A DNA stretch of 64,000 nt from assembly GCF_001194135.2 (NCBI RefSeq), contig NC_068982.1, positions 76,963,573-77,027,572 of the forward strand. Direction: 5' to 3'. A program made the translations under genes and the position numbers. Under the pieces are notes generated by a model. It made no database searches. It was not told where the DNA came from and saw nothing but the letters and a program-made list of their open reading frames with translations. Positions 1-64,000 of this stretch are shown here, piece by piece. The DNA comes from Octopus bimaculoides (Eukaryota). The number at the start of each line of letters is the position of its first letter. Position 1 is the stretch's first letter.

Positions 1-1
1 A

Positions 2-4
<3 letters not shown>

Positions 5-49
<45 letters not shown>

Positions 50-90
50 GTGTGTGTGTGTGTGTGTGCGTGTGTGTGTGCGTGTGTGTA
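5..90 (+). repeat. (TG)n microsatellite; many more (TG/CA)n, (TA)n and (AAT)n tracts throughout, for example 21630-21685, 25382-25410, 59667-59733
   Basis: Directly visible. These tracts explain the spurious CV, YI and HT repeat ORFs. Confidence 0.95.
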
Positions 91-470
91 TACATTCATA
101 CATATTTATATACACTTATGCATGTGCATGCATATGTGGGAATGTGTGTGCATGCATGCACATTTATTTACATTTCATAGATGGATGAAATATGTAAAAT
201 ATGTTATTTGTTACTTAGAAAAGGAAATAATATTTTGAAAACAATATATATATATATATATATAAAATGTGTACGAGTAGGAGTGACTCCTCGATTCTGC
301 ACCTCTCCCACTCCCGCATATTTTGATCTCACCTTTTCCCTTGACATATACTTCTTGACTTGTTTTTATATTTTTGTACTACTGGCTTCTCTATTCAGTT
401 ACTGTATATATTTGTGTTATATATATGTGTGTGTGTGTGTGAATATATTTGTGTTATATATGTATGTGTA

Positions 471-519
<49 letters not shown>

Positions 520-834
520 TAAGTTGTACGTAAATGACATTCTAATTTAACTTATATGACCTTTTTAAATGCAAATATCAATAGCTATACACACACATTC
601 ATATATAAATACACATATATCATCGTCTTCATTTAATGTCCGTTATCCATACTGGCNNNNNNNNNNNNNNNNNNNNNNNNNNNNNNNNNNNNNNNNNNNN
701 NNNNNNNNNNNNNNNNNNNNNNNNNNNNNNNNNNNNNNNNNNNNNNNNNNNNNNNNNNNNTATATATATATATATGAATGAATATATTTGTGTATGTAGT
801 ATACATGTGTGTGTGTATGTGCATGTAGTATATA

Positions 835-867
<33 letters not shown>

Positions 868-868
<1 letters not shown>

Positions 869-1738
869 CACAGGGTGTGGTGAATAAACTGTTGTCTAAA
901 TTACACAAAAAGGAAAATAACACTGATATCTCATTTTAACAGATATATTTACAAAAATTACATAAAAATATCTTGAAATACTAAAGAGTAAATTTATTCA
1001 ATAAAATCGCCATTGGTTTCAACCACAGTCTCCAGATGACTTCAGAATCTTCTGCAACTCTTCTGGACAGTCTCCTTCAAGTTTGTGACTACTGCCTTAA
1101 TCTTTGCCTTCAGTTCATCTTTGGTGTTACAAGGAGTTTTGTTTGTCTCTCACTCAACTGTGCTCCACACATAATAATGAAGGAGGTTGTAGTCTGGGGA
1201 GTTACGTGGGCAGATGTTAGGGGTGAAGTAGTCGCAGAAATTGTCTGACAACCATGACTGGGTTCTCCTGCTTGTGTGGAATGGTGCAGAGTCCTGTTGC
1301 CAGACATAGGGTCTTCCAGCAACCACCCTCTTGACCCAGGGCAGCACTACCTCCTCTAGGCACTTGATGTAGGCCTCTGTGTTGAGTGTGAAGCCGTGTG
1401 GGAAGATGAATGGAGGCATAACATTGCCATCACAAGTGATCACTCCAAACCATGATGTTGACTGGATGTTTGATTTTTATCACTCTCGGTACATGTCCTC
1501 AGATTGACACCCAAACACACTAAAATGTTCGTACTGGAGCTTCCAGCGCAAATGCCAAGCAGTACAGCATGTCGTTTCCAAATTTCTGGCAGCGTGAATT
1601 GCATTATGGTGCTGTTTTTCTCACAGATGGTACCCAACTGACCCTACTATACTGTGTAGTCGACAAAATCAAAAGCAAACTGTACATGTGCAAATTAAAA
1701 GATACAAGATGGTGACAATTTACCCATTGCACCCTATA
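868..1738 (-). mobile_element. Decayed Tc1/mariner superfamily DNA transposon, maT/DD37D type, internally deleted
   Basis: ORF 1150-1443 has VWQQDSAPFH...NSPDYNLLHYYVW, with 37 residues between the QQD Asp and the last catalytic position (here His). Degenerate TIRs (AGGGTG...TAAA.TGT) sit in TA context at both ends. Confidence 0.8.
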
Positions 1739-2290
1739 TATGTATATATATATTTGTGTGTGTGTGTGTATAGTAAGATGGAAATTCATAGATCCTTTAA
1801 TGCATTGCTACATACGTTTCTACAAACTCTGTGCTTCAGTTGTTGCATTCCCCATCCATAGGATATTGCAAATATGATTTGCAAAATCCATGGATTCTAT
1901 AGGCAGTGCTTGTTCTACTGTTTCCATGCCTTGATATTGGGCAATGGTTAATACATGTGTTTATTTCTTCAGGCAAAAGTTCCACTAGTATTCTGGCTGT
2001 ATTGAATATTTAATGAATGGATATTTACCAATTTACACCAAACAGAAGGATCTGTGGGGTCTGTGGGCAGTTCTTGTGCCTATTATGACATCATAGATAC
2101 ATTAAACAATATGGAAGGATGGGTGTATGTAGTGCGTTACTTTGTATTTAGAGCTGTGCAAATGGGTGTGTGTGGTTAGGAAGAGGAGAGGGTAGAGATC
2201 AATAACATAAGAGAAGAAGCAAAAAAGAATGGTTATGAATTTCTTTGTTTTGAATTCAGTGTGTGTGTGTGTGTGCATATAATATATATA

Positions 2291-2330
2291 CTAGCTGAAA
2301 AGCCACCCTGTTGGGCGGCTTTTAAGCTAG
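2291..2330 (-). mobile_element. Helitron-like 3' terminus (GC hairpin followed by CTAG|T)
   Basis: Minus strand reads aaaagccgccc-aaca-gggtggctttt-cag-CTAG|T; 5' end not located. Confidence 0.4.
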
Positions 2331-3626
2331 CTCCTGTGGAAGGCTCTTCATTGGGCCTTAGGCCCAACAATGATGCTTCATGCATTGAGCACATATTAAA
2401 TTTTATTAAACTTGACCAATATTTTTCAAGCAATGAACAATTTTCATCAAAACAATGATATAATTTGTCAACTTGGAACTTATTGCAAAGCTGCATGATA
2501 AACATTTTTTGTCTTCTCATTCAGCAGTCAGTACAATTTTTTTTTTTTCTGTCTGACCTCTTTCTTTCTCTCCCTCTCTTTCTGTTGATTGCTTTCAACC
2601 ATCACCAGTACCATCGCCACCACAACTGCCATATACACACCATTCAGACTTCTGATGCCACCACCATCAATACCTTTGATATATATATATATATAGAGGA
2701 GAGCTTCATGGAGGCAACAACTAGTGACTAAGGCCTTTGGTGATATGCCATGCTTAAGCAGACCCGTCATGTCAAGTGAAATCGTAGTCGTAGCCAATGC
2801 TGGTGTCATGTAACTGGTACATAAAAGCACCCATTACACTCTCAGAGTGATTGGCGTTAAGAAGAGCATCTGGCCATAGAAATCATGCCAGTATGGACAA
2901 CGGACATTAAATGAAGACGATGATATATGTGTATTTATATATGAATGTGTGTGTATAGCTATTGATATTTGCATTTAAAAAGGTCATATAAGTTAAATTA
3001 GAATGTCATTTACGTACAACTTAATATTTTAAATGCTTTCTTGTTCAAGGAGACAATTTTCTTATTTAAGCCTAAGTATAATAATTGTGGTTATCCTTAA
3101 CAAAGAATGTACTTTTAACTACATGAATAGTTCAAGTAACGCCTTGTCATTGCTTCTGTAAATATCTCTAAAGGATAATCTCCTTTTCAGTTATTTATTC
3201 TCTGAACAAGAATCTTTTATAAGTTATTTACTTCAATACTACTATTCTACCTGCCTTCAGTTAACAATATAAATTTTGAGCCAACAACTGAATTGTCTCC
3301 ATTGTTATATTGTTGGTTGCTCTGGTTTTCAATGGCTATCATTTAGGTATATAACTATTTTGGCTATTTAGGTCAGTAGGACACTACATTCACAACTAAG
3401 GCCAACAAGATCATTTGATCAAAGCCATCTTTCTATCTTTTGTTTAAAGGTCTTTTTTTTATCAGATGTGTAGATGGAAAATGATGGTTTTCTTTTCTTG
3501 TTAATTTCAATTTGGAAATAAAATTCTTTCAACTAGTTTGACACAAATATAACTAAAAGATAAATATTTTGTAGTTTTAATATTTGTATTTATTTATTTA
3601 TTTCATTTATTCCCCATTTCAGAATC

Positions 3627-4057
3627 ATGCTTCGCATATTTGGAAGTAGGCTGGTCCCTGGCACATACTACAGGGGCTCATTAGACTCCCTTTTGAGTTC
3701 TACAGCAGTAAAAACTTTAACAGCAAATCAGAAATGTCTCCATGTAGCCACAAACCTTGAATCTCAACCTGCAAAATGGAAGAAAATTTACTTATTAAGA
3801 AAACTTCAGAATAATGATCTTCTCCATATCCGATGTCTTTCCAAACTCCCTACTATAAAGATTGTCAACCCTCTTAAGAATTCTAGAGCTACTGAGTACC
3901 TTGCTACCAATGAATCTTCTGCAAAGTATGACAAAAAACTTGAATTTGACAACAAACTCCTATATTCAGCATTTCCAGTCAAGCAAAAGATTTCAAAATC
4001 AACAGTTGTGTATTTATTAACACTAGGGTCAATTTTAGCTGTTACTCTCATATATGC
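3627..4057 (+). CDS. MICU1: MICU1 coding exon 1 (presequence-like N-terminus plus hydrophobic segment)
   Basis: Acceptor tttcAG at 3621-3622, ATG at 3627, donor GC|GTAAGT at 4058. Phase 2 matches the next exon. Confidence 0.85.
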
Positions 4058-7000
4058 GTAAGTTTGAAATTTTTCATTTTAATTTGACTAATTCGCATTG
4101 GAAATGAAATAATCTTATGTAAAGATCATGTGAGTTTGTGCCTTATGGTGTGGTTTTTAAGTAAGGCAGTTACATTAATCAGCATTTTACAGTTGCTTTC
4201 TTTGCTAATATGGATTGGACAAGTAAGTTTTCACAGTCCAAGTTAATTCTTACTTGGAGTCAGTACTCCAAAAACACATTGATGGCCCAGAGATCACATC
4301 TCACTTGTACATTCCATTTTGACATGGTTCCTATGGCTAGATGCCCTTCCTGATATCAACCATTCTACATTGTGTAAAAGGTACATTTTATCATCGCACT
4401 GATAACATGTACTCCCTTTTTTTTTTTGGATTTGTTTTGTTTTTCAGTCTATAATATTAAATGGTGAGCAGTAGGCAAATCTATGTAGATACTAAACTAT
4501 TTAAACTTTCGTTAAGTTGTCTTTGTTATTGTTTTGTTTGTTTTTCCTGGTAGAAAAATAGAAACCTGGGCAGGAATTGTGAAAGAAATGCTTAAGATAT
4601 CTCTGTGTTAAAAAGAACAACAAAAAGGAAACTGGTTTAAAATCTTATGGTTTCTGCTTCCTGTTTTAGACTCTTCTTGTAAGAATACTTCACTAGAGTT
4701 GCTTCAGTATTCTAAAATACAAAATGGAACAAAAAATATATTATAGTATCTTTAATTCCTTTTTAGATAATTCCATATAGTTCTACCCCCACCACACACA
4801 CACATCTTAACCTGCCTGTTGTTACCAGCATTTATTCAAAATAATGTATTGTATCCCGCCTTTTGCCATCCATACTGTTTTTGTCCTCCAAGCACTCTCC
4901 TAAAATTTAGTTTCCACTTTTTGAAACTTCGCACAAAAACCATTCTTATTTATCTATACTGGTGGTAAGCTGCAAGTTTGTTGTCATTTCTCTATCAACA
5001 AATCATGTTTTCTCTGCATTTTTGAAATATGTGGAATAAAAATTAGATGTTCGCTTTCAGAAGGGCATCTGACTAAAAACATGTATTTGTCTTACTCATG
5101 CTAGCAGAGGAAAACACACACAAAACTAAACAAACACATAGATTTCCTCACCAAGAAGAGCTTTCTTCAAAATAAAATACAAAAAAAAACCTATGTAACC
5201 TTTCAGCCAAGGCAATGAATATTTTAAATAAATTTTTGTTCAATTTTATTTGCTTTTTGTATTCAAATCAAATATAATTTATGTGAGTTGTCTAACCTAC
5301 AGGGATGGAGATGACAAACATGTAGTTAAAGCTGAAGCCCCTCCTGAGGTAACTGATAAGAACAGTTCATCTGAGGAGAGTGATGGTGAAGAAGAAGATA
5401 AGAAGAAAAAAAAGAAGAAAGTTGGTTTCCGAGAAAGAAAGGTCAGTACTTGCTAAAAACTGCATCTCCATGTTTAATAGGCTTTACTTGAACCTAGAGG
5501 CTGGCTGGCTGGCTAGCATTATTACCAAAGGATATGACCTTTCAGGTTAACCCATTTGTTACTATATTTCTGTTGAAATACATACTACCTTTGTTTCAAT
5601 TAATTTTAGAAATAATGAAGAATTTAGTAAAGAAACCTTGTCATTTATTATTAAGCTGGTTTTCGGAACATAAATTAACATAAAAATTTGATGGAAGATT
5701 TTAATTTAGATTACTTTGTGCATGAAGTTTGTATCATATTTTGAGGTAGATTGGTAACAAAGAGTTTAAGGTCTCCCTTTTTTTTTTAATGGAAAGGATT
5801 ACTTCCTTTGTCGAGTGTACAAGTCAAATACAATCAATCAACTGTTGTTTCTTTATTTCATGTTTTTTCTCTTCATTTTCGGTTTATTGGAGATTTATCT
5901 GTCTCACAAGGTTTAGACAGTGTAGTGTAGCTATGTATCTCCTATAGCAAGACACTTGTGCTTGTCATTCTATTGTACTTTAGCTCCTAACACCAGGCAT
6001 AAAGCCACCTCTCCTGTTCTCTCAAATAAACCTACACTCACTCCCAGTTGAGACTTAGCCTTTTCTTGTTTTGCAAGTTACTTGACATGACAAAAAGTAC
6101 CCAGTGTACACTGTAAAGTGGTTGGCATTAAGAAAGGCATCCAGTTGTAGAGTCCTTACCAAAGCTGACATTGTAGTTTTCTGCAGTCCTAAGGCTCATC
6201 AGATCTTGTCTAACCCATGCCAGTATGGAAAATGGACATTAAATGTTGTTGATGATTATTCTCAGATGAAATAAATTCCGTTAGAAAGTATATGTTGATC
6301 TTAGCCAATAAAGATTCTGCAAAGTTAAGAACCTCAGAGTACCTTTTCAAGAATGTTAGACTAATGTTTGCAATAATTTACAATCAAGAGATTAAAAGTT
6401 CTAAGTGAGCTGAATCCTAATTTTATTCCAAACCTACCAAAAGTGACTTCTTCTCAGACACTGCATATATTTTATTATTCTTTCTTTCCAGATTGTCGAA
6501 TATGAAAACAGAATTCGAGCATATTCTACTCCAGACAAAATATTCCGTTATTTTGCCACCTTGAAAGTACTTAATTCCGAGACAAGTGAATATGAAATTT
6601 GTATGACACCTGCTGATTTTGTACGCTCCATAACTCCAGGAGTGAAACAACCTGATGGTAAGGTGGTTTTTTTTGTTGTTGTTATTATTAAGGTGACGAG
6701 CTGGCAGAAACGTTAGCAAGCTGGGCGAAATGCTTAGCAGTATTTCATCTGTCTTTACATTCTGAGTTCAAATTCTGCCTTTCAACCTTTTGGGATCGAT
6801 AAATTAAGTACCAGTTGTGTACTGGAGTCGATGTAATCGACACACCCTCCAAAAAAAATTGCAGGCCTTGTGCCTAGAGTAGAAAAGATTATTATTATTA
6901 TTATTATTATTATTAAGGTGGCAAGCTGGCTGAATCATTACTGCACTGGGCAAAATGCTTTGCAGCATTTCATCTATCTTTATGTTCTGAGTTCAGATTC

Positions 7001-10000
7001 CACCAACATCAACTTTGCCTTTCATCTTTTGAAGTGGATAAAATAAGTACCAGTTGAGCACTGGAATCAAGGTAATTGACTAGCCCCCTTCCCTGAAATT
7101 GTTGGCCTTGTGCCAAAATTTGAACCATTATTATTATTATTAACATTATGCGCTCTCTCTCTCTCTCTCTCTCATCAGATGATNNNNNNNNNNNNNNNNN
7201 NNNNNNNNNNNNNNNNNNNNNNNNNNNNNNNNNNNNNNNNNNNNNNNNNNNNNNNNNNNNNNNNNNNNNNNNNNNNNNNNNNNNNNNNNNNNNNNNNNNN
7301 NNNNNNNNNNNNNNNNNNNNNNNNNNNNNNNNNNNNNNNNNNNNNNNNNNNNNNNNNNNNNNNNNNNNNNNNNNNNNNNNNNNNNNNNNNNNNNNNNNNN
7401 NNNNNNNNNNNNNNNNNNNNNNNNNNNNNNNNNNNNNNNNNNNNNNNNNNNNNNNNNNNNNNNNNNNNNNNNNNNNNNNNNNNNNNNNNNNNNNNNNNNN
7501 NNNNNNNNNNNNNNNNNNNNNNNNNNNNNNNNNNNNNNNNNNNNNNNNNNNNNNNNNNNNNNNNNNNNNNNNNNNNNNNNNNNNNNNNNNNNNNNNNNNN
7601 NNNNNNNNNNNNNNNNNNNNNNNNNNNNNNNNNNNNNNNNNNNNNNNNNNNNNNNNNNNNNNNNNNNNNNNNNNNNNNNNNNNNNNNNNNNNNNNNNNNN
7701 NNNNNNNNNNNNNNNNNNNNNNNNNNNNNNNNNNNNNNNNNNNNNNNNNNNNNNNNNNNNNNNNNNNNNNNNNNNNNNNNNNNNNNNNNNNNNNNNNNNN
7801 NNNNNNNNNNNNNNNNNNNNNNNNNNNNNNNNNNNNNNNNNNNNNNNNNNNNNNNNNNNNNNNNNNNNNNNNNNNNNNNNNNNNNNNNNNNNNNNNNNNN
7901 NNNNNNNNNNNNNNNNNNNNNNNNNNNNNNNNNNNNNNNNNNNNNNNNNNNNNTATATATGCAGATATATGTGTATACATATAAGTACATGTATTTGTGT
8001 ATATAAACACACACACACACACACACACACACAGATATAATATTCATCTGTTGCTTGCAGTAGTTTTATTTACATTTACTTTTTTTCTTCCTTTTTTATT
8101 TACATTTACTTTTTTTCTTCCTAGTAGCTCATAATAACTTCATTTTTTTCCAGGTCTTGGTTTAGATCAGTTCCGTAAATTTGATCCAAAGGTAAGTTGC
8201 GTTTATGTTCTTTTATCAATTCGATTTTATTTATCTGGGTTGTCTTGAAATTTGTATCATGTCATCTTTTTGTTCCATTTTACTATGTTTTTGGGTTTTT
8301 TCTATTTTGTTTGTTTCTTAAGTAAGCATATCTTTCTTGAAAATACACACATATATACATGTAGTTATGTATTTGTATATATGTATATACATTAAATTGA
8401 TGTTATTATTTTAAAGTAAGTTTAAGAATAACAAGGGAGTATTTACTGGTGGCAGGGATTCCCTCTTGAGAGTAGCATCAAATTCTTTATGGAATTTGTG
8501 CTTGACTGAGACTTCGAGTTTCATGAAACAATTTATTCAATCCCTGACTAAACCATCAGGCAATACTTAAAGTCCTGTGTATAGACACAAACAAACATAC
8601 ACACACTCACACACACAAACAAATGCTAGCTTGTTTCCTAGTGCGAATAAGACTACCAAAAGCTTCATTATGAACAGGGATCAAAAAAATAACTGCACTG
8701 CATTGTCCATCATGCAGGTTAATAAAAGATGAGACCAGACCTTAAGTAGAGAGGTTCATTTGAAAAATATATTGCAGGACTCTATCCCAAGAATAGTGGG
8801 TGGAGAGAATGGATGATTGGATGTGTGTATGTATGTAAACACTAAGATACATATATGCTGCTGGAAAAAAAGCAGTGTATGTTATATATCTGTGTAATAT
8901 TTTTTATGTTGTAGATAAGTAATGCATTATTTTGAAGGGGTTTGTTTTTCTACATTAATAATATAATAATAATAATGAGCATATTGTATACTGTACTCGG
9001 TTACACAACTCATTGGAAAGGGGTAAAAGAGGAGAAGGAAACCAGTCAAGACAGCAATGTAAACCAAAACTACATGCATTGTACACATGTACTTGCTCAA
9101 AGCATAAAAGTGTAGCATACACTTGATCTATGTTATGTGTATTGCATAGGTTTTTATATTTTCATGTCATATATTTAATATTTCATCATTATTTAACATC
9201 CATGTTCCATACTGGCATGGGTTAAACTGTTTGACAAGATCCAACAGGTTCAAGGACCACTTCATGCTCCAATGTTTACTTTGGCATGGTTTCTATGACT
9301 GGATGCCCTTCTTGATGACAGCCACTTTATATATTGTACTGGGTGCTGGTTTGCATGTCACTAGCACTAGCAAGGTTGCCATGCAGCCGACAAAACTATA
9401 AACACCATTAGAGTTGGCTTTAGGCTAAGAGATGAAGTATTGGGGTGGTTAAAGAGTAAGAGAAGGGAGCAGATCAGGTTTCTTGCTGCTAAGGAGTCAC
9501 TTGGCTAAATGCATTTCAGAAGAGAGGGTGATCATTGTGGAATGGAAAAGAGATAAAATAGATAAGGATGAGGTACAAGGTGAGTAGAAATGAATTGGAG
9601 CAGTAGATCCAGGGGTGTGTGATTGTATGGCAGAGTGAGTGTTGGAGTCTGGGTGAGAAGGTGAATATAATGATGAATAAGTGTTAAGTGGATAAGTAGA
9701 GGTTGGGTAGAGCAGGTGTCTCTCTGGAATAAACTGAGGAAGCTGTTAATATATATTACATGGATAATAGTTTAGTTGTAACATTGATAATATCATCAAT
9801 CAAAATTTACACTATATCAACAATTTTATTGAGATAATTTTTTTTATTGACAGAAATATTGGTTTATATTGTGTAATATCTTATAAGTGTGTATATGTAT
9901 GTATTGAAGTTGTTTTTGTTGACATGATATTCATTTACCCAGGTAAATTAATGGATTTGTATCTTTTTGTTTTAATTATGTAAGGTTTTGTCATTCTTGT

Positions 10001-13000
10001 TGTTGTAAATTTACATTGTGCTTTTTGATTCCAGCTCAGTTAAAATAATCTTTATTTCATTCAATGTTAAATGTTATATCATTTTTAGTTATTGTTTGGT
10101 TAATTTTTTTGTTATTGTTGTTGTTTTCTCAACTTAAATCATATGAAAATAACTTTTGGTCAATTCTCATGCATTAACATCAACCTATCAAACCCACAGC
10201 TTTGAATGTGGTACTTTGTCATTAAGTAAAAACTTGGTATTTCTCGGTTATGTTTGTCTCTATAATACACATGTGAGCTTTATACTTCACACAGCACTAT
10301 ATTTATATGAAATTACTTATTTTATATTCCTGTCGCACTTATGCTTATATACTCTTCTGAGTTAAATATGAATTAATTTACACTATATACACACACCCAT
10401 TTGATATTCATTTGTAATATACTACCTGTGAAGTTTATTTGGTGAAAGAAGTTGTATAATTTACACATGTATTTCATTAAAAATTCATTAAAATTTTACT
10501 TTTATATTTTAAATTCTAGTGAGGATCTCTCTATTACAATCAGTATTGACCCATTATCAATAGTGAAAGCAAATTGTGTTTAACAGTAATTAACTGTTAA
10601 TTAACTGAAATATGGAAATAGTTTTAATGTATATTTATGAAATGGGTACCTTAGGATTAAATTTTAATTCTTTTTAAACAGTTTTTCTGTTCATTTTAAT
10701 AATCTACAAAATAATTTATTTACAAATTAAAAGTAAATCAATATATTATATAGTTATGTTGTTGTTTCTCTTATCAACTTTTTGTTGTTTAAGGTGTTTT
10801 GTAGAGATTAAAATCCTTGTGAGTGTAGCACTTTCGGGATCCTCTTGAAGAGAATATACTGTGGTTTTCCGTTGCCTAATCTTGTTCCACTGGAAGACTC
10901 AGATGAATTCCTTTCTTTCTCTCTCTCTCTCATATATCATGCCTACAGGTATTGTCAATCATGGACATTCATGCCCTTATGTCAGCAAAATTAGCACATT
11001 ATTGGGCTGGTCTTTCTAAAGCCAGATGCTAAGGCTGTCAAGTATCTCTCTGATTTTCCTGGCTTCTTCTTCCTTGTCAGTGTCTCAGTTGTTACTCAGT
11101 GCTTGATGCTTTTTCTTCTTTCTCATTTCATTTTCCATGAACTTATGTTGTTGAGAAACTTCTTACTTGTCTTTGCTCATCCAAGGCTCCTGATATTTGT
11201 CACTCTATGTAGAATAATTTCAGCATTCTTCTAAAGAACCACACCTCTAGTATTAATAAGCTTGAATTGTTATTAAGTTAAAAACAGAAGTCACTTGTTC
11301 ATTGTACACTATTTCAGCTGTTGGCAGTTTGGGTTATACTTATTCATAGTACCTATTTGCAGCCAAATAGACTGAACCAGCTAGAACAATGTACTTTACC
11401 ATTAATACACCACAATACTAATAAAGAAAAAAGCAATATATATAAACTAATTTTGGATTGATAATCAATACTTAATCAGTTAATGCAGGTCTACTTGTAT
11501 AAATTTTAAATGTCAGTAAAAGATTATAAAGATGTAGCAGTTACTTAGTCACTTACTAATTTCAGAATGTTTTGTTTTTATTTCACTCCTTATTAATACT
11601 GCAGAAAAAAAAGTAATTATTTTGCTTAATTTTATAATCATTAATTTTAAAAAATATTTAGCACTGTGTCATCTTGTGAGCAACTTGTATCTATATTTTC
11701 CATGTAAACTGAAAATATATATTTTATAATCCTAAAACAGCCCTTAGAATTGTTTTAAGAAAATTTTTGAAAATCAAAAACATTTTATATGAAATATAAT
11801 ATCAAATCTTGTTTTTGATTAGATTAAAAAGTTTTGTAAAATTATAATTTGTTTGATTTCTGAATCTACTTAAATTTGTCAATCCTTTACATACCTACAT
11901 TATCCTTAACCAATACAGACTGTGGTATTGGACTGCATTTAAACTTATTTAATAATCTGCAGACTTCTTTAGATATTTAACAGTAAAGCATACATTTTAC
12001 CTGCAGTTCATACTCTAACTATATATATAATCTGAACAATGTGAAGTCAGTCCCAGTTGGATTTACTGTAATAATGGGCTGGAGTTTAATGACCTGTCAT
12101 TAATTGAGATATTAATTACTGTGGATTTATTCTTTGATGCTTAGACATCAATTCTCTATGTGGATAGTACTTTAAATATATACACAGTGTTATTCCTATG
12201 GTATGTGGTTTTATGGGAACATATATCTTACTAAGTTATTTCTCAATATACTTTTTTTTTCTAAATGTTGGTATTTGAACATTTAAATTTCTTTGCCCAG
12301 TTAGTTGATTTACTTGTTTCTGCATCATCACACACTACACACACTGTTGTAAACACTTTTATGAAACTACCTTTTGCTTTGTGGAACTCATTCATCATGA
12401 AACAAGGAAAGGACAACACTTTGAAGTAATTGACAATTTTAGTTCAGTATATTTTTCTCAGTTTATGCTGTCTTGTTTTATTGTCATTTGTTTACAAATG
12501 GTAAGTTTAGTTAGTTTGCTGGTTGCACAATTGTAGCAACTCTGCTTTGTTAGAAAATTCAGACTATTTCATGACATGCACCAGATATTCACATTCAAAT
12601 CTGACAGAACATATTGAGAATGAACAGATAGGTTATTATCAATATAGTTCACTTGTTCTGTATATTAGTCTAGTACTGTTTGTTTAACAATTCTGTCACT
12701 ATGACTGTATATTTATATATGTATGGCTATTATAGAATGTATGTGTTCTAGATTCAAATAAATATGTAGTGTTGTAGTTTTTTTCTTTCAACCACTTTAT
12801 ATTCTCTAATTGCAGTTGGAATGAAGCTTTTTTTTATATATATAAGTTTCAGTTATCCTTAATTCTCATGCGTTCTTTGTTTCTTTTTTTATACATAATA
12901 TGAACATTTTCCTTCTCTTTACATATAATATGAAACTGTTTTGCGTTTTGTTTTTTTCTTTTCTTAACCTTTTCCTTCCAAAAATAAATAGCAAAATTTT

Positions 13001-14180
13001 GTTATTTATTTCATCTCTTTTTGCCTTTAGAAGGATTCATTGGTGAGTTTAGTGTCCCTTTTAATATCTCTTTACCTTTTCCCCCTCCACCCCTCTTCTT
13101 TCTTTCTCTCTCTGTTTCTCTCTTTCTATCTCTGTCTCTTTCTCTATTGATCCTACTGACAGTTAACAATTTTTGGTCTTGATACATACATTTGTGTTCT
13201 AGAATCAGTGGAATGCCTTTCTCATGATTAATTCTTGTCTTCTACGCAAGGAAGACAGAATTCATTAAGACTATTTTCATTTCTACATTTTTGCCCATTC
13301 ACTCTGTTCAAATGAGTTTGCATATTATTATTATATTTATTTTTTTTTTTCCTAACTGTTGTTTACAATCTGGTTTTTGCACTTAGTCAAAACTGTTGCC
13401 ATGTAAGAAAAACAACAGAACCAATGTTAATAGTTCTTTCTTAATCATCACTTGTATCAGAAATCAGTGTTACTTTTTTTTATTTTTGCATTCTCCGTAG
13501 TATTTTCATTGCCTGCGGCACTATTATAGATATTTCGCCACACAAGTTTTTTTTTTGTTTGACCTGCCCACCCCTATTTTTAAAGGAATCTTATTAAAGC
13601 AATGATTTTGTACAACATTCATTTCAGTAAATGACTATGATGATAATGATTTCTGTTGATGAAGTATTTTGGGGGTGGCTGGGGTATATTTTCATAGAGA
13701 GGTAATAATGTCAAGTTTATTTTTCATAAACTTCAGCTGGATGAAATTATATTCAGTCTAGACGGATTTGAACTCATGAACTGAGAGATATTGATTGATT
13801 TGACTGCAGTCAACATCTAAATTTATCAATCTATAGTCTCGAACTTTCTCCAATACCCTTTCATCATTATGTTGTTGTCATCCAAATAGTTGCTCATTAA
13901 ACTACACAACTAATAGTCCGTTGGTCTCATTTAAAGTTTATATATATATATATTCTTAAATAATAATAATAATTATAAGCTTTAAGCTTATAAGTATTCA
14001 CCATGTATTGGCTAAAGAAAGTAATTTAATATTGGGGCATATAAGCCCTCAACAGAAAGAAATATATGCCTGAGTATTAGACTATTTTCTTTAACCAGTA
14101 GACTGTAAACACTTATAAGCTTAAAGCTTATAATTATTATTAATAGAATTTTCACTTGTTACCATTTCTTCATCTAATGC

Positions 14181-14229
<49 letters not shown>

Positions 14230-17200
14230 ATTAAATGGAGATTTCTGATCTCTTATAGCTGCTTAGTAGTAGTGAGGTGGTAATGGATGTAATATTTTGT
14301 TTAACAAGAATGGTATCAAATGTAGGTGGCTCATCGAAACCTAAATTCATGGTCACAGTTTCAGTTCCCTGCTGGAGTTATTTTCACTTCATTCTACTCT
14401 CACTAAGAACCTTTGGAAAGTCATCAACCTCACAATTTGTCATTTAGCAATATAAAAATTCTAGGTTTTTATACCTGCAAATTAAAGAGTAATCACTAGC
14501 ATGAAGAGATTGAACTGTGCCAGGTTAACCCTTAACAAATATCTCGATGACCCAGTGGATTACAGATCATTAATTAATTTAGTTTTTGTTTCCATGTTTA
14601 TCGACTGAGTGGTCTCTTTTCTTAAGAAGCTTTATACAATAAAAAATAACTATTAAATGTAGCAGCATTTCATGACAAAGTTATTTTGGATTGAGTGATT
14701 TTTAAATTCAAATTTAACTTGATTGAAAAACGTTGTCATTTGTGCATACACCCATGCATGCATGCACATTCATGTGTGTGTATATGTACATACATTCAAT
14801 GAACATGAATTTGGCTTGTGTTAACTAAAATGTTGAGTTTAGTAATTAAGTTTCTTTTATAAAATCTAATTCTATCTATCCCAGGGTGGGTGTGTTTTTC
14901 TTCAGACAAATGCCAATTTTCTTAGAAAAGAGATTTTCAATTACCTTTAGAATTTGAACTCAAAACTAAGCACTAAAACTTCATACATTAGAACAACAAC
15001 ATACCTCTCGGCTCTAATATATGCTACACCACTTTTCAATCTACAGATTTGGTGAAGGTTTTTCCCAAATATTTTACAGCTGGCTGATAACTTCCAATAC
15101 CCAAGTTTGTGGGCAAGCTTTCTGAATGTCACATTGGTGTTTGAGCCTTATTGAGCAGAATTCACTGAAATGATGTACTGATTGTGGAATGAGTGAAGTT
15201 CACTTTCCCAAGGAGAGACATTAATGGCATAACATAGACAGGGAACTAAAGTAATAAACAGGCTCAGTTCATACACCATAGTAATAGAGATATGTTGCCC
15301 TATCACCAGAACCCCTTTCTGTCTTTTATAAGGGTCAAAGGAATAGGCATTTTCATCATCATTTAACATCCATGTTCCATGCTGGCATGGGTTGGATGGT
15401 TTGACAGGATTTGATGGGTTCAAGGACTTCATCTTGCTTCACTGTCTGCTTTGACATGGTCTCTAGGATTGGATGCCCTTCCTAATGCCAAATGCTTTAC
15501 TGCATGTGCTCTGTGCTTTCCTTTTTTTTTTTTTATCATGACATGAACACTAGTGCGGTCATCATGCAGCTTGCAAGACTATGAATTCCGAAAGAGCTAG
15601 CTTTATGCTAAGAGATGAGTTAAGATATAAGAGAAGGGTCCAGAGTAGAACATCTTTCTTGCTGTAAAGGATTCACATGCCTACTCAAATTTTAGAAGAG
15701 ATGGCCGGTGTGATTGGGTGAAGCTGGAAAGAGATAAAATAGTGGTGATGTGATGTCTGGGTGAATGCTGAAGCTATGAGGCGAGTAGAAGTAAATTGGA
15801 GTTTGCTAGAAAGAATGAGAGATGGGAAATGGCTGAGATGCTAGGAAGAACAAGTGTTGATTGATAAATATTGGAGGTAGGGAAGAGTAATTGACAACTG
15901 TAAAGATTGAGGAAGATGGAGGGGTAGATAAGGGATGGGAGGCTGACCAATCATGAAGGACAGCAGAATAAACAAGTGGCTTTAATGTAACATAATACTG
16001 GCACTTGGTTTTGTTTTACAACCTTTGCAGGATTTTAAACCTGCTGTTTAAAAGCATCAGATTCACTTAAATAGTGTAGCATGTTTGTTAAGTGTCTGGA
16101 ATAAGTAAGACTGAACAATCATCATCATCATAAGTCAAGAAAATCTGGTATTTAGTCTTTTGCTTAATCTATGCTTATCAGCTTGAAAATTAAAAGGGTT
16201 TTTTTTTTTTTTTTACTTCAAAAATTTTGTAAGCAAGTGAATAGTTTGAAATATTTCCAGTAATCTTTGAATAATCTTTCATGTGTTATTGGTTGGTATT
16301 TTTGTTGTTTTTTTAATTCCATCTGTGGCCAAATATCTACAAGATATGTTCAGATTATATAAATATTAGTTCGTAAGTTATTAGTAGTATTTTTATTAAT
16401 ATTCTTTGTCTGTGGTGGGACATAGGACCACAAGTGTTTTCTTAGTTGCTGATATCAAAATATTTGATTTTAAAAAAGAACAACAATGTGCAGCTGGACC
16501 TTGATACAAAAGAAATATCTATCTTATTGCAGTTCCCTCCAAAAGTCTGCTGAATGAAACAAACTTTTAATATTTTCTATTTTAGAGTAAACTTTCAGAT
16601 TCAATTATTTTTCTTTGCATATAATGAATATAGTATTTAAATTTTTTTTCATTTTATTTCTCTTTCTTCTAAAATTTGCAGTGTATANNNNNNNNNNNNN
16701 NNNNNNNNNNNNNNNNNNNNNNNNNNNNNNNNNNNNNNNNNNNNNNNNNNNNNNNNNNNNNNNNNNNNNNNNNNNNNNNNNNNNNNNNNNNNNNNNNNNN
16801 NNNNNNNNNNNNNNTTTTAAAAAATATTTTGCATTCATTCATAAAATGCTTTTCGTTTTTTAAAAAAAATTTTTACTAACATGGCTTTACTAGGTCTACA
16901 AATTTTGACATTTGCATGTCTTTTTGAAGTGGATTTTTACATCGGAATACTCTCTTCATAATACTAATTTTTCTTTTCCTCCTCATAAACTGGAGTTACT
17001 TTTTATTTTTGAGTTAATGAAGTTTTATCTCTATCTTGCTTTTGCTTTTTTTTTTAACATGTAAATGAAGACTTCAAAATTAAATTAAAATATGTTTTTA
17101 AAATGTTGGTGTGACATAGCTGAGCTTTTATATTTTAAAATTCTGCATTTTTGCTTCTGCCTCATCAATACGCAATATATAGCTGTTATTCAGTGATATG

Positions 17201-20200
17201 CAGTAAGACATCACTATATGTTATAAGAAAAGGGTTTGCAGTTGAAACAGAGCTGAAAGATTTGATGAATCTATTAACCTCATCTTGTTTTTCTTTAAGA
17301 GAATTGTGAGTTGCAATAAAGGTTTGTAAAGTTCAAAAGTAACCCAATCTCAATCTGTACCAATATGTCAGGCAAAATCAATCAGTTTATACCAATCTTT
17401 AAATGAAAATATAATTTTCCAAACAATCCATACTATTACAGTAATAATTGACTGCTTTTGTCTCGGTACTAGGCTGTTTAAATATATATTTCCCCATGGT
17501 CGAGTCATATTAATATAATAGTAGTAATGCAAGCAAAGCTTAAGTTTTTTTCATCAAATATCATCATCCTTTTTCATCCATTCTTTTTCTATGCTTACTT
17601 AGTGTTGGATGAATCTTCTCCTCTACAGTGTCTTGCCACTTCATCCTGTCATTTATCATCTCCTTCATACAGGTTCAGTATCCTGAGAGAAGCTTTTACC
17701 ACTTCTTCTTCTCCTTTCCATGTATTCTAAGGAAGTTTTCCAAATACCAGGAGCTGGTAGAGCAGTGCAAAAACCAGAGCTAGCAGGCACATTGCAAAGT
17801 AATTGAAGTGGGCTGCCAGAGTGTCATCAGGCATTCATTCTGTAAAGCTATGACTAGGCTTGGAGTTACTAGTGCAACAATGAAGGCAGCCATAAATTCC
17901 ATTACTAAAGCTGCAAAGAAAGCCACTAAGTGACTTTTGATAAAGATGATAGACTGGTGGTTCATTGCTACTGTGATGCAAGCTGGGACTTGATCAACTC
18001 TGGTTGGGTCAACAAGGCAAGGGAGTCTGATGATGAAAGACCTGAAACCCCAGAAACATCATTGATGATGCATCCCAAAGCATGCAGAAGTTGTATCTTG
18101 GAACATCACTGAAGATTACCTTTTCTCTTTTTTTTTTCCGTTATATCAATGAAATTCTATGCAAAGCTTAAAGCAAACCGTTTGGTGACATTGCAAATTA
18201 AAAGTGACAGGGTACATCTCCAACCTCTGGAAACTTATCTATTCAGGATTGTCTAGAATTGTTTTAGAAGGAATAGGATCAGTTACAAATTAATTGGCAG
18301 TAAACCTTAGTAGATAATCTGAAATGGAATGTCTGGGTATCTGTTAACATTTTATATATTGGAAGTGAAACATAGGATTTTCGAGCGAGATCGTTGCCAG
18401 TGCCCCTGGACTGGCTTGTGCGGGTGGCACATAAAAGACACCATTTCGAGCGTGGCCGTTTTCGTGCGGGTGACACGTAAAAGCACCCACTACACTCTCT
18501 GAGTGGTTGGCGTTAGGAAGGGCATCCAGCTGTAGAAACTCTGCCAAATCAGACTGGAGCCTGGTGTTGCCATCCGGTTTCACCAGTCCTCAGTCAAATC
18601 GTCCAACCCATGCTAGCATGGAAAGCGGACGTTAAACGATGATGATGATATACACTATTATATTATATCTTATCCAAAACATATAAAATAAATTATGTTG
18701 ATCCTAAATGCTAATCATAAAAAACTGGATAGACAGGACTACTAATGAGGGAACATCATCATTGTCATTTTTTATGTGAACTAGGCTTCTCATGGGAGCA
18801 CAAGACCAAAGCAGAAATGTATGGATACACTCTGCTCATCTCTATTATCTGTTCAATGCAGAGTAGGCTTTGCTGAACAACAGTCCATATCAGATGTTAT
18901 ATGATGAACACTTTGGTACCCTAATAGAAGACAAAAACCCACTTAGTTACATTGATGTTATTGGCAGAAATACACATGAAATTGAAGAACTACCATGGGT
19001 TTTTAATAAGGTAAAGACATTTTTGGTCTGTACCCATTATGAGACCACTTGAAGAAGAGGAGAAATGTTATGTTTATATTGGGGTTGGGGACAGTTTATG
19101 TTTTTGATATTGGTGATGCTAAGTAAGAAAATAGGTTGATACAGGTTGAATAAGTTTATTTATTTTATTTTGAATGTAGATACTCTACAAATATCACATA
19201 CATACCCAAGGCAATATCACAGTCCAGTGACTGATGTAAGGAAGTAAAAGAATATATGTAACAATAATTGGGTCTGAGCCAGGAAAACAAGTGGTCTGTA
19301 CATTGTGATGACAATAATTGTGAAAAGCCTTGATATTCATACAAGGTTTTAGAGCAGACAATGTTAAAAACTATGATCTTTGTAGCTGTTGATTCTGGTC
19401 ATCATCATCATCATCATTTAACATCCATTTTCCATGTTGGCATGGGTTGGATGGCTTGACAGGAACTGCAAGACTAGGGGCTACACCAGGTTCCATAGTC
19501 TGTTTTGGTTTCCATAATTGGATGCCCTTTGTAATGCCAACCACTTTACAGAGTGTACTGGGTGCTATTTATGTGGTACTTTGGTTTTAGGATGTCACTG
19601 CTGTTATGGTGGGTGGGTCTTCTTGAGTACAGCAATGCACCACATATCTCAGTCCTCTGTCATCGCCTTGTAAGGCTCAGTGTTTTGAGATCAGTCTTCA
19701 ATACTTCATCCTGTCTTCTTGGGTCTCTCTTTTCCACATCTTCACTCAACTTTAAGTGATCAGCACTTATTTAACTGCATTTCATTTAGTCTAATTCTGT
19801 TCTTAATTAATTGGGTTATAACTCTCTCCACAACTTTCATTATCTGGACCAGCAATGTGATGCCTCTGTAATTAGCTCTGTCTAAGGCACCTGCCTTTGT
19901 AACAACTAACAATGATGCTGCTACACCAGTCACTAAGGATTTCACCTTCCTGAACAACCTGATTAAGTATATGGGTGACTAGACTGTATCCAACTCTTCC
20001 AGATACCTTAAGCATCTCAGTAGTGACACCTGATGGACCAGGGGTTCCTGTCTTCATATCTTTGATTGCCTTATCTATCAAAATGCTGTCAACTAGAATA
20101 GCTGGTCTCTCTTTTGGGGTCACATGAAGGAGACTCCCTTTTTCCATTCATTCTTCACATTTAGTAGCCTTTCATTGTAGCTCTTCTACACATCTTTCTT

Positions 20201-21629
20201 TTCAGGATCACCAAGAGCATTGTACCATTATCTGTTTGTACACGCTTCTCTCCCACAACATCTTGGTTCTCTCTAATACACTGCCTAGGAATCCGGAACA
20301 CTTCAAGTCTCTGATCTTCACACTGTAAGACAGAGGCAAACTTCTTTCTTTCTGCTTCTGTCCTAACTAGATGCCTAGCTTCTCTTTTAATTATCTGATA
20401 TGGTTCTTTGCTACCCCCCACTCTTCCACTCTTTCCAAGCCCATCTCTTCTTTTTTATAGCCCTATTGACCTCACTGTTCCACCACCATGTTACCCTTGG
20501 TCTGGTGAAAGCTTTGCTTCAACCATAGATTTGGTCTGTCATTTTCAGTAGATTGTTCCATAAGAACTTCCAGTTGTCCTCTATGTCCTATGTCTCCATG
20601 TCTTCCTCCTTCTCTCAAAGACATCATTAAGGACATCTCCTAACATCTACTGTTTGAAGGGTCCTTGAGCTTCCATAACCTCTTTTTCCATATCATTTTG
20701 TATCTCTGGATCCTTCTAGCCTTAAGTTTGAAGTCACTTACCTCTAACCTATGTTGAGTTTTACATTCTTCACCTGGCAAAGACATTGCATTCACAAGCA
20801 TATGCCTATCCCTGTTTCTGGTGAGGATATAGTTAATCTGGCTAGTGTGCCCACCAGATTGATAGGTGATTAGATGGCTGACAGGTTTCCTGAAGTTGAT
20901 GTTGCAAACCATTAAGTCATTTGCATCACAGAACTCCAGCAACTTGTTCCCTCCAAAGCCATAGCCTCAGTGCATGCCATGAAAATATCAGAGTGTTTCT
21001 GACATGGCCATTGAAGTCCCCTGCCACAATGAGAATGAGGTAGTCTACTGAAGGGATTCATACAAATGGTCCTTCTGAATATTTGTAAATCTGACATTTA
21101 GAGCATACTCAGAGATAAATGACATTGTTACATTAAACAGGACTAATCTTAGCTTCATAATCCTGTCACATACCCTAATTACCTCAATCACCTTGTCCAA
21201 CCATTTCTTTGCCAAAAGAATACCTAGACCACCTAACCTATCATTGCTGCCTGCCCAGAAGAACACACAAGCAGTCTGGCTGAGGCTGCCCTCCACCATA
21301 CCTCTTGCACATAGCTCATGTCTACACACCTCTGCTCAAGCATTTCAACAATCTCACCAGACCCACCTTTCTTTGTACTAACAGTGATTGTGACAGCTCT
21401 GAGCTTGTGAACTTGGCATGCCTGGAGGAAAGTTGTTGGGATGTTTTCAGCATCTGAAAAGATGTTTTGCAATTGGTTGCCTAAAGGTAGTGGGTCCTTC
21501 AGGTAAGCAGGTACAAGTACAGGTTGCAGCATGGATTGCATTTTCCTTCAGTCCCGTAAAGCCTTCAAGTTTACGCAACTGCAATGGGGAGAAGCAGATG
21601 AGGGTGAAGAAGAGGAGGGAGAAGTTTTC

Positions 21630-21683
<54 letters not shown>

Positions 21684-24600
21684 GTTTTTATCAAAGCAAC
21701 AATTAGTTTTTGGATAAATGTATGTTCACGAGAGAACATGATAATCATAGCTGTTTTAAATAATGCTGTATAAAGAACTAAATATTTAGTGTGTAGCAAA
21801 AAAAAAATCCGCCTTATCTACCATTCTTGATAAATTTTTCAACAGCACAGTGGTCACTGGACCAAACAATGAGGGTAACTGGAAAACAGTGGTCAAACAG
21901 GAGGATACCATTACTACCTGCTTGACTTCACTAGCAACAGAGTGTAGCAGAAAAACCAATGAGAGGGTTTTTTGTTTTTTTTTACTGCAGCTTGCATGAT
22001 GGAAATATAGTCTCTACTGTAGAAAGCCCAGCAAGGTTTCTGCAATTCTAGTGAATGTTTTTATTAACTGTTTCCGATATATTGAAGCATGAATTTTGTT
22101 TAAGCAAATGACAATCAAGTACATGGCATTCACAAGCCTCAAGAAATATAAAACACTACAGCAACAATGATTGCATTTTGTCTTCAAACAGAGGCTAAAT
22201 TAGTTTCCAATACATCATTACTTGTATGTATGTCAGTTATTTGTCAGTTTATCTGGGCCTGACATTCTCAGATCTGACCACACCACTTGTTATGTCTTCC
22301 TTGATCTACCTCTGTCAGACACACACACAAACACACATATATACATGCGTCATCTATTTACATATCTACTGAGGGATCAGTACAGTTACCACTATGTTGT
22401 ATACCATAAGTCAATGGTATTGAATTCTTGTCACTTCTCAACTCACAGGAACCCAATATTTACACATAAAAATCTCTAAAGTCACTACAATCCTTGAACT
22501 CTAATACAAGAATCACTTTCAGTTTTAAAACTATATTTCTTTTGATATAATGAAAGTGTATGATGGGATGGGGGAGGAATATTTCAATCATCATCATCAT
22601 CATCGTTTAACGTCTGCTTTCCATGCTAGCATGGGTTGGACGATTTGACTGAGGACTGGCAAGCCAGAAGGCTGCACCAGGCTCCAATCTGATCTGGCAG
22701 AGTTTCTACAGCTGGATGCCCTTCCTAACACCAACCACTCCGAGAGTGTAGTGGGTGCTTTTACGTGCCACCGGCACAAGGGCCAGTCACACAGTACTGG
22801 CAACGGCCATGCTCAAAAAGGTGTTTTTTACGTGCCACCTGCACAGGAGCCAGTCCAGCCAATATTTATATTAATAGTTTAATTATTCTGATCATAACTC
22901 TTTTTCAAATATGTATCTCGTTTGGTTTATCTCTCAGGAATATAACTGAGAAAACTTTGTAAGATAAGTAAAATTCATCATCAGCCAAGTGCTCTCCTGT
23001 GTCCAAGGGTCAGCTTGCCAAAAACTCGACAGTTCCCTCTGTGTTGTGCTGCATACACACAATCAGCCAGGCTCTTGTTTCCAGTCCATTCTTTGATGTT
23101 GTCAATCCACAACATTTGTGACAGTCTCTTGCTCTCTTCCTCTCCACATTTCCTGTCAGGGGGGTTTGGGGGCTTTGTGAAATAAACATCAGAGGTACTT
23201 TGTCCCAAGCAGAACCTGCAGAAACTTTTTTAAGGTGTTACAAGTTTTTTGTCTTACTTAATGGTGACTGAGTAATCACATTGTTGGGAACCATTCTGTA
23301 TCTTCAGCAGATATCTCAGAGCCATGATCAGTTCATCCTTTAGCCTGAATGGAGCAGCAAAGGCTAGATTACCCTTCACTTGCAGGAGTTTCAAACCAAT
23401 CTTTTCTACAAGAACTAGTACTGGTGTTGCATGTGGTCCTACAAGTTCAAATTCTGTTTAGAGCACTAAAAATGGTACAACCCAAAATAGAAGATAAAAA
23501 GTTTAATTGAATATGTCTTTAAACACTAGCACTTTTCATTATGTCAAATCTACTTGTACAGATTTACTTTTCTAACCTCTCTACCTTCATCTATCTCCAT
23601 TCCTACAATATGATACCATTCAAAACTTACTGCCACCACAATCTGTATTTGCACTAACATCATATGGCATTAAGGACTAGAAAAGATGAGGTACAAATTT
23701 GTTGCCATGGAAATTGAAATGTTATTGTCAGTGAGCAGATGTACGTTTCAATTTGTGTGTGTATATATACACATACACTGCGCACGCACACACGCAGGCA
23801 TAGCTGTGTGGTTAAGAAGCTTGCTTCCCAACCATGTGGTCTCAAGTTCGGCCTCAACTGCACATCATCTTAGGTAAACATCTTCTATAGCCTGTGGCTG
23901 ACTAAAGCCTTCTAAGTGGATTTGTTAGACAGAATCTAAGAAGCCTGTGTATGTGTGTGTATATATATATATATATCATCATCATCATTATTATTATTTA
24001 ATGTTTACTCTCCACACTGGTATGGGTTCGACAGTTTGACATATAGTTGTAAACAAGCATCATCATTATACAAGCGATGTTGTTCTGCTTCCAACCTTCC
24101 ATGAAAAATGTCTGGCCATGGGGAAATATTACCTTGCTTGAAAATAGCTGAAGGTTGACAACAGGATGAGCATCTGACCATGGAAAATCTGCCTTCTACA
24201 AATTCCGTCTCACCCATGCAAACATGGTAAAGTGGACACTAAATGATGACAATGAATGAAACACACACACTCTTACAGTTTACCTTGTTTTATTTGATTT
24301 GAATTTCTCTATTTTCCCCTCTCCCATTCTTTTGGATCCCAAATCTCTGATATCCAAGTTCTCCTTACCTCTCCCAATTTTTAATTCAACTTTGCTTCTT
24401 TTTTTAATGTCTCTTTATTTAATACTTGTTTCAGTTATTGAATTGTGACCATACTGGGGTACCACTTTGAAGGATTTAGTCAAACAAATCAACCCCAGTA
24501 CATATTTTTAGGTCTGGTTCTTAATCTATTGGTGTTTTGTCAAACTGCTAAGTGACAGGGACAGAAGCAAACCAACACCAATTGTCAACCAGTGGTGGGG

Positions 24601-25397
24601 GATAAATACACATATACTTGTATATAAAGGGCTTCCACTTAATATCTGTCTAACCATATCTACTCACAAGGCTTTGGTCAGTCTGGGGCTGTAGTTGAAG
24701 ACACTTGCCCAAGGTTCCATGCAGTGGGGCTGAATCCAAAAGTACATAATTGCACAAAAAGGCCAAGTATACTTCATTACCTCTTGTGAGCATCTAATTT
24801 AGTTGAACAACTTGAGAAATGTATGTAAAATATGTGTGACTCACACATACACCATTCTTGCAGGTTGTTAGCTCTGTTTCTCACATTTCTTGAGTAGCAT
24901 TTTGTATTTCAAGGGTTCTATCAGCTTTTAATGTTTTACAAAATCAAGAAACGTTAACAATGTCTGAATACATACACACAATCTTCTCTGAAAGAATGGA
25001 GTAAATGAGGGAGCCTCTATGTGGTCACTCAATTTCTTAGAAATAGCAGCAAAGCTCCTTCAAGTCATAGTCTATCATCACTGGAATGGATATGCTGGTA
25101 ATGTGATTCTTCTGAGTTGCATATAGGAAAAAGATGGGATGGTCATGACTAGAATACTTTTGATTAAAAGTCTGTGCAATCAGGACTGATCTAGAGTTAA
25201 ACAACGACTAATAGCTATCCCTCTGTGACATTTGTGCATATTTCCCCCCTCCAATAAAAGTATCATAAAATATATCCATCATCCCTCATCAATGTATGAG
25301 ACTGAGAATTTGTAAAAGCACATGCTTATGATTTCATTGTTGCTATACCACTGTCATGTAAAATCATTTGGCAGCTGTTTTATTTAACCATTCACTG

Positions 25398-25433
<36 letters not shown>

Positions 25434-28400
25434 TATAGAATTCTGCATGGTTTTTATTCTCCATGTTTCTCTCTTTGTCTTTCTAAACTCAATGTACATC
25501 CAAAGTTGAAAGAAACACCAAGAGCTATTCACTGGTATTTGCTCTTTTTACTGCTGCTAAATGTTGTTGTTGTTGTTTTTATTTTTTTTAAATCTTTATT
25601 GTCAACNNNNNNNNNNTGTATTTTTCTGCTTTTATTTACTTCCTTAATCAGAATCCTCGGACACCGAAGGTAAGTTTAAATTCCCCCTCAAGCTGCTTAC
25701 AAAAACAAGGCTTTAGTACTTAAAATACAAATTTAAAAAATCCAGAAATCAAGCATCCCATGGACAGTTTGCCTTATTTAGTTTTTTTTTAGTTTTTTTT
25801 TTTATTATGGGAGCTAAAATGTTTATTTCAAACCCTTTGCCTTAAAAATAAACCCAAACACCCCCTCCTCCAAGAAAAACCAACCCAGTCAAATTTACAC
25901 CTTGAAAATCACTGATGGAGTTGTTATTCCCTTACATTACACTATATCAAACACTGCTTTTGTCCCAACACAAAACCAATATATTGGCTTCTTTCACAAA
26001 TATCTGAATTATGCATTTTACCTCAGCTTATTTTATGCATAATGCAGCAATCAGTGGAATAATATGCCTACATTGGGAAGTTTCTCTTTAAATTTGAAGT
26101 TCAGAATGTTAGAAAAACTAAAACTAGTAGTTTGTAATTTTCAATAAGGAAATTATATGTGAGATTGGTCTCTTGTTGCATAGAGATAAATTACGATTGC
26201 AAGAAAAGTTTGAAATCAGGTACACTCATAAGTACAGTTCTATATTTTGTATGTTGCATGAATAATCATTAGACAAAGATCATACCTTATTTACATTATT
26301 TACATTTGACGGATATTTGTCCTCATCTTGTTTGTTGTTATCACAAAGTTTCGGCTGATATACCCTCCAGCCTTCTTCAGGTGTCTTGGGGAAATTTTGA
26401 ACCTGGGTTCTCATTCCTAAGGTATTTTTCGATGTTGTTATTATTATTATTATTGTTCAGGTCACTGCTTGGAATCGAACTAGGAATCTTGGGGTTAGTA
26501 GCTCACACTCTTAACCACTATGTCATATGCTCATGGGCAATTATGGAATGAATTCTAGCACTTATAAACCTAATATTTTTCTATCCTTCCTTAATACTGG
26601 TTCCCATATGCTGCTCATATCTGTACTCGGTCTGCTTAGGAGGTTGTTGTGTCCTAGCATATGGGCTGCTTCTTTTAGTTTTCCTATTTTTCAGTGATGT
26701 TCTCTATTATTTTAACTTCATCCCACAGGGTGAGCTGGTCTCCATTTTTCCATACATGATTAGCTATACCCGATTTATCAATATCTCCTCATGTCACAGC
26801 TTTGCGATGTTCATCTACCCTTATTTTGAGGGGGTGGCATACTTCGCCTTTGTTTAACCTACCACAGCTGCATAGGATGGAGTACACGCAGTCTTTGGTC
26901 ATATTCTCTTCTATTGGTGGTTTTACTCGAAGGAGATATTTGCAAAGTGTTATATTACTCTTGAATACTGTCCTGATGTCATATGGGCCGCATATCTTTT
27001 GCATCTTTTCAGAGAGGCCTTTCACATAGGGTAAACAGACTGTGGACAGTTTATTGGCCTCATCCTCTCTCTTCTTCATAATTGGAGTGGATAGTATACT
27101 TTTGGAGTAGTTGTTGCTTAACAGATCGTTACTGAGCTTGATCATTTTCTCGTGGTGTGTCTCACAATCACTACTTATATTCTTTGCACGATGTTTTAGG
27201 CACTGAGCAATCCCTCTTTTTACACTGTATGGATGGTGGGAATTGAAGTTGAGGTATCGTCCAGTAAAGGTCGGCTTGTGGTATACGGGCGTCCTGAATC
27301 CATACTTGGTGCGTGTTATTAATACATCTAGGAATGCCAGCTGATTGTCTTTTTTGAGGAATGAAGTTAAAATAATAGACAGAGAACACCACTGGAAAAT
27401 ACGAAAACTAAAAGAAGCAGCACATATGCTAGGACACAACAACCTCCTAAGCAGACCAAGTGCAGATATGAGCAGCATATGGGAACCGGTATTAAGGAAG
27501 GATAGAAAAATATTAGATTTATAACCCCTAAAATTCACTCCATAATTGCCCATGAGCATATGGCGTAGTAGTTAAGAGCGCAGTCTACTAAAGCCAAGAT
27601 TCCGAGTTTGATTCCAAGCAGTGACCTGAACAATAATGATAATAACAACAACATTGAAAAATACCTTAGGAATGAGAACCCAAGTTCAAAATTTCCCCAA
27701 GACACCTGAAAAAAGCTGGAGGGTATATCAGCCAAAACGTTGTGTTAACAACAAACAAGATGAGGACAAATATCCGTCGAATGTAAATAATGTACACTCA
27801 TAAGTAGTTTTGGAAGAAAGGTTAGCAACATACGATGAAGAGAAACAAGAACAAGGAGGAAGGGGCAGGGAGGGAACAATAAATTTTTTTTTTTCTGATA
27901 TGTGAGTCAAATGGAAGGTGCTGACATCTTATTTGAGGACTTGAGCAAATTCAAAACTACATAAAGGTGCTATAAAATAAAGTTTATATTAATGAGTTTC
28001 TAAGTGTGTTATTTATGAGATTAAATAATTTTACAGTTTGAGGTGCTTTACATATTAAGATAATTTTTCTTTTCTTCTTTTGAGAGGTAAGTTTGACATA
28101 CATGACAACAGATTAGGGTTTAATTTTTGTTTTGTTTTTCCTTCCAATGAAAAACTCTGCACCACTGAATATGGTTGTCATGTGTACAAATATTGTCTTG
28201 GATGTGACCTTTCAATAGGACAAGATATTTATATTGAAATCTTTTGCTCTAAAACTTGACACCTTGAAGAATTGGCCGCCTCTGTAGATATCTAAATTAT
28301 GTGTATTTACATGGGAGCAGGTATGTCTGTTTAGTTAAAAGGTTTGCTTTGCAACTACATGGTTTGAAAATTATTCCCACTGCACAGCATCTTAAGCAAG

Positions 28401-30842
28401 TATTTTCTACTATAGCCTTAAGTCAACCAATTGATTGTGAGTGAATTTGATACACAGAAACTGTACAAAGTTTGCCTTTTGTGTATGTGTGTAATTGTTT
28501 ACATTTGTGCTTCTCTGAAAAACTGAGCTACAAAAGTGATATACTGTCAACTTTCTATCAACACATCATCTGGTTCTGTGCTTTCAAAACCTTCACTCAA
28601 AAAAACAGGTAAGGATTCGTAGCAGAAACATTCCTGACTGTAAAACAATAATATATAAAAATTATATATTCATTTTAACCCATGCTAGCATGGGAAAATG
28701 AATACAGCTTGTTTTGGGAAGGACATCCAGCCATAATGACTATACCAAAGCAGACAGTAGAGCTTATTGCCGTTCCCTAGCTTGCCAGCTCCTATCAAAC
28801 CGTCTAATTCATACCAACATGGAAAAAGGGACAATAAATCGTTATGATGATAATGGTATACAGATATTTTAGGTGTATATGTGTGTTTATGTGCACACAT
28901 GACTGTTAGCAGTATTTAGGTAGTATGCACAAAAACTGTTCTGTTTAAATTTATTTCACTGACAGGATAAAAACTGAATAGAAATAAATAATTTTTAGCT
29001 TGAGAGAGGTTATCATATCAGTGAGACTTAGAATTTAAATGTATGTTATACAGCTTTATTCTCCTATATACTGTTGATATCATTCATATATATATGTATA
29101 CATATATATTTGTTAGTCGTCACAAAAAAAGAGAGTACTCCCCTCCACCACCCTCATGAAAGTTATCCTTTTGTAGGAATTCAGAAAAAATTGATAAAAA
29201 GCTTCACAGCGGCAATTATTCATTTTTGTCTTTAAATATTCAAGTCTGTTTAAAGACAGTGAGTTTCTTGTTACCCTCTTTTAGTTATTGCTCTCAGGTA
29301 GTGAGCTTTGAAGATGAGATATAGAGCTAAAATGATTTGGAAGGTATTGTTTTAGACCACAGAGACCTAAAATTAAATTGCTAGACAAATCTTTAACTGT
29401 CTATTTCCATTTTCTTGTGTCAGAATGAGTGGAAGAATAATTTTTGCTTCCACTCAAAATAAGAAAGAGGTGAAGGAATATCCATGATGTTTGTGGCCCC
29501 ACCTGAAGGATAATAAGATTAGTAAGAATGACACACAGAATGAAGTCTGAGGTATGGAATTGGGGAAAAAACGCCAAGGAGAGGATTCTAAATGATTAGT
29601 CAACAATGGCAAGACTAAGATAAGGATTGATGTGAAACTGGTATGGGTTGGTGTGGATATAGTGAATGAAGTGAAGAACAAGTATTTTTCCAATTATTTG
29701 GGTGCTAAGCACTCAATTTGTAAAGAAGATGGGCTTGGAGACAACGCAGTGGCTGCTACAAGACTTAAACTTCATATCCATGGGTTAAAAAAACTTAAGT
29801 AGTTTTATTACAGTTAATACATCATATTTGAGGAGAGATAAACAAAAGAGAATAAAGTTAGATATTCAACTGATCTTGTTTGTTAGCTGGTTTATATATA
29901 TATATATATATACACCCACACATATACACTAAATAGATTCTGTTTATCATAATCATTGTTTTAATGTCAACTTTTCCCTGTTTGCATGGGTCAGATGGAG
30001 TTTATTGGAGCATATTTTTCTACGCCCAGATTCCCTTCCTGTTTCCAGGCATAACCAGACATGTTCTTCACAGAATATTGGAAATGAATGACACTGCTTC
30101 TATTAGTGTCATTCACTTATAACTATCACACAATGTCAAAGCAAGGAGACACAAACACACTTGCATACCTACATGTACAAACATACTTACACATACCTTC
30201 TTCTATCTATGTTTGGTAGTGAACAGGACAGTATACTGGTAGTAATAATAATAAGGTTAGAAGAAATGAAGAAATTGTTCCTTAGTTTATTTACATAGAT
30301 ATACAGAAATTTTCCAAAGAAATAAAATAAAGTAAAATATTTACATTGTTACATTAAAAAATCTTCTGTCTAGTGCTTGAAGATGGTCTGATGGGCTTCT
30401 TTCAGTTTCCATCTACCAATGATGATGGCATATGTTTTGTTGCTGCCAAAGATGAATGAGAACTTCAATAATACTTATGGTCATTCCAGCCATGTCTCTG
30501 TGCAGCCCCAAATTATTAGCTCCATTAGAAAGACCCTCTACATTAACACTGCACATCCATTAAATCACATTTATTTGATTCCTCTCTGAGTATCAAACAC
30601 TTTCTCTCTATAACATCTATATACTATTATCATGTAACATTATTCACACATGCTCAGCTTCCAAAGGCTTACACTTTCAAAAAATAACTTTTTGGGTACT
30701 AAATTTCTTATTCTGTGTGTTACTAACCAGTGCTTTGGTCTTTAAACTTCTCTTCCACATTTCACAGCAACTCTTATTGCAGAATCTTTCAGATACCAAG
30801 TATATGTAGGACCAAATGCCTAAGTTGTAATCAGATGTGGTC

Positions 30843-30883
<41 letters not shown>

Positions 30884-33800
30884 GGAGAGAGAGAGCGCCT
30901 TGTTAAAACCAGCCTGTATACTAAATTTCTTATGAAATTCATTGTGAATCCTCATATTACTTCTTGTATCCCTATGCATAGCTGTGTGTTTGTATCTAAC
31001 AATGCAGAGATATCAAATACATTTTTCAGGTCAACAAATGATAAGTAAAGTTGTTTGGTCCTTAACTAAGCAGTTCTCTTGCAGTTGCATCACGAAACAT
31101 TGAATTTGTGCTTCCATATACTACTCCACCACCACCATCAACTGTCTCTTATCTAACTCTACTAATTTTTAAACCTACCACTGTTCTAGTTATTCAAACT
31201 TCTTCAACCTGAGTTTGTCAACCATAAATCCATGTGTGTGCGAGGGGTACTTTCTTCATCAGACATTGATATTCAGTTATTTCCCTGTCTCTTGCTGTAG
31301 AGAAGACAAAACATTGATTTGCTTCTTGTGTCCACTTCTATAGATAATGACCGGTTGGTTGGCTAGTTTTCTAACTTTCTATTTTTAATGGTAAAAACAT
31401 TGAAGCTGTAGAATATTTACAAGCTGTTATTTTGTTTTTTCTTTTTCTCTTGGGATATTTCCCCCTTGTAAACCAACATATCCATCCTGTTTTCTGCCAT
31501 AATCCTCTAAATCCCCTGCTATGTTTATATGTTTGTACAATGTGGTTGACAAGCTTGCTTTCAAACCATGTGGTTTTGAATTCAGCCCCACTGCATGGCA
31601 GTATGAGCAAGTGTTTTCTATTATAATCCCAGGCTGACCAAAGCCTTGTGAGTGAGTTTGGTAGATGGAAACTGAAAGAAGCTCATCAAGTGTGTGTGTG
31701 TGTGTGTGTATGTCTGTTTGTCACACAAGCAATGTCATTCATTTCCAATATTCTGCAAAAGCATGTCTAGTCATGAGGAAATATTACCTTGCTTGTAAAT
31801 AGGTGAGGGTTGGTGACAGGAAGGGCATCCAGCTGTAGAAAACCTGCTTCGATAAACTCCATCCAACCAATACAAACCTGGAAAAGTGGATTTTAAAATG
31901 TGGATATTATCCTGGAATCAGTTTATTTCTTTCATCCATTAATCTTATATATGGAACATCATAAATAGAAATAAAGATGTCATGTTGCCTATCACAAGCT
32001 TGAATTTAATTATTCTGTTGCCTACTCTGGTTACCTAAGTTAACTATGCTGCAAATAACAAGGTAGGCATGGATGTGTGGTTAAGAAGTTTGCTTTCCAA
32101 CTACATGGTTCAGCGTTCAGTCCTATTGTGTACCACTTTAGTTTCTGAGCGAGTGGCTTCTGCTGTAACCCTGGGCTGAGTAAACTTGTTAGAAGAAAAC
32201 TGAAAGAAACCCATCATGCATATGTATGTTTGTGCCTCCTCGTCTTGACATCACTTGATTGTTGTGAATGAGCATGACTGACATACAAGCAGTGTAATTT
32301 ATTTCCAATCTTCCAAGAAAGCAAGTAAGAAGCATATCCAGCCATAGAAAATATAGCTCAACCAATTCTCTCTTACTCATGGAAAAGTGGACATTAAAAC
32401 AATAATGACGATGTTACACCTGTGCCATTTACCACATTTAACTTACCTTTCTTCCACAGCAAACTGTGTTGAAGTTAACTTTACTGAGATTCTGTTATGA
32501 AAATATGTGTGTTGGTATGTTTGTATCTCCCTACAGAAGGCAGATTGTATAAGTGTAATGTAGCATGGCAATGATTTTGAATATAGATGTGAAAGTCTAG
32601 AGAGAAATGAGGTCATGTTTGATGTGTATGGTTAACTTGCATGAAAGTCAGAGCACACGTGAACTATGAATATGGCTAGATTTCATAGGTACACATTGAT
32701 GGAGACTATACTGATGTGGACTTGGGTTGTCAATGAAGGAGTTCAAACAAAAGTGTTTAACCCTTTTGTTACCAACCCAGCTTAAACCAGCTCTGGCTTG
32801 AGTACAAATGTCTTGTTTTCATAAGTTTTGAATTAAAATCTTCCACCAAACCTAAGTCACAATTTATGTTCCTAACATTAGCTGAATGATAACTAAGTTA
32901 TTTTAGTAAATTCTTTGTTATATTTAAAGTAACTGAAAGAAATACAGAGCATCTCAAAATAAATACAGTAACGAAAGGGCTAAGTCAAATATCGGGATGT
33001 TGAGCCTCATATATGAAATGACAATGGATTAAAACAAGTGGCAATATGCTATATAATAGGATCGACTATCTCAGGCCAACTTGATAAAATGGACACTAAA
33101 ATGATGATGATGATACAAACATACATACCTGTCTTCTGCAAGTATTTGTCGCTGAAATATATCCATTTACTTTCTAGAAATAGTAGTCTCTTTGTGTATA
33201 TTTATCAACAGCTACTGTATGGTTAAGAGGCTTACTTCCCAACCATGTAGTCTCGGGTTCAGTTCCATTTTTTGCTATAGCACCAGGCCATGTGTGTGAA
33301 TAAGCATGAATGCAGATATTTTGCTTGTTGCCATTTAAGCAAAGTGGTGATGATGTTGATACAATAACTGATTGTGTAGCACTTTCAAAGATCTGTGGAA
33401 TATAAAGATCTTTTACTTGAAAATCATCTGGTTATAAAATCCTTTCTCAAAATCAATAGAAATAACTTCATTTTTTGGAATTTTGCTAAAACTGGTTTGG
33501 GCAATATCTTGTGTTATAAAAAAAAACATTTTTTTAATTATTGACCCTGTCATAAATAAGAACCAAGATATCGAGGATATAATGCAACTAGCATGCTGTC
33601 ACTATAAAAAGGTTAAACTTTACTTAATGACACTAAACACTTTATAAATTCATGGAATACATATTGTATTTATGAACACAAACAGAAGGGTTTGTAAAGG
33701 TTGGGTGGATTTAACTATTTCATTATTTGACTTTGTCATTTAGACTAAACATTAGTTATATTACTATGCTTCACATAGTCAACTAGAAATAGTAGTGCAT

Positions 33801-33989
33801 ATATATAATAGAAAAGGATATTTTACCATGACATAACTATAGAAGTTTCATCTCTATGAAACAGTTCTTGGAAGAGAAGCCGTCAAGCATGGTATCCATT
33901 AGCTATAGAGTATATGAAATATAAAGTAAGATCAGTGCTCTTAAAATGCATGGCTTTAAAAACAAAAGTTTAGAATATAGTTTTGCTTT

Positions 33990-34028
<39 letters not shown>

Positions 34029-35786
34029 CCGGAGATGTACTTATCTGGCAAGTGATATGATCTGAGTGTGTTGAAACTAAAACAGTTACAGCATGGAAGA
34101 CACGTATGTACCATTCAAACACTAAAAAACTACTGACTTCTTTTAATCCTTTATTATTTTGTGTAAAAAATTTTCATCGCACTATCTGCAACCTGGTCGC
34201 CAACACAGTTCTACTTGAACTGGTTTAAAACAAGGTTATTAGCCAACATATATAATCGTTCTGACCAAATAAACTGACCCACAACAGGTTGTTGGTGATG
34301 ACAACCAGAATTACTAACCTTTATGGATGAAAAAAAATTATTTAAAACCCTGTGGCCTATATATACTGGACAACAGCCTTGTCTTAAACCAGTTGAAGTG
34401 AACTGTGTCAGTGACTCAGAGATACTGTGAGTAAAATATTTGATGCCAAAAAATAAAGGTGTAATTGAAGTTAACAGATTTTATATGTTTTTTTTTTTCA
34501 AATGGCTAACGTGTGTTCCAAACTGTAATTGAGATATATAAAGGTTTGTGTCTTGTTCTATGATGAAAAATAGTTACTGTCTAGTGTTTACAGTTTTGTG
34601 CATTCTTCTGTAAAGAAATAATCATATCAGGATTGCTGTAAATAGTCAATAATCGTTGATGAATTTCTGAATATTTTTCTTTAAGTTACCCTTGGCATGT
34701 GTAAATTTGCGTTTCGTAGTGAAATAAAATGAATCCAAAAACTGTATTGACTTTCATTTATTTCTGTTGTAGGCTTATGATGTTAGTGCAATTAGTAACA
34801 TTTGGCTGTTAAGCTAATTAATCTAAATGAAATATGTGCATCCATCAATGTAGTTCTTATCATCACCAAATCTCTTCGTTTTTTTCCTTCCATTTTTCTT
34901 TATTCCAGACATTTTTACAGAAAGTAAGATATGATATGAAGAGCAAAAATTTCTTTCTTATCTTCCGTTGAGCATTTCATATAAACTATCTTCCCCTTTT
35001 GTTTACCATATTTCTATTGAAATATACTACTTTTGTTTCAATTAATTTTGAAAACCGTGAAGAATTTAATAAAATATCTTGGTCATGATAACCCTTTTGT
35101 TACCATAGTGAAGAATTTGACTTTGTCTGGGGTTTGGAACATAAATTGAAATTTGATAGGTTTAATTTAGATCACTTCAAAACAGGAAGTTTTTATCATA
35201 GAACCAGAAGCTGTTTTGGGCAGGTTGGTTTCAAAAGGTTGGTTAAGCTAGTATTTGAAACATTAATTAACCTGAAAGTTTGGTGGAGTGTTTTAATTTG
35301 GATAATTTTAAATAGGAAGGATTGTCATAGAACCAGGGGTGGTTTCAGGCAGGTTGGTATCAAAAGGGTTAACAGCAACAACAACAAAAAAAGGAAAAAG
35401 TACAGCTGTAGCCTAAATGTAAACAGTTTTCTTTTAATGTTTGTTAGGCGAGTGGGAATAACAATATTGAAAATACTAGTATTTTCCATAATGTGAAATT
35501 TTCTTTTGTGTTTAGGATGTATCTGCAGAACTTGTGGAAGGGCTCGAGGTATTATTTCATTTGATTGCATGTTGTTACCCACAGAAAACAAAGTGATTTT
35601 TACAATAAAAAAATTCTTTAATTTTTTTTTTCTTGTCAGCAGCTTATAACTTTTAAACCATTGGAGTGACACTTAATTACATTGTTCATTAAGACCCGTA
35701 AAATACATTTTTTTTGTATAATTAATTCTACTTTTCTCTTTCCAATTCAACTATTAGCACTGTGAGTTTTAACAAACAATAAAACA

Positions 35787-35819
<33 letters not shown>

Positions 35820-38800
35820 TCTTAATTTCAGTGTGTCATTTATATATTTTTTAAAAACGTGTTCATAATTTTTGTTGTATTTTTCTGAGTGATTCATAAT
35901 AATTTTTCTAAATTTTGTTGGAAAATGATGTTTTTTAATATCAAGATTCAGGTTACAGAAGATTCAGGTTTTCATTAAACAATATCGTTTTAATTAAAAC
36001 TAGTAAACTATAATTAACAGCAACAGCACCTATTTAAGTAAGTTTTACATTAATTATAACTGTTGATATTTTCACTGTTGTTCACTAATTAAAACATAAA
36101 ATGTTGCAAATATATTTACCCATAAATTATATATTATGATGGTAGTAACAGGAATAATGTTGGAATATATGTGCAAGACAGTATATGTGTGTGTGTGTGT
36201 ATCGCCTGTATACATGTATGTATTTGTGTATAGACATATGTTTATCTTTCTTTGGGCAAATAGTTGTATGTATATGTGTGTTTGTGAAGAGAGTTTTTGT
36301 CCAGATTCTTCAATTTAAAACAGGTATTTCAGTCATTTCCATAATAATTCTGTACCCTTAAGTATTACATTCACTTTTGATTAGAAGGTGAAGCACCATT
36401 GTAACATTTGTTAAGTACTCTTAATCACACGCAATCACCAGGTGTGATCTAATTATTCCTGACATATATCATAGTGCATTACTCTTTGAAAAAATTCTTT
36501 GTACATCACCCATATAATTTGATAATATTTAATGTATTTTTCTTATCTGAACAGGTAATCCTTTGTGAGCAAAATATGTCTGTTTGTTTGGCTGAGAAAA
36601 CAAGTGTGAATTCCTTGAAATTTTGTGTGTTTAGCTTTGCAATTTAAAAAAAAAAAGTTACATTCACAGAACACATTTGTCAGACCAGACCTCCACCCCA
36701 ACTAAAATTTCTTCACATGATTAATCTTTCTCTCTGTCACATCTCTCTTCACTTTTATCCACTCACCATTTTACCTGTCTTCATGCATGATTTCAAGATT
36801 GCTTCAAATATATCATCATCTCACATCTGTTTTCCATGCTGACATGGGTTGGACAGTTCAACAGGAACTGACGAGTAAGAGAGCTATGCCAAGCTCTACT
36901 GTCTGCTTTGACATGGTTTTCATGACTGGATGCTCTTCCTAATGCCAACTACTTTCCAAAGTGTACTGGGTGCTTTTGTGTGTATGTGTAACACCAGCCC
37001 CAGGAAACTAGCAAGACAAGACTCAACTGAGGGAGGTGACTTTATGCCAGATATTGAGAGGTTAGAGTATGGTGGAGGGACAGGAACAAATGTCAGCATG
37101 GAAGACATTAAATATTGATGATATACATGCATACACACATACATACACTACCTCTAAACTAAAAATGCTGTAAAGTCTTGGTGTTACAAAGACAAGGAAA
37201 GTTTAGAGGCAAAGACACTTTAGATGTTATAGAACTTTTCAAGGAACTCTTACTTCATATAGAAGCACTTATTCCAATATTCTTCCAATAAAAAACAATT
37301 GCCCTTCATTACAATACTAAATTAAACCAAAGTACCTTTCAAATAATAATTATTACTAATCACTAAAATACTGAACTTAATTTCTGTTCTTTTCTTATGC
37401 TTTTCTGTTGGAATAATATTGAGTGTATATAAAGTAAGTGGAAATAATATGCCAGGATTTACAACTGAGGGATTATTAAATGAACAAACAAAATAAAACA
37501 GCAATATTCCACTCTTTTTTACCTTATTTAAGGTGAACTCAGGAAAGTATGTTGGTATTACCAACTGTCAATGTCATATATACTGACAACCTTAGTCATT
37601 CATTGTTCTTTAACTATTCAAAGCCAGTCACACTTGTTTCAGTAGAGATAATTCTAAATTTTCTAGATAAAGTAGGAATTGTAAATCTATTCTTTATCTT
37701 GATTTCATTCTAATATAATTCATTGTTAAATGTATTTTGGTATTAATGAAATGTAGTATATAATATCATAATTATTATTAAGGCAGTAGACTGGCAAAAT
37801 TGTTAGCATGTCATTATGTTCTTATTTCAAATGCTACTGGGATCAAGCTTGCCTTTCATAAAATAAAGTACCAGTTAAGTACTGAGGTTGATGTAAGCAA
37901 ATAACCTCTCTCCCCAAAATTTCAGGCAGTGTTCCTTTATCATTATTAATTTATGAAGACTATTGTAAATCTTCATGAAGGTAAATACGCAATTAGAAGA
38001 GTGCAGTATGTAATAAAACACAGATTAACTTTGTTTATTGAAGATTATTTCAACAGTATATCAAGGAAAGAATGCCGAACAGACCAGTTGTGAATTTTTG
38101 AATTTCCATGTATTTTTCAATTTTCATTATTCTTGTCTTATTTTGAACCCGAAAAAGACATATAAAGTCAGTCTGTGTTTTTTTTTTTACATACCATGCT
38201 GTTCTAATTGTGTATTATTATTATTAAAGTAGCAAGTTGGCACAATCTATATGTTCAGTTCAAATTTCACCAAGGTCAACTTTGCCTTTCATCCTTTCTG
38301 GGTTGATAAAATAAGTACCAGTTGAACACTGGGGTAATCCCCATTCTCCTAAAATTGTTGGCTTTGTACTATAATTTGAAATCATTAAAGACAGTGAGCT
38401 GTCAGAATTGTTAGCACATTGGATAAAATGCTTAGTAGCTTTTCTTCTGGCTCTTAACATTCTAAGTTCAAATTCCACTAAGGTCATAAAATACTAGTTG
38501 AGTACTGAGCTTGATGTAAACAACCTTTAAAATTACTGGCCATGTGCCAAAAATTGAAACCATTATTATTTATTATAATATATTTCTTATTATTCTGAAA
38601 TCTTTAGAGCTTTGTTGCTGTCATATCTTTTAAAAATTAACATAATTTTCATTTACGATATTTAGTTTGAATTAAAAATTGACTTCTGTAAACTGAAAGC
38701 TGTTCTTCAAATCTATTTTACCTCAATATTTTTAAACATATGATCTTTCTATCAAAACTTGTGTAATCTCTTTACTATAATCCCTTTATAAATTCTATTT

Positions 38801-41800
38801 TATAATTCAATAATGTTACTGGATCGATAATTTAAATCTGAATGAGAGGAAGTCAAATAAATAAATTAATTAATGAGGAAAAAAATGTTTTTATAAAATG
38901 TTTTATTTATTAAGTGATAATAGTTTATGTTTTTGCAAATGTTGTATTACTAGAGCTGAATTAAATTCAATTATTTTGTTTTTATTATTATTATAGCATG
39001 AGGATTATCCGGAACTAGAACTTGGTGAACACAGTATATTTTATAAACTTGGACAAAGTGGACTAATCTCCTTCTCTGATTACATCCTGTTGCTGACTGT
39101 ACTATCAAGTAACTCGATCCATTTTCTTCACTTCATATTTTATATCATAATCTTTTTTTTTTCATTCATAGTCTGGTTGTTTGTTTGAGCTTTTATTATT
39201 TTTTTATTTCTGTCATAAAATCATTGTCCCTAAAGACTATCTTTCAATGGATCAAACAGGTAGAAGTTGGAGGACACCAGATCCAGGCCACTGTCCATTG
39301 CCTAGTCTGTGGCCAAAGTTGTGTGCTCTCACACAAATGGGGATCGTTTTCAGATACTTGTTCTGTCTCTTCCTCTGAATGACCTCTCTTAGTTTATTGA
39401 TGTATCACTTACTGCTCACAATACAGCTATATTCCACAAAAATGAAAGAGAACAATGCCCTTGTCATTCCAGCAAACAGTCTCCATGATTTTCTAAGCTG
39501 ATTACTATCTCCTGAACTTCAGCTTTGGAGAAAAGGTGGAATGCCATTCCCTAGACTGAGCCTTTATTTCTTGATCATGAAGATATAGCCATTTTTCATT
39601 CTTACCAGGTCAGAAAACAAAAACCTATCCTTATTGGCTTTAGACAATCCTAGCAGTTCAGAACAGACTCCCACCTTTTTCTTCTTCGAATTGAATGCCA
39701 TCTGCCAAGTTACCCAGTTTGCATATACCTTTTGATACCCAGAGTCTTCTATTGTGGCCAGTGAACAGATTGTGACTCATCTGCCACACCAATCAGTTTG
39801 AACACTTGCTGACAATCACAGTTGAGGGTTTCCCAATGCATAGATTGTCTTCAAACTGTGCACATTGCCTTCTACATCTGCCAAACAACCTGTACCCCTC
39901 CTTCATCAAGAACTTGACAGCGTATAGCTTATGTTCACATTATTAGCATGCAAGGAAGACGAACAGGAAGAAAAGTTACTCTACCAGTATGTGCAAGTTG
40001 AACAACCTATTGCTATTAATGGAAAAGTTATGCCCACTTCCAAGACAAACCTCATGTGTCTATACACAAGATAAGTTTTGATAATCTATTATTTATTTAT
40101 TTATATTTGCCTTGATCTGTAATAAAATCACCTTTGATCTCATCCTTTAACATATGCTCAATAGCTACAACCAGAAATTCTACTTAACTCCTGTACATAT
40201 ATAATTGCTATGTTTTATATTTGTTACCCACTGTACACACTCTTTGGTCTATTTTGACTCAGTAACTTTATTTATCCTGATTAATACACTTTCTCTCATA
40301 ATAATTTCCACTCAATACGTGTCTTTGATAAAACAGAGTTAAAACATTTCATCTATAACAAATAACAACTGTAATGTTAACATTACAACAAACACTCGTC
40401 TAACATACTGGTTGTGTTAGACTATTGAAGTGTGTTATCATGAAAACACTGCCAAATCAAAATTTCCAAAAGATTCCCAATATTATGAATTACTTTAATA
40501 AGCCCTGCGGTGTTAAAATGTTGCTCACGAATTTTCATTAATGATTCTTTTATCCTCTTGTTAGCTAGAGTGGTATACAGCTACATAGACTGTTGTAGTG
40601 GCATAGAAGAAACTAGGAAAAGTTGTAGCTTGTTGATCAGTGTATGTTCTATATTTTGAGTGAGAAAAATAATTCCAAAATATCATATAGAGGGACATGA
40701 ATTTGCAACCCTTTAGTTAGTAATTTAATATTTTATACACACATCTGCTACACACACACACACATCCTGAATCAAAAATTTCTTATATCTTTTCAGCACC
40801 TCAACGAAATTTTGAAATTGCTTTCCAAATGTTTGATTTAAACGGTGATGGTAACGTTGATGCTGAAGAATTTGAAAAGGTTTTCCTTTTTTAATTTTAA
40901 ATCTTTATCTGTTTATTTATTTTTGTTAACATTCCTTTTATAACATTTCACTTTAGGTGACATTGTCACATCTATATTTTGCCTCATCTTGGTGCTATAT
41001 TGCTTGACTTCTTCCACTATATCCCTATCTATTTCTATCATTGACCATCTCTCTCACAAACCTCACACTTTCCATCATCACCCTATTTTTCATCCATCTA
41101 CAGTTAGAAAACAGTCCCTGTAACAGATTTCTGTGCAGCTTCTGTCTACCAAATTTCATCCTTTAATCTTTAAGTACATGGCCAAAGTGCTGTACAGTGG
41201 GATTGAACCCAAAGCAACGTACATGTGAATAAACATCTTAACTACTCAGACATACCACAGGTTTTATATGGTTTTGTTGTCATTTAAATTGGTTCCTGCA
41301 GTGTCTGTTTTTTAATGTTGGAACATCTATGTATATTTAGGAGGAATTTCATGTTTGGATGCTCTTCCTGTTGCAACCGTTACCTGTTTTCATGCAAAGA
41401 TTTTTTTTTATTGTTTAAGGACTTGAAAGTGCAGAGCAACCAGTCATAATGTAAACATCATCATCAGTTCACTAAAGTGATAATAAGCATGTCTCTTTAT
41501 CATACTTTAACCTTTCACTGCCTGACATAAAGCCACTTGCCTCTCTTCTGCAACCTCACTCAGTTGAGGGCTCTTTTTCTTTCTCTTGCAAATTACTCAG
41601 CAACCTCAAGAGTGCCAATGTCACAAAAATAGCACCCAGTACAATCTGTACAGTGGTTGGCATTAGGAAGGGCACCTAACATTAGAAACCATTCCAAAGC
41701 AGTCCTGCAACTGATTGGATTCTGTCAAACCATCCAACTCATGCCAGCATGGAATGGAAGATGATATGCAAAGGATTATCTGCAGTTGTTCCCATCTACC

Positions 41801-44800
41801 AAATTTCCTCCAAGGCAAATGGTTGGTTCACGGTTATAGTAAAAGACACTTTCCAAAGGCACCACACACAGGAACTGATCCCGAATCCACATGATTGTGA
41901 AGCAAACTTCTAATCACACAGCCATGCCTGCACCTACTATGGCACATCTCATTTAGTCGAACTGCATCAGTGTCTTTTGTCTTCTCTGCTGTTCAATCTC
42001 TTGATGTGGTGGTTTGCATATCTCATACCACATGTAGTCCTTCTCTGTCTATCTTCTCTTCTCTTTCCAGGTTCAGCAAATCGTAATGAATCAAACTAGT
42101 ATGGGGATGCGACACAGGGACAGATCAACAACCGGGAATGTCAACAAAGGGGTCAGCTCTGCTTTGTCGACCTTCTTCTTTGGTCCAGATGCTAAGAAGA
42201 AGTTAACTGTTGAAAACTTCCTTGACTTCCAGCTACAGCTACAGCGAGAAATCTTGCAAATTGAGGTATTATTGAAATCCAGCTTTCCTTGATGACATGG
42301 GGAAGGAATGGCTACTTTTAAATCATTGAGCACAAAAATGTAACTCTAAATAGCTTAAAACATTTATATTTGCAATCATGAAGTTCTGAGCTTCACCCTG
42401 GGCTACAGAAAGTTGTATTTGTTCGTTTTTACATCCACTTTTTTATGCTAGCATAGATGACATGATTATTGGGGCACTGTTTAAATATTCAAATGCTTTT
42501 CCTGTTGCTAACCTGCATAATGAATCCCATATTGCACTTAACTTCAAAGGCATAAAGCTAGCAAATGATGATTTGATGGCGGATGGTGGCTAATAACCAC
42601 AATGTCACTGGTAACTGAGCAATTTATCACAAAATCTGTTGTTTAATGATTAACAACTGAGACATTCATTCTAGAAAATCACAGAAGACTTAGTTATTTG
42701 CCTGGCTCTAAGGGACACTAGGCATGTCAGAGTAAATTTTGAATTCATTATTAGCAGCACTTTGTCCTTTCAGCCTGTGCTAATTGTCTTTGTTTATTAG
42801 AAAATGAGAATTTACATTATTCTGTTCATTGTCGTTTAACATCCACTTTTCCATGTTCACAAGGATTGGCTAGAATTTGTTGGGGCAGATGCCTTTCGTG
42901 TTGCTAACCTTCATCTGTTTCCAAGTAACATCACTTGGCCACTGTCATGTGATATCCAGACAAGGGTGCACACAAACACATATATATATGAAACAATGGG
43001 CTTTTTTCAGTTTTTATTTGCGAAACCCACTCAAGGCTTTGATTACCTGAGCTTGTAAAAGACACTTGCCCAAGGTGCTGCACAATGGGACCAAGCCAAA
43101 GATATGGTGAAGAAGCAACACATCCATTCTAGAAATGACAGGATTTAGTTACTTGCCTTGCTCTAAGGGACACTAGGCTTGAATTCTGATGAACACTAAT
43201 CTTTTATCTAATGCTGATTGTTTTTGTTATTTAGAAAATGAGGATATACATTATTTTGTTGCCTAAGTAAACAGTTTATTATATTCCCACAGTTTGAACG
43301 GTTTGTTACTGAACCAGGACCCAATGCTACAATTAAAGAAAAAGAATTTGGTGCCATTTTGTTAGCTTATGCTGGGCTTCCTGATAACAAGAAGGTTCGA
43401 ATGTTAAAACGAGTCAAGAAAAGTTATAAAGACCACTCCAAGGTAAATCATCATTGTTTTAATATTTACTTTACCATGCACGCATGAGTTGGAATTCATT
43501 AAGGCAGATTTGCCATGGTTACATGCTCCTCTTTGTTAGCAACCTTCACTTGCTTCCAAGATCAGACTTGTTCACAGAATATTAGAAATGAACGAGACTA
43601 TTTGGAGAAGTGACACTCATTTGCAACTGTCAAGACAAGGAAACATAAACATGTGTGCACATGAGAGGCATCTTTCAGTTTCCATCTACTAAATCTACTC
43701 ACAAGGCTTTGGTTGGCCAAGGACTATAGTACACAACACTTGCCTAAGGTACCACACAGGGGAACTGAGCCCAAAACCATGTAGTTGCTAAGTGAACTTC
43801 TTTGCCATTCCTGCATATATATTCCTACATATACACACCTTGGCATTTTCTCAAAGTAGATCACATTTACTCACAGCTATTAATATTTGGATCATTAAAG
43901 GTGTTGAGTTGCCAAAATTGTCAATGTTCTGCAATATTTCATTTGGTCCCTTATATTTAGAGTTCAAACCCTGCCAATGAAGGTTGGGAATGCAAGTACT
44001 ATTCAAGCACTGCAATCAATGGTATGTACTAAACCATCCTCCGCTCAAAATTGCTGTTTAAATTAAAAATAATCATTTGGATCATTTCAGGGTATTACCT
44101 TAAATGAATACATTGATTTTTGGAAGTTTCTGAAAAGCATCAATGATGTTGATACAGCTCTAAGCTTCTATCACCTTGCCGGTGTTTCAATTGACAAAGG
44201 TAAGTTTTTGTTTCATTACCCCTTTTCATATACTGACTTCAGTTACCAGGTTGTTATGATACAAACTCCCCATTTTATTTTAAAGTAATCTGAATTAAAA
44301 CCTTCCATAAAAACTTATGCATAAATTTAAGTTTCAATCAAACACCAACTTAACTAAATTCTTTGTTCATCTCAGAATCTGAAACAAAGGCATATTTTGA
44401 TAAAAATATATAACAAAATTAAGCTCCAGAAGTTGCAACTTTTTATTGTGAATAAGTCTAGCATGAGAAATAAGTGTAGGGGAATGGGGATAACATTTTA
44501 TATACTGGAGCAGCGATATTAAGGTAAGGTTTATATGAAAATACTTAATCCTGTGCAGTAAGTAAAACAATGAGCTTAGATACTTAAAAAATATTCTCCA
44601 TAATATGCTATCTGGGATTTCTACAATTATAATTAGAATCTTACATGGATCAGATGAAATTCATTGAAGCAGATTTTCTACAGCTTAATACCCTTCTTTG
44701 TTGCCAACCCTCACCCATTTCCAAGCAATGTAATACTACTAATCAAATTTTCATAGGATTAGGAATAAAGGACACTGTTTACAATTACATATGGCAGACT

Positions 44801-46055
44801 TCTTTCAGTTTTTTCCTCTCCCAAGGCTGTAATAGAACACAATGGCCTAGTGTACCATGTGACAAGACTGAACCCTAAAACTTGTGGCCATGCATGCACC
44901 TAAATCTTTGAAAGACCAGAACTGATTGACACAAGTACAATATTTAAGGTATAATACCATGGGGGGAGGGGCTTAGTTGATGTAATCAACTCCAGTGTGT
45001 AACTGATACTTCATTAACCCTGAAAGACAAATGAAATATTGTTAAACATCTTGTCTGACTAACTAGTAATTCTGGCTGCAAGAGATTTTGAGATTAAATA
45101 ATCAGTAAAGCCATTGTGTGTATAGTTTCAAAATCAAAGCCTAGCTAGCATCTCTGGGCTTTGACCTGCCTACAAGTTCACTGTTTGGCTAAGATTTAAA
45201 ATATCACAAGGATATCCGATTGCACAACAATTTTTCAAACAAGTTTAAACCTACTCTGAAATCCTTATAATTCCAGGATTTTAGTGTTAAAAAAAATCCA
45301 TAGCAATTTAATGAATATGTTGCCACTTCAGAAACCAACCCCACATGGAGGGGGGGAGGGGGGTCTGAAGTTTTGTTAGAGTTTGGGACAATATAACTTA
45401 ATTCCCTTAAAAAGAAAAAAAAGTCCCACCCCTAAAATTTTTACCAAAGCCTAATAGTTACAGCACATGTGCATAAGTTACTTTACTGCCACAAAGTAAC
45501 CAAGAACTATTATCACTCATTTTTGTTATGTATTAATGAATAAATCTAATTACATTCTTTTTTCAGAAACCTTGAAACATGTTGCCAAGACAGTGGCTAA
45601 TGTCCAACTAACAGATCATCTTGTGGATTTGGTTTTCACTATATTTGATGAAAACAGTAAGTTTTGTTTGGGTACCATGTCACTAACTCTTTAGAATTCA
45701 GATTACTTTGCCAAATGTAATATTCACATAGATTTAATTAGAATAAGATGACTCAGCTTAAAAATTTCAGTGACTTTTTGTTATTTTTTATAATGGCATC
45801 CGTAGGTGTGAGGTTGGAATGTTTTAGCCAGTTTAAATTCAAATGATGCATTATGTCCATATTTTAAATGCCACTCTAGACAAAGCTTTTTTTTAAATTG
45901 CAGATGATGGTCAACTCAGCAACAAAGAATTTGTGCACGTTATGAAGCAACGAGTAATGCGAGGGTTAGAGAAACCAAAAGACACAGGTTTCGTAAAATT
46001 GATAAACGCAATGATCAAATGTGCAATTTATCAAACTACAAGCATGTTTGATTAG
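3627..46055 (+). CDS. MICU1: Mitochondrial calcium uptake protein 1 (EF-hand gatekeeper of MCU), spliced gene span; 11 coding exons, 1665 nt, 554 aa
   Basis: Exons join in frame through GT-AG introns. They give hallmark MICU1 motifs: [68 protein letters not shown] (EF-hand), [21 protein letters not shown] (EF-hand), [12 protein letters not shown] and a C-terminal Cys. Confidence 0.97.
5303..5441 (+). CDS. MICU1: MICU1 exon 2 (acidic tract plus poly-Lys)
   Basis: ctacAG acceptor, AAG|GTCAGT donor; encodes DGDDKH...[18 protein letters not shown]. Confidence 0.93.
5551..5764 (+). mobile_element. Degenerate piggyBac-type MITE
   Basis: TTAA|CCCATTTGTTAC ... GGTAACAAAGAG termini; related to the copies at 32761 and about 34995-35368. 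Confidence 0.5.
6492..6657 (+). CDS. MICU1: MICU1 exon 3
   Basis: ttccAG acceptor, ATG|GTAAGG donor; encodes [25 protein letters not shown]...PGVKQPD. Confidence 0.96.
6692..7140 (+). mobile_element. Two tandem tRNA-derived SINE copies (AAGGTGGCAAGCTGGC... family) with (ATT)n tails
   Basis: Repeated head with A/B-box-like GCAGAA...GAGTTCAAATTC. Further copies near 37780, 38225, 38390 and 60990. Confidence 0.65.
8154..8191 (+). CDS. MICU1: MICU1 exon 4 (38 nt)
   Basis: ttccAG acceptor, AAG|GTAAGT donor; encodes [13 protein letters not shown] and ends in phase 0. Confidence 0.93.
13031..13042 (+). CDS. MICU1: Candidate MICU1 alternative microexon A (12 nt, KDSL; 9 nt DSL through a NAGNAG acceptor)
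   Basis: Long pyrimidine tract ...tcatctctttttgcctttAG|AAGGATTCATTG|GTGAGT. Phase 0, multiple of 3, no stop. Confidence 0.6.
13965..14141. repeat. Fold-back element (MITE-like hairpin, ~80 bp arms)
   Basis: 13965-13995 is the exact reverse complement of 14111-14141. Imperfect complementarity continues inward to a ~20 nt loop. Confidence 0.8.
17729..18110 (+). mobile_element. 3' remnant of an RLE-bearing non-LTR retrotransposon (HERO/R2-like)
   Basis: Reads [29 protein letters not shown]...[15 protein letters not shown], typical of the restriction-like endonuclease C-terminus. The stops fall where Trp is expected in this family. Confidence 0.65.
18395..18650 (+). mobile_element. Young CpG-rich SINE/RTE-tail repeat ending GGACGTTAAACGATGATGAT
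   Basis: Shares its 3' tail with the RTE element at 19398 and with many degenerate copies (for example near 2770, 6090, 9185, 15355, 36820, 41600, 58390, 61510, 63225). Confidence 0.8.
19398..21600 (-). mobile_element. RTE-clade LINE, decayed, with the RT core deleted
   Basis: Minus-strand fragments: APE endonuclease ([25 protein letters not shown]...HTSQINYIL), RT start ([18 protein letters not shown]), then a jump at about 19770 to the ORF C-terminus and the (GAT)n tail. Confidence 0.88.
22588..22862 (-). mobile_element. Young SINE/RTE-tail repeat, inverted relative to the 18395 copy
   Basis: CATCATCGTTTAACGTCTGCTTTCCATGCTAGCATGGGTTGGACGATTTGACTGAGGACTGG is the near reverse complement of 18580-18650. 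Confidence 0.82.
22981..23480 (-). mobile_element. RTE/BovB-like LINE 3' fragment
   Basis: ORF 22981-23208 contains [21 protein letters not shown], resembling the RTE ORF C-terminal motif. Confidence 0.5.
25652..25669 (+). CDS. MICU1: Candidate MICU1 alternative microexon B (18 nt, NPRTPK)
   Basis: tttttctgcttttatttacttccttaatcAG|AATCCTCGGACACCGAAG|GTAAGT. Consensus donor, long AG-free upstream zone, phase 0, in frame. Confidence 0.68.
26340..26385 (-). ncRNA. Minimal type I hammerhead ribozyme motif in the Penelope pLTR (copy A, antisense to MICU1)
   Basis: GACAC-CTGAAGA-A-GGCTG-gagggtatat-CAGCC-GAAAC-tttgtgat. Catalytic core and stem II are intact; the cleavage triplet and stem I 3' strand are diverged. 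Confidence 0.72.
27556..27660 (+). mobile_element. tRNA-derived Pol III cassette (A box and B box) with (AAT)n tail inside the Penelope pLTR; mirror copy at about 26425-26532 on -
   Basis: TGGCGTAGTAGTTAAG (A box-like) ... GAGTTTGATTCC; the other copy reads TAGTTCGATTCC (B box). Confidence 0.65.
27701..27746 (+). ncRNA. Minimal hammerhead ribozyme motif in the inverted pLTR (copy B, sense to MICU1), core mutated
   Basis: GACAC-CTGAAAA-A-AGCTG-gagggtatat-CAGCC-AAAAC-GTT-GTGTT. Stem I and the palindromic AACGTT are retained; G8 and G12 are A. Confidence 0.68.
31540..31900 (+). mobile_element. tRNA-headed SINE: head, core, (TG)n, RTE-type tail
   Basis: TGTGGTT...AACCATGTGG...TTCAGCCCCACTGC head, GACCAAAGCCTTGTGAGTG core and GGGCATCCAGCTGTAGAAA tail. 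Related heads near 23797, 32070, 33215, 51760 and 62815. Confidence 0.7.
32761..32979 (+). mobile_element. piggyBac-type MITE
   Basis: TTAA|CCCTTTTGTTAC ... GTAACGAAAGGG|CTAA: 12-bp TIRs with a TTAA-like TSD. Confidence 0.75.
35092..35368 (+). mobile_element. piggyBac-type MITE with an internal ~65 bp subterminal duplication
   Basis: ATAA|CCCTTTTGTTACC ... GGTATCAAAAGGG|TTAA. The internal repeat CATAGAACCAG...GCAGGTTGGT.TCAAAAGG occurs twice. Confidence 0.65.
38997..39108 (+). CDS. MICU1: MICU1 exon 5
   Basis: ttatAG acceptor, CAA|GTAACT donor; encodes [37 protein letters not shown]. Confidence 0.95.
39170..40070 (-). mobile_element. Fossil mariner (DD34D-type) transposase in MICU1 intron 5
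   Basis: My manual minus-strand translation across frameshifts gives GKNEKWLY...QSREW...SPKLKF...[13 protein letters not shown] and [17 protein letters not shown], matching the mariner TGDEKW, VFWD and SPDLAPSDFYLF motifs. Not in the ORF track. Confidence 0.7.
40797..40879 (+). CDS. MICU1: MICU1 exon 6 (EF-hand 1)
   Basis: tttcAG acceptor, AAG|GTTTTC donor; encodes [28 protein letters not shown]. Confidence 0.96.
42071..42265 (+). CDS. MICU1: MICU1 exon 7
   Basis: ttccAG acceptor, GAG|GTATTA donor; encodes [18 protein letters not shown]...REILQIE. Confidence 0.96.
43293..43442 (+). CDS. MICU1: MICU1 exon 8
   Basis: ccacAG acceptor, AAG|GTAAAT donor; encodes FERF...[10 protein letters not shown]...KDHSK. 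Confidence 0.95.
44091..44199 (+). CDS. MICU1: MICU1 exon 9
   Basis: tttcAG acceptor, AAG|GTAAGT donor; encodes GITLNEY...[20 protein letters not shown]. Confidence 0.96.
45567..45656 (+). CDS. MICU1: MICU1 exon 10
   Basis: tttcAG acceptor, ACA|GTAAGT donor; encodes [30 protein letters not shown]. Confidence 0.96.
45904..46055 (+). CDS. MICU1: MICU1 exon 11 (last coding exon, stop TAG 46053-46055)
   Basis: ttgcAG acceptor; encodes [30 protein letters not shown]...[17 protein letters not shown] lies near 46225. Confidence 0.96.
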
Positions 46056-48149
46056 TCTTTTTACACTTTACAACATTTAATGCTAATTTTGTTTTTCAGC
46101 TAAAACTTTTACATTAAGTTTATCTTATTTCACCTTACAGTCCTAAAAACATCACTAACAACTGCATATGTTCCTGCATTTACTTTGTAAATAACTTTAA
46201 GTTGAAATATGTTGATTTGTTTAAATAAAAACTTTTTACAAACAAGGAAAGACTGAATTCATTTCTAATCTAATGTTTATATAAGTAAAGGATCACATTT
46301 CAATTACTGGGTGCAGTCATCTGGATACACTTTCTTTGGGACGAGATCTGCAACTTATGATTTCATACTTTGTTTAAACCATTAATTGAAATTTTAACTT
46401 CTGGATCTTCATTCATCACAGGACATACAATTGCTATCCGTAGAGATACCAAGCATTATATCTCAACAAAATACCTAGCATAGGATGAAGCTTTTGCCCT
46501 GGTAATTTTCCAAGTTATAAAAACCCTATAATTGCTTTTGTGTACGGTGAAAAGACTTCATCTGTAGTATATGTACAAATGTTTTATTTCATCAAAAGCA
46601 ATTTCAGCCTAACTGTTGGTACAACCTTGTTCGCACCTGATATATCTATAAACAAAATAAGATTGTTCCATCATATTGCAATTAGTTTTCCCTGTTAAAT
46701 CTTTTCTCCAAAGTGTCTCTAAGTCCTTCTGTAACTGTTAGAAATCTTTCAGTGCCAAAGTTCTTTATATTTTGAAGACCTTCCCTATCAGAAGATCAAA
46801 GTCATCTATTTGTTACATGCTTCAGATGTTCTGTATTATAGACATTCAAAATTTGTCACCTGGTTAAGGCAATATGAATTCACAAAACTACCAACTTTAT
46901 ATGCATGTAGTAAACTTGTACAGCTAGAAAAATTCCATTTTCTTAGCAATAAAAAGATGTATCATCCAAGCTGCTGCATAAAAATCTGCAATTTCAAAGA
47001 AATTACCATCCACCTAAGCTCAATATATGATCCAACTCTTTCCTATTCATATTGGATGACTTACAATAGACTTCTGCTGTTGAGTATAAGTACCTTGAGA
47101 CCAAATACATAGCTAACTCCTTAGTCAACCATTCTTGTCCCAACATTTAGCTAGATACAAAACCCATATTACATGCAATGCTCATGTCTGCCAAGAGTTT
47201 AGTCAACATTCAAATATACATTTCAAACTCCAGTTAATAACACAAAACTCATTCAATAGTAAAAGCCTTTATACATAAAAGATGTTACATTGAAATTTCT
47301 AAAGTGATATTATCTAGCAATTAGGAAAAACAATTGTTCATAGAATGGTGGTGATGAAATACTTGAGGTGTGAATTGTTTTAAAGCAGAGCCAGTGGCAT
47401 ACAGTATCATCAAAAAAGTTTGCTTTTTATTTTTTTTTTTAAGTTGCACAATATTTAGCAACACTACCACCTAATGCCAAAAGCTACCCCCAACTGGATG
47501 GATGATTCTTAATGCATTAAAAAGAAAACTGCATTTAAGATCCATGGTAAAATCCTTAGTTTCCTCCTCGTCTATGAATTTAATGATTATGAAATTTGCT
47601 ATAGAATCTGAAACATAACTTTACCATGAATTCACTTATTTGAAAGTCTTATTCAAAAAATGCTTTCTTCAAATGATGATGCATTGATGTAAAATTGATT
47701 TTAGGCTTAGAATCTACTCCGCAATGTTGTCATGTTCATAAATTCTCCATTGTCAAGCTTCATGTAGAGCAAGANNNNNNNNNNNNNNNNNNNNNNNNNN
47801 NNNNNNNNNNNNNNNNNNNNNNNNNNNNNNNNNNNNNNNNNNNNNNNNNNNNNNNNNNNNNNNNNNNNNNNNNNNNNNNNNNNNNNNNNNNNNNNNNNNN
47901 NNNNNNNNNNNNNNNNNNNNNNNNNNNNNNNNNNNNNNNNNNNNNNNNNNNNNNNNNNNNNNNNNNNNNNNNNNNNNNNNNNNNNNNNNNNNNNNNNNNN
48001 NNNNNNNNNNNNNNNNNNNNNNNNNNNNNNNNNNNNNNNNNNNNNNNNNNNNNNNNNNNNNNNNNATATCAAGCAGAAAATTTTAAATAATGTTATAAAG
48101 GATTTTTTTCTATATATATATATATATAAAAAAAGAAATTAATACTTAC

Positions 48150-48326
48150 TACCACCATAATTATTCATTCCGCCACCACCTCCCATTCCTCCACCACCCA
48201 TTCCACCTCCAATTCCTCCAAAGCGGCCACTGCCCATGGGGCCGTCACCATAGCCACCACCAACACCACCACCATCACCACGGCCATCAGGAGTAGAGTT
48301 CAAGAAGAGCTCTATGTAACGATCCT
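48150..48326 (-). CDS. HNRNPF/H: hnRNP F/H coding exon 8 (end of qRRM3 plus Gly-rich tail)
   Basis: cttTAG acceptor, GTA|GTAAGT donor; encodes [21 protein letters not shown]...GGMNNYGG. Confidence 0.92.
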
Positions 48327-51300
48327 CTAAAGAAAGAAAGAAAATGAATCAAAACATGAAACAAATACAGACATAAGTATTGTGAGATAAGGAATTAAAC
48401 TTACGAATGTAATTTTTGTGTCTTTCCATGGAAGATACAGCATCCTGATGGGAACTGAAGTCAACATCTGCTTCTCCAGTTGGCCTGTTATTTCTATATT
48501 CAAATTCCATCCTGATTGGATCCAAAGGTCTGAAGAACTGCAAATCAGACAAAAGTTTATGATGGCATGCACACACAACATGCATGTAAAACAAGACCAA
48601 TTTGAAAATATACTTACATCTCTAATATCCTGTTCAATAGCTTGGAATGGTAGACCTCTCATGTGTACAGAATGTCCAGATTTGCTGACATACATACTGC
48701 CAGGTGTTGCACCTTTTGGTCTTGCAAAAGATCCACCTTGTAATCGACCTCTGGTTTGAGGACGAAGATTTCCTCTTCTGTTGAGACCACCAAAACCCAT
48801 GCCACCACCATAACCACCTCCATACTCATCATAGTCATCTTCAAAGAATCCTACAAAAACAAATACAACCATAAATTAAAGTGGTCTAAGTTTACATAAA
48901 GGAATCAAGACTTATGTTCATTAAAACATGAAACACCCACCTTTGACATTTCTGCCACCTCTTCCTCGACCATAACCACCAGCAGCAAAGCCACCACCAC
49001 CCATGGCATTCATACTGCCTCCAAAACGATCATTTCTATCATAAGGACCAGGTCTGTTACCAGCCATGAATCCTAGATTACGTTGTCGTGGTGGTCCAAC
49101 ATTTGCGTAAGCCTCTTGCAATGTACTAGGGAATATTTCAATATATCTAAAATAAGAGAGGAACAATATTAACACTGGCACAATGCTTAAAAACATGAAT
49201 AGAAAACATCCCCATTTATACACAGGATACTGAAATTTACGTCAAAGATAATGCATTACAAGTTTAAGTTATTTATATTTCAGTATCCTGTGTATTAAAT
49301 AAAGGGGGGAAAAATAAAGAAAACTGAAAAAACCCATTCACACATCATCTACACACTAGTCACTAGATTTAGCCAGGTTATGTTGCTACTGTAATACTAA
49401 GTAGCTCATTCAGCCAAAACCCTTAACACTAGGGACATTTGAATGATCAAGCTTGAGAATTCATAACATTCAGGATTTTTTTTTGTCTTCCTTCTTTCCC
49501 AAAGAAGTTACACAATTACTTGAGGAATAACATCCGAAGATCCCCACCAACCAAATAATACTACCTTCAAGCTTGATCAAATCAAAAACCCATATAAAGA
49601 ACATCTAGTTTCAAACGAAAATACATGCACAAATGACAAACTATAATTTGAAATCTGTTACCAAAAAATAGAAATTCAGAAATACTCCTGCAAGCTAAGG
49701 AGGAACCAGTCTCAGTTTCATTTTATAAAGATTTCATGTATGTATTAAATGTATCCATTAGAAAATTGCCAGTATTCACTAATACTCAAACAGGCCATAA
49801 ATTTAGCTAACAGAAAATATACTAGTCCAGATGAATTTTATCCAATTCAAATTGCCCATTAAGTGAATTTTTCAAAAAAGCCTATCTTAACCTTGGGCAA
49901 AAATAACTAAAGAATGGATCCAGGCCACTCACTAAATATAGGCTGAATGAGCTTTTACATATAAAATTACAATTTTTTTTTTTTAATCTTAAAACAACCC
50001 TTCTTAACTCCAGTATAATTCATTTAAAATTTAATCTACAATGATGATAATACAAAAACAATTACAGAACTTTATAGAAAGAAAAAACAAAATCAAAACA
50101 CAGAAAAATGCTTTTCATAGAATTATAAGAGAGGCACAATGTTTTAAGCCAACCAGATTTTACTTTGAGAATGAAAAGAATCAATTTATTCAACGAAAAT
50201 TTTATATGAAAAAATATTTGAAAGAAAAGCATTTTTCCAGTGTGCAAATTTATCCCAATATAAATTATTAAAAATTAAAAAAATTAATCCAGTCATTCAA
50301 ACTCAGCACACAAACCAACAATAGATAAGCCCCAACAGGCCCATCCGTCCTCCCACCTGTGCCCCAGTCTTGCCATGTGTTTATCCAATGCTTTTTTGGC
50401 TATTTCTGGTGATGCATACTGTACATAGGCCTCCCCCGTGCTGCGCCCCTGTCGGTCCTCAGGTAGCATAATCCCATTGGGGACAATCTCCAGCCCTACA
50501 CACCCGTCCCAATCAGAAAGACACATAATGAAGCAACAAGTGAAACTTATCATGCAAAAAATATTAAAAACCAATTTAAATTAAGATAAAAATATCAAAG
50601 TGCATACAAAAAAGTTAAATATTCAAAATACAAACATTATAATAAGGTGGGTTTTTTTTTAAATACAAGCCCAACCTTTAAAATTCGATCAACATTATTA
50701 TTCTTCATAACTAATAAATTAGCAATTTAACATTAATAAACAAGATATAAATATATATATATTTACAGTATTTAACAAGCTATTTCATTTAAAAACATTT
50801 TCTATATATCATTCCAATAAGCTAACAAAACAGGAAGAAAGGACTAACTTGAAACAAATAAAAAAAAAAATACAACTCAAGAGCCTTATAATTTTTATAC
50901 AATCAAAATTTAAATTACAAAATTACATCAGCAGAACATTTACAATACAAATACATGGCAATGTACAAACAAGATTAACAATTCAATATCTAAAATGGTT
51001 AATTTAGAAAATAGCAAAGTATACAAATTTTTCCCTATTAAAATATTACAGCTCTGTAATTAAGTACATATAATCAACAACCTACACAATCTCAAAAAAA
51101 TAAAAAAGGGACAGGGAAACTTACTACCAGCATCTGAAAAACGATAATTAAGGGGAACAATATATACAGGTAAATATATAACATCTAACTATATACACTA
51201 TTTAGACTACAAACTTGACCACATATCTTTATAGAAATTATAAAGCAAAGGTAGAGACCAAGCTCCTGCAATAATTTCTTACACTGATAATGCAGTTATT

Positions 51301-53586
51301 TGTAGTCAGTCAGATACTGATTACAACTAAAAAGTCCATAAAAAAAAAACTATTCAGTTGTAAAGAAAAAATCTTACCTGTGAAAAATTGAGCAATCTCT
51401 TCTTTTGAACATCCAAATGGCAATCCTCTCATCCTTACCACAGCATCACTTTGACCAGTCACCTGACTGGATCCAGCTCGCTTGATAACCCAATCCATCT
51501 CGCTTTTCTTAGATCTGAAGACTACAAACGGTTAGATTGAAAGCAATGTCGTTAGAAACCAAAATCCTTACTTTCCCCATTCCTAAATCTCCACAAGAAT
51601 TTACAGTAAATGTGAATAATAGATCAATTTCAAAGATATGAATGTAAAAAAGACATGGTTTTCTAGAAATACTAAATAAACGAAATGTTTTACTATGGTG
51701 ATGCTACAAACAGGATGTCCAGTATTTTGTCAATGATTCTAATTAAACATTGAGTTAAGTCTGCTTCTCAACCAAACGGTTTGAGGTTCATCCCATTGCA
51801 TGACACTTTGGCAAATGCCTACTGTAGCCCCAGGGTGATGGAAGCCTTGAGTAGTTGTAAACAAGTGTCACTAGTTTACAATATTCTGCAAAAGAACATG
51901 TCTGACCACAGGGAAATATCTTGCTTGGCAGCAGATGGTTAGCAAACAAGGGCATTCAACCATAGAAATCTGCCTTGAAAAACAAGCATAAAAAGTGAAA
52001 ACTAAAACAACTTCAGATTAGTAAACACAAATACATCCATATGTAAGATCACATTAAGAGAAATTGCTATCTTAGAGATACACCTACAATGACAAACACC
52101 TTTAAACTGCTGTCGCAATTGGAAGTATTTCGTTCCCAAAATTGTGAAAACATGTGTCCATGGAGGAATATTACCTTGCCTGGAAATAGGTGAGGGTTGG
52201 CAACCAGTTAAAATTTGCATCAAATTCCATGTGACTCATGAATAAACTGGATATTAACATTTCCCTTCCTGAAGTAAATATTTCATTTCCACTTCAGTAT
52301 TTCAAGTAAACCATTTTTTTTTTATACATTCCAATTATTTTCGAAATTGTGCCTTAATTTTCACATTTCCCAAATTTTTCATTCCTTACCTTCAATGTAT
52401 CTCTGACCCATATGAGCATTATTCTTTTTCAATGCCAGTTCCTTGTCCTCGTTGCTGACAAACTCCACAAAAGCCTCACCACTAGGTCGACCCTCTCTTG
52501 AGTAAGTGAAGTGAACTCCCATTTCCTCACCATAAACTCGGCAGCCTGTTGGAAATGGAAGGCAGATCCAAATAGATTCACACCATTTAAGATATTCAGC
52601 AAATCTCACNNNNNNNNNNNNNNNNNNNNNNNNNNNNNNNNNNNNNNNNNNNNNNNNNNNNNNNNNNNNNNNNNNNNNNNNNNNNNNNNNNNNNNNNNNN
52701 NNNNNNNNNNNNNNNNNNNNNNNNNNNNNNNNNNNNNNNNNNNNNNNNNNNNNNNNNNNNNNNNNNNNNNNNNNNNNNNNTTTTTTTTTGTTGCTCTAAA
52801 CCAGTGGTTCTCAACTAAGGGCCCCAGAAAAAATTTTGCTGTAGATAGATGTATGCAAGAAACGGTTAGGTTTCAACCTCCACAAGTTAATGTGAGGAAA
52901 AGATATGAATTTTGAAAGACCCTTCTACACGACTAGGTTTTAATCATCGAATGTCTGCGGGTCCACCAGAATAAAATAGTAATCAAAGGGATCCATAGAT
53001 AAAAAATGATTGAGAACCCTTGCTTTAAACGAATCCATCAAAACCGTTCATTAGGTAAATTACTCCTTTAAATGAAATAGGTATATAAATTTATCATGTA
53101 AACGTCCGACACTGGAGTCACAACAATGTAGAATTTTTTTTTCTTTCTTGAGTTCAAGGACTCATAAAACCGGTTAGCCGGTTTCCATGACCGAGTTCGC
53201 AACATTAGCTCTGAACTGGACGCCGGTCCGTTACATGGTTCAAAGCCAGCTATTTTGAGTGGAAAAGATTAAGTCATTTACATCAACTCCAGTACTTTAG
53301 TACTCTTTTATCGATCCCGAAGGGATGAAAGGAAAAGCTGAGCTCGGCAAGATTTGAAAAAGCTGCCGAGTATAGAAATGGCAGTTATTACATTTTATTT
53401 TGATGTGTTTTCCTTCTCTATATAAACCACTGCCTCTAAAACGAAAAACGGATGTAATACTAAAAAATTTCAGTCCAAACCTTCAAAGAACTTGAGAACA
53501 TCTGAGGCTGTGGCAGCCCATGGAAGACCACGGAGTCGCACAACACATCCCTCGTCGTCATTATGTTGATCTTGCGACTGTTGCAT
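48150..53586 (-). CDS. HNRNPF/H: hnRNP F/H family splicing factor (three qRRMs, Gly/Tyr/Arg-rich linker, Gly-rich tail), spliced gene span; 3' end of CDS unresolved next to the gap at 47775-48065
   Basis: Three qRRM signatures: VVRLRGLPW...[11 protein letters not shown]...MGQRYIEVF; [20 protein letters not shown]...[11 protein letters not shown]...LGHRYIEIF; [10 protein letters not shown]...[10 protein letters not shown]...RYIELFLNS. All eight exons join in phase. Confidence 0.95.
48405..48537 (-). CDS. HNRNPF/H: hnRNP F/H coding exon 7 (qRRM3)
   Basis: ttgcAG acceptor, TTC|GTAAGT donor; encodes [44 protein letters not shown]. Confidence 0.94.
48618..48850 (-). CDS. HNRNPF/H: hnRNP F/H coding exon 6
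   Basis: ttgtAG acceptor, GAT|GTAAGT donor; encodes [13 protein letters not shown]...[21 protein letters not shown]. Confidence 0.93.
48941..49146 (-). CDS. HNRNPF/H: hnRNP F/H coding exon 5
   Basis: tttAG acceptor, AAAG|GTGGGT donor; encodes YIEIFPST...RPGPYDR...[10 protein letters not shown]. Confidence 0.92.
49218..49295. repeat. Perfect 19-bp inverted repeat with 40-nt loop in hnRNP F/H intron 4
   Basis: ATACACAGGATACTGAAAT (49218-49236) and ATTTCAGTATCCTGTGTAT (49277-49295). Confidence 0.9.
50357..50495 (-). CDS. HNRNPF/H: hnRNP F/H coding exon 4 (139 nt, qRRM2, G-run flanked)
   Basis: gtgtAG acceptor, CAG|GTGGGA donor; encodes [47 protein letters not shown]. Confidence 0.95.
51378..51521 (-). 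CDS. HNRNPF/H: hnRNP F/H coding exon 3
   Basis: ttgtAG acceptor, CAG|GTAAGA donor; encodes [14 protein letters not shown]...[18 protein letters not shown]. Confidence 0.95.
52390..52545 (-). CDS. HNRNPF/H: hnRNP F/H coding exon 2 (qRRM1)
   Basis: aacAG acceptor, GAAG|GTAAGG donor; encodes [29 protein letters not shown]...GQRYIE. Confidence 0.94.
52802..53022 (+). mobile_element. hAT (Charlie-like) MITE in hnRNP F/H intron
   Basis: CAGTGGTTCTCAAC ... ATTGAGAACCCTTG termini; 8-bp TSD CTCTAAAC/CTTTAAAC. Confidence 0.78.
53481..53586 (-). CDS. HNRNPF/H: hnRNP F/H first coding exon (exon begins at 53645 with 5'UTR)
   Basis: ttctAG acceptor at 53647-53646, accATG, GAAG|GTTTGG donor; encodes [35 protein letters not shown]. 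Confidence 0.92.
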
Positions 53587-53938
53587 GGTGACAGCAAATT
53601 TACGAGAAATCTGGAAAGTGACTTCAAAAGACCTTGCTCAGCTCCCTAGAAATAAATATTTGTACTAAGTGATTAACTGGAGCAATTAATAAAATCAAGT
53701 TAAATTACAAGTTACAACATGAAAAAAAAAATACAAGTATGAACACGCTTTAGTTACGTTTATTACACGGAAGCAAAAAATATAAATAGTTGCCCTAATT
53801 TGAATTAAAATCAAGTTACGAAAAAAGAAAGTTTTCTGAAATGCCGATATATAAGAAAAGAAATAAAAATATAAAGTGAAGTAGAGCGTTCTAGTAAAAA
53901 GAAATGTCTAATGCTTTGAGTGTATATGTATGTATGTG

Positions 53939-53986
<48 letters not shown>

Positions 53987-55065
53987 TAAACCAATCCTTT
54001 GTATTTCCTCCTCTTACGACATTGCGATAAGTATCAGAGGAGGACGCCTGACTTAACAAAAGAATAGTGAAATGAGGACAACTATGAGTTACTTTGTATA
54101 ACGAAGCTTTTACTAAAATATAATAGTCAACACAAGAATAAACTACGTAGATTTTTTTTTAATACAAATAGAAGTAAAAAAGAAAACAATTGAATGTGGG
54201 CTTTGTTGAAAGCTGCCGCTCGCCATGATGGGGGGGGGGCAAATATAAAGCCTCACCGGTATTTTTTAACAAAAACAATATACATTCAATAATTTTCAAA
54301 CTAATAAAATAATATACGGGAATAAATATTTAAGGTATTCGTTTGAAGGCAAATAGCATGATGGTGCCAATTTTTTTAATGCTAAATGGTTTCAAATTGA
54401 AAGCTATGTTGGTTGAACAAGAAACGTGTAAAAGTGAAGTATTTTCTCAATATGGAGTTGATAACCTTTCTCTTCTTTTAACTCTTTTGTACTTTCAGTT
54501 CAAAATACCACTCAGAAACAAATTAAATAGAAATAATATTTTCGCAAATAAAAAATGTTCATTAGTACATATATTTAGACATTAAAAACGAAAGCTGTTG
54601 AGTGTTTTCTGAGGGAGAGGAATTGTTACGAAACATTTGTTAGAGACGAGTCAATGGCTGAAACAGTTTTTCCCGCCCAGACGGACTTCATTCGATATTT
54701 CAAGGAGAATTATGTTGTGATATCACTTAACGATAGAAACAGAATATCTTACAATAAAATATCGACTAACAAAATGCACATAAAAATATGCGAACAAATT
54801 TAAGATAAATAACGTAAAAATTAAAACAAAGAAGCGGAATTTTTTTTTTTTGTTCCTTGTCCGGCAAGACAAAAGATGGCACGTGCAGCCGATACGTGAT
54901 ACAAGATAAAACTACATTTTCCTTAAGATAATAACTTAAATTTAGAGCTAAATCGTAATTAATATTCCTCTTCACTCTTTATAAATTAAACAACTAAAAC
55001 TGTACTATATAATCATACATACAAACACCAAAACAGTTTCTTCCGCCTCCAAACCTGCGACTTAC

Positions 55066-55120
55066 CTTTTAGTTGACCTGCTAAAGATGGCGGAGAAAAA
55101 TTTTCGTTTCGTTATATACT
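55066..55120 (-). promoter_or_regulatory. hnRNP F/H non-coding first exon and core promoter (YY1-like motif, TATA-like element)
   Basis: Minus-strand donor AAAG|GTAAGT at 55065. AAGATGGCGG (YY1 consensus) at 55084-55093 on +. TATATAA on - at 55118-55112. The region is locally CpG-enriched. Confidence 0.6.
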
Positions 55121-56563
55121 AAAGGCTCATGGGAAATAATCTCAAGTCAAAATTCTTTTTATACATTTATATTAATAACATTTTTAATTCCTTAGAAATT
55201 AATTATTTTTATTAACAGAAAATTATTTCTATGATTAAATAAACTTATTCAATTTTTTTAAAAAGTTTTTTTTTAATGCTTCTGTTAGTAGAACGTAGCC
55301 ATATTGCCTGTTACCGCGTTTCATGGAATAGTCTTTGTCATCGGCTGTTATCGTAAACATCTACATCGGGCTTTAATTAAACTGACCATTTTTTAATTGG
55401 AAAGATCTTATTTTTTCACTCTGTATGCTTCTTTCTGGATGAACAATGAGTTTTCTCTTGTAAGTATAACTCCATTCGTATCCGGTTTTTTCAGCCAATG
55501 TTTATAATAGATCTTTCGTCATACAAACAATCTTATCTTATTTCGTTACAGCTAAAACAACGAAGCACATTACAAAGTGAAACTCTTTGAATTAAAATGT
55601 ACTTTCACGAAATTTTTGCAAATTAACCAATGTCTCACCATGCCATTTCTTACTGGATGTCATTGAATGATTAGTTTATGAAAGTTTCTTTTTTGGTTGA
55701 GTGAGCTATCGATTTCTATCGATCATCAAACGTCATTTGGTTTTGACGTAGATTTTATTTTACAGTATCCTGTGTTATCATTTCCACCCTCTCGTCGCAA
55801 TAATTTTAGAATTTCTTTATAAAAATCTTTCCTTTTTAATTAATCCTCGATTGGAAAAAAACTTTTTAACTTCATTCCCCGGCTTCAATGTTTGGACTTT
55901 TCAGTATCTGCCATTGTCACCTAAACAATGATTATTCCATCTCAACATCTTCAGGAAATACACAAGAATTATTCTTATTACTATCGTTGTTACTCATGTT
56001 TTGTTTAACTAAAGTCTTAAAAAGTTTATATATCAGGTGTAATTAATGTAACGTTATATTACCATTTATTTGCCTTATATTGCGATCTCTTAAAGTGTTT
56101 AGTAAAAACTGTTATTGCATTTATCAATGAATGAAACCTTAGTGAAGTTGTTGTAGAAACTTCAAATATGAAGTGAATAATAATCAGTGATATTTTATTT
56201 TGTATCCTAAAGTTCATTGCAAGTTAACCATATAAAAGAAAAAGTTTACTTTTGTTTCCTTCATAATACTAGAGCTAGTCAAATTGCTTTCACTCTAAAT
56301 AGAAGATAATATAATGAAGAATTGCTAAGTATATTGTGTATGTATAGATATGCCTGTATACATTTGGTTTTAAGGAACTATGGGATGGTTACAATACTAG
56401 GCTGCCATCCTGAAAGTTGGTGGCATGATGTATTTGGGGGTCCTGGTGAATTCTTCAAACGACACGCTTCTCCACCTCTCTTTCAAAACAATTTGGAACT
56501 AATTACTGTTGTCGGACTTACAAGAAAACAATTCTTTCTAAAGAATCGTGTTAAAAAAAATTA

Positions 56564-57180
56564 GGCACTGTCATGGTATTAGCTGTCAGAAGCGAAAGTA
56601 GAAAAATCTAAACAAGGAATGTTACTGCTGGTTTGAGTTGAAATCTGTTTCTTTGGCTACTGACTGGCCGGAGCTATCTATCTATCTGTCTGTCTGTCTG
56701 TCTATCTCTCTATCACTCGTCCACCTTCGTTTGTTTCCGTAGAATTTATCAAATTAGAAAAAAAACACTTTTTGGCTACTTCCATCATGCTAGCTCCACA
56801 CGAGGGGCATATTTTGGGGGTATTTAAAAGTCCATGTCTCTTAAGCCAATTAATACTATTTTCTGTTGTAGCGGTGGCGATGGCAATATCGCGGTGATTA
56901 ATTCCAACTTTGGATTACGCGTGGTGGTGGTCATTGGCGGTGCTGATTGGTGTATGTGATTTGTTTTTAAAAACAATAATGAATAATGCAAAAATATATT
57001 TATTTATAAAGTTTAAACTGAACTTCATTTGTTTAAATTCTACGAGAGAGAGACAGAGACAGACAGATAGCTCCGGCCAGTCAGTAGCCAATGAAACAGA
57101 TTTCAACTCAAACCAGCAGTAACATTCCTTGTTTGGATTTTTCTACTTGCATTTCTGACAGCTAATACCATGACAGTGCC
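56564..57180. mobile_element. Non-autonomous DNA transposon with ~140-150 bp TIRs and an 8-bp TSD
   Basis: GGCACTGTCATGG...CCATGACAGTGCC termini. Arms at about 56564-56710 and 57046-57180 are reverse complements, flanked by AAAAATTA on both sides. Confidence 0.85.
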
Positions 57181-59109
57181 AAAAATTAATTTCAATAAAA
57201 CTTTATCTAAAGGGTTAATTAAAAGACAAAATGCAATTTTTTTGTATTACAAGTGGATATTGGACATATCTATGTACCTGTGTTGTGGTCTCGCCTGGGG
57301 TTGTCAACTTCTTAAATGTCTGGCTTTGAACTATTTCAAACAATCCTTTATTGCCTTTGAGTTAACGAGATACAGACACCCTCTCTGCATAAGTCGCAGG
57401 AATTAGCAGCCAAACCTTCAAATCACATGCTTGCCAACCTCTCAAAGTTCCAATGGTTCGTATTTAACTGGTTTCTTTCAGCTGTTTAGAGAATAACACT
57501 TTTGATACCCTGAAAGATTAAGCAGGAAAAGTTACTGTAATCCTCACAAAACTTTAATTCATTAAATGTCTCTCACTTTACTACCTGCCACCCACCCCCA
57601 TTTCGCTTGACTCCATGTTAACCTTAAGCAAGTAACAACATAGCTTCTGTCTTTTTCATAAATCAGCCTATATTGAATATTTAGAAAGAAATTATTGTGC
57701 CAAGATATCACACCATATTTAAAGTGGGTCAGTTTATTGCTTGTTGGGGAAAGTTAACCATTCAAGCAGTTGACATTACTTTGGAGACATTCAGAATATT
57801 CCAACGTTAATTGAAACAAAAATTGAGCTTTATTTTGAAATGTTAAACTTTGAAATATGGTAATGCTACGAATGTCTATTAACTCTAAGTAACCAATAGC
57901 ATGCTCAGTGGAATAGTAAAGTCTTGAATTTTCTTTTGCTTTTAGCCATTGTGCCAAAGCCATTCTGGTGCAGTTCCTTCAATGGTTTTAGTCAGTAATA
58001 TTGTTGTCAGTACTAAACTTCAATCTGGTACTTATTCTATTGAATTGCTAAGTTGTTCATTTTGACACAATACTGGGTTTACACTGGTTAACACAAAAAG
58101 GGAACACACACATACTGGAGATATGCAAGGGGATGGAATGAGGGGAACAGAAACTGGAAAAGTCAGTAGCACCAGCAGAGAGCTTCAAATGCAGTCGCTG
58201 CATACAAGTCTGATGCAAATTCTCCAGGCACCGATCCATGGCCTCTTGAGACCAGATGCTTGTTTACACACCCGCACACATACGTCTGTTCTGGTCATGC
58301 TTTACCTGTTTTCATGTCTTCACCTAAAATCATTACACTCTCTCTTTCTGCTACTCTCCGTTGTAGAGGCCTCTTTAGGCCCTTTAGTCATGCAAGGTGA
58401 CATCACTCAAGCTACTACCATAGAGTAAAGTACCCAGTACACTGTAAAGCCATGCTGTGTACTCTTTAGGAGGCTAGGAAGGGTATCCAGTTGGAGATAT
58501 CATGCCAAATCAAGCATTGCATCAAGATACATCCCCCAACTCATCAGACTGTCTTTGTTCTTGCATGGAGAGCAGACATTAAATGAGACAAATGCTATAT
58601 AATATACATGAGTCTTCTGCACTGTTTCCATCTTCCTAATTCCACTGAACAAAATATTGGTCATCTAGAGGCTAGAGTAGAAGACATTAGCCCAAGGTGC
58701 TGCACAGCAGAATCAAACTCTGAACCATGTGCCTGCAAAGCAAACATTTTAACAAGGCTTTGCCTGTGAAAACCGCATGTTATATTTCTAGTTATTCCTC
58801 TCCTGTGTGTGGTGGCCTTTAGAACCTGAGTAATATACTGTTGCTACGAGAAATATGAACTGCAAATAATATCAAGCAATTGAAACAACAAGTAATGTTT
58901 CTTTGAAATAATTGTTATTCAATCATAAAGTTATTGGTTTTTAATCCTCATGGTATCATGTTCAAATATGATTTTAAATTGAGAAATACCTGTTTCATGT
59001 TTTAAACCTCTTTCACACACATCCCTAACACATTTTTGAACTTCCTTTTGGTGAACATCTATGAAGAGAAGTTTCCCTATAAAATTGTCGTTAGAACTTC
59101 TGTGGTTTT

Positions 59110-59663
59110 TATATATATTCTTGTTTCAGTCATTTCACTGTGGCCATGCTGGAGCACCACTTTTAGTCGAGCAAATCGATCCCAGGACTTGTTCTTTGTA
59201 AGCCTAGTACTTATTCTATTGGGATCTTCGCTGAACCACTAAGTTACAGGGATGTAAACACACCAGCATCAGTTGACAAGCAATAGTGGATACACATACA
59301 CACACGACTAGCTTCTTTCGGTTTCCGCCTACCAAATCCACCGCAAGGCTTTGGTCAGCCAAGGCTATATAGTAGAAGACACGTACCCAAGGTACCACAC
59401 AGTGGGACTGAACCTGGAACCATGTGATTGGTAAGAAGTTACTTACCACACAGCCACATATATATATTCTATTTTATTTCTATTCTTTTACTTGTCATTT
59501 GACTGCGGCCATGCTGGAGCACCACCTTTAGTCGAGCAAATCGACCCAAGACTTATTCTTTGGAAGCCTAGTACTTATTCTATCGGTCTGTTTTGCCAAA
59601 CCGCTAAGTTACAGGGACGTAAACACACGACCGTCGGTTGTCAAGCAATGTTGGGAGGGACAA

Positions 59664-59739
<76 letters not shown>

Positions 59740-59790
59740 GACGGGCTTCTTTCAGTTTCCGCCTACCAAATCCACTCACAAGACTTTGGT
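59110..59790 (-). mobile_element. Two adjacent tRNA-headed SINE copies with a non-RTE tail (GGTGCTCCAGCATGGCC), the second with a long (CA)n
   Basis: GGCCATGCTGGAGCACCAC.TTTAGTCGAGCAAATCGA occurs at about 59141 and 59507; both copies share the CTACCAAATCCAC core. Confidence 0.75.
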
Positions 59791-62700
59791 TTTCTTCAAG
59801 AAGTCAAATTTCTCGAGCTAATTATTTTCCAATTAAGTAAAAAAAAAAACTGTATAATTGTTGTTCCTAACTGTTCTACATACCTTGTCTTGGATCTTGG
59901 TAGTTAGTTCTCATTTACATATGAAATCACTTGATTGCAGTAAATACAAAGATACTTGATTGTAAAGACGATCATTTTACACCATGAAAACAAATTGCGA
60001 TAATTATAATGACAGTGCTGTAAAGACTGTGTAAGCTTTTTGTCTTTGTTAAACACTGCAGTAAAGAGAGATTCTTCAACAACCATTGTAGAGATTTAAC
60101 AACTCCATCCCTGCAATATATTAATCTCCATCTGTAAAATCCCATAGCCAACACACTGACTGATCTTATCTGCCACTCTAAATATGTCTTTATAAGCTAT
60201 GGATAGGTTTTTCATTCTTGAATGAAATGGAGTGAAGAAACTCTCTTCAAATTAATTCACATTTGAATCTCATTCAGTCCTTTACATATAATTTTTATAA
60301 TCAATGAAGATAAAGTAAATGTATGTATTTAGAAAGTGTCTGAAAACTATTGGTGATGGTAATTTCTACAGGTCAACAATTTCAAAGTATTTAGATGCTA
60401 AAGTTACTGACTTTTAGATAAAACTGCTATGGGGTATAAATTTTTCAGTAACAGTTTAAGGTGACATCATCATTCTCATGCCCACTTTTCATACTTGCAT
60501 GGATCAAACAGTTTATTGAAGCAGTTTTCTATTGCCTGTTACCCTTGTCACCAACCCTTCTTTGTTTCCAAGCAAAGTAGATATTTCACCATGGACAGAC
60601 ATTTTATATAGACTATTGGAAATGAATGACACCACCTGTATGATGGTGACACTTGTCTACAACAATCACTCTGTCATGGCAAAGTGACAAACCTGCACAT
60701 ATGTACATACAGTGGCCTTCTTTTCAGTTTCTGTCTACCAAATTCACTTGCAAGACTTTGATTGTCCCCAAGACAGAAGACACTTGTTTAAAGTACTGCA
60801 CAATGGAACTGAACCTAAACCATATGGTTGTGAAGCAAACATTTTACCCACACAGTCACACCTATAAATTATAATTTAATTGCACTAAGTACACTGCTAC
60901 TAAAGTCAATTGAATTTTTACATTTCAGTTAAAATAGAAAACAAGGCCTATCATTTGGTTAATGTAATCAGTTTTAGCATAACATTATTAAGGCAAATTG
61001 ATAGATTACCTCACTGCATTTGTTCTAGTAGTCTGAGTTCAAATAGTGCCAGAGTCAACTTTGCCTTTCTTTTGGGCTTGATAAAAATACCAGTCCTATT
61101 CTGCTGTCAATTACTTTTTTCTAGATGAACTTGGTTGTGATCAGAGCTAGAAAGGGATGGGCTCTACCACATCTAAAAATACCTAACATATACTATTAGA
61201 AGTTAAGGGTACGAGGTAAGCCTTGGTCTGTTGGTAACAGTACGAAGGGTTAAGTTTGGAAGACTGACTTAATTTCACTTGGCAAAGAATAGAATGGTTG
61301 TATGTTTATATTTGAAAATGTGAATATGTGTTCAATAGTTATGGCACCAAAGTTGGACAACAGTACTTTAAATGATTTGGTATATATGCACTATTAAGCT
61401 TAGAGATAAGCTGGAATTAGATTAAACTATCTTTTTAGCTAACAATTTTCAGAATTTGGATAAAGTATAAACATTTGATTTGCATACAAAAATATTGAGC
61501 CATAGTATTATCATCATGATTTAATGTCTGCATTCTATGCTGACATAGGTTGAATTGTTCAACAGGATTCGATGGGCCAGAGGACTGCATTGAGCTCTAA
61601 TTGTCTACTTTTAGTATGGTTTCTGCAGCTGGATGCCTTTCCTAATGCCAATCATTTTACAAAATGTACTGAGTGCTTTTCATGGTACCAGCACTAGTGA
61701 GGTCATTAAGTAACTTAGAAGATAAGACTCCTTGGCAAAGTGGTGGGTGCATGAGTAATGAAGAAACATTTTGGTAATATAAAAAGGATTAAAACTAAAT
61801 ACTGTTCATTTACACATTTTAGCATCCACTTTTTCATGTTGGTCAGTTTATTAAGGCAGATTTCTATGGTTGAATGTCCTTCCTGCCACCAACCTTCACC
61901 AGTTTCCAAGTAAGGTACCTATTCACATGTTTTCAAAGAATATTGGAGACACACTGCTTGTATGATGGTGACACTTATTTACAACTATCATGCAGTATCA
62001 AAACAAAATTAAAATATACATACTTGCATCCATACATAATAGATGGCTGATTCCCATAGCATAAAAATGACTGAGATCAGAACATTCCACCTGAATGGGA
62101 TGCTAGTTTGTCACAAGATTGCTCTAGTCCACTTAGCTGTAAATGAGTAATGTGAAGTGAAGTGTTTTGCTCAAGAACACAATACACTACCCAGTCTAGG
62201 AATCAAAACCACAACCTTGCAATTGTGAGTGTAACACTGTAACCACTAGGCCATATATCTTCACTTGTGTATAGAATGTCTGAAATACATGGTGGGAGAA
62301 TGGCAAGAGCTGAAATATCTTTGATCATGGGTCAGCTTGATCAGAACTGACCTGGGTCTAAATAACTTTATTAATAATGCCTTTCTATTTATAACCTACA
62401 ATAATAATGTTTAACTTTGATAATAGCAATAACATTAATGTGTCAATAATCCTAATCTAGTTTTTTTGTTGTTTTTTTTTATAAGAAAATTTTCCTTTAA
62501 AAATAATTTTATTACTCTTTCTTCAAATTGGCCCTTTAAATATGTCTGCTTCTATATGTTTTCATCTCATTCCTAAGGGTAAAAATATTTCCTCATTATA
62601 GGAGTTATTTCCTTTGATATTTTGCATTAAATATATTAAGTTTCAGAATTTGTAATTTCATTGATCAACATAGAAAAATAGAAAGTTCCAGAAAGTATAA

Positions 62701-64000
62701 TTCTTGTGAAGATTTAAGAAGTCAACCATTTAAAGGATGATAAATTGAACGACAGTATTTTTTATTCATTCCATTTATGGAATGAAATTATTTTTTTTCT
62801 TTTTATAGTACTGGTGTAGTTGTGTGGTTAACAAGTTTGCTTTCCAACCACATTGTTTTGAGTTCAGTACTCCTGCAAGGCATCTTGGGCAAAAGTTAGG
62901 TAATATTTCCCTGTATGTGGCCATAGGAAAATATTACCCAACATGGAGACAGTTAGGGGCATCTGGGCATAGAAAATCTGTCTCAAACTCTGTCCAAACC
63001 ATGCAAGTATGTAAAAAGTGGATGTATTAAAACAATGGTGATTTCTGATTTATAAGGTAAGTTACATGAACTGTGTAGATAAAATGCTTTTGCAACTTTT
63101 GAACAGTGATGTTTTTTTCCCAGTATCAGCTTGTATAAGTAGACAATAAGATAGTAAAGCACCAACTACATTATCAAGTGAACCTAAGCACAATATGCTT
63201 ATTTACTGAGAAAATATTTATTCATCACCATCATTTAACATCCATGTTCCATGCTGGCATAGGTTGGGTAATTTGACATAACCAACGGGTCCATTGTCTA
63301 CAGCTAGAAGCCCTTAATACCACTTTACAGTATGCACTGGGTGCCTTTTTTCATACCACCAGCACTAGTAAGATTGTGATTCAGCTTATAAGACTATGAC
63401 CCCTGGGGTGGTGGCTTTATGCAAAAAGATGTGGGGACCAGAGCAGAACAGGTTTCTTGCTGTAGACAAGCTACATGACTTCTCACATTTTAGAATGATT
63501 GGGTAGAGCTGGAACAAAAGATAAAATGGTAATGAGATGTTTGGGTGGACCCTCAAGGTACAAGGTGAATGGAAATGAGTGGGACAAAAAAAAACCCAGA
63601 GTATGTGGATGGATATTGTGAAGAGGATATAATTTGTTGGATATTATAAACCATTTAGGATAGTGTGATTTTTATATATAGTGAAAGTAATCACAGGCTG
63701 TCTCTTTTAAGTTAACCAACACAGATCTCTCCCATTCTTCCAATTGTAAACACTGACTTTGTCATTTAGCCAGGAATCTTGATTTATATTTATATATAGT
63801 TGCTCCTAAAAAGTAGAATTTTGTATTATCACATTTAATATATTATAATGATATTTATTGGAAATCATGACTGGTCATGTCAGTGGTATTCTGGACAGCA
63901 AGAACTGAAAGATCGTGTCCCCTCACTGCTATTGTACAGTGTCTAGGCTGAAAGTCTGAACTCATAATGGGCCAGTCCAAGTAATATCCCGAGTTTTCTT

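What the first reader, a model, noticed from the sequence alone, without database searches (positions are those of the whole stretch)
13031..13042. 12-nt (or 9-nt NAGNAG) MICU1 microexon candidate (KDSL)
Seen: a very long pyrimidine-rich run (about 12900-13030) ending TTGCCTTTAG, then AAGGATTCATTG and a strong GTGAGT donor, with pyrimidine-rich sequence downstream. The tandem acceptor TAG/AAG gives +4 or +3 aa, both in frame. It has the same length as the vertebrate MICU1.1 microexon but an unrelated sequence. Inference: with microexon B this allows several isoforms (none, A, A', B, A+B), and K-K-D-S forms a weak basophilic kinase motif.
Basis: partly seen in the sequence, partly recalled or inferred. 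Interest (0 to 1): 0.8.

Follow-up and report, generated by a model that had tools for sequence, protein, structure and literature searches.

The report
Real, ancient MICU1 microexon in octopus
The 12-base stretch is a genuine, optionally included mini-exon of the octopus mitochondrial calcium-gatekeeper gene MICU1; it is already in public gene models, is conserved across molluscs, and sits at the same spot as the vertebrate muscle/brain mini-exon.

Summary
Observation confirmed. The window is the Octopus bimaculoides MICU1 gene on the + strand. At 13031-13042 the sequence is ...ttgcctttag|AAGGATTCATTG|GTGAGT, in frame (KDSL). It lies in the 30.8-kb phase-0 intron between the exons ending ...FDPK and starting HEDYPEL.

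It is a real alternative cassette microexon:
- Exact O. bimaculoides isoforms with KDSL are already public (XP_014771004.1, XP_014771002.1).
- O. sinensis RefSeq lists 12 isoforms: every combination of A (KDSL or DSL), B (NPRTSK) and a third cassette C (33 nt).
- The same 12 nt occur in a Sepia esculenta RNA-seq contig.
- The exon and about 640 nt of flanks form the best-conserved block of the whole gene between Octopus and Argonauta.
- A strict scan of the intron finds only A and B; shuffles give about 0.03.

Homologous 21-nt exons (K-D-S-L-x-x-L) occur in annotated gastropod, bivalve and chiton models. Aplysia also uses the tandem acceptor (with or without K).

The insertion site equals that of vertebrate MICU1.1 (EFWQ), and a beetle has a 12-nt exon there too. 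The exon inserts into a linker predicted to be disordered.

The kinase-motif idea is not supported by conservation. Regulators and functional effect remain inferred. The exon is correctly called but already annotated, so interest is moderate.

The parts
8154..8191 (+). Upstream constitutive MICU1 exon (…[13 protein letters not shown]). It ends CCAAAG|gtaagt at phase 0 and is equivalent to human exon 5 (…RFDGKK).
   Evidence: Gene model. Matches O. bimaculoides/O. sinensis proteins. Aligns to human MICU1 chains.
12898..13542 (+). Conserved intronic block around microexon A. It is the highest-scoring Octopus-Argonauta block in the whole gene, scoring above any coding exon.
   Evidence: blastn of the window against Argonauta hians L003: 480 bits, 73.5% over 752 columns. 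Alignments A1 and A2.
13010..13030 (+). 3' splice-site region: polypyrimidine tract (89% Y over 13010-13027), UGC at 13022-13024 (-9 from the exon), proximal acceptor TAG at 13028-13030.
   Evidence: Invariant in O. sinensis, O. vulgaris and Argonauta.
13031..13042 (+). Microexon A, 12-nt form AAGGATTCATTG (KDSL). The 9-nt form 13034-13042 (DSL) uses the distal acceptor AAG at 13031-13033.
   Evidence: Public isoforms with KDSL and with DSL. Identical 12 nt in Sepia esculenta transcript contig L004. 12/12 identical in Argonauta.
13043..13048 (+). 5' splice site GTGAGT. It is followed by TTA|GTGTCC, so reading through gives KDSL-VSL, which fits the 7-residue molluscan pattern.
   Evidence: The gastropod homologues end ...TTG|GTGAGT and ...CTG|GTGAGT after 21 nt.
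13049..13150 (+). Downstream CU-rich tract (86% pyrimidine, with UCUU and CUCUCU motifs), conserved in Argonauta. Candidate binding platform for a PTB-type protein.
25652..25669 (+). Microexon B, AATCCTCGGACACCGAAG (NPRTPK), with donor gtaagt. A 10-N assembly gap lies at 25607-25616, just upstream.
   Evidence: Matches XP_014771003.1.
35516..35548 (+). Cassette C, 33 nt ([11 protein letters not shown]), with donor gtatta. TGCATG at 35566-35571 is conserved in Argonauta.
   Evidence: Matches XP_052834335.1.
38997..39108 (+). Downstream constitutive exon ([20 protein letters not shown]…), equivalent to human exon 6 (ISQEREKFADEGSIFY…).

Best explanation
13031-13042 is a genuine alternatively spliced cassette microexon of Octopus bimaculoides MICU1. 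It is spliced between the exon ending ...FDPK (8191) and either microexon B, cassette C or the exon starting HEDYPEL (38997). It adds KDSL, or DSL when the distal AG of the TAG|AAG tandem acceptor is used.

The residues go into the flexible linker between the MICU1 N-domain and the first EF-hand lobe. This is the same intron and phase as vertebrate MICU1.1 exon 5' (EFWQ). The exon is the cephalopod version of a mollusc-wide microexon that is 21 nt long (K-D/E-S/N-L/I-x-x-L/M/W) in gastropods, bivalves and a chiton.

Shown:
- exon anatomy;
- inclusion and skipping in public models and in cuttlefish RNA-seq contigs;
- strong nucleotide-level and flank conservation;
- a loop location, by model and by the literature.

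Inferred:
- Inclusion is set cell-type-specifically by factors bound to the conserved flanks: a UGC next to the 3' splice site (SRRM/eMIC-type activation) and CU-rich tracts on both sides (PTB-type repression).
- By analogy with MICU1.1, a change in linker length and charge shifts the Ca2+ threshold or cooperativity of uniporter gating.
For: - Gene and frame.
- Species: exon 1 ORF and the C-terminus match O. bimaculoides proteins.
- Public isoforms: O. bimaculoides XP_014771004.1 (KDSL) and XP_014771002.1 (KDSL+NPRTPK) are exact matches to constructed sequences. O. sinensis X1-X12 and O. vulgaris cover all A/A'/B/C combinations.
- Transcript evidence: intron-less Logan contigs, one from SRR20545815 (Sepia esculenta), read ...CCTAAG AAC AAGGATTCATTG GAATTG... 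Sibling contigs lack the exon.
- Conservation: 12/12 nt plus splice sites are identical in Argonauta. The flanking block scores 480 bits, the best in the gene.
- Chance: only A and B pass a strict scan; shuffles average 0.025.
- Gastropod genomes: Biomphalaria ataatag|AAGGATAGCTTAGACGATTTG|gtgagt and Aplysia aaaaag|AAGGATAGCCTTGCTGACCTG|gtgagt. Aplysia X1 and X2 differ by the K.
- 7-residue homologues in Patella, Haliotis, Littorina, Mactra, Mytilus and Liolophura.
- Site equivalence with human ...RFDGKK|ISQERE, and EFWQ inserted after residue 181 (PMC8909990).
- Loop: AF2 gives pLDDT <50 for KDSLHEDY and coil for residues 66-85. PMC8909990 states that the loop is unresolved in crystal structures.
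- Regulation hints: UGC at -9 and CU-rich flanks. eMIC-exon features are described in PMC8797185. Zebrafish micu1 microexons are srrm3-eMIC dependent (PMC13281805).
Against: - No read-level RNA-seq from O. bimaculoides was examined. The KDSL isoforms of this species come from an older RefSeq release (seen via EukProt) and are absent from the current-release isoforms listed (X1-X3).
- The 9-nt form is not on record for O. bimaculoides.
- The case for eMIC-type regulation is thin: a single UGC, an ordinary 37-nt AG-exclusion zone, and no UGC upstream of the Biomphalaria or Aplysia homologues.
- No tissue information is available.
- The functional effect is by analogy only. The inserted residues are unrelated to EFWQ.
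Confidence: 0.9

Rival explanations
1. Chance pseudo-exon: a fortuitous AG...GT pair in a long AT-rich intron that is never spliced in.
For: The exon is only 12 nt and the intron is 30.8 kb. It is missing from the current O. bimaculoides isoforms listed.
Against: Exact KDSL isoforms are on record for this species. There are 8 of 12 O. sinensis isoforms with A. The cuttlefish transcript contig carries the identical 12 nt. The surrounding block is the best-conserved in the gene versus Argonauta. The scan expectation is 0.025.
Confidence: 0.02
2. RBFOX-driven muscle-type exon, a direct functional equivalent of vertebrate MICU1.1, whose inclusion is driven by RBFOX2 through (U)GCAUG.
For: Same intron and same 12-nt length. 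Vertebrate exon 5' is RBFOX2-dependent (PMC8909990). The beetle 12-nt exon has two GCATG motifs downstream.
Against: No GCATG lies within -400/+600 nt of exon A. The conserved TGCATG sits downstream of cassette C instead, so C is the better RBFOX candidate.
Confidence: 0.12
3. Phospho-switch: the exon creates a K-K-D-S basophilic kinase site, and the tandem acceptor toggles the -3 lysine.
For: K-K-D-S is present in the cephalopod 12-nt form. Ser is kept through a TCA versus AGC codon switch between cephalopods and heterobranch gastropods, which suggests selection on the residue.
Against: The preceding residue is T or Q in gastropods, bivalves use Q, and Ser is N in Haliotis and Mactra and D in Mytilus. 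Lys is a weaker determinant than Arg for basophilic kinases, and MICU1 is in the intermembrane space (established knowledge).
Confidence: 0.08
4. Neutral linker-length variation: the loop tolerates insertions, the isoforms are functionally equivalent, and the combinatorial splicing is noise.
For: The site is disordered and hosts unrelated inserts in different phyla. Human exon 5'' alone does not change MICU1 properties (PMC8909990).
Against: The 12 nt are identical, synonymous sites included, between Octopus, Argonauta and Sepia. Hundreds of nt of flanks are conserved. The K-D-S-L pattern and the tandem acceptor are retained between cephalopods and gastropods. None of this is expected under neutrality.
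Confidence: 0.1

Closest known systems
Vertebrate MICU1.1 exon 5' (EFWQ; Vecellio Reane et al., PMC8909990) with exon 5''
   Same: Same gene and the same phase-0 intron (after ...FDGKK / ...FDPK). Same 12-nt length. Several tiny cassette exons in one intron give combinatorial isoforms. The insertion goes into the loop that is unresolved in crystal structures.
   Different: The peptide is unrelated (KDSL versus EFWQ). There is no GCAUG near exon A. A tandem acceptor adds a +/-K variant. Octopus has three cassettes (12/9, 18 and 33 nt). Tissue specificity and effect on Ca2+ affinity are untested.
SRRM3/4 (eMIC)-dependent neural microexons (PMC8797185), including the zebrafish micu1 microexons (PMC13281805)
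   Same: Length <=27 nt, a multiple of 3, in a surface loop. UGC close to the 3' splice site, CU-rich tracts, and strongly conserved flanking introns.
   Different: There is only one UGC, and the AG-exclusion zone is unexceptional. Neural inclusion and dependence on octopus Srrm234 are not tested. The UGC is absent upstream of the gastropod homologues.
NAGNAG tandem acceptors
   Same: TAG|AAG, with both AGs in an HAGHAG context. The isoform pairs differ by exactly one codon (K).
   Different: Here the tandem site belongs to a microexon, and it is retained between cephalopods and gastropods (TAGAAG in Octopus and Biomphalaria, AAGAAG in Aplysia). That is unusually deep conservation for a NAGNAG.
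c-src N1 type PTB-repressed neuronal microexon (recalled from established literature, not tested here)
   Same: A very short exon flanked on both sides by CU-rich tracts.
   Different: No PTB binding data exist, and there is no downstream UGCAUG enhancer near exon A.

Membership tests
Alternative cassette microexon | Length <=27 nt (<=51 in broad definitions), frame-preserving, with canonical AG/GT sites | tested here: met
   12 nt (or 9 nt), phase 0, tag|...|GTGAGT.
Alternative cassette microexon | Both inclusion and skipping products exist | tested here: met
   O. bimaculoides XP_014771004.1 (with the exon) versus XP_014771005.1 (without). O. sinensis X1-X12. Sepia-type transcript contigs with and without the exon. 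Read-level support was not examined.
Alternative cassette microexon | Flanking intron conservation above background | tested here: met
   Block 12898-13542 is the top-scoring Octopus-Argonauta segment of the gene.
NAGNAG tandem acceptor | NAGNAG motif at the acceptor | tested here: met
   TAGAAG at 13028-13033. It is conserved in Argonauta and Biomphalaria, and Aplysia has AAGAAG.
NAGNAG tandem acceptor | Both AGs used in vivo in this species | tested here: inconclusive
   DSL forms are on record for O. sinensis (X2, X5, X8, X11) and Aplysia X2. The constructed O. bimaculoides DSL isoforms are not in the collection.
MICU1.1-type exon 5' (vertebrate) | Inserted in the exon 5/6 intron, after the residue equivalent to human 181 | tested here: met
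   phmmer alignment to human MICU1 chains and PMC8909990.
MICU1.1-type exon 5' (vertebrate) | Encodes EFWQ or a recognisably homologous peptide | tested here: not met
   It encodes KDSL, with no similarity.
MICU1.1-type exon 5' (vertebrate) | RBFOX2-dependent, with GCAUG in the flanks | tested here: not met
   No GCATG within -400/+600 nt. Dependence itself is not testable here.
MICU1.1-type exon 5' (vertebrate) | Raises Ca2+ affinity and lowers the MCU activation threshold; muscle/brain restricted | not testable with these tools
   Needs expression data and Ca2+ uptake assays.
eMIC (SRRM3/4, Srrm234)-dependent microexon | UGC close to the 3' splice site, a long CU-rich polypyrimidine tract and a long AG-exclusion zone | tested here: inconclusive
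   UGC at -9 and 89% Y in the last 18 nt, but the AG-exclusion zone is 37 nt, similar to constitutive exons of the gene. Criteria taken from PMC8797185.
eMIC (SRRM3/4, Srrm234)-dependent microexon | Neural-specific inclusion that is lost without the eMIC domain | not testable with these tools
   No tissue RNA-seq or perturbation data were available.
Basophilic kinase phosphosite | Conserved basic residue at -3 and a conserved phospho-acceptor | tested here: not met
   The -3 residue is T or Q in gastropods and bivalves. Ser is replaced by N or D in Haliotis, Mactra and Mytilus.

The most novel reading that the evidence does not exclude
The octopus KDSL exon is the shortened cephalopod form of a microexon that was already alternatively spliced, with its +/-Lys tandem acceptor, in the last common ancestor of molluscs. 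The ancestral form would be 21 nt (K-D-S-L-x-x-L). The octopus read-through KDSL-VSL|GTGTCC suggests that an internal GTGAGT donor truncated it.

The MICU1 exon 5/6 intron would then be a bilaterian hotspot, possibly ancestral, where tiny exons tune uniporter gating: vertebrate EFWQ, beetle HGxQ, mollusc KDSL. MICU1.1-type regulation would not be a vertebrate invention.
Probability: 0.55. Interest if true: 0.55.

Novelty: already known. Interest (0 to 1): 0.38.

Why it matters
MICU1 sets the Ca2+ threshold of the mitochondrial uniporter. In vertebrates a 4-residue microexon at this exact site retunes that threshold in muscle and brain.

The same linker carries conserved, combinatorially spliced microexons in cephalopods, in other molluscs and in a beetle. 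This suggests that splicing-based tuning of mitochondrial Ca2+ uptake is old and recurrent in animals with fast excitable tissues.

Equivalent-position microexons between protostomes and vertebrates are rare: four between fly and mouse eMIC programs (PMC8797185). That makes this a useful comparative case.

For this window, the practical value is an annotation fix. Exon A, and the 9-nt variant, should be restored to the O. bimaculoides MICU1 models.

Tried and rejected
- Rfam scan of the whole window gave no hits, so the conserved block is not a known intronic RNA gene.
- RBFOX, QKI and MBNL motif scans around A found no GCATG and no ACTAAY.
- AG-exclusion zone and UGC comparison with the gene's other exons was not distinctive.
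- Look-ups for genomic loci of P0123, P0049, P0007 and P0148 returned nothing on record. Only the longest product per gene is indexed. Loci were obtained through the longest isoforms instead.
- Pfam on two long non-MICU1 ORFs gave no hits.
- Literature searches for invertebrate or cephalopod MICU1 microexons found only vertebrate work.
- I did not test RNA secondary structure across the flanks. With three near-identical Octopus sequences plus Argonauta there is no covariation power.
- I did not run fold search, because sequence mapping to PDB MICU1 chains was unambiguous.

Full report
**What is in the window.** A tblastn with a human MICU1 sequence written from memory placed MICU1 exons on the + strand from about 6.5 kb to 46 kb. 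I refined them to splice sites:
- 6492-6657
- 8154-8191
- 38997-39108
- 40797-40879
- 42071-42265
- 43293-43442
- 44091-44199
- 45567-45656
- 45904-46055 (stop)

Exon 1 is the ORF at 3627. The translated exons are identical to Octopus bimaculoides MICU1 proteins (N-terminus [12 protein letters not shown]..., C-terminus ...[13 protein letters not shown], cassette NPRTPK). The window is therefore O. bimaculoides MICU1.

**The observation.**
- 13028-13033 is TAGAAG, 13031-13042 is AAGGATTCATTG and 13043-13048 is GTGAGT.
- The upstream exon ends ...GAT CCA AAG| at phase 0, and the downstream exon starts CAT GAG GAT. The 12 nt therefore read K-D-S-L in frame, and the distal AG gives D-S-L.
- The pyrimidine claim is partly right. 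12900-13030 is 68% pyrimidine (top 2% of windows in this intron) but has an A-rich interruption. The last 18 nt are 89% pyrimidine.
- The 102 nt after the donor are 86% pyrimidine, the richest window of that size in the intron.

**Chance test.** I scanned the 30,805-nt intron (8192-38996) for four features together: YAG, >=80% pyrimidine upstream, an in-frame stop-free insert of <=30 nt, and a GTRAGT donor. It found none on the - strand. Block-shuffles averaged 0.025.

**Is it a real exon? Yes.** A protein search and cluster listing show that O. sinensis RefSeq carries twelve MICU1 isoforms. They are every combination of:
- A as KDSL, DSL or absent;
- B (NPRTSK) present or absent;
- a third cassette C (DMSTELVEGLE) present or absent.

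O. vulgaris shares several of these isoforms. The current O. bimaculoides isoforms listed contain only C, B or none. I therefore built the hypothetical O. bimaculoides isoforms and looked them up exactly.
- KDSL-only exists as XP_014771004.1 and KDSL+NPRTPK as XP_014771002.1. Both come from the older RefSeq release and are preserved in EukProt.
- The DSL forms are not on record for this species.

Independent transcript evidence comes from intron-less Logan RNA-seq contigs of a decapodiform.
- One is from run SRR20545815, which PMC9538352 lists among its juvenile Sepia esculenta transcriptome runs.
- The contigs read ...GATCCTAAG AAC AAGGATTCATTG GAATTG.... The exon is 12/12 identical to octopus, synonymous positions included.
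- Sibling contigs lack the exon.

**Genomic conservation.** I fetched the O. sinensis, O. vulgaris and Argonauta hians loci.
- The exon, both AGs, the UGC, the donor, about 60 nt upstream and about 250 nt downstream are almost invariant in Argonauta. Conserved islands continue to about +500 nt.
- In a whole-window blastn against the Argonauta locus, block 12898-13542 is the highest-scoring segment of the gene (480 bits). The best coding exon scores 239 bits.
- By contrast, exon B differs at 5 of 18 nt, and cassette C is diverged at the protein level (DFTDELYEELE).

**Depth of conservation.** Annotated models of other molluscs carry a 7-residue insert at the same junction:

| Taxon | Insert |
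|---|---|
| Biomphalaria | KDSLDDL |
| Aplysia | KDSLADL |
| Haliotis | KDNLFEM |
| Patella | KDSIPIW |
| Littorina | KESLKDL |
| Mactra | KDNIAAL |
| Mytilus | KDDFRTL |
| Liolophura (chiton) | KSSLKFM |

Isoforms without the insert exist in the same species for Aplysia, Patella, Littorina, Biomphalaria and Haliotis.

At genome level the homologue is a 21-nt exon:
- ataatag|AAGGATAGCTTAGACGATTTG|gtgagt in Biomphalaria pfeifferi;
- aaaaag|AAGGATAGCCTTGCTGACCTG|gtgagt in Aplysia.

Both keep a tandem acceptor. Aplysia X1 and X2 differ by exactly the lysine.

In octopus, reading through the donor gives KDSL-VSL followed by GTGTCC. This fits the 7-residue pattern. The cephalopod exon may therefore have been shortened by an internal GTGAGT donor. 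That is inference and untested.

**Comparison with the vertebrate exon.**
- phmmer against PDB chains aligns octopus ...FRKFDPK|KDSL|[16 protein letters not shown] with human ...KRFDGKK|ISQEREKFADEGSIFY.
- PMC8909990 places EFWQ after residue 181, between exons 5 and 6. It describes a second 2-residue exon 5'' that yields four human isoforms, RBFOX2 dependence, and a loop unresolved in crystal structures.
- Zebrafish micu1 has two microexons that depend on the srrm3 eMIC domain (PMC13281805).
- A beetle, Aethina tumida, has a 12-nt exon (CACGGTATGCAG, HGMQ) in the same phase-0 intron. It has a UGC upstream and two GCATG downstream. Other beetles show HG[LVF]Q.
- Position and length are therefore shared across phyla, but sequence is not. 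Common ancestry and recurrent evolution at a permissive loop cannot be told apart here.
- PMC8797185 reports only four fly eMIC exons at positions equivalent to mouse ones, so such coincidences are uncommon.

**Protein context.** An AlphaFold2 model of the window-encoded protein with KDSL (53-sequence alignment, mean pLDDT 72) gives pLDDT below 50 for residues 69-76 (KDSLHEDY). Residues 66-85 are coil, between a short strand and the first helix of the EF-hand lobe. The exon therefore changes the length and charge of a flexible linker rather than a folded element.

**Regulation (inferred).**
- The features present are a UGC at -9 (13022-13024), CU-rich tracts on both sides with UCUU and CUCUCU motifs, and long conserved flanks.
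- These fit eMIC-activated, PTB-repressed microexons as described in PMC8797185.
- The evidence is thin. There is one UGC, the AG-exclusion zone (37 nt) is ordinary, and the gastropod homologues lack the UGC.
- There is no GCATG within -400/+600 nt of A. A conserved TGCATG lies 18 nt downstream of cassette C (35566-35571). C, not A, is thus the better candidate for RBFOX control.

**The kinase-motif idea.** K-K-D-S exists only in cephalopods.
- The residue before the exon is T or Q in gastropods and bivalves.
- Ser is N or D in Haliotis, Mactra and Mytilus.
- The Ser codon switch TCA versus AGC between cephalopods and heterobranchs hints at selection on the residue in those lineages.
- A conserved basophilic site is nevertheless not supported.

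**Novelty and verdict.** The exon was correctly recognised from raw sequence and is real, but it already exists in public gene models for this species and genus. Searches of the paper library found only vertebrate work on MICU1 microexons. The mollusc-wide conservation, the retained tandem acceptor and the cross-phylum positional coincidence therefore appear undescribed there. They are the part worth following up. I rate the exon itself as already known and its interest as moderate.

Noticed in passing
It has a TGCATG (RBFOX-type motif) 18 nt downstream, conserved at the same place in Argonauta (L003 about 18380-18440). C is a better RBFOX candidate than microexon A.
   Followed up: partly
window 13043-13057: Reading through the GTGAGT donor gives KDSL-VSL followed by GTGTCC. 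This matches the 7-residue K-D-S-L-x-x-L pattern of the 21-nt exon in other molluscs. The cephalopod exon may have been shortened by a new internal donor.
   Followed up: partly
L004:34-1818 and L005:71-1846 (Logan RNA-seq transcript contigs; L004 is Sepia esculenta, L005's species was not identified): An extra AAC (Asn) codon sits between ...CCTAAG and whatever follows (KDSL, ELSS..., or HDEY), and it is present in some contigs and absent in others. A 3-nt difference that is independent of the downstream exon is not explained by a canonical alternative donor.
   Followed up: no
window 13380-13545: Highly conserved intronic islands lie 340-500 nt downstream of exon A (for example TTGCACTTAGTCAAAACTGTTGCCATGTAAGAAAAACAACAG, with a GTAAGA donor-like site, and TTTTTGCATTCTCCGTAGTATTTTCATTGCCTGCGGCACTATTATAGATATTTCGCCAC). 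No Rfam family matches. They may be splicing control elements or an unannotated exon.
   Followed up: partly
L007:2725-2736 (Aethina tumida): A beetle 12-nt microexon CACGGTATGCAG (HGMQ) lies in the same phase-0 MICU1 intron, with a UGC at about -15 and two GCATG within about 70 nt downstream. Other beetles have HG[LVF]Q.
   Followed up: partly
L008:19862-19873 (Aplysia) and L006:23627-23638 (Biomphalaria): Further lineage-specific 12-nt microexons lie in the same intron: GAGACCTTTGAG (ETFE) in Aplysia and GATGAGACGAAG (DETK) in Biomphalaria.
   Followed up: partly
window 25607-25616, 7184-7953, 16688-16814, 657-760, 47775-48065, 52610-52780: These are assembly gaps (runs of N). One 10-N gap lies only 36 nt upstream of microexon B, so part of its upstream regulatory sequence is missing in this assembly. 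O. sinensis has continuous sequence there.
   Followed up: partly
window 26789-27559 (-) and 48327-48872 (-): There is a 256-aa intronic ORF on the minus strand with a transposon-like look. There is also a 181-aa minus-strand ORF downstream of MICU1 with a Gly/Tyr-rich stretch and ...[20 protein letters not shown]..., reminiscent (from memory) of an hnRNP F/H-type RRM exon. Pfam gave no hit for either.
   Followed up: partly

What the first reader, a model, noticed from the sequence alone, without database searches (positions are those of the whole stretch)
25652..25669. 18-nt frame-preserving MICU1 microexon candidate (NPRTPK) in the 31-kb intron
Seen: a consensus AAG|GTAAGT donor, a pyrimidine tract with TGC at 25627-25629, a long AG-free zone, and phase 0 matching the exon 4/5 junction (…FDPK|HEDY…). 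Established: vertebrate MICU1 has a tissue-specific 4-aa microexon (MICU1.1, EFWQ) right after the equivalent FDGK motif that changes Ca2+ gating, and neural SRRM3/4 (eMIC)-dependent microexons carry UGC motifs near the 3' splice site. Inference: this lineage uses a different microexon at the same site, and PRTP matches the MAPK PX(S/T)P consensus, so inclusion could add a phospho-switch to the uniporter gatekeeper.
Basis: partly seen in the sequence, partly recalled or inferred. Interest (0 to 1): 0.85.

Follow-up and report, generated by a model that had tools for sequence, protein, structure and literature searches.

The report
Annotated octopus MICU1 alternative microexon
The 18-base candidate is a real, conserved, alternatively spliced microexon of the octopus mitochondrial calcium gatekeeper MICU1, but it is already in public gene models, and the proposed MAPK phospho-switch and UGC splicing signal are not conserved in related species.

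Summary
Window 25652-25669 (AATCCTCGGACACCGAAG = NPRTPK) has an AG acceptor, a pyrimidine tract and an AAG|GTAAGT donor. It lies in the 30.8-kb phase-0 intron between the MICU1 exons ending FDPK and starting HEDY.

The exon is real. Splicing 12 AG/GT-bounded window segments, this one included, reproduces RefSeq XP_014771003.1 (Octopus bimaculoides MICU1 isoform X2) residue for residue. Isoform X3 skips it. O. sinensis, O. vulgaris and Argonauta hians carry the orthologous exon as NPRTSK, with intact splice sites and mostly third-codon-position changes. A cuttlefish-type transcript has NPNNRNR at the same junction.

It is one of three cassette microexons in this intron:
- A, (K)DSL, 13031/13034-13042
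- B, this one
- [12 protein letters not shown], 35516-35548

In O. sinensis all 12 combinations are annotated.

The site is homologous to the vertebrate MICU1.1 (EFWQ) / MICU1.2 (TE) site, a disordered linker loop.

The PxTP motif is specific to O. bimaculoides. The upstream TGC is absent in O. sinensis and A. hians. Tissue specificity could not be tested.

Verdict: real and already annotated, with no functional study found in the library searched. Moderate to low interest.

The parts
8154..8191 (+). MICU1 coding exon 4 (..[13 protein letters not shown]), ends in phase 0, donor GTAAGT at 8192
8192..38996 (+). 30.8-kb phase-0 intron that hosts three cassette microexons (A, B, C)
13031..13042 (+). 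Microexon A, AAGGATTCATTG = KDSL. Tandem TAG|AAG acceptors give KDSL (from 13031) or DSL (from 13034). Donor GTGAGT. TGC at 13022-13024 (-9) and about 90 nt of flanks are almost invariant between Octopus and Argonauta. The 12 nt are identical in a Sepia esculenta transcript.
25629..25651 (+). Conserved 3' splice region of microexon B (CTTTTATTTACTTCCTTAATCAG). The O. bimaculoides-only TGC lies at 25627-29, just 5' of and overlapping it.
25652..25669 (+). Microexon B (the finding): AATCCTCGGACACCGAAG = NPRTPK, residues 259-264 of XP_014771003.1
25670..25720 (+). Donor GTAAGT plus a conserved downstream intronic block (TTCCCCCTC, AGCTGC, GCTTTAGT), 75% identical to A. hians. A further conserved AAGCATCCCA lies at 25751-25760.
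35516..35548 (+). Microexon C, 33 nt = [11 protein letters not shown] (O. bimaculoides isoform X1). Weak donor GTATTA.
35566..35571 (+). TGCATG (RBFOX-type motif) 18 nt downstream of microexon C, conserved in O. sinensis and A. hians
38997..39108 (+). MICU1 coding exon 5 ([37 protein letters not shown]..), starts in phase 0

Best explanation
Window 25652-25669 is a bona fide alternatively spliced cassette microexon of Octopus bimaculoides MICU1. It is one of three microexons (A 9/12 nt, B 18 nt, C 33 nt) in the large phase-0 intron between coding exons 4 and 5. All three are multiples of 3 and are included or skipped independently. Inclusion of B inserts six residues, NPRT(P/S)K (two basic residues, one conserved Thr), into a flexible linker loop just upstream of the first EF-hand lobe. 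This is the loop where vertebrates insert EFWQ (MICU1.1) and/or TE (MICU1.2/1.3). Inferred mechanism: changing the length and charge of this linker retunes MICU1's Ca2+ affinity or its coupling to its partner subunits, and so shifts the Ca2+ threshold at which the mitochondrial uniporter opens. The combinatorial use of A, B and C would give a graded set of gatekeepers for different cell types. Shown here: the exon's existence, alternative use, position, conservation and loop location. Inferred by analogy with MICU1.1: the functional effect. Unknown: tissue pattern and regulators.
For:: 12 AG/GT-bounded window segments, including 25652-25669, translate exactly to XP_014771003.1 (P0250, 560 aa). 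O. bimaculoides X2 has FDPK|NPRTPK|HEDY and X3 has FDPK|HEDY. O. sinensis X1-X12 cover every combination of none/DSL/KDSL, with or without NPRTSK, with or without DMSTELVEGLE; 11 combinations were read for O. sinensis and the C-only form was seen as O. vulgaris X6. A. hians and O. vulgaris isoforms carry NPRTSK; orthologous exons in O. sinensis (L001:22668-22685) and A. hians (L002:14558-14575) keep cag|...|gtaagt, the 18-nt length and the frame. Four of the 5 O. bimaculoides/A. hians differences are at third codon positions (about 0.045 under equal-site chance, my calculation), and only one residue changes; a conserved island of about 92 nt (25629-25720) sits in otherwise unalignable intron; a decapodiform transcript (L004, SRR9970006) has AAT CCA AAT AAC CGG AAT AGG (NPNNRNR) at the same junction; octopus FDPK aligns to human FDGK. 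(PMC8909990): human exon 5' EFWQ is inserted after residue 181, exon 5'' adds TE, four isoforms exist, EFWQ inclusion enhances uniporter activation, and the loop is unresolved in crystal structures; in the AlphaFold model, residues 260-271 have pLDDT below 50 and no secondary structure.
Against: No read-level RNA-seq evidence could be inspected. The octopod isoforms are computational models (Gnomon or submitter annotation), although an 18-nt exon in a 31-kb intron is unlikely to be called without transcript support. A search for short octopod transcript fragments found none. No functional data exist for any invertebrate MICU1 insert. The peptide has no similarity to EFWQ, so the analogy in effect is unproven. 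Human exon 5'' (TE) alone did not alter MICU1-mediated activation of MCU, so a small insert here can have little effect on its own.
Confidence: 0.8

Rival explanations
1. One reading: inclusion adds a MAPK PX(S/T)P phospho-acceptor (PRTP), making a phospho-switch on the uniporter gatekeeper.
For: O. bimaculoides NPRTPK does match P-x-T-P. Thr is conserved in the four octopod sequences.
Against: The +1 Pro is unique to O. bimaculoides. O. sinensis, O. vulgaris and A. hians have NPRTSK (TCC/TCA), so Ser is the likely ancestral state. The cuttlefish-type insert NPNNRNR has no Ser/Thr at all. MICU1 resides in the mitochondrial intermembrane space (established knowledge), which is not a canonical MAPK compartment.
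Confidence: 0.05
2. Microexon B is an eMIC (SRRM3/4-type)-dependent neural microexon, recognised through an upstream UGC.
For: Zebrafish micu1 microexons lose inclusion in srrm3 eMIC mutants (delta-PSI -42 and -17; PMC13281805). O. bimaculoides has a TGC at -25. The very short length and strong donor are typical of this class.
Against: That TGC is TAC in O. sinensis and deleted in A. hians, and neither has a TGC within 80 nt upstream. The conserved UGC next to a 3' splice site belongs to microexon A (-9, invariant in three species), not to B. Neural specificity was not tested.
Confidence: 0.25
3. B is spliced in only at noise level or is an annotation artefact with no function.
For: No read-level support could be examined here. 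The nucleotide identity of the exon between O. bimaculoides and A. hians (13/18) is no higher than that of its immediate flanks.
Against: Splice sites, length and frame are retained across Octopus and Argonauta, with changes concentrated at third codon positions. The exon is annotated independently in four species. An NP-initiated insert is present in an assembled cuttlefish-type transcript. The surrounding intron is otherwise unalignable.
Confidence: 0.07

Closest known systems
RefSeq XP_014771003.1 (O. bimaculoides MICU1 isoform X2) and its orthologues: O. sinensis XP_029657331.1 (X9), O. vulgaris CAI9717534.1, A. hians GAB1597365.1
   Same: The window's spliced product including 25652-25669 is identical to XP_014771003.1. 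The orthologues carry the same 18-nt exon at the same junction.
   Different: The orthologues encode NPRTSK rather than NPRTPK. These are predicted models, and no functional or tissue study was found in the library.
Vertebrate MICU1 exon 5' (EFWQ/DFWQ, MICU1.1) and exon 5'' (TE, MICU1.2/1.3)
   Same: Same gene and the same phase-0 junction after FD(G/P)K. Frame-preserving microexons are used combinatorially (4 human isoforms; 12 in O. sinensis). They lie in a structurally unresolved or low-confidence linker loop.
   Different: No sequence similarity (NPRTPK vs EFWQ or TE). Length is 18 nt against 12 and 6 nt. Octopods have three cassettes. No GCATG lies within 150 nt downstream of B, whereas MICU1.1 is RBFOX2-regulated. 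The functional effect in octopus is untested.
eMIC (SRRM3/4)-dependent neural microexon programme
   Same: Length of 27 nt or less, frame-preserving, strong 5' splice site, surface-loop insertion. The zebrafish micu1 microexons belong to this programme.
   Different: The defining upstream UGC is not conserved for B. Neural enrichment and SRRM dependence were not tested.

Membership tests
Alternatively spliced cassette microexon | Very short exon (3-27 nt; up to 51 nt in the broad definition) with canonical AG/GT splice sites | tested here: met
   18 nt, cag|...|gtaagt
Alternatively spliced cassette microexon | Both inclusion and skipping isoforms exist in the same species | tested here: met
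   O. bimaculoides X2 vs X3 (without); O. sinensis X9 vs X12. These are annotation-level models, not read-level evidence.
Alternatively spliced cassette microexon | Frame preservation and conservation of exon plus flanks in related species | tested here: met
   Multiple of 3 between phase-0 junctions. Orthologous exon, splice sites and a conserved island of about 92 nt in O. sinensis and A. hians.
MICU1.1-type insertion (vertebrate exon 5') | Located at the junction after FD(G/P)K, human residue 181 | tested here: met
MICU1.1-type insertion (vertebrate exon 5') | Encodes [ED]FWQ (sequence orthology) | tested here: not met
   NPRTPK; no similarity
MICU1.1-type insertion (vertebrate exon 5') | Raises MICU1 Ca2+ affinity / lowers the uniporter activation threshold | not testable with these tools
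   Needs Ca2+ uptake assays
MICU1.1-type insertion (vertebrate exon 5') | RBFOX (GCAUG) control | tested here: not met
   No GCATG within 150 nt downstream of B in three species. A conserved TGCATG lies instead next to microexon C.
eMIC/SRRM3/4-dependent neural microexon | UGC motif close upstream of the 3' splice site, conserved | tested here: not met
   TGC at -25 only in O. bimaculoides; absent in O. sinensis and A. hians
eMIC/SRRM3/4-dependent neural microexon | Neural-enriched inclusion and dependence on an eMIC-domain protein | not testable with these tools
   No tissue RNA-seq or perturbation data available here
MAPK PX(S/T)P phospho-site | P-x-[ST]-P motif present | tested here: met
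   PRTP in O. bimaculoides
MAPK PX(S/T)P phospho-site | Motif conserved in orthologues | tested here: not met
   NPRTSK in three other octopods; NPNNRNR in the cuttlefish-type transcript
MAPK PX(S/T)P phospho-site | Phosphorylated in vivo by a kinase present in the same compartment | not testable with these tools
   Needs phosphoproteomics

The most novel reading that the evidence does not exclude
The linker after FD(P/G)K of MICU1 may be an ancient, possibly ancestral bilaterian, microexon hotspot. Vertebrates insert EFWQ/DFWQ and TE. Beetles, termites, moths and shrimps insert about 4 residues (HGVQ, NHDK, NIDE, SAEE). Bivalves and gastropods insert KD[SDN][LF]-type 7-8-mers. Coleoid cephalopods have three independently used cassettes giving up to 12 isoforms, and B (NP-basic) would be a coleoid innovation. 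The three cassettes carry different conserved flanking motifs: A has UGC at -9 and a CU-rich downstream tract, C has UGCAUG at +18, and B has neither. They may therefore answer to different splicing regulators and set cell-type-specific mitochondrial Ca2+ thresholds. The 12-nt first cassette (cephalopod KDSL, arthropod 4-mers, vertebrate EFWQ) could even be homologous.
Probability: 0.3. Interest if true: 0.6.

Novelty: already known. Interest (0 to 1): 0.3.

Why it matters
MICU1 sets the Ca2+ threshold of the mitochondrial uniporter. In vertebrates, a 4-residue microexon at this exact loop changes that threshold in muscle and brain. Octopods splice up to three microexons combinatorially at the same loop, and many protostomes also have alternative inserts there. 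This suggests that tuning the gatekeeper by loop microexons is a general and perhaps ancient strategy, and it gives natural variants for structure-function work on a loop that no solved structure resolves. The particular exon flagged is, however, already in RefSeq. Its proposed special features (MAPK switch, UGC signal) do not survive comparison with sister species.

Tried and rejected
1. A 61-aa junction query meant to pull short octopod transcript fragments with NPRT[SP]K found nothing above 67% identity, so no independent read or contig-level octopod evidence was obtained.
2. blastn of the whole intron against the A. hians locus found islands around microexons A and C and several repeats, but missed B because its island is too short. 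A targeted alignment was needed.
3. The supplement look-up for the 2026 bioRxiv tissue-specific splicing study that includes O. bimaculoides found no files held, and its text does not mention MICU.
4. Literature searches for microexon + MICU1, microexon + octopus, and MICU1 + splicing + Drosophila found no description of invertebrate MICU1 microexons.
5. I looked for an RBFOX GCATG near B and found none.
6. Other in-frame pseudo-exon candidates in the intron (12462-12500; 17300-17305) occur in no annotated isoform and were not pursued.
7. SRR9970006 could not be tied to a species. SRR20545815 is Sepia esculenta larvae.
8. My first hand-set exon coordinates were off by a few bases and were corrected by an exhaustive AG/GT boundary search.

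Full report
**Observation**

The sequence is as described...tgtatttttctgcttttatttacttccttaatcag|AATCCTCGGACACCGAAG|gtaagttt.
- The exon is 25652-25669 and reads N-P-R-T-P-K.
- The acceptor AG is at 25650-51 and the donor AAG|GTAAGT at 25670-75.
- TGC sits at 25627-29.
- The flanking coding exons are real. [12 protein letters not shown] ends at 8191 before GTAAGT, and HEDYPELEL... begins at 38997 after ...attatag. Both junctions fall between codons. The intron is 30,805 nt.

One detail is weaker than stated. The 127-nt AG-free zone runs through a 10-N assembly gap (25607-25616). In O. sinensis the gap corresponds to about 39 nt containing an AG, which gives a 59-nt zone.

Is the pattern more than chance?
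- In 200 Markov simulations of the intron, the strict pattern (AG, stop-free 3n exon of 3-51 nt, GTAAGT, at least 80% pyrimidine tract) is expected 0.08 times per intron. 7.5% of simulations had at least one.
- The real intron has only five in-frame GTRAGT candidates with at least 70% pyrimidine. Three of them turn out to be annotated microexon forms.

**What it is**

The window is the Octopus bimaculoides MICU1 locus.
- It matches GCA_001194135.2 chromosome CM046602.1, including the same gap.
- An exhaustive search over AG/GT boundaries found one set of 12 segments whose translation equals RefSeq XP_014771003.1, [quoted passage not shown], over all 560 residues. The segments are 3627-4057, 5303-5441, 6492-6657, 8154-8191, 25652-25669, 38997-39108, 40797-40879, 42071-42265, 43293-43442, 44091-44199, 45567-45656 and 45904-46055.
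- The candidate is therefore an already annotated exon.
- Isoform X3 of the same species skips it (FDPK|HEDY), and X1 uses a different insert ([11 protein letters not shown]).

**A cluster of three microexons**

The isoforms in the same 90% cluster show three cassettes in this intron.

| Cassette | Window coordinates | Peptide | Features |
|---|---|---|---|
| A | 13031-13042 (or from 13034) | KDSL or DSL | AAGGATTCATTG; tandem TAG\|AAG acceptors; donor GTGAGT |
| B | 25652-25669 | NPRT(P/S)K | the finding |
| C | 35516-35548 | D(V/M)S(A/T)ELVEGLE | donor GTATTA |

- All three are present in the window with splice sites.
- O. sinensis X1-X12 correspond to every combination of none/DSL/KDSL, with or without B, with or without C (3 x 2 x 2 = 12). 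Eleven were read directly for O. sinensis. The C-only form was seen as O. vulgaris X6.
- Microexon A is not among the O. bimaculoides isoforms listed. Its sequence and flanks are nevertheless identical to those of O. sinensis.

**Conservation of B**

I fetched the O. sinensis (L001) and Argonauta hians (L002) loci.

| Species | Exon B sequence | Peptide |
|---|---|---|
| O. bimaculoides | AAT CCT CGG ACA CCG AAG | NPRTPK |
| O. sinensis | AAT CCT CGG ACA TCC AAG | NPRTSK |
| A. hians | AAC CCC CGG ACC TCA AAG | NPRTSK |

- All three keep cag|...|gtaagt.
- Four of the five O. bimaculoides/A. hians differences are at third codon positions. Under equal-site chance this has a probability of about 0.045 (my calculation). 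Only one residue changes.
- The P at position 5 is derived in O. bimaculoides.
- Identity to A. hians is 21/23 in the 3' splice region, 13/18 in the exon and 38/51 in the next 51 nt. It then falls to 34-44%. B therefore sits in a conserved island of about 92 nt.
- A blind blastn of the intron did not detect this island because it is too short. It did pick up the much larger island around A (645 nt, 73.5%) and the one around C.
- Assembled decapodiform transcripts show the hotspot is coleoid-wide. L004 (SRR9970006) has NPNNRNR (AAT CCA AAT AAC CGG AAT AGG). L005 (SRR20545815, Sepia esculenta larvae per PMC9538352) has N + KDSL + ELSSVIEEQMQEE, with the KDSL nucleotides identical to octopus.

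**Where the insert sits**

- Octopus FDPK aligns with human FDGK in the solved MICU1 chains.
- In mouse and human, exon 5' (EFWQ) is inserted after residue 181 and exon 5'' (TE) follows it. Together they give four isoforms.
- EFWQ inclusion enhances uniporter activation.
- The loop is not resolved in crystal structures (PMC8909990).
- In an AlphaFold2 model of XP_014771003.1 (48-sequence alignment, mean pLDDT 62), residues 260-271 have pLDDT below 50 and are coil. They lie between a short strand (253-255) and a helix (278-282). The insert is residues 259-264.
- From memory, not tested here: this is the linker between the MICU1 N-domain and the N-lobe that carries EF-hand 1.

**How it most likely works**

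Shown: B is a conserved, alternatively used, frame-preserving cassette that adds six residues (two basic, one conserved Thr) to a flexible linker at the MICU1.1 site.

Inferred by analogy: changing the length and charge of this linker shifts MICU1's Ca2+ sensitivity or its coupling within the uniporter complex. Combinatorial use of A, B and C would give graded gatekeepers.

The regulators are unknown, but the conserved flanks differ among the cassettes:
- A has an invariant UGC at -9 and a CU-rich downstream tract.
- C has an invariant UGCAUG at +18.
- B has neither. It has a conserved C-rich/AGCUGC block downstream.

1. "A different microexon at the same site": correct, but there are three, and they are already annotated.
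2. MAPK PxTP switch: the motif exists only in O. bimaculoides. Three other octopods have NPRTSK, and the cuttlefish-type insert has no Ser/Thr. MICU1 is also an intermembrane-space protein (established knowledge). I rate this unlikely.
3. UGC/eMIC: the cited TGC is not conserved. Zebrafish micu1 microexons are srrm3-eMIC dependent (PMC13281805), so the idea is not excluded. The sequence evidence for it fits microexon A better than B.

**Wider context**

Alternative inserts at this junction are annotated widely. Each pair below is insert-containing versus shorter form.
- Haliotis rufescens X2/X3: SQTTSREGN vs KDNLFEM
- Oysters: SEDFKQIL vs none
- Mytilus: KDDFRTL vs none
- Biomphalaria: KDSLDDL, with or without DETK
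- Penaeus japonicus X3/X4: SAEE vs none
- Diabrotica X2/X4: HGVQ vs none
- Moths: NIDE/NVDE
- Birds and mammals: DFWQ, with or without TE

The junction therefore looks like a bilaterian-wide hotspot. Whether this reflects homology or convergence is open. I found no paper describing it outside vertebrates, but the library is incomplete.

**Verdict**

The feature is real, conserved and correctly located, and it is already present in RefSeq and other public annotations. Its distinctive functional claims are not supported. Interest lies mainly in the three-cassette combinatorial module and the possible deep conservation of the hotspot.

Noticed in passing
window 13031-13042 (alt. acceptor 13034); TGC at 13022-13024: 12/9-nt microexon A, (K)DSL, with tandem TAG|AAG acceptors, an invariant UGC at -9 and about 90 nt of almost invariant flanks across Octopus and Argonauta. 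The 12 nt are identical in a Sepia esculenta transcript. It is not among the O. bimaculoides isoforms listed (X1-X3), although the DNA is identical to O. sinensis, so O. bimaculoides is probably under-annotated here.
   Followed up: partly
window 35516-35548 and 35566-35571: 33-nt microexon C ([11 protein letters not shown]; A. hians DFTDELYEELE) with a weak GTATTA donor and a conserved TGCATG 18 nt downstream. This suggests RBFOX-type control, as shown for vertebrate MICU1.1.
   Followed up: partly
proteins P0129-P0239, P0003, P0043 etc.: Annotated isoform pairs with and without short inserts at the same FD(P/G)K junction occur in gastropods, bivalves, crustaceans, beetles, moths and vertebrates. 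This may be an ancient microexon hotspot. Molluscan inserts often start KD[SDN][LF].
   Followed up: partly
L004 and L005 (decapodiform transcripts); P0259, P0260: Cuttlefish-type transcripts carry an extra Asn codon (AAC/AAT) directly after FDPK whenever any insert is present, and sometimes alone (FDPK|N|HDEY). The source of this 3-nt difference is unexplained; it could be an alternative splice site or a 3-nt exon.
   Followed up: no
window 26789-27559 (-): A 256-aa ORF about 1.1 kb downstream of microexon B resembles, from memory, a retroelement reverse-transcriptase tail with a GIY-YIG-like motif (..[10 protein letters not shown]..), possibly a Penelope-like element fragment. No family search was run.
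   Followed up: no
window 48327-48872 (-): An ORF with a Gly/Tyr-rich tract and ..[19 protein letters not shown].. looks, from memory, like an hnRNP F/H-type RRM exon of a neighbouring gene on the minus strand, downstream of MICU1. No search was run.
   Followed up: no
window 15353-15491, 18497-18649, 22584-22744: Segments of about 140-160 nt inside the big intron each hit 5-8 places in the A. hians locus on both strands (68-74% identity). This is probably an interspersed SINE-like repeat shared by octopods.
   Followed up: no
window 34553-34795: A colinear 243-nt block conserved with A. hians (L002:17903-18168, 67%) lies about 750 nt upstream of microexon C. It matches no annotated exon. It may be an intronic regulatory element or an old repeat.
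   Followed up: no
window 657-760, 7184-7953, 16688-16814, 25607-25616, 47775-48065, 52610-52780: Six assembly gaps (N runs). The 10-N gap 35 nt upstream of microexon B hides about 39 nt that are present in O. sinensis.
   Followed up: yes

Follow-up and report, generated by a model that had tools for sequence, protein, structure and literature searches.

Splicing factors that regulate their own expression through unproductive splicing offer several points of comparison for the octopus gene described here. At PTBP1 exon 11, autoregulation works by leaving out an essential exon, with nonsense-mediated decay (NMD) as the consequence; there, as proposed for the octopus, binding of the protein's own motif around a frame-shifting exon of constitutive type leads to repression and an NMD substrate, but the gene is unrelated and its motif is pyrimidine-rich, not made of G-runs. 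With the poison exons of SR proteins, a splicing regulator is likewise kept in homeostasis by AS-NMD, and non-coding and synonymous positions are unusually conserved, including ultraconserved elements (PMC11791180, PMC12632421). There, however, a non-coding exon is included as the poison, whereas the octopus exon is coding and would be skipped, and the conservation of SR poison exons extends across vertebrates, while the element treated here is common to cnidarians and bilaterians.

The closest described system is exon 4 of human HNRNPH1, which has poly-G motifs in and around the exon and whose skipping leads to NMD (Pararajalingam et al., bioRxiv 10.1101/686956; Blood 2020). HNRNPH1 is present on its own exon by iCLIP, and somatic mutations destroying the poly-G motifs increase both exon 4 inclusion and HNRNPH1 mRNA (bioRxiv 10.1101/686956), so that the human autoregulation to which the earlier note had likened this locus is documented; the skipped human form is stabilised by cycloheximide, and the skipping coupled to NMD was confirmed with cycloheximide and ASOs (PMC13001508). 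Regarding invertebrates, a non-exhaustive literature search for earlier descriptions of conservation gave only the Drosophila isoform glo-RC, which is frameshifted and sensitive to Upf1-dependent NMD (Hansen et al., 2009, PMC2689934). Its gene, glorund, belongs to the same family, and the isoform has an early stop in the shifted frame and rises when NMD is blocked, although that paper discusses neither G-runs nor autoregulation, and the comparison covers the isoform as described there. Of the two dependences expected of such a switch, that of the skipped isoform on NMD and that of inclusion on F/H level, both are documented for human and the first for Drosophila.

The Octopus bimaculoides hnRNP F/H gene, annotated as 'hnRNP H3', lies on the minus strand of the window (the whole 64-kb stretch of DNA analysed). 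The gene model, obtained by tblastn and manual reading of splice sites from the sequence followed by assembly with a script, matches the annotated protein at 100%; an assembly gap at 48065-47775 removes the 3' end of the gene. PDB phmmer matches give a layout of three quasi-RRM domains, namely qRRM1-qRRM2, a Gly-rich linker and qRRM3: 6DHS (hnRNP H qRRM1-2) matches residues 12-193 (E=3e-71), and the hnRNP F/H' qRRM3 entries 2HGN and 1WEZ match residues 292-392. The best PDB matches are qRRMs of hnRNP H/F, including 2KFY, 2KG0 and 2KG1, which are hnRNP F-AGGGAU complexes, together with Drosophila glorund; the precomputed Pfam annotation lists PF28442, PF00076 and PF28441. The family loop motifs RGLP[WFY], [ST]GEA and R-Y-[IV]-E, which serve G-tract recognition in the hnRNP F-AGGGAU structures, are all present in the translation (RGLPW/RGLPF/RGLPF, SGEAF/TGEAY/TGEAD and RYIEVF/RYIEIF/RYIELF in the successive qRRMs). 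On these matches the gene is a member of the quasi-RRM hnRNP F/H family, and G-run binding by the octopus protein is predicted.

Table 1. Coordinates of the octopus hnRNP F/H gene and of the elements of exon 4 (window positions).
Feature	Position	Strand	Remarks
hnRNP F/H gene, visible coding part	48150..53586	-	tblastn, manual splice sites, match to annotated protein P0232
E1 CDS	53586-53481	-	
E2 CDS	52545-52390	-	
E3 CDS, 144 nt, ends ...TTTTTCACAG	51521-51378	-	upstream partner of predicted skip junction
3' splice-site region without pyrimidine tract	50496..50520	-	G-runs 50510-50508, 50505-50503
E4 CDS, 139 nt	50495-50357	-	proposed regulated cassette
Exonic G-runs of exon 4	50475-50473, 50449-50446, 50437-50433, 50365-50362	-	
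5' splice site GTGGGA and downstream runs	50330..50356	-	G-run 50354-50352 in U1-pairing region; then 50342-50340, 50333-50330
E5 CDS, 206 nt, starts ATATATTGAA	49146-48941	-	+1 frame when E4 is skipped
Premature TAG after exon 4 skipping	49073..49075	-	132 nt upstream of E5 donor (48941)
E6 CDS	48850-48618	-	
E7 CDS	48537-48405	-	
E8 CDS	48326-48150	-	

Exon 4 runs from phase 1 to phase 2, its length not being a multiple of three, and its 47 residues form the C-terminal half of qRRM2. GGG is used for all five of its glycines but for none of the 75 in the seven other visible coding exons (Fisher p = 4.2e-8), where GGT (40), GGA (23) and GGC (12) are used. Since a Gly codon after a codon ending in G yields a GGG run regardless of its third base, G-triplets occur in the other exons too; exon 4 is set apart by its choice of GGG, through which runs grow to G4-G5, and by how densely the runs are packed. 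The acceptor (...ctgattGGGacGGGtgtgtag followed by GG) carries G-runs in place of a pyrimidine tract, with a pyrimidine fraction of 0.35 at positions -20 to -3 compared with 0.65-0.94 in six other acceptors of the gene; its AG (50497-50496) sits within an AGGG crossing the intron-exon junction, and a candidate branch point, ctgAt, would have its A at 50513. The donor reads CAG followed by gtGGGaggacggatGGGcctgttGGGG, and the last exonic run and the three donor-side runs together form a relaxed G-quadruplex motif with loops of 7, 9 and 6. Inclusion of the exon produces the junctions ...CACAG/GGCTGGAGATTG (E3-E4) and ...GGGGCACAG/ATATATTG (E4-E5). Candidate F/H-binding RNA segments around the exon are uugggacgggug, ACGGGGGAGG and CAGgugggagg.

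The introns of the gene are 69% A+T. Of runs of three or more G, intron 3 has four in 882 nt, two of them within the final 15 nt, and intron 4 has 12 in 1210 nt, three of them within the initial 27 nt, while the flanks of the other exons carry none or one. At least three runs within 30 nt are found at only five places on the gene strand of the window, two of which are the two ends of exon 4, and 50316-50529 is the sole place on either strand with at least nine runs per 190 nt; with about 10 runs in about 190 nt it is the densest G-run cluster of the window. The anatomy that the earlier note had described for this exon, i.e. its frame-disrupting length, exclusive use of GGG, acceptor lacking a normal pyrimidine tract, G-runs past the donor, AT-rich introns and the TAG reached after skipping, is reproduced in every element.

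For comparison, orthologs were rebuilt by exact-block chaining in nine other animals, with every annotated protein reproduced. The nine-species set used for counting consists of the octopus, the bivalves Solemya and Pinctada, the snail Biomphalaria, the brachiopod Lingula, the annelid Capitella, the beetle Tribolium, HNRNPH1 of a bird, the zebra finch (a bird gene sequence standing in for human genomic sequence as the vertebrate representative), and the sea anemone Nematostella; Trichoplax is the ninth other animal. The GenBank model of the Biomphalaria gene is split exactly at the exon 4 donor.

The exon is 139 nt long and occupies the same position in qRRM2 in the octopus and all nine modelled orthologs, and its signature recurs in eight of them, the exception being Trichoplax. 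Among the nine eumetazoans, which diverged more than 500 My ago, GGG accounts for 41 of 50 Gly codons in the orthologous exon and for 83 of 713 (~12%) elsewhere, so that the comparison of Gly codon usage across animals proposed in the earlier note came out strongly positive; the five positions are GGG in 9/9, 7/9, 8/9, 9/9 and 7/9 species, respectively. The final 40 intronic nucleotides upstream contain two or three G-runs in all nine species, while at least two runs were found in 2 of 63 cases for other exons, and a GTGGG donor is present in eight of the nine. The acceptor motif (A/T)TTGGG-N1-3-(C/T)GGG(T) can be aligned across Octopus, Solemya, Pinctada and Lingula. Synonymous sites are constrained as well: codon identity at identical amino acids is 54.5% in exon 4 (50.3% without Gly) versus 38-43% in other RRM exons, and between Octopus and Solemya exon 4 has a nucleotide identity of 0.82 at 0.80 amino-acid identity, compared with 0.72 at 0.83 in the neighbouring exon. 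Judged from these comparisons, both the intronic runs and the synonymous sites of exon 4 are under selection.

The 139-nt exon of Trichoplax has GGG at one of six Gly codons, an ordinary ttttgtag acceptor, a GTAATA donor and no flanking runs, and at the level of sequence it serves as a natural negative control. Capitella has no G-runs within 40 nt downstream of the exon and Biomphalaria has GGG at only three of the five positions; the element therefore tolerates erosion. An intronless retrocopy from Bradybaena similaris (L001), tried as a control for GGG decay, was set aside: it reads GGG/GGA/GGG/GGG/GGT and is either young or uninformative, because this pattern is the same as that of the intron-bearing Biomphalaria gene. 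The pattern of the octopus exon, the GC3 of which (0.54) is somewhat above that of neighbouring exons, could also be put down to chance, to the local base composition or to a codon bias of the whole gene, but this reading has hardly any credibility left and is refuted by the codon test, by the uniqueness of the cluster in the window and by the recurrence of the pattern at orthologous positions of nine lineages with saturated synonymous divergence, together with its absence in Trichoplax.

Regarding HNRNPH1, the octopus exon is orthologous; the zebra-finch exon has the same length and phase, encodes the same half of qRRM2 and shows 77% amino-acid identity over the exon (tblastn). Both genes have the five GGG Gly codons, the GTGGG donor, G-runs within 30 nt of the 3' end of the upstream intron, and a premature stop by frameshift on skipping. 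They differ in the downstream flank, which in the vertebrate (GTGGGGATGGATGG) has fewer G3 runs than in octopus and bivalves (GTGGGAGGA-GGGCCT-GGGG), and in that the human case is experimental while the octopus case is predicted from sequence.

Skipping in the octopus is predicted to create the E3-E5 junction GATTGCTCAATTTTTCACAG/ATATATTGAAATATTCCCTA, with the stop reached in exon 5, 24 codons past the frameshift. The distance from this stop to the next junction (132 nt) compares with 69-323 nt in the other species modelled, and three junctions lie downstream. The fit to the NMD rule claimed in the earlier note thus stands as far as distance and downstream junctions are concerned, but the 50-nt rule is a vertebrate one and EJC-dependent NMD is not established in molluscs; the case loses little by this, since the 3' UTR following the stop would be very long as well. 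A search of 5.8 billion proteins with the predicted 159-aa product gave no mollusc match and nothing above 64% identity, which says little about the skipped octopus or mollusc isoform because NMD substrates are rare in assemblies.

Skipped isoforms do exist in arthropods and vertebrates, where the same protein search brought them to light. A full-length beetle mRNA contig (L011) contains the exact exon-skipped junction TTTTTCACAG/ATACATCGAA with the remaining protein in the other frame, and tails of the skip type are found in the honeybee Apis cerana (V9IDM8), two apparently arthropod sequences, fish, peafowl and human (D6RDU3), the human product having the same kind of +1-frame tail as the octopus prediction.

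Octopus exon 4 is thus the ortholog of HNRNPH1 exon 4 and quite probably works as the same homeostatic switch by skipping. The quasi-RRMs of the F/H protein would bind the G-runs of its own pre-mRNA, two of which occupy the stretch from the putative branch point to the AG, in place of a pyrimidine tract, one across the AG, four in the exon, where they are created or lengthened by the GGG glycine codons, one inside the 5' splice site and two shortly downstream. When F/H is abundant, occupation of these runs would hinder U2AF/U2 and U1 recognition of sites that are already weak, and the exon would be skipped; as the resulting stop precedes three junctions and over 1 kb of RNA, the skipped mRNA would be directed to NMD or at best yield a truncated protein with qRRM1 only. 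When F/H is scarce, the exon would be included and full-length protein made. Binding of the runs by the octopus protein, skipping and not inclusion as its effect, and targeting of the skipped octopus mRNA by NMD are inferred.

Because intronic G-runs near 5' splice sites classically enhance, the repressive direction is deduced from the human results and from the location of the runs inside the cores of the splice sites. Enhancement from within the intron is well known for G-triplets that closely follow a 5' splice site, and weak 5' splice sites can be activated by hnRNP H/F. The runs of exon 4 might accordingly be enhancers through which F/H or another factor promotes inclusion of a constitutive exon with poor sites, with no homeostatic skipping or with positive feedback, and the missing pyrimidine tract and GTGGGA donor make such a compensating element plausible. 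This is nevertheless unlikely: destroying the runs raises inclusion in the human ortholog (bioRxiv 10.1101/686956), the runs replace the pyrimidine tract and sit inside the AG and donor positions +3 to +5, where occlusion fits better than recruitment, and skipped isoforms occur in several phyla. Moreover, weak sites with G-runs have been kept for more than 500 My rather than the sites being strengthened, while Trichoplax has ordinary sites and no runs.

An RNA G-quadruplex across the 5' splice site could also be the main actor, as a structural (e.g. temperature- or ion-sensitive) switch masking the donor, with F/H secondary or irrelevant. In Solemya, Pinctada, Lingula and Tribolium a canonical motif (loops of 7 or fewer) reaches across the end of the exon and the donor, and the octopus has the relaxed one with its 9-nt loop; two recent reports link rG4s in the vicinity of splice sites with the repression of exons and with cooperative binding of HNRNPH (PMC12446472, PMC13001508). 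However, no four-run motif is present at the donor in finch HNRNPH1, Biomphalaria, Capitella and Nematostella, although G-runs and GGG codons are kept there. Nor would a single quadruplex account for the two upstream runs or for those scattered through the exon. With the canonical motif in only four of nine species, the quadruplex was rejected as a unifying explanation and is improbable as the main actor; it is more a possible refinement than an exclusive rival, and both mechanisms may coexist.

G-run or UAGGG binders other than F/H could act as regulators. The hnRNP A1 consensus resembles UAGGG, and the octopus acceptor, tgtAGGGC, contains such a site, as do the UAG/GG(C/U) acceptors of Solemya, Pinctada, Biomphalaria and Tribolium. 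An hnRNP A1-like binder of this kind would make the exon a node of cross-regulation and not an autoregulatory one, for which the chances are slight: Lingula, Capitella, finch and Nematostella have CAG or AAG instead of the UAG, while the GGG is conserved, and the human data place HNRNPH1 itself on the exon (bioRxiv 10.1101/686956).

The presence of the same feedback circuit in a mollusc, with selection acting on synonymous codons, as the earlier note suggested, is therefore well supported by the comparison; the circuit would be older than the bilaterians, for which the note had proposed to compare codon usage, its signature being already present in Nematostella. What is added to the known human HNRNPH1 exon 4 is that the cis-architecture, meaning G-runs that follow the branch point and precede the AG, an AGGG acceptor, GGG at five fixed Gly positions and a GTGGG donor, seems to have existed before cnidarians and bilaterians separated. 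On balance, we favour the view that the exon-skipping/NMD switch and this architecture descend together from the cnidarian-bilaterian ancestor and have persisted for over 600 My in at least seven phyla, with absence or loss in Placozoa.

If this is true, exon 4 would be among the oldest orthologous regulated splicing events and would hold one of very few intronic regulatory sequences that can be aligned among cnidarians, molluscs, insects and vertebrates. Autoregulation of splicing factors via unproductive splicing is widespread, but single events are usually lineage-specific and their sequence conservation is mostly limited to vertebrates; here, in contrast, one orthologous exon retains its signals, both in the introns and at synonymous sites, over the whole range from sea anemone to bird. 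Exon 4 is also a trap for gene predictors (cf. the split Biomphalaria model) and a ready positive control in studies of alternative splicing and NMD in cephalopods. It offers a tractable system for the age of feedback loops, for the limits that the binding code of a protein sets on codon choice in the gene encoding it, and for the question whether G-run binders that occlude splice sites represent an ancestral way of regulating splicing.

The coding exons of the octopus hnRNP F/H gene were located by tblastn with a human hnRNP H1 sequence and their borders were set from splice sites read in the sequence, revealing eight visible coding exons on the minus strand (table). Their 431-aa translation is a 100% match to P0232 (434 aa, 'heterogeneous nuclear ribonucleoprotein H3 [Octopus bimaculoides]'), has three quasi-RRMs (qRRMs) and, among solved structures, best matches qRRM1-2 of human hnRNP H (6DHS, E=3e-71), the hnRNP F qRRMs and Drosophila glorund; based on these matches, the gene is a single-type invertebrate hnRNP F/H. 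P0232 terminates in ...NNYGGSKY, the final three residues and stop being a read-through of the exon 8 donor (GGTGGTA/gtaagtattaa, 48150-48135; slashes mark exon borders) into intron sequence adjoining a 291-N assembly gap, and the true C-terminal exon(s) are therefore absent from the model. Another N-run (52610-52780) falls in intron 1, and a 770-N gap accounts for the drop in GC at 7-8 kb of the composition profile. Between 350 and 650 nt 5' of the start codon, in what is presumably the promoter or 5' region, lie a (TA)n/(CA)n microsatellite (53930-54000) and a run of C11 (54229-54239).

Positions of exons, assembly gaps and comparison features (window coordinates unless a locus is named)
Feature	Position	Strand	Remarks
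E1	53586-53481	-	coding, tblastn + splice sites
E2	52545-52390	-	coding, tblastn + splice sites
E3	51521-51378	-	coding, tblastn + splice sites
E4	50495-50357	-	coding, tblastn + splice sites
E5	49146-48941	-	coding, tblastn + splice sites
E6	48850-48618	-	coding, tblastn + splice sites
E7	48537-48405	-	coding, tblastn + splice sites
E8	48326-48150	-	coding, tblastn + splice sites
Assembly gaps (runs of N)	657-760, 7184-7953, 16688-16814, 25607-25616, 47775-48065, 52610-52780		window
Trichoplax adhaerens 139-nt exon	L008 2086-2224		ordinary splice sites
Canonical quadruplex motifs over exon end and 5' splice site	L007 (Solemya) 14741-14771; L009 (Pinctada) 15887-15915; L010 (Lingula) 2327-2358; L005 (Tribolium)		four species

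Regarding exon 4, which codes for the C-terminal half of qRRM2, the anatomy described in the earlier note was recovered throughout: the exon is 139 nt long, all five of its Gly codons are GGG, while the other seven exons have GGT 40, GGA 23, GGC 12 and GGG 0 times (Fisher p=4.2e-8), the acceptor (ctgattGGGacGGGtgtgtag/GG) lacks a normal pyrimidine tract, with a pyrimidine fraction at -20..-3 of 0.35 vs 0.65-0.94 for the gene's remaining acceptors, and the donor (CAG/gtGGGaggacggatGGGcctgttGGGG) is G-rich. Since a Gly codon following a G-ending codon makes GGG regardless of its third base, the GGG codons do not create every run in the exon; their effect is to extend runs to G4-G5 (CAGGGGC, ACGGGGGAGG, CTGGGGC). 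The runs are located at core splice signals, namely between the likely branch point (candidate ctgAt, A at 50513) and the AG, over the AG (AGGG) and at donor +3..+5. The A+T content of the gene's introns is 69%; the last 15 nt of intron 3 contain two of its four G-runs, and the first 27 nt of intron 4 contain three of its 12. Three or more G-runs per 30 nt occur at only five places on the gene strand in the 64 kb, two of which are the ends of exon 4, and nine or more per 190 nt only at 50316-50529 when both strands of the window are scanned, a pattern far from chance. Just one further splice site of the gene has a core G-run, the exon 5 donor, which is also GTGGGT (48935-48940) and is followed by an intron of only 90 nt.

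For comparison, genomic loci of nine orthologs (Solemya, Pinctada, Biomphalaria, Lingula, Capitella, Tribolium, zebra-finch HNRNPH1, Nematostella and Trichoplax) were fetched and exon models rebuilt to reproduce each annotated protein exactly; all nine have the 139-nt exon. Across octopus and the orthologs other than Trichoplax (nine species), the Gly codons of the exon are GGG in 41 of 50 cases vs 83 of 713 elsewhere, a positive outcome of the codon-usage comparison proposed earlier, and GGG is found at the five conserved Gly positions in 9, 7, 8, 9 and 7 of the nine species. Two or three G-runs are present within the last 40 nt of the upstream intron in all nine, while among the 63 other internal acceptors just two are preceded by at least two runs. 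After the acceptor AG comes GGTTGGAGAT (in octopus GGCTGGAGAT), and the donor is CACAG/GTGGG in eight of nine, usually with further downstream runs. Intron flanks align directly among octopus, two bivalves and one brachiopod, both upstream (ATTGGGaCGGGT, ATTGGGtCGGGT, GTTGGGcTGGGC, ATTGGGtcTGGGT) and downstream (GTGGGAGGAcggatGGGCCTgttGGGG, GTGGGAGGAaGGGCCTcgcGGGG, GTGGGAGGAtGGGCCTaaGGG). A protobranch bivalve (L007 14723-14753) and a bird (L006 9898-9928) agree at every one of the final 26 exon nucleotides and in the GTGGG that follows (AAACACAAGGAAAGAATAGGGCACAG/GTGGG); the octopus exon end has three amino-acid changes there and still keeps a G-run (CTGGGGCACAG).

Synonymous sites of exon 4 also appear constrained, in agreement with the selection on synonymous codons suggested previously: where amino acids agree, the codon agrees as well in 54.5% of pairwise comparisons (50.3% without Gly; 38-43% in the other RRM exons), and octopus and Solemya are closer in nucleotides (identity 0.82) than in amino acids (0.80), compared with 0.72 vs 0.83 in the neighboring exon. 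Chance or composition as the source of the pattern is excluded for practical purposes by the 5/5 vs 0/75 GGG codons, the unique run cluster in the window, and recurrence and codon constraint in orthologs. Trichoplax is a natural negative control for the signature: the exon is kept, but with GGG at one of six Gly codons, no flanking runs, a ttttgtag acceptor, a GTAATA donor and a codon identity to the others of 0.35. The feature either postdates the divergence of placozoans or has been lost in Trichoplax.

As regards gastropods, one GenBank annotation of Biomphalaria glabrata (L002 6001-13465) cuts the gene into two models exactly at the GTGGGG donor of the exon, the resulting protein P0086 (184 aa) ending ...IGHRWGFYRHIQHLV through read-in to the intron, and like tails (GHRWG...) are seen in a partial protein of Heterotrigona (P0113) and a vertebrate-type transcript contig (P0134), which hints at a poorly recognized donor or occasional retention of the downstream intron. 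At least two F/H genes are listed for several gastropods; Bradybaena similaris has two intron-containing paralogs (P0246, P0249) and an intronless 380-aa copy beside an ADA2-like gene (L001 1001-2143), presumably a retrogene.

Joining E3 to E5 shifts the frame to a TAG at 49075-49073, as predicted, with three exon junctions remaining downstream. When the predicted octopus exon-skipped product was used as query, no mollusc equivalent was found in the protein collection; the matches did include numerous short proteins whose tails correspond to the next exon read in the +1 frame from its conserved RYIEIF... start. These include vertebrate (fish P0137, P0138, P0146; peafowl P0152; the 184-aa primate/human HNRNPH1 product D6RDU3), beetle (P0124, 92% identity to Tribolium madens) and Apis cerana (V9IDM8, P0132, with a related Logan contig) sequences and two further, apparently arthropod, ones. 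The beetle contig L011, a 1457-nt mRNA including both UTRs, is an authentic exon-skipped transcript, as ...TTTTTCACAG is directly joined to ATACATCGAA... and the remaining hnRNP F/H protein follows in the other frame. In Drosophila, glorund isoform RC is listed as a target of Upf1-dependent NMD and has a frame-shifted early stop (Hansen et al., 2009, PMC2689934).

Octopus exon 4 is orthologous to HNRNPH1 exon 4, a known autoregulatory cassette, and carries runs at the same places. The human protein crosslinks to its own exon 4, somatic mutations cluster in poly-G motifs in and around it and raise inclusion and mRNA level (10.1101/686956), and the skipped form is stabilized by cycloheximide (PMC13001508), together establishing negative feedback. 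The best explanation for octopus is probably that the F/H product would occlude the splice sites of its own exon 4, leading to skipping, frameshift and mRNA decay. Of the feedback circuit proposed earlier for a mollusc, the anatomy, rarity, conservation and existence of a skipped isoform across phyla are established, while F/H binding, the sign of its effect and NMD sensitivity in octopus are what we infer. A different G-run or UAGGG binder as regulator is improbable. That the runs are enhancers offsetting weak splice sites is unlikely, given the opposite direction of effect in human and the long-term maintenance of weak sites together with runs. A G-quadruplex switch over the donor is less likely still: a canonical motif (four G3+ runs, loops <=7) covers it in Solemya, Pinctada, Lingula and Tribolium, octopus has only a relaxed motif there, and finch, Biomphalaria, Capitella and Nematostella have none; a quadruplex would more likely modulate the regulation than be its core mechanism. 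Tribolium has a second motif across the 3' splice site (L005 motifs at 1686-1707 and 1522-1547). Regarding decay, the 132 nt between the TAG and the exon 5 donor stands as noted earlier, but the '50-nt rule' it was held to fit comes from vertebrates; under an alternative NMD model, decay in a mollusc would be signaled by the long 3' UTR past the premature stop, and the predicted decay is therefore independent of which model holds.

In the open-access literature searched, no prior account was found of the depth of conservation (present in a cnidarian, absent in a placozoan) or of base-level conservation of the intronic runs and GGG codons. A splicing specialist would expect the octopus result in principle, and the proposal is open to direct testing; what is unusual is that a regulated exon, orthologous across Eumetazoa, has intronic signals that can be aligned.
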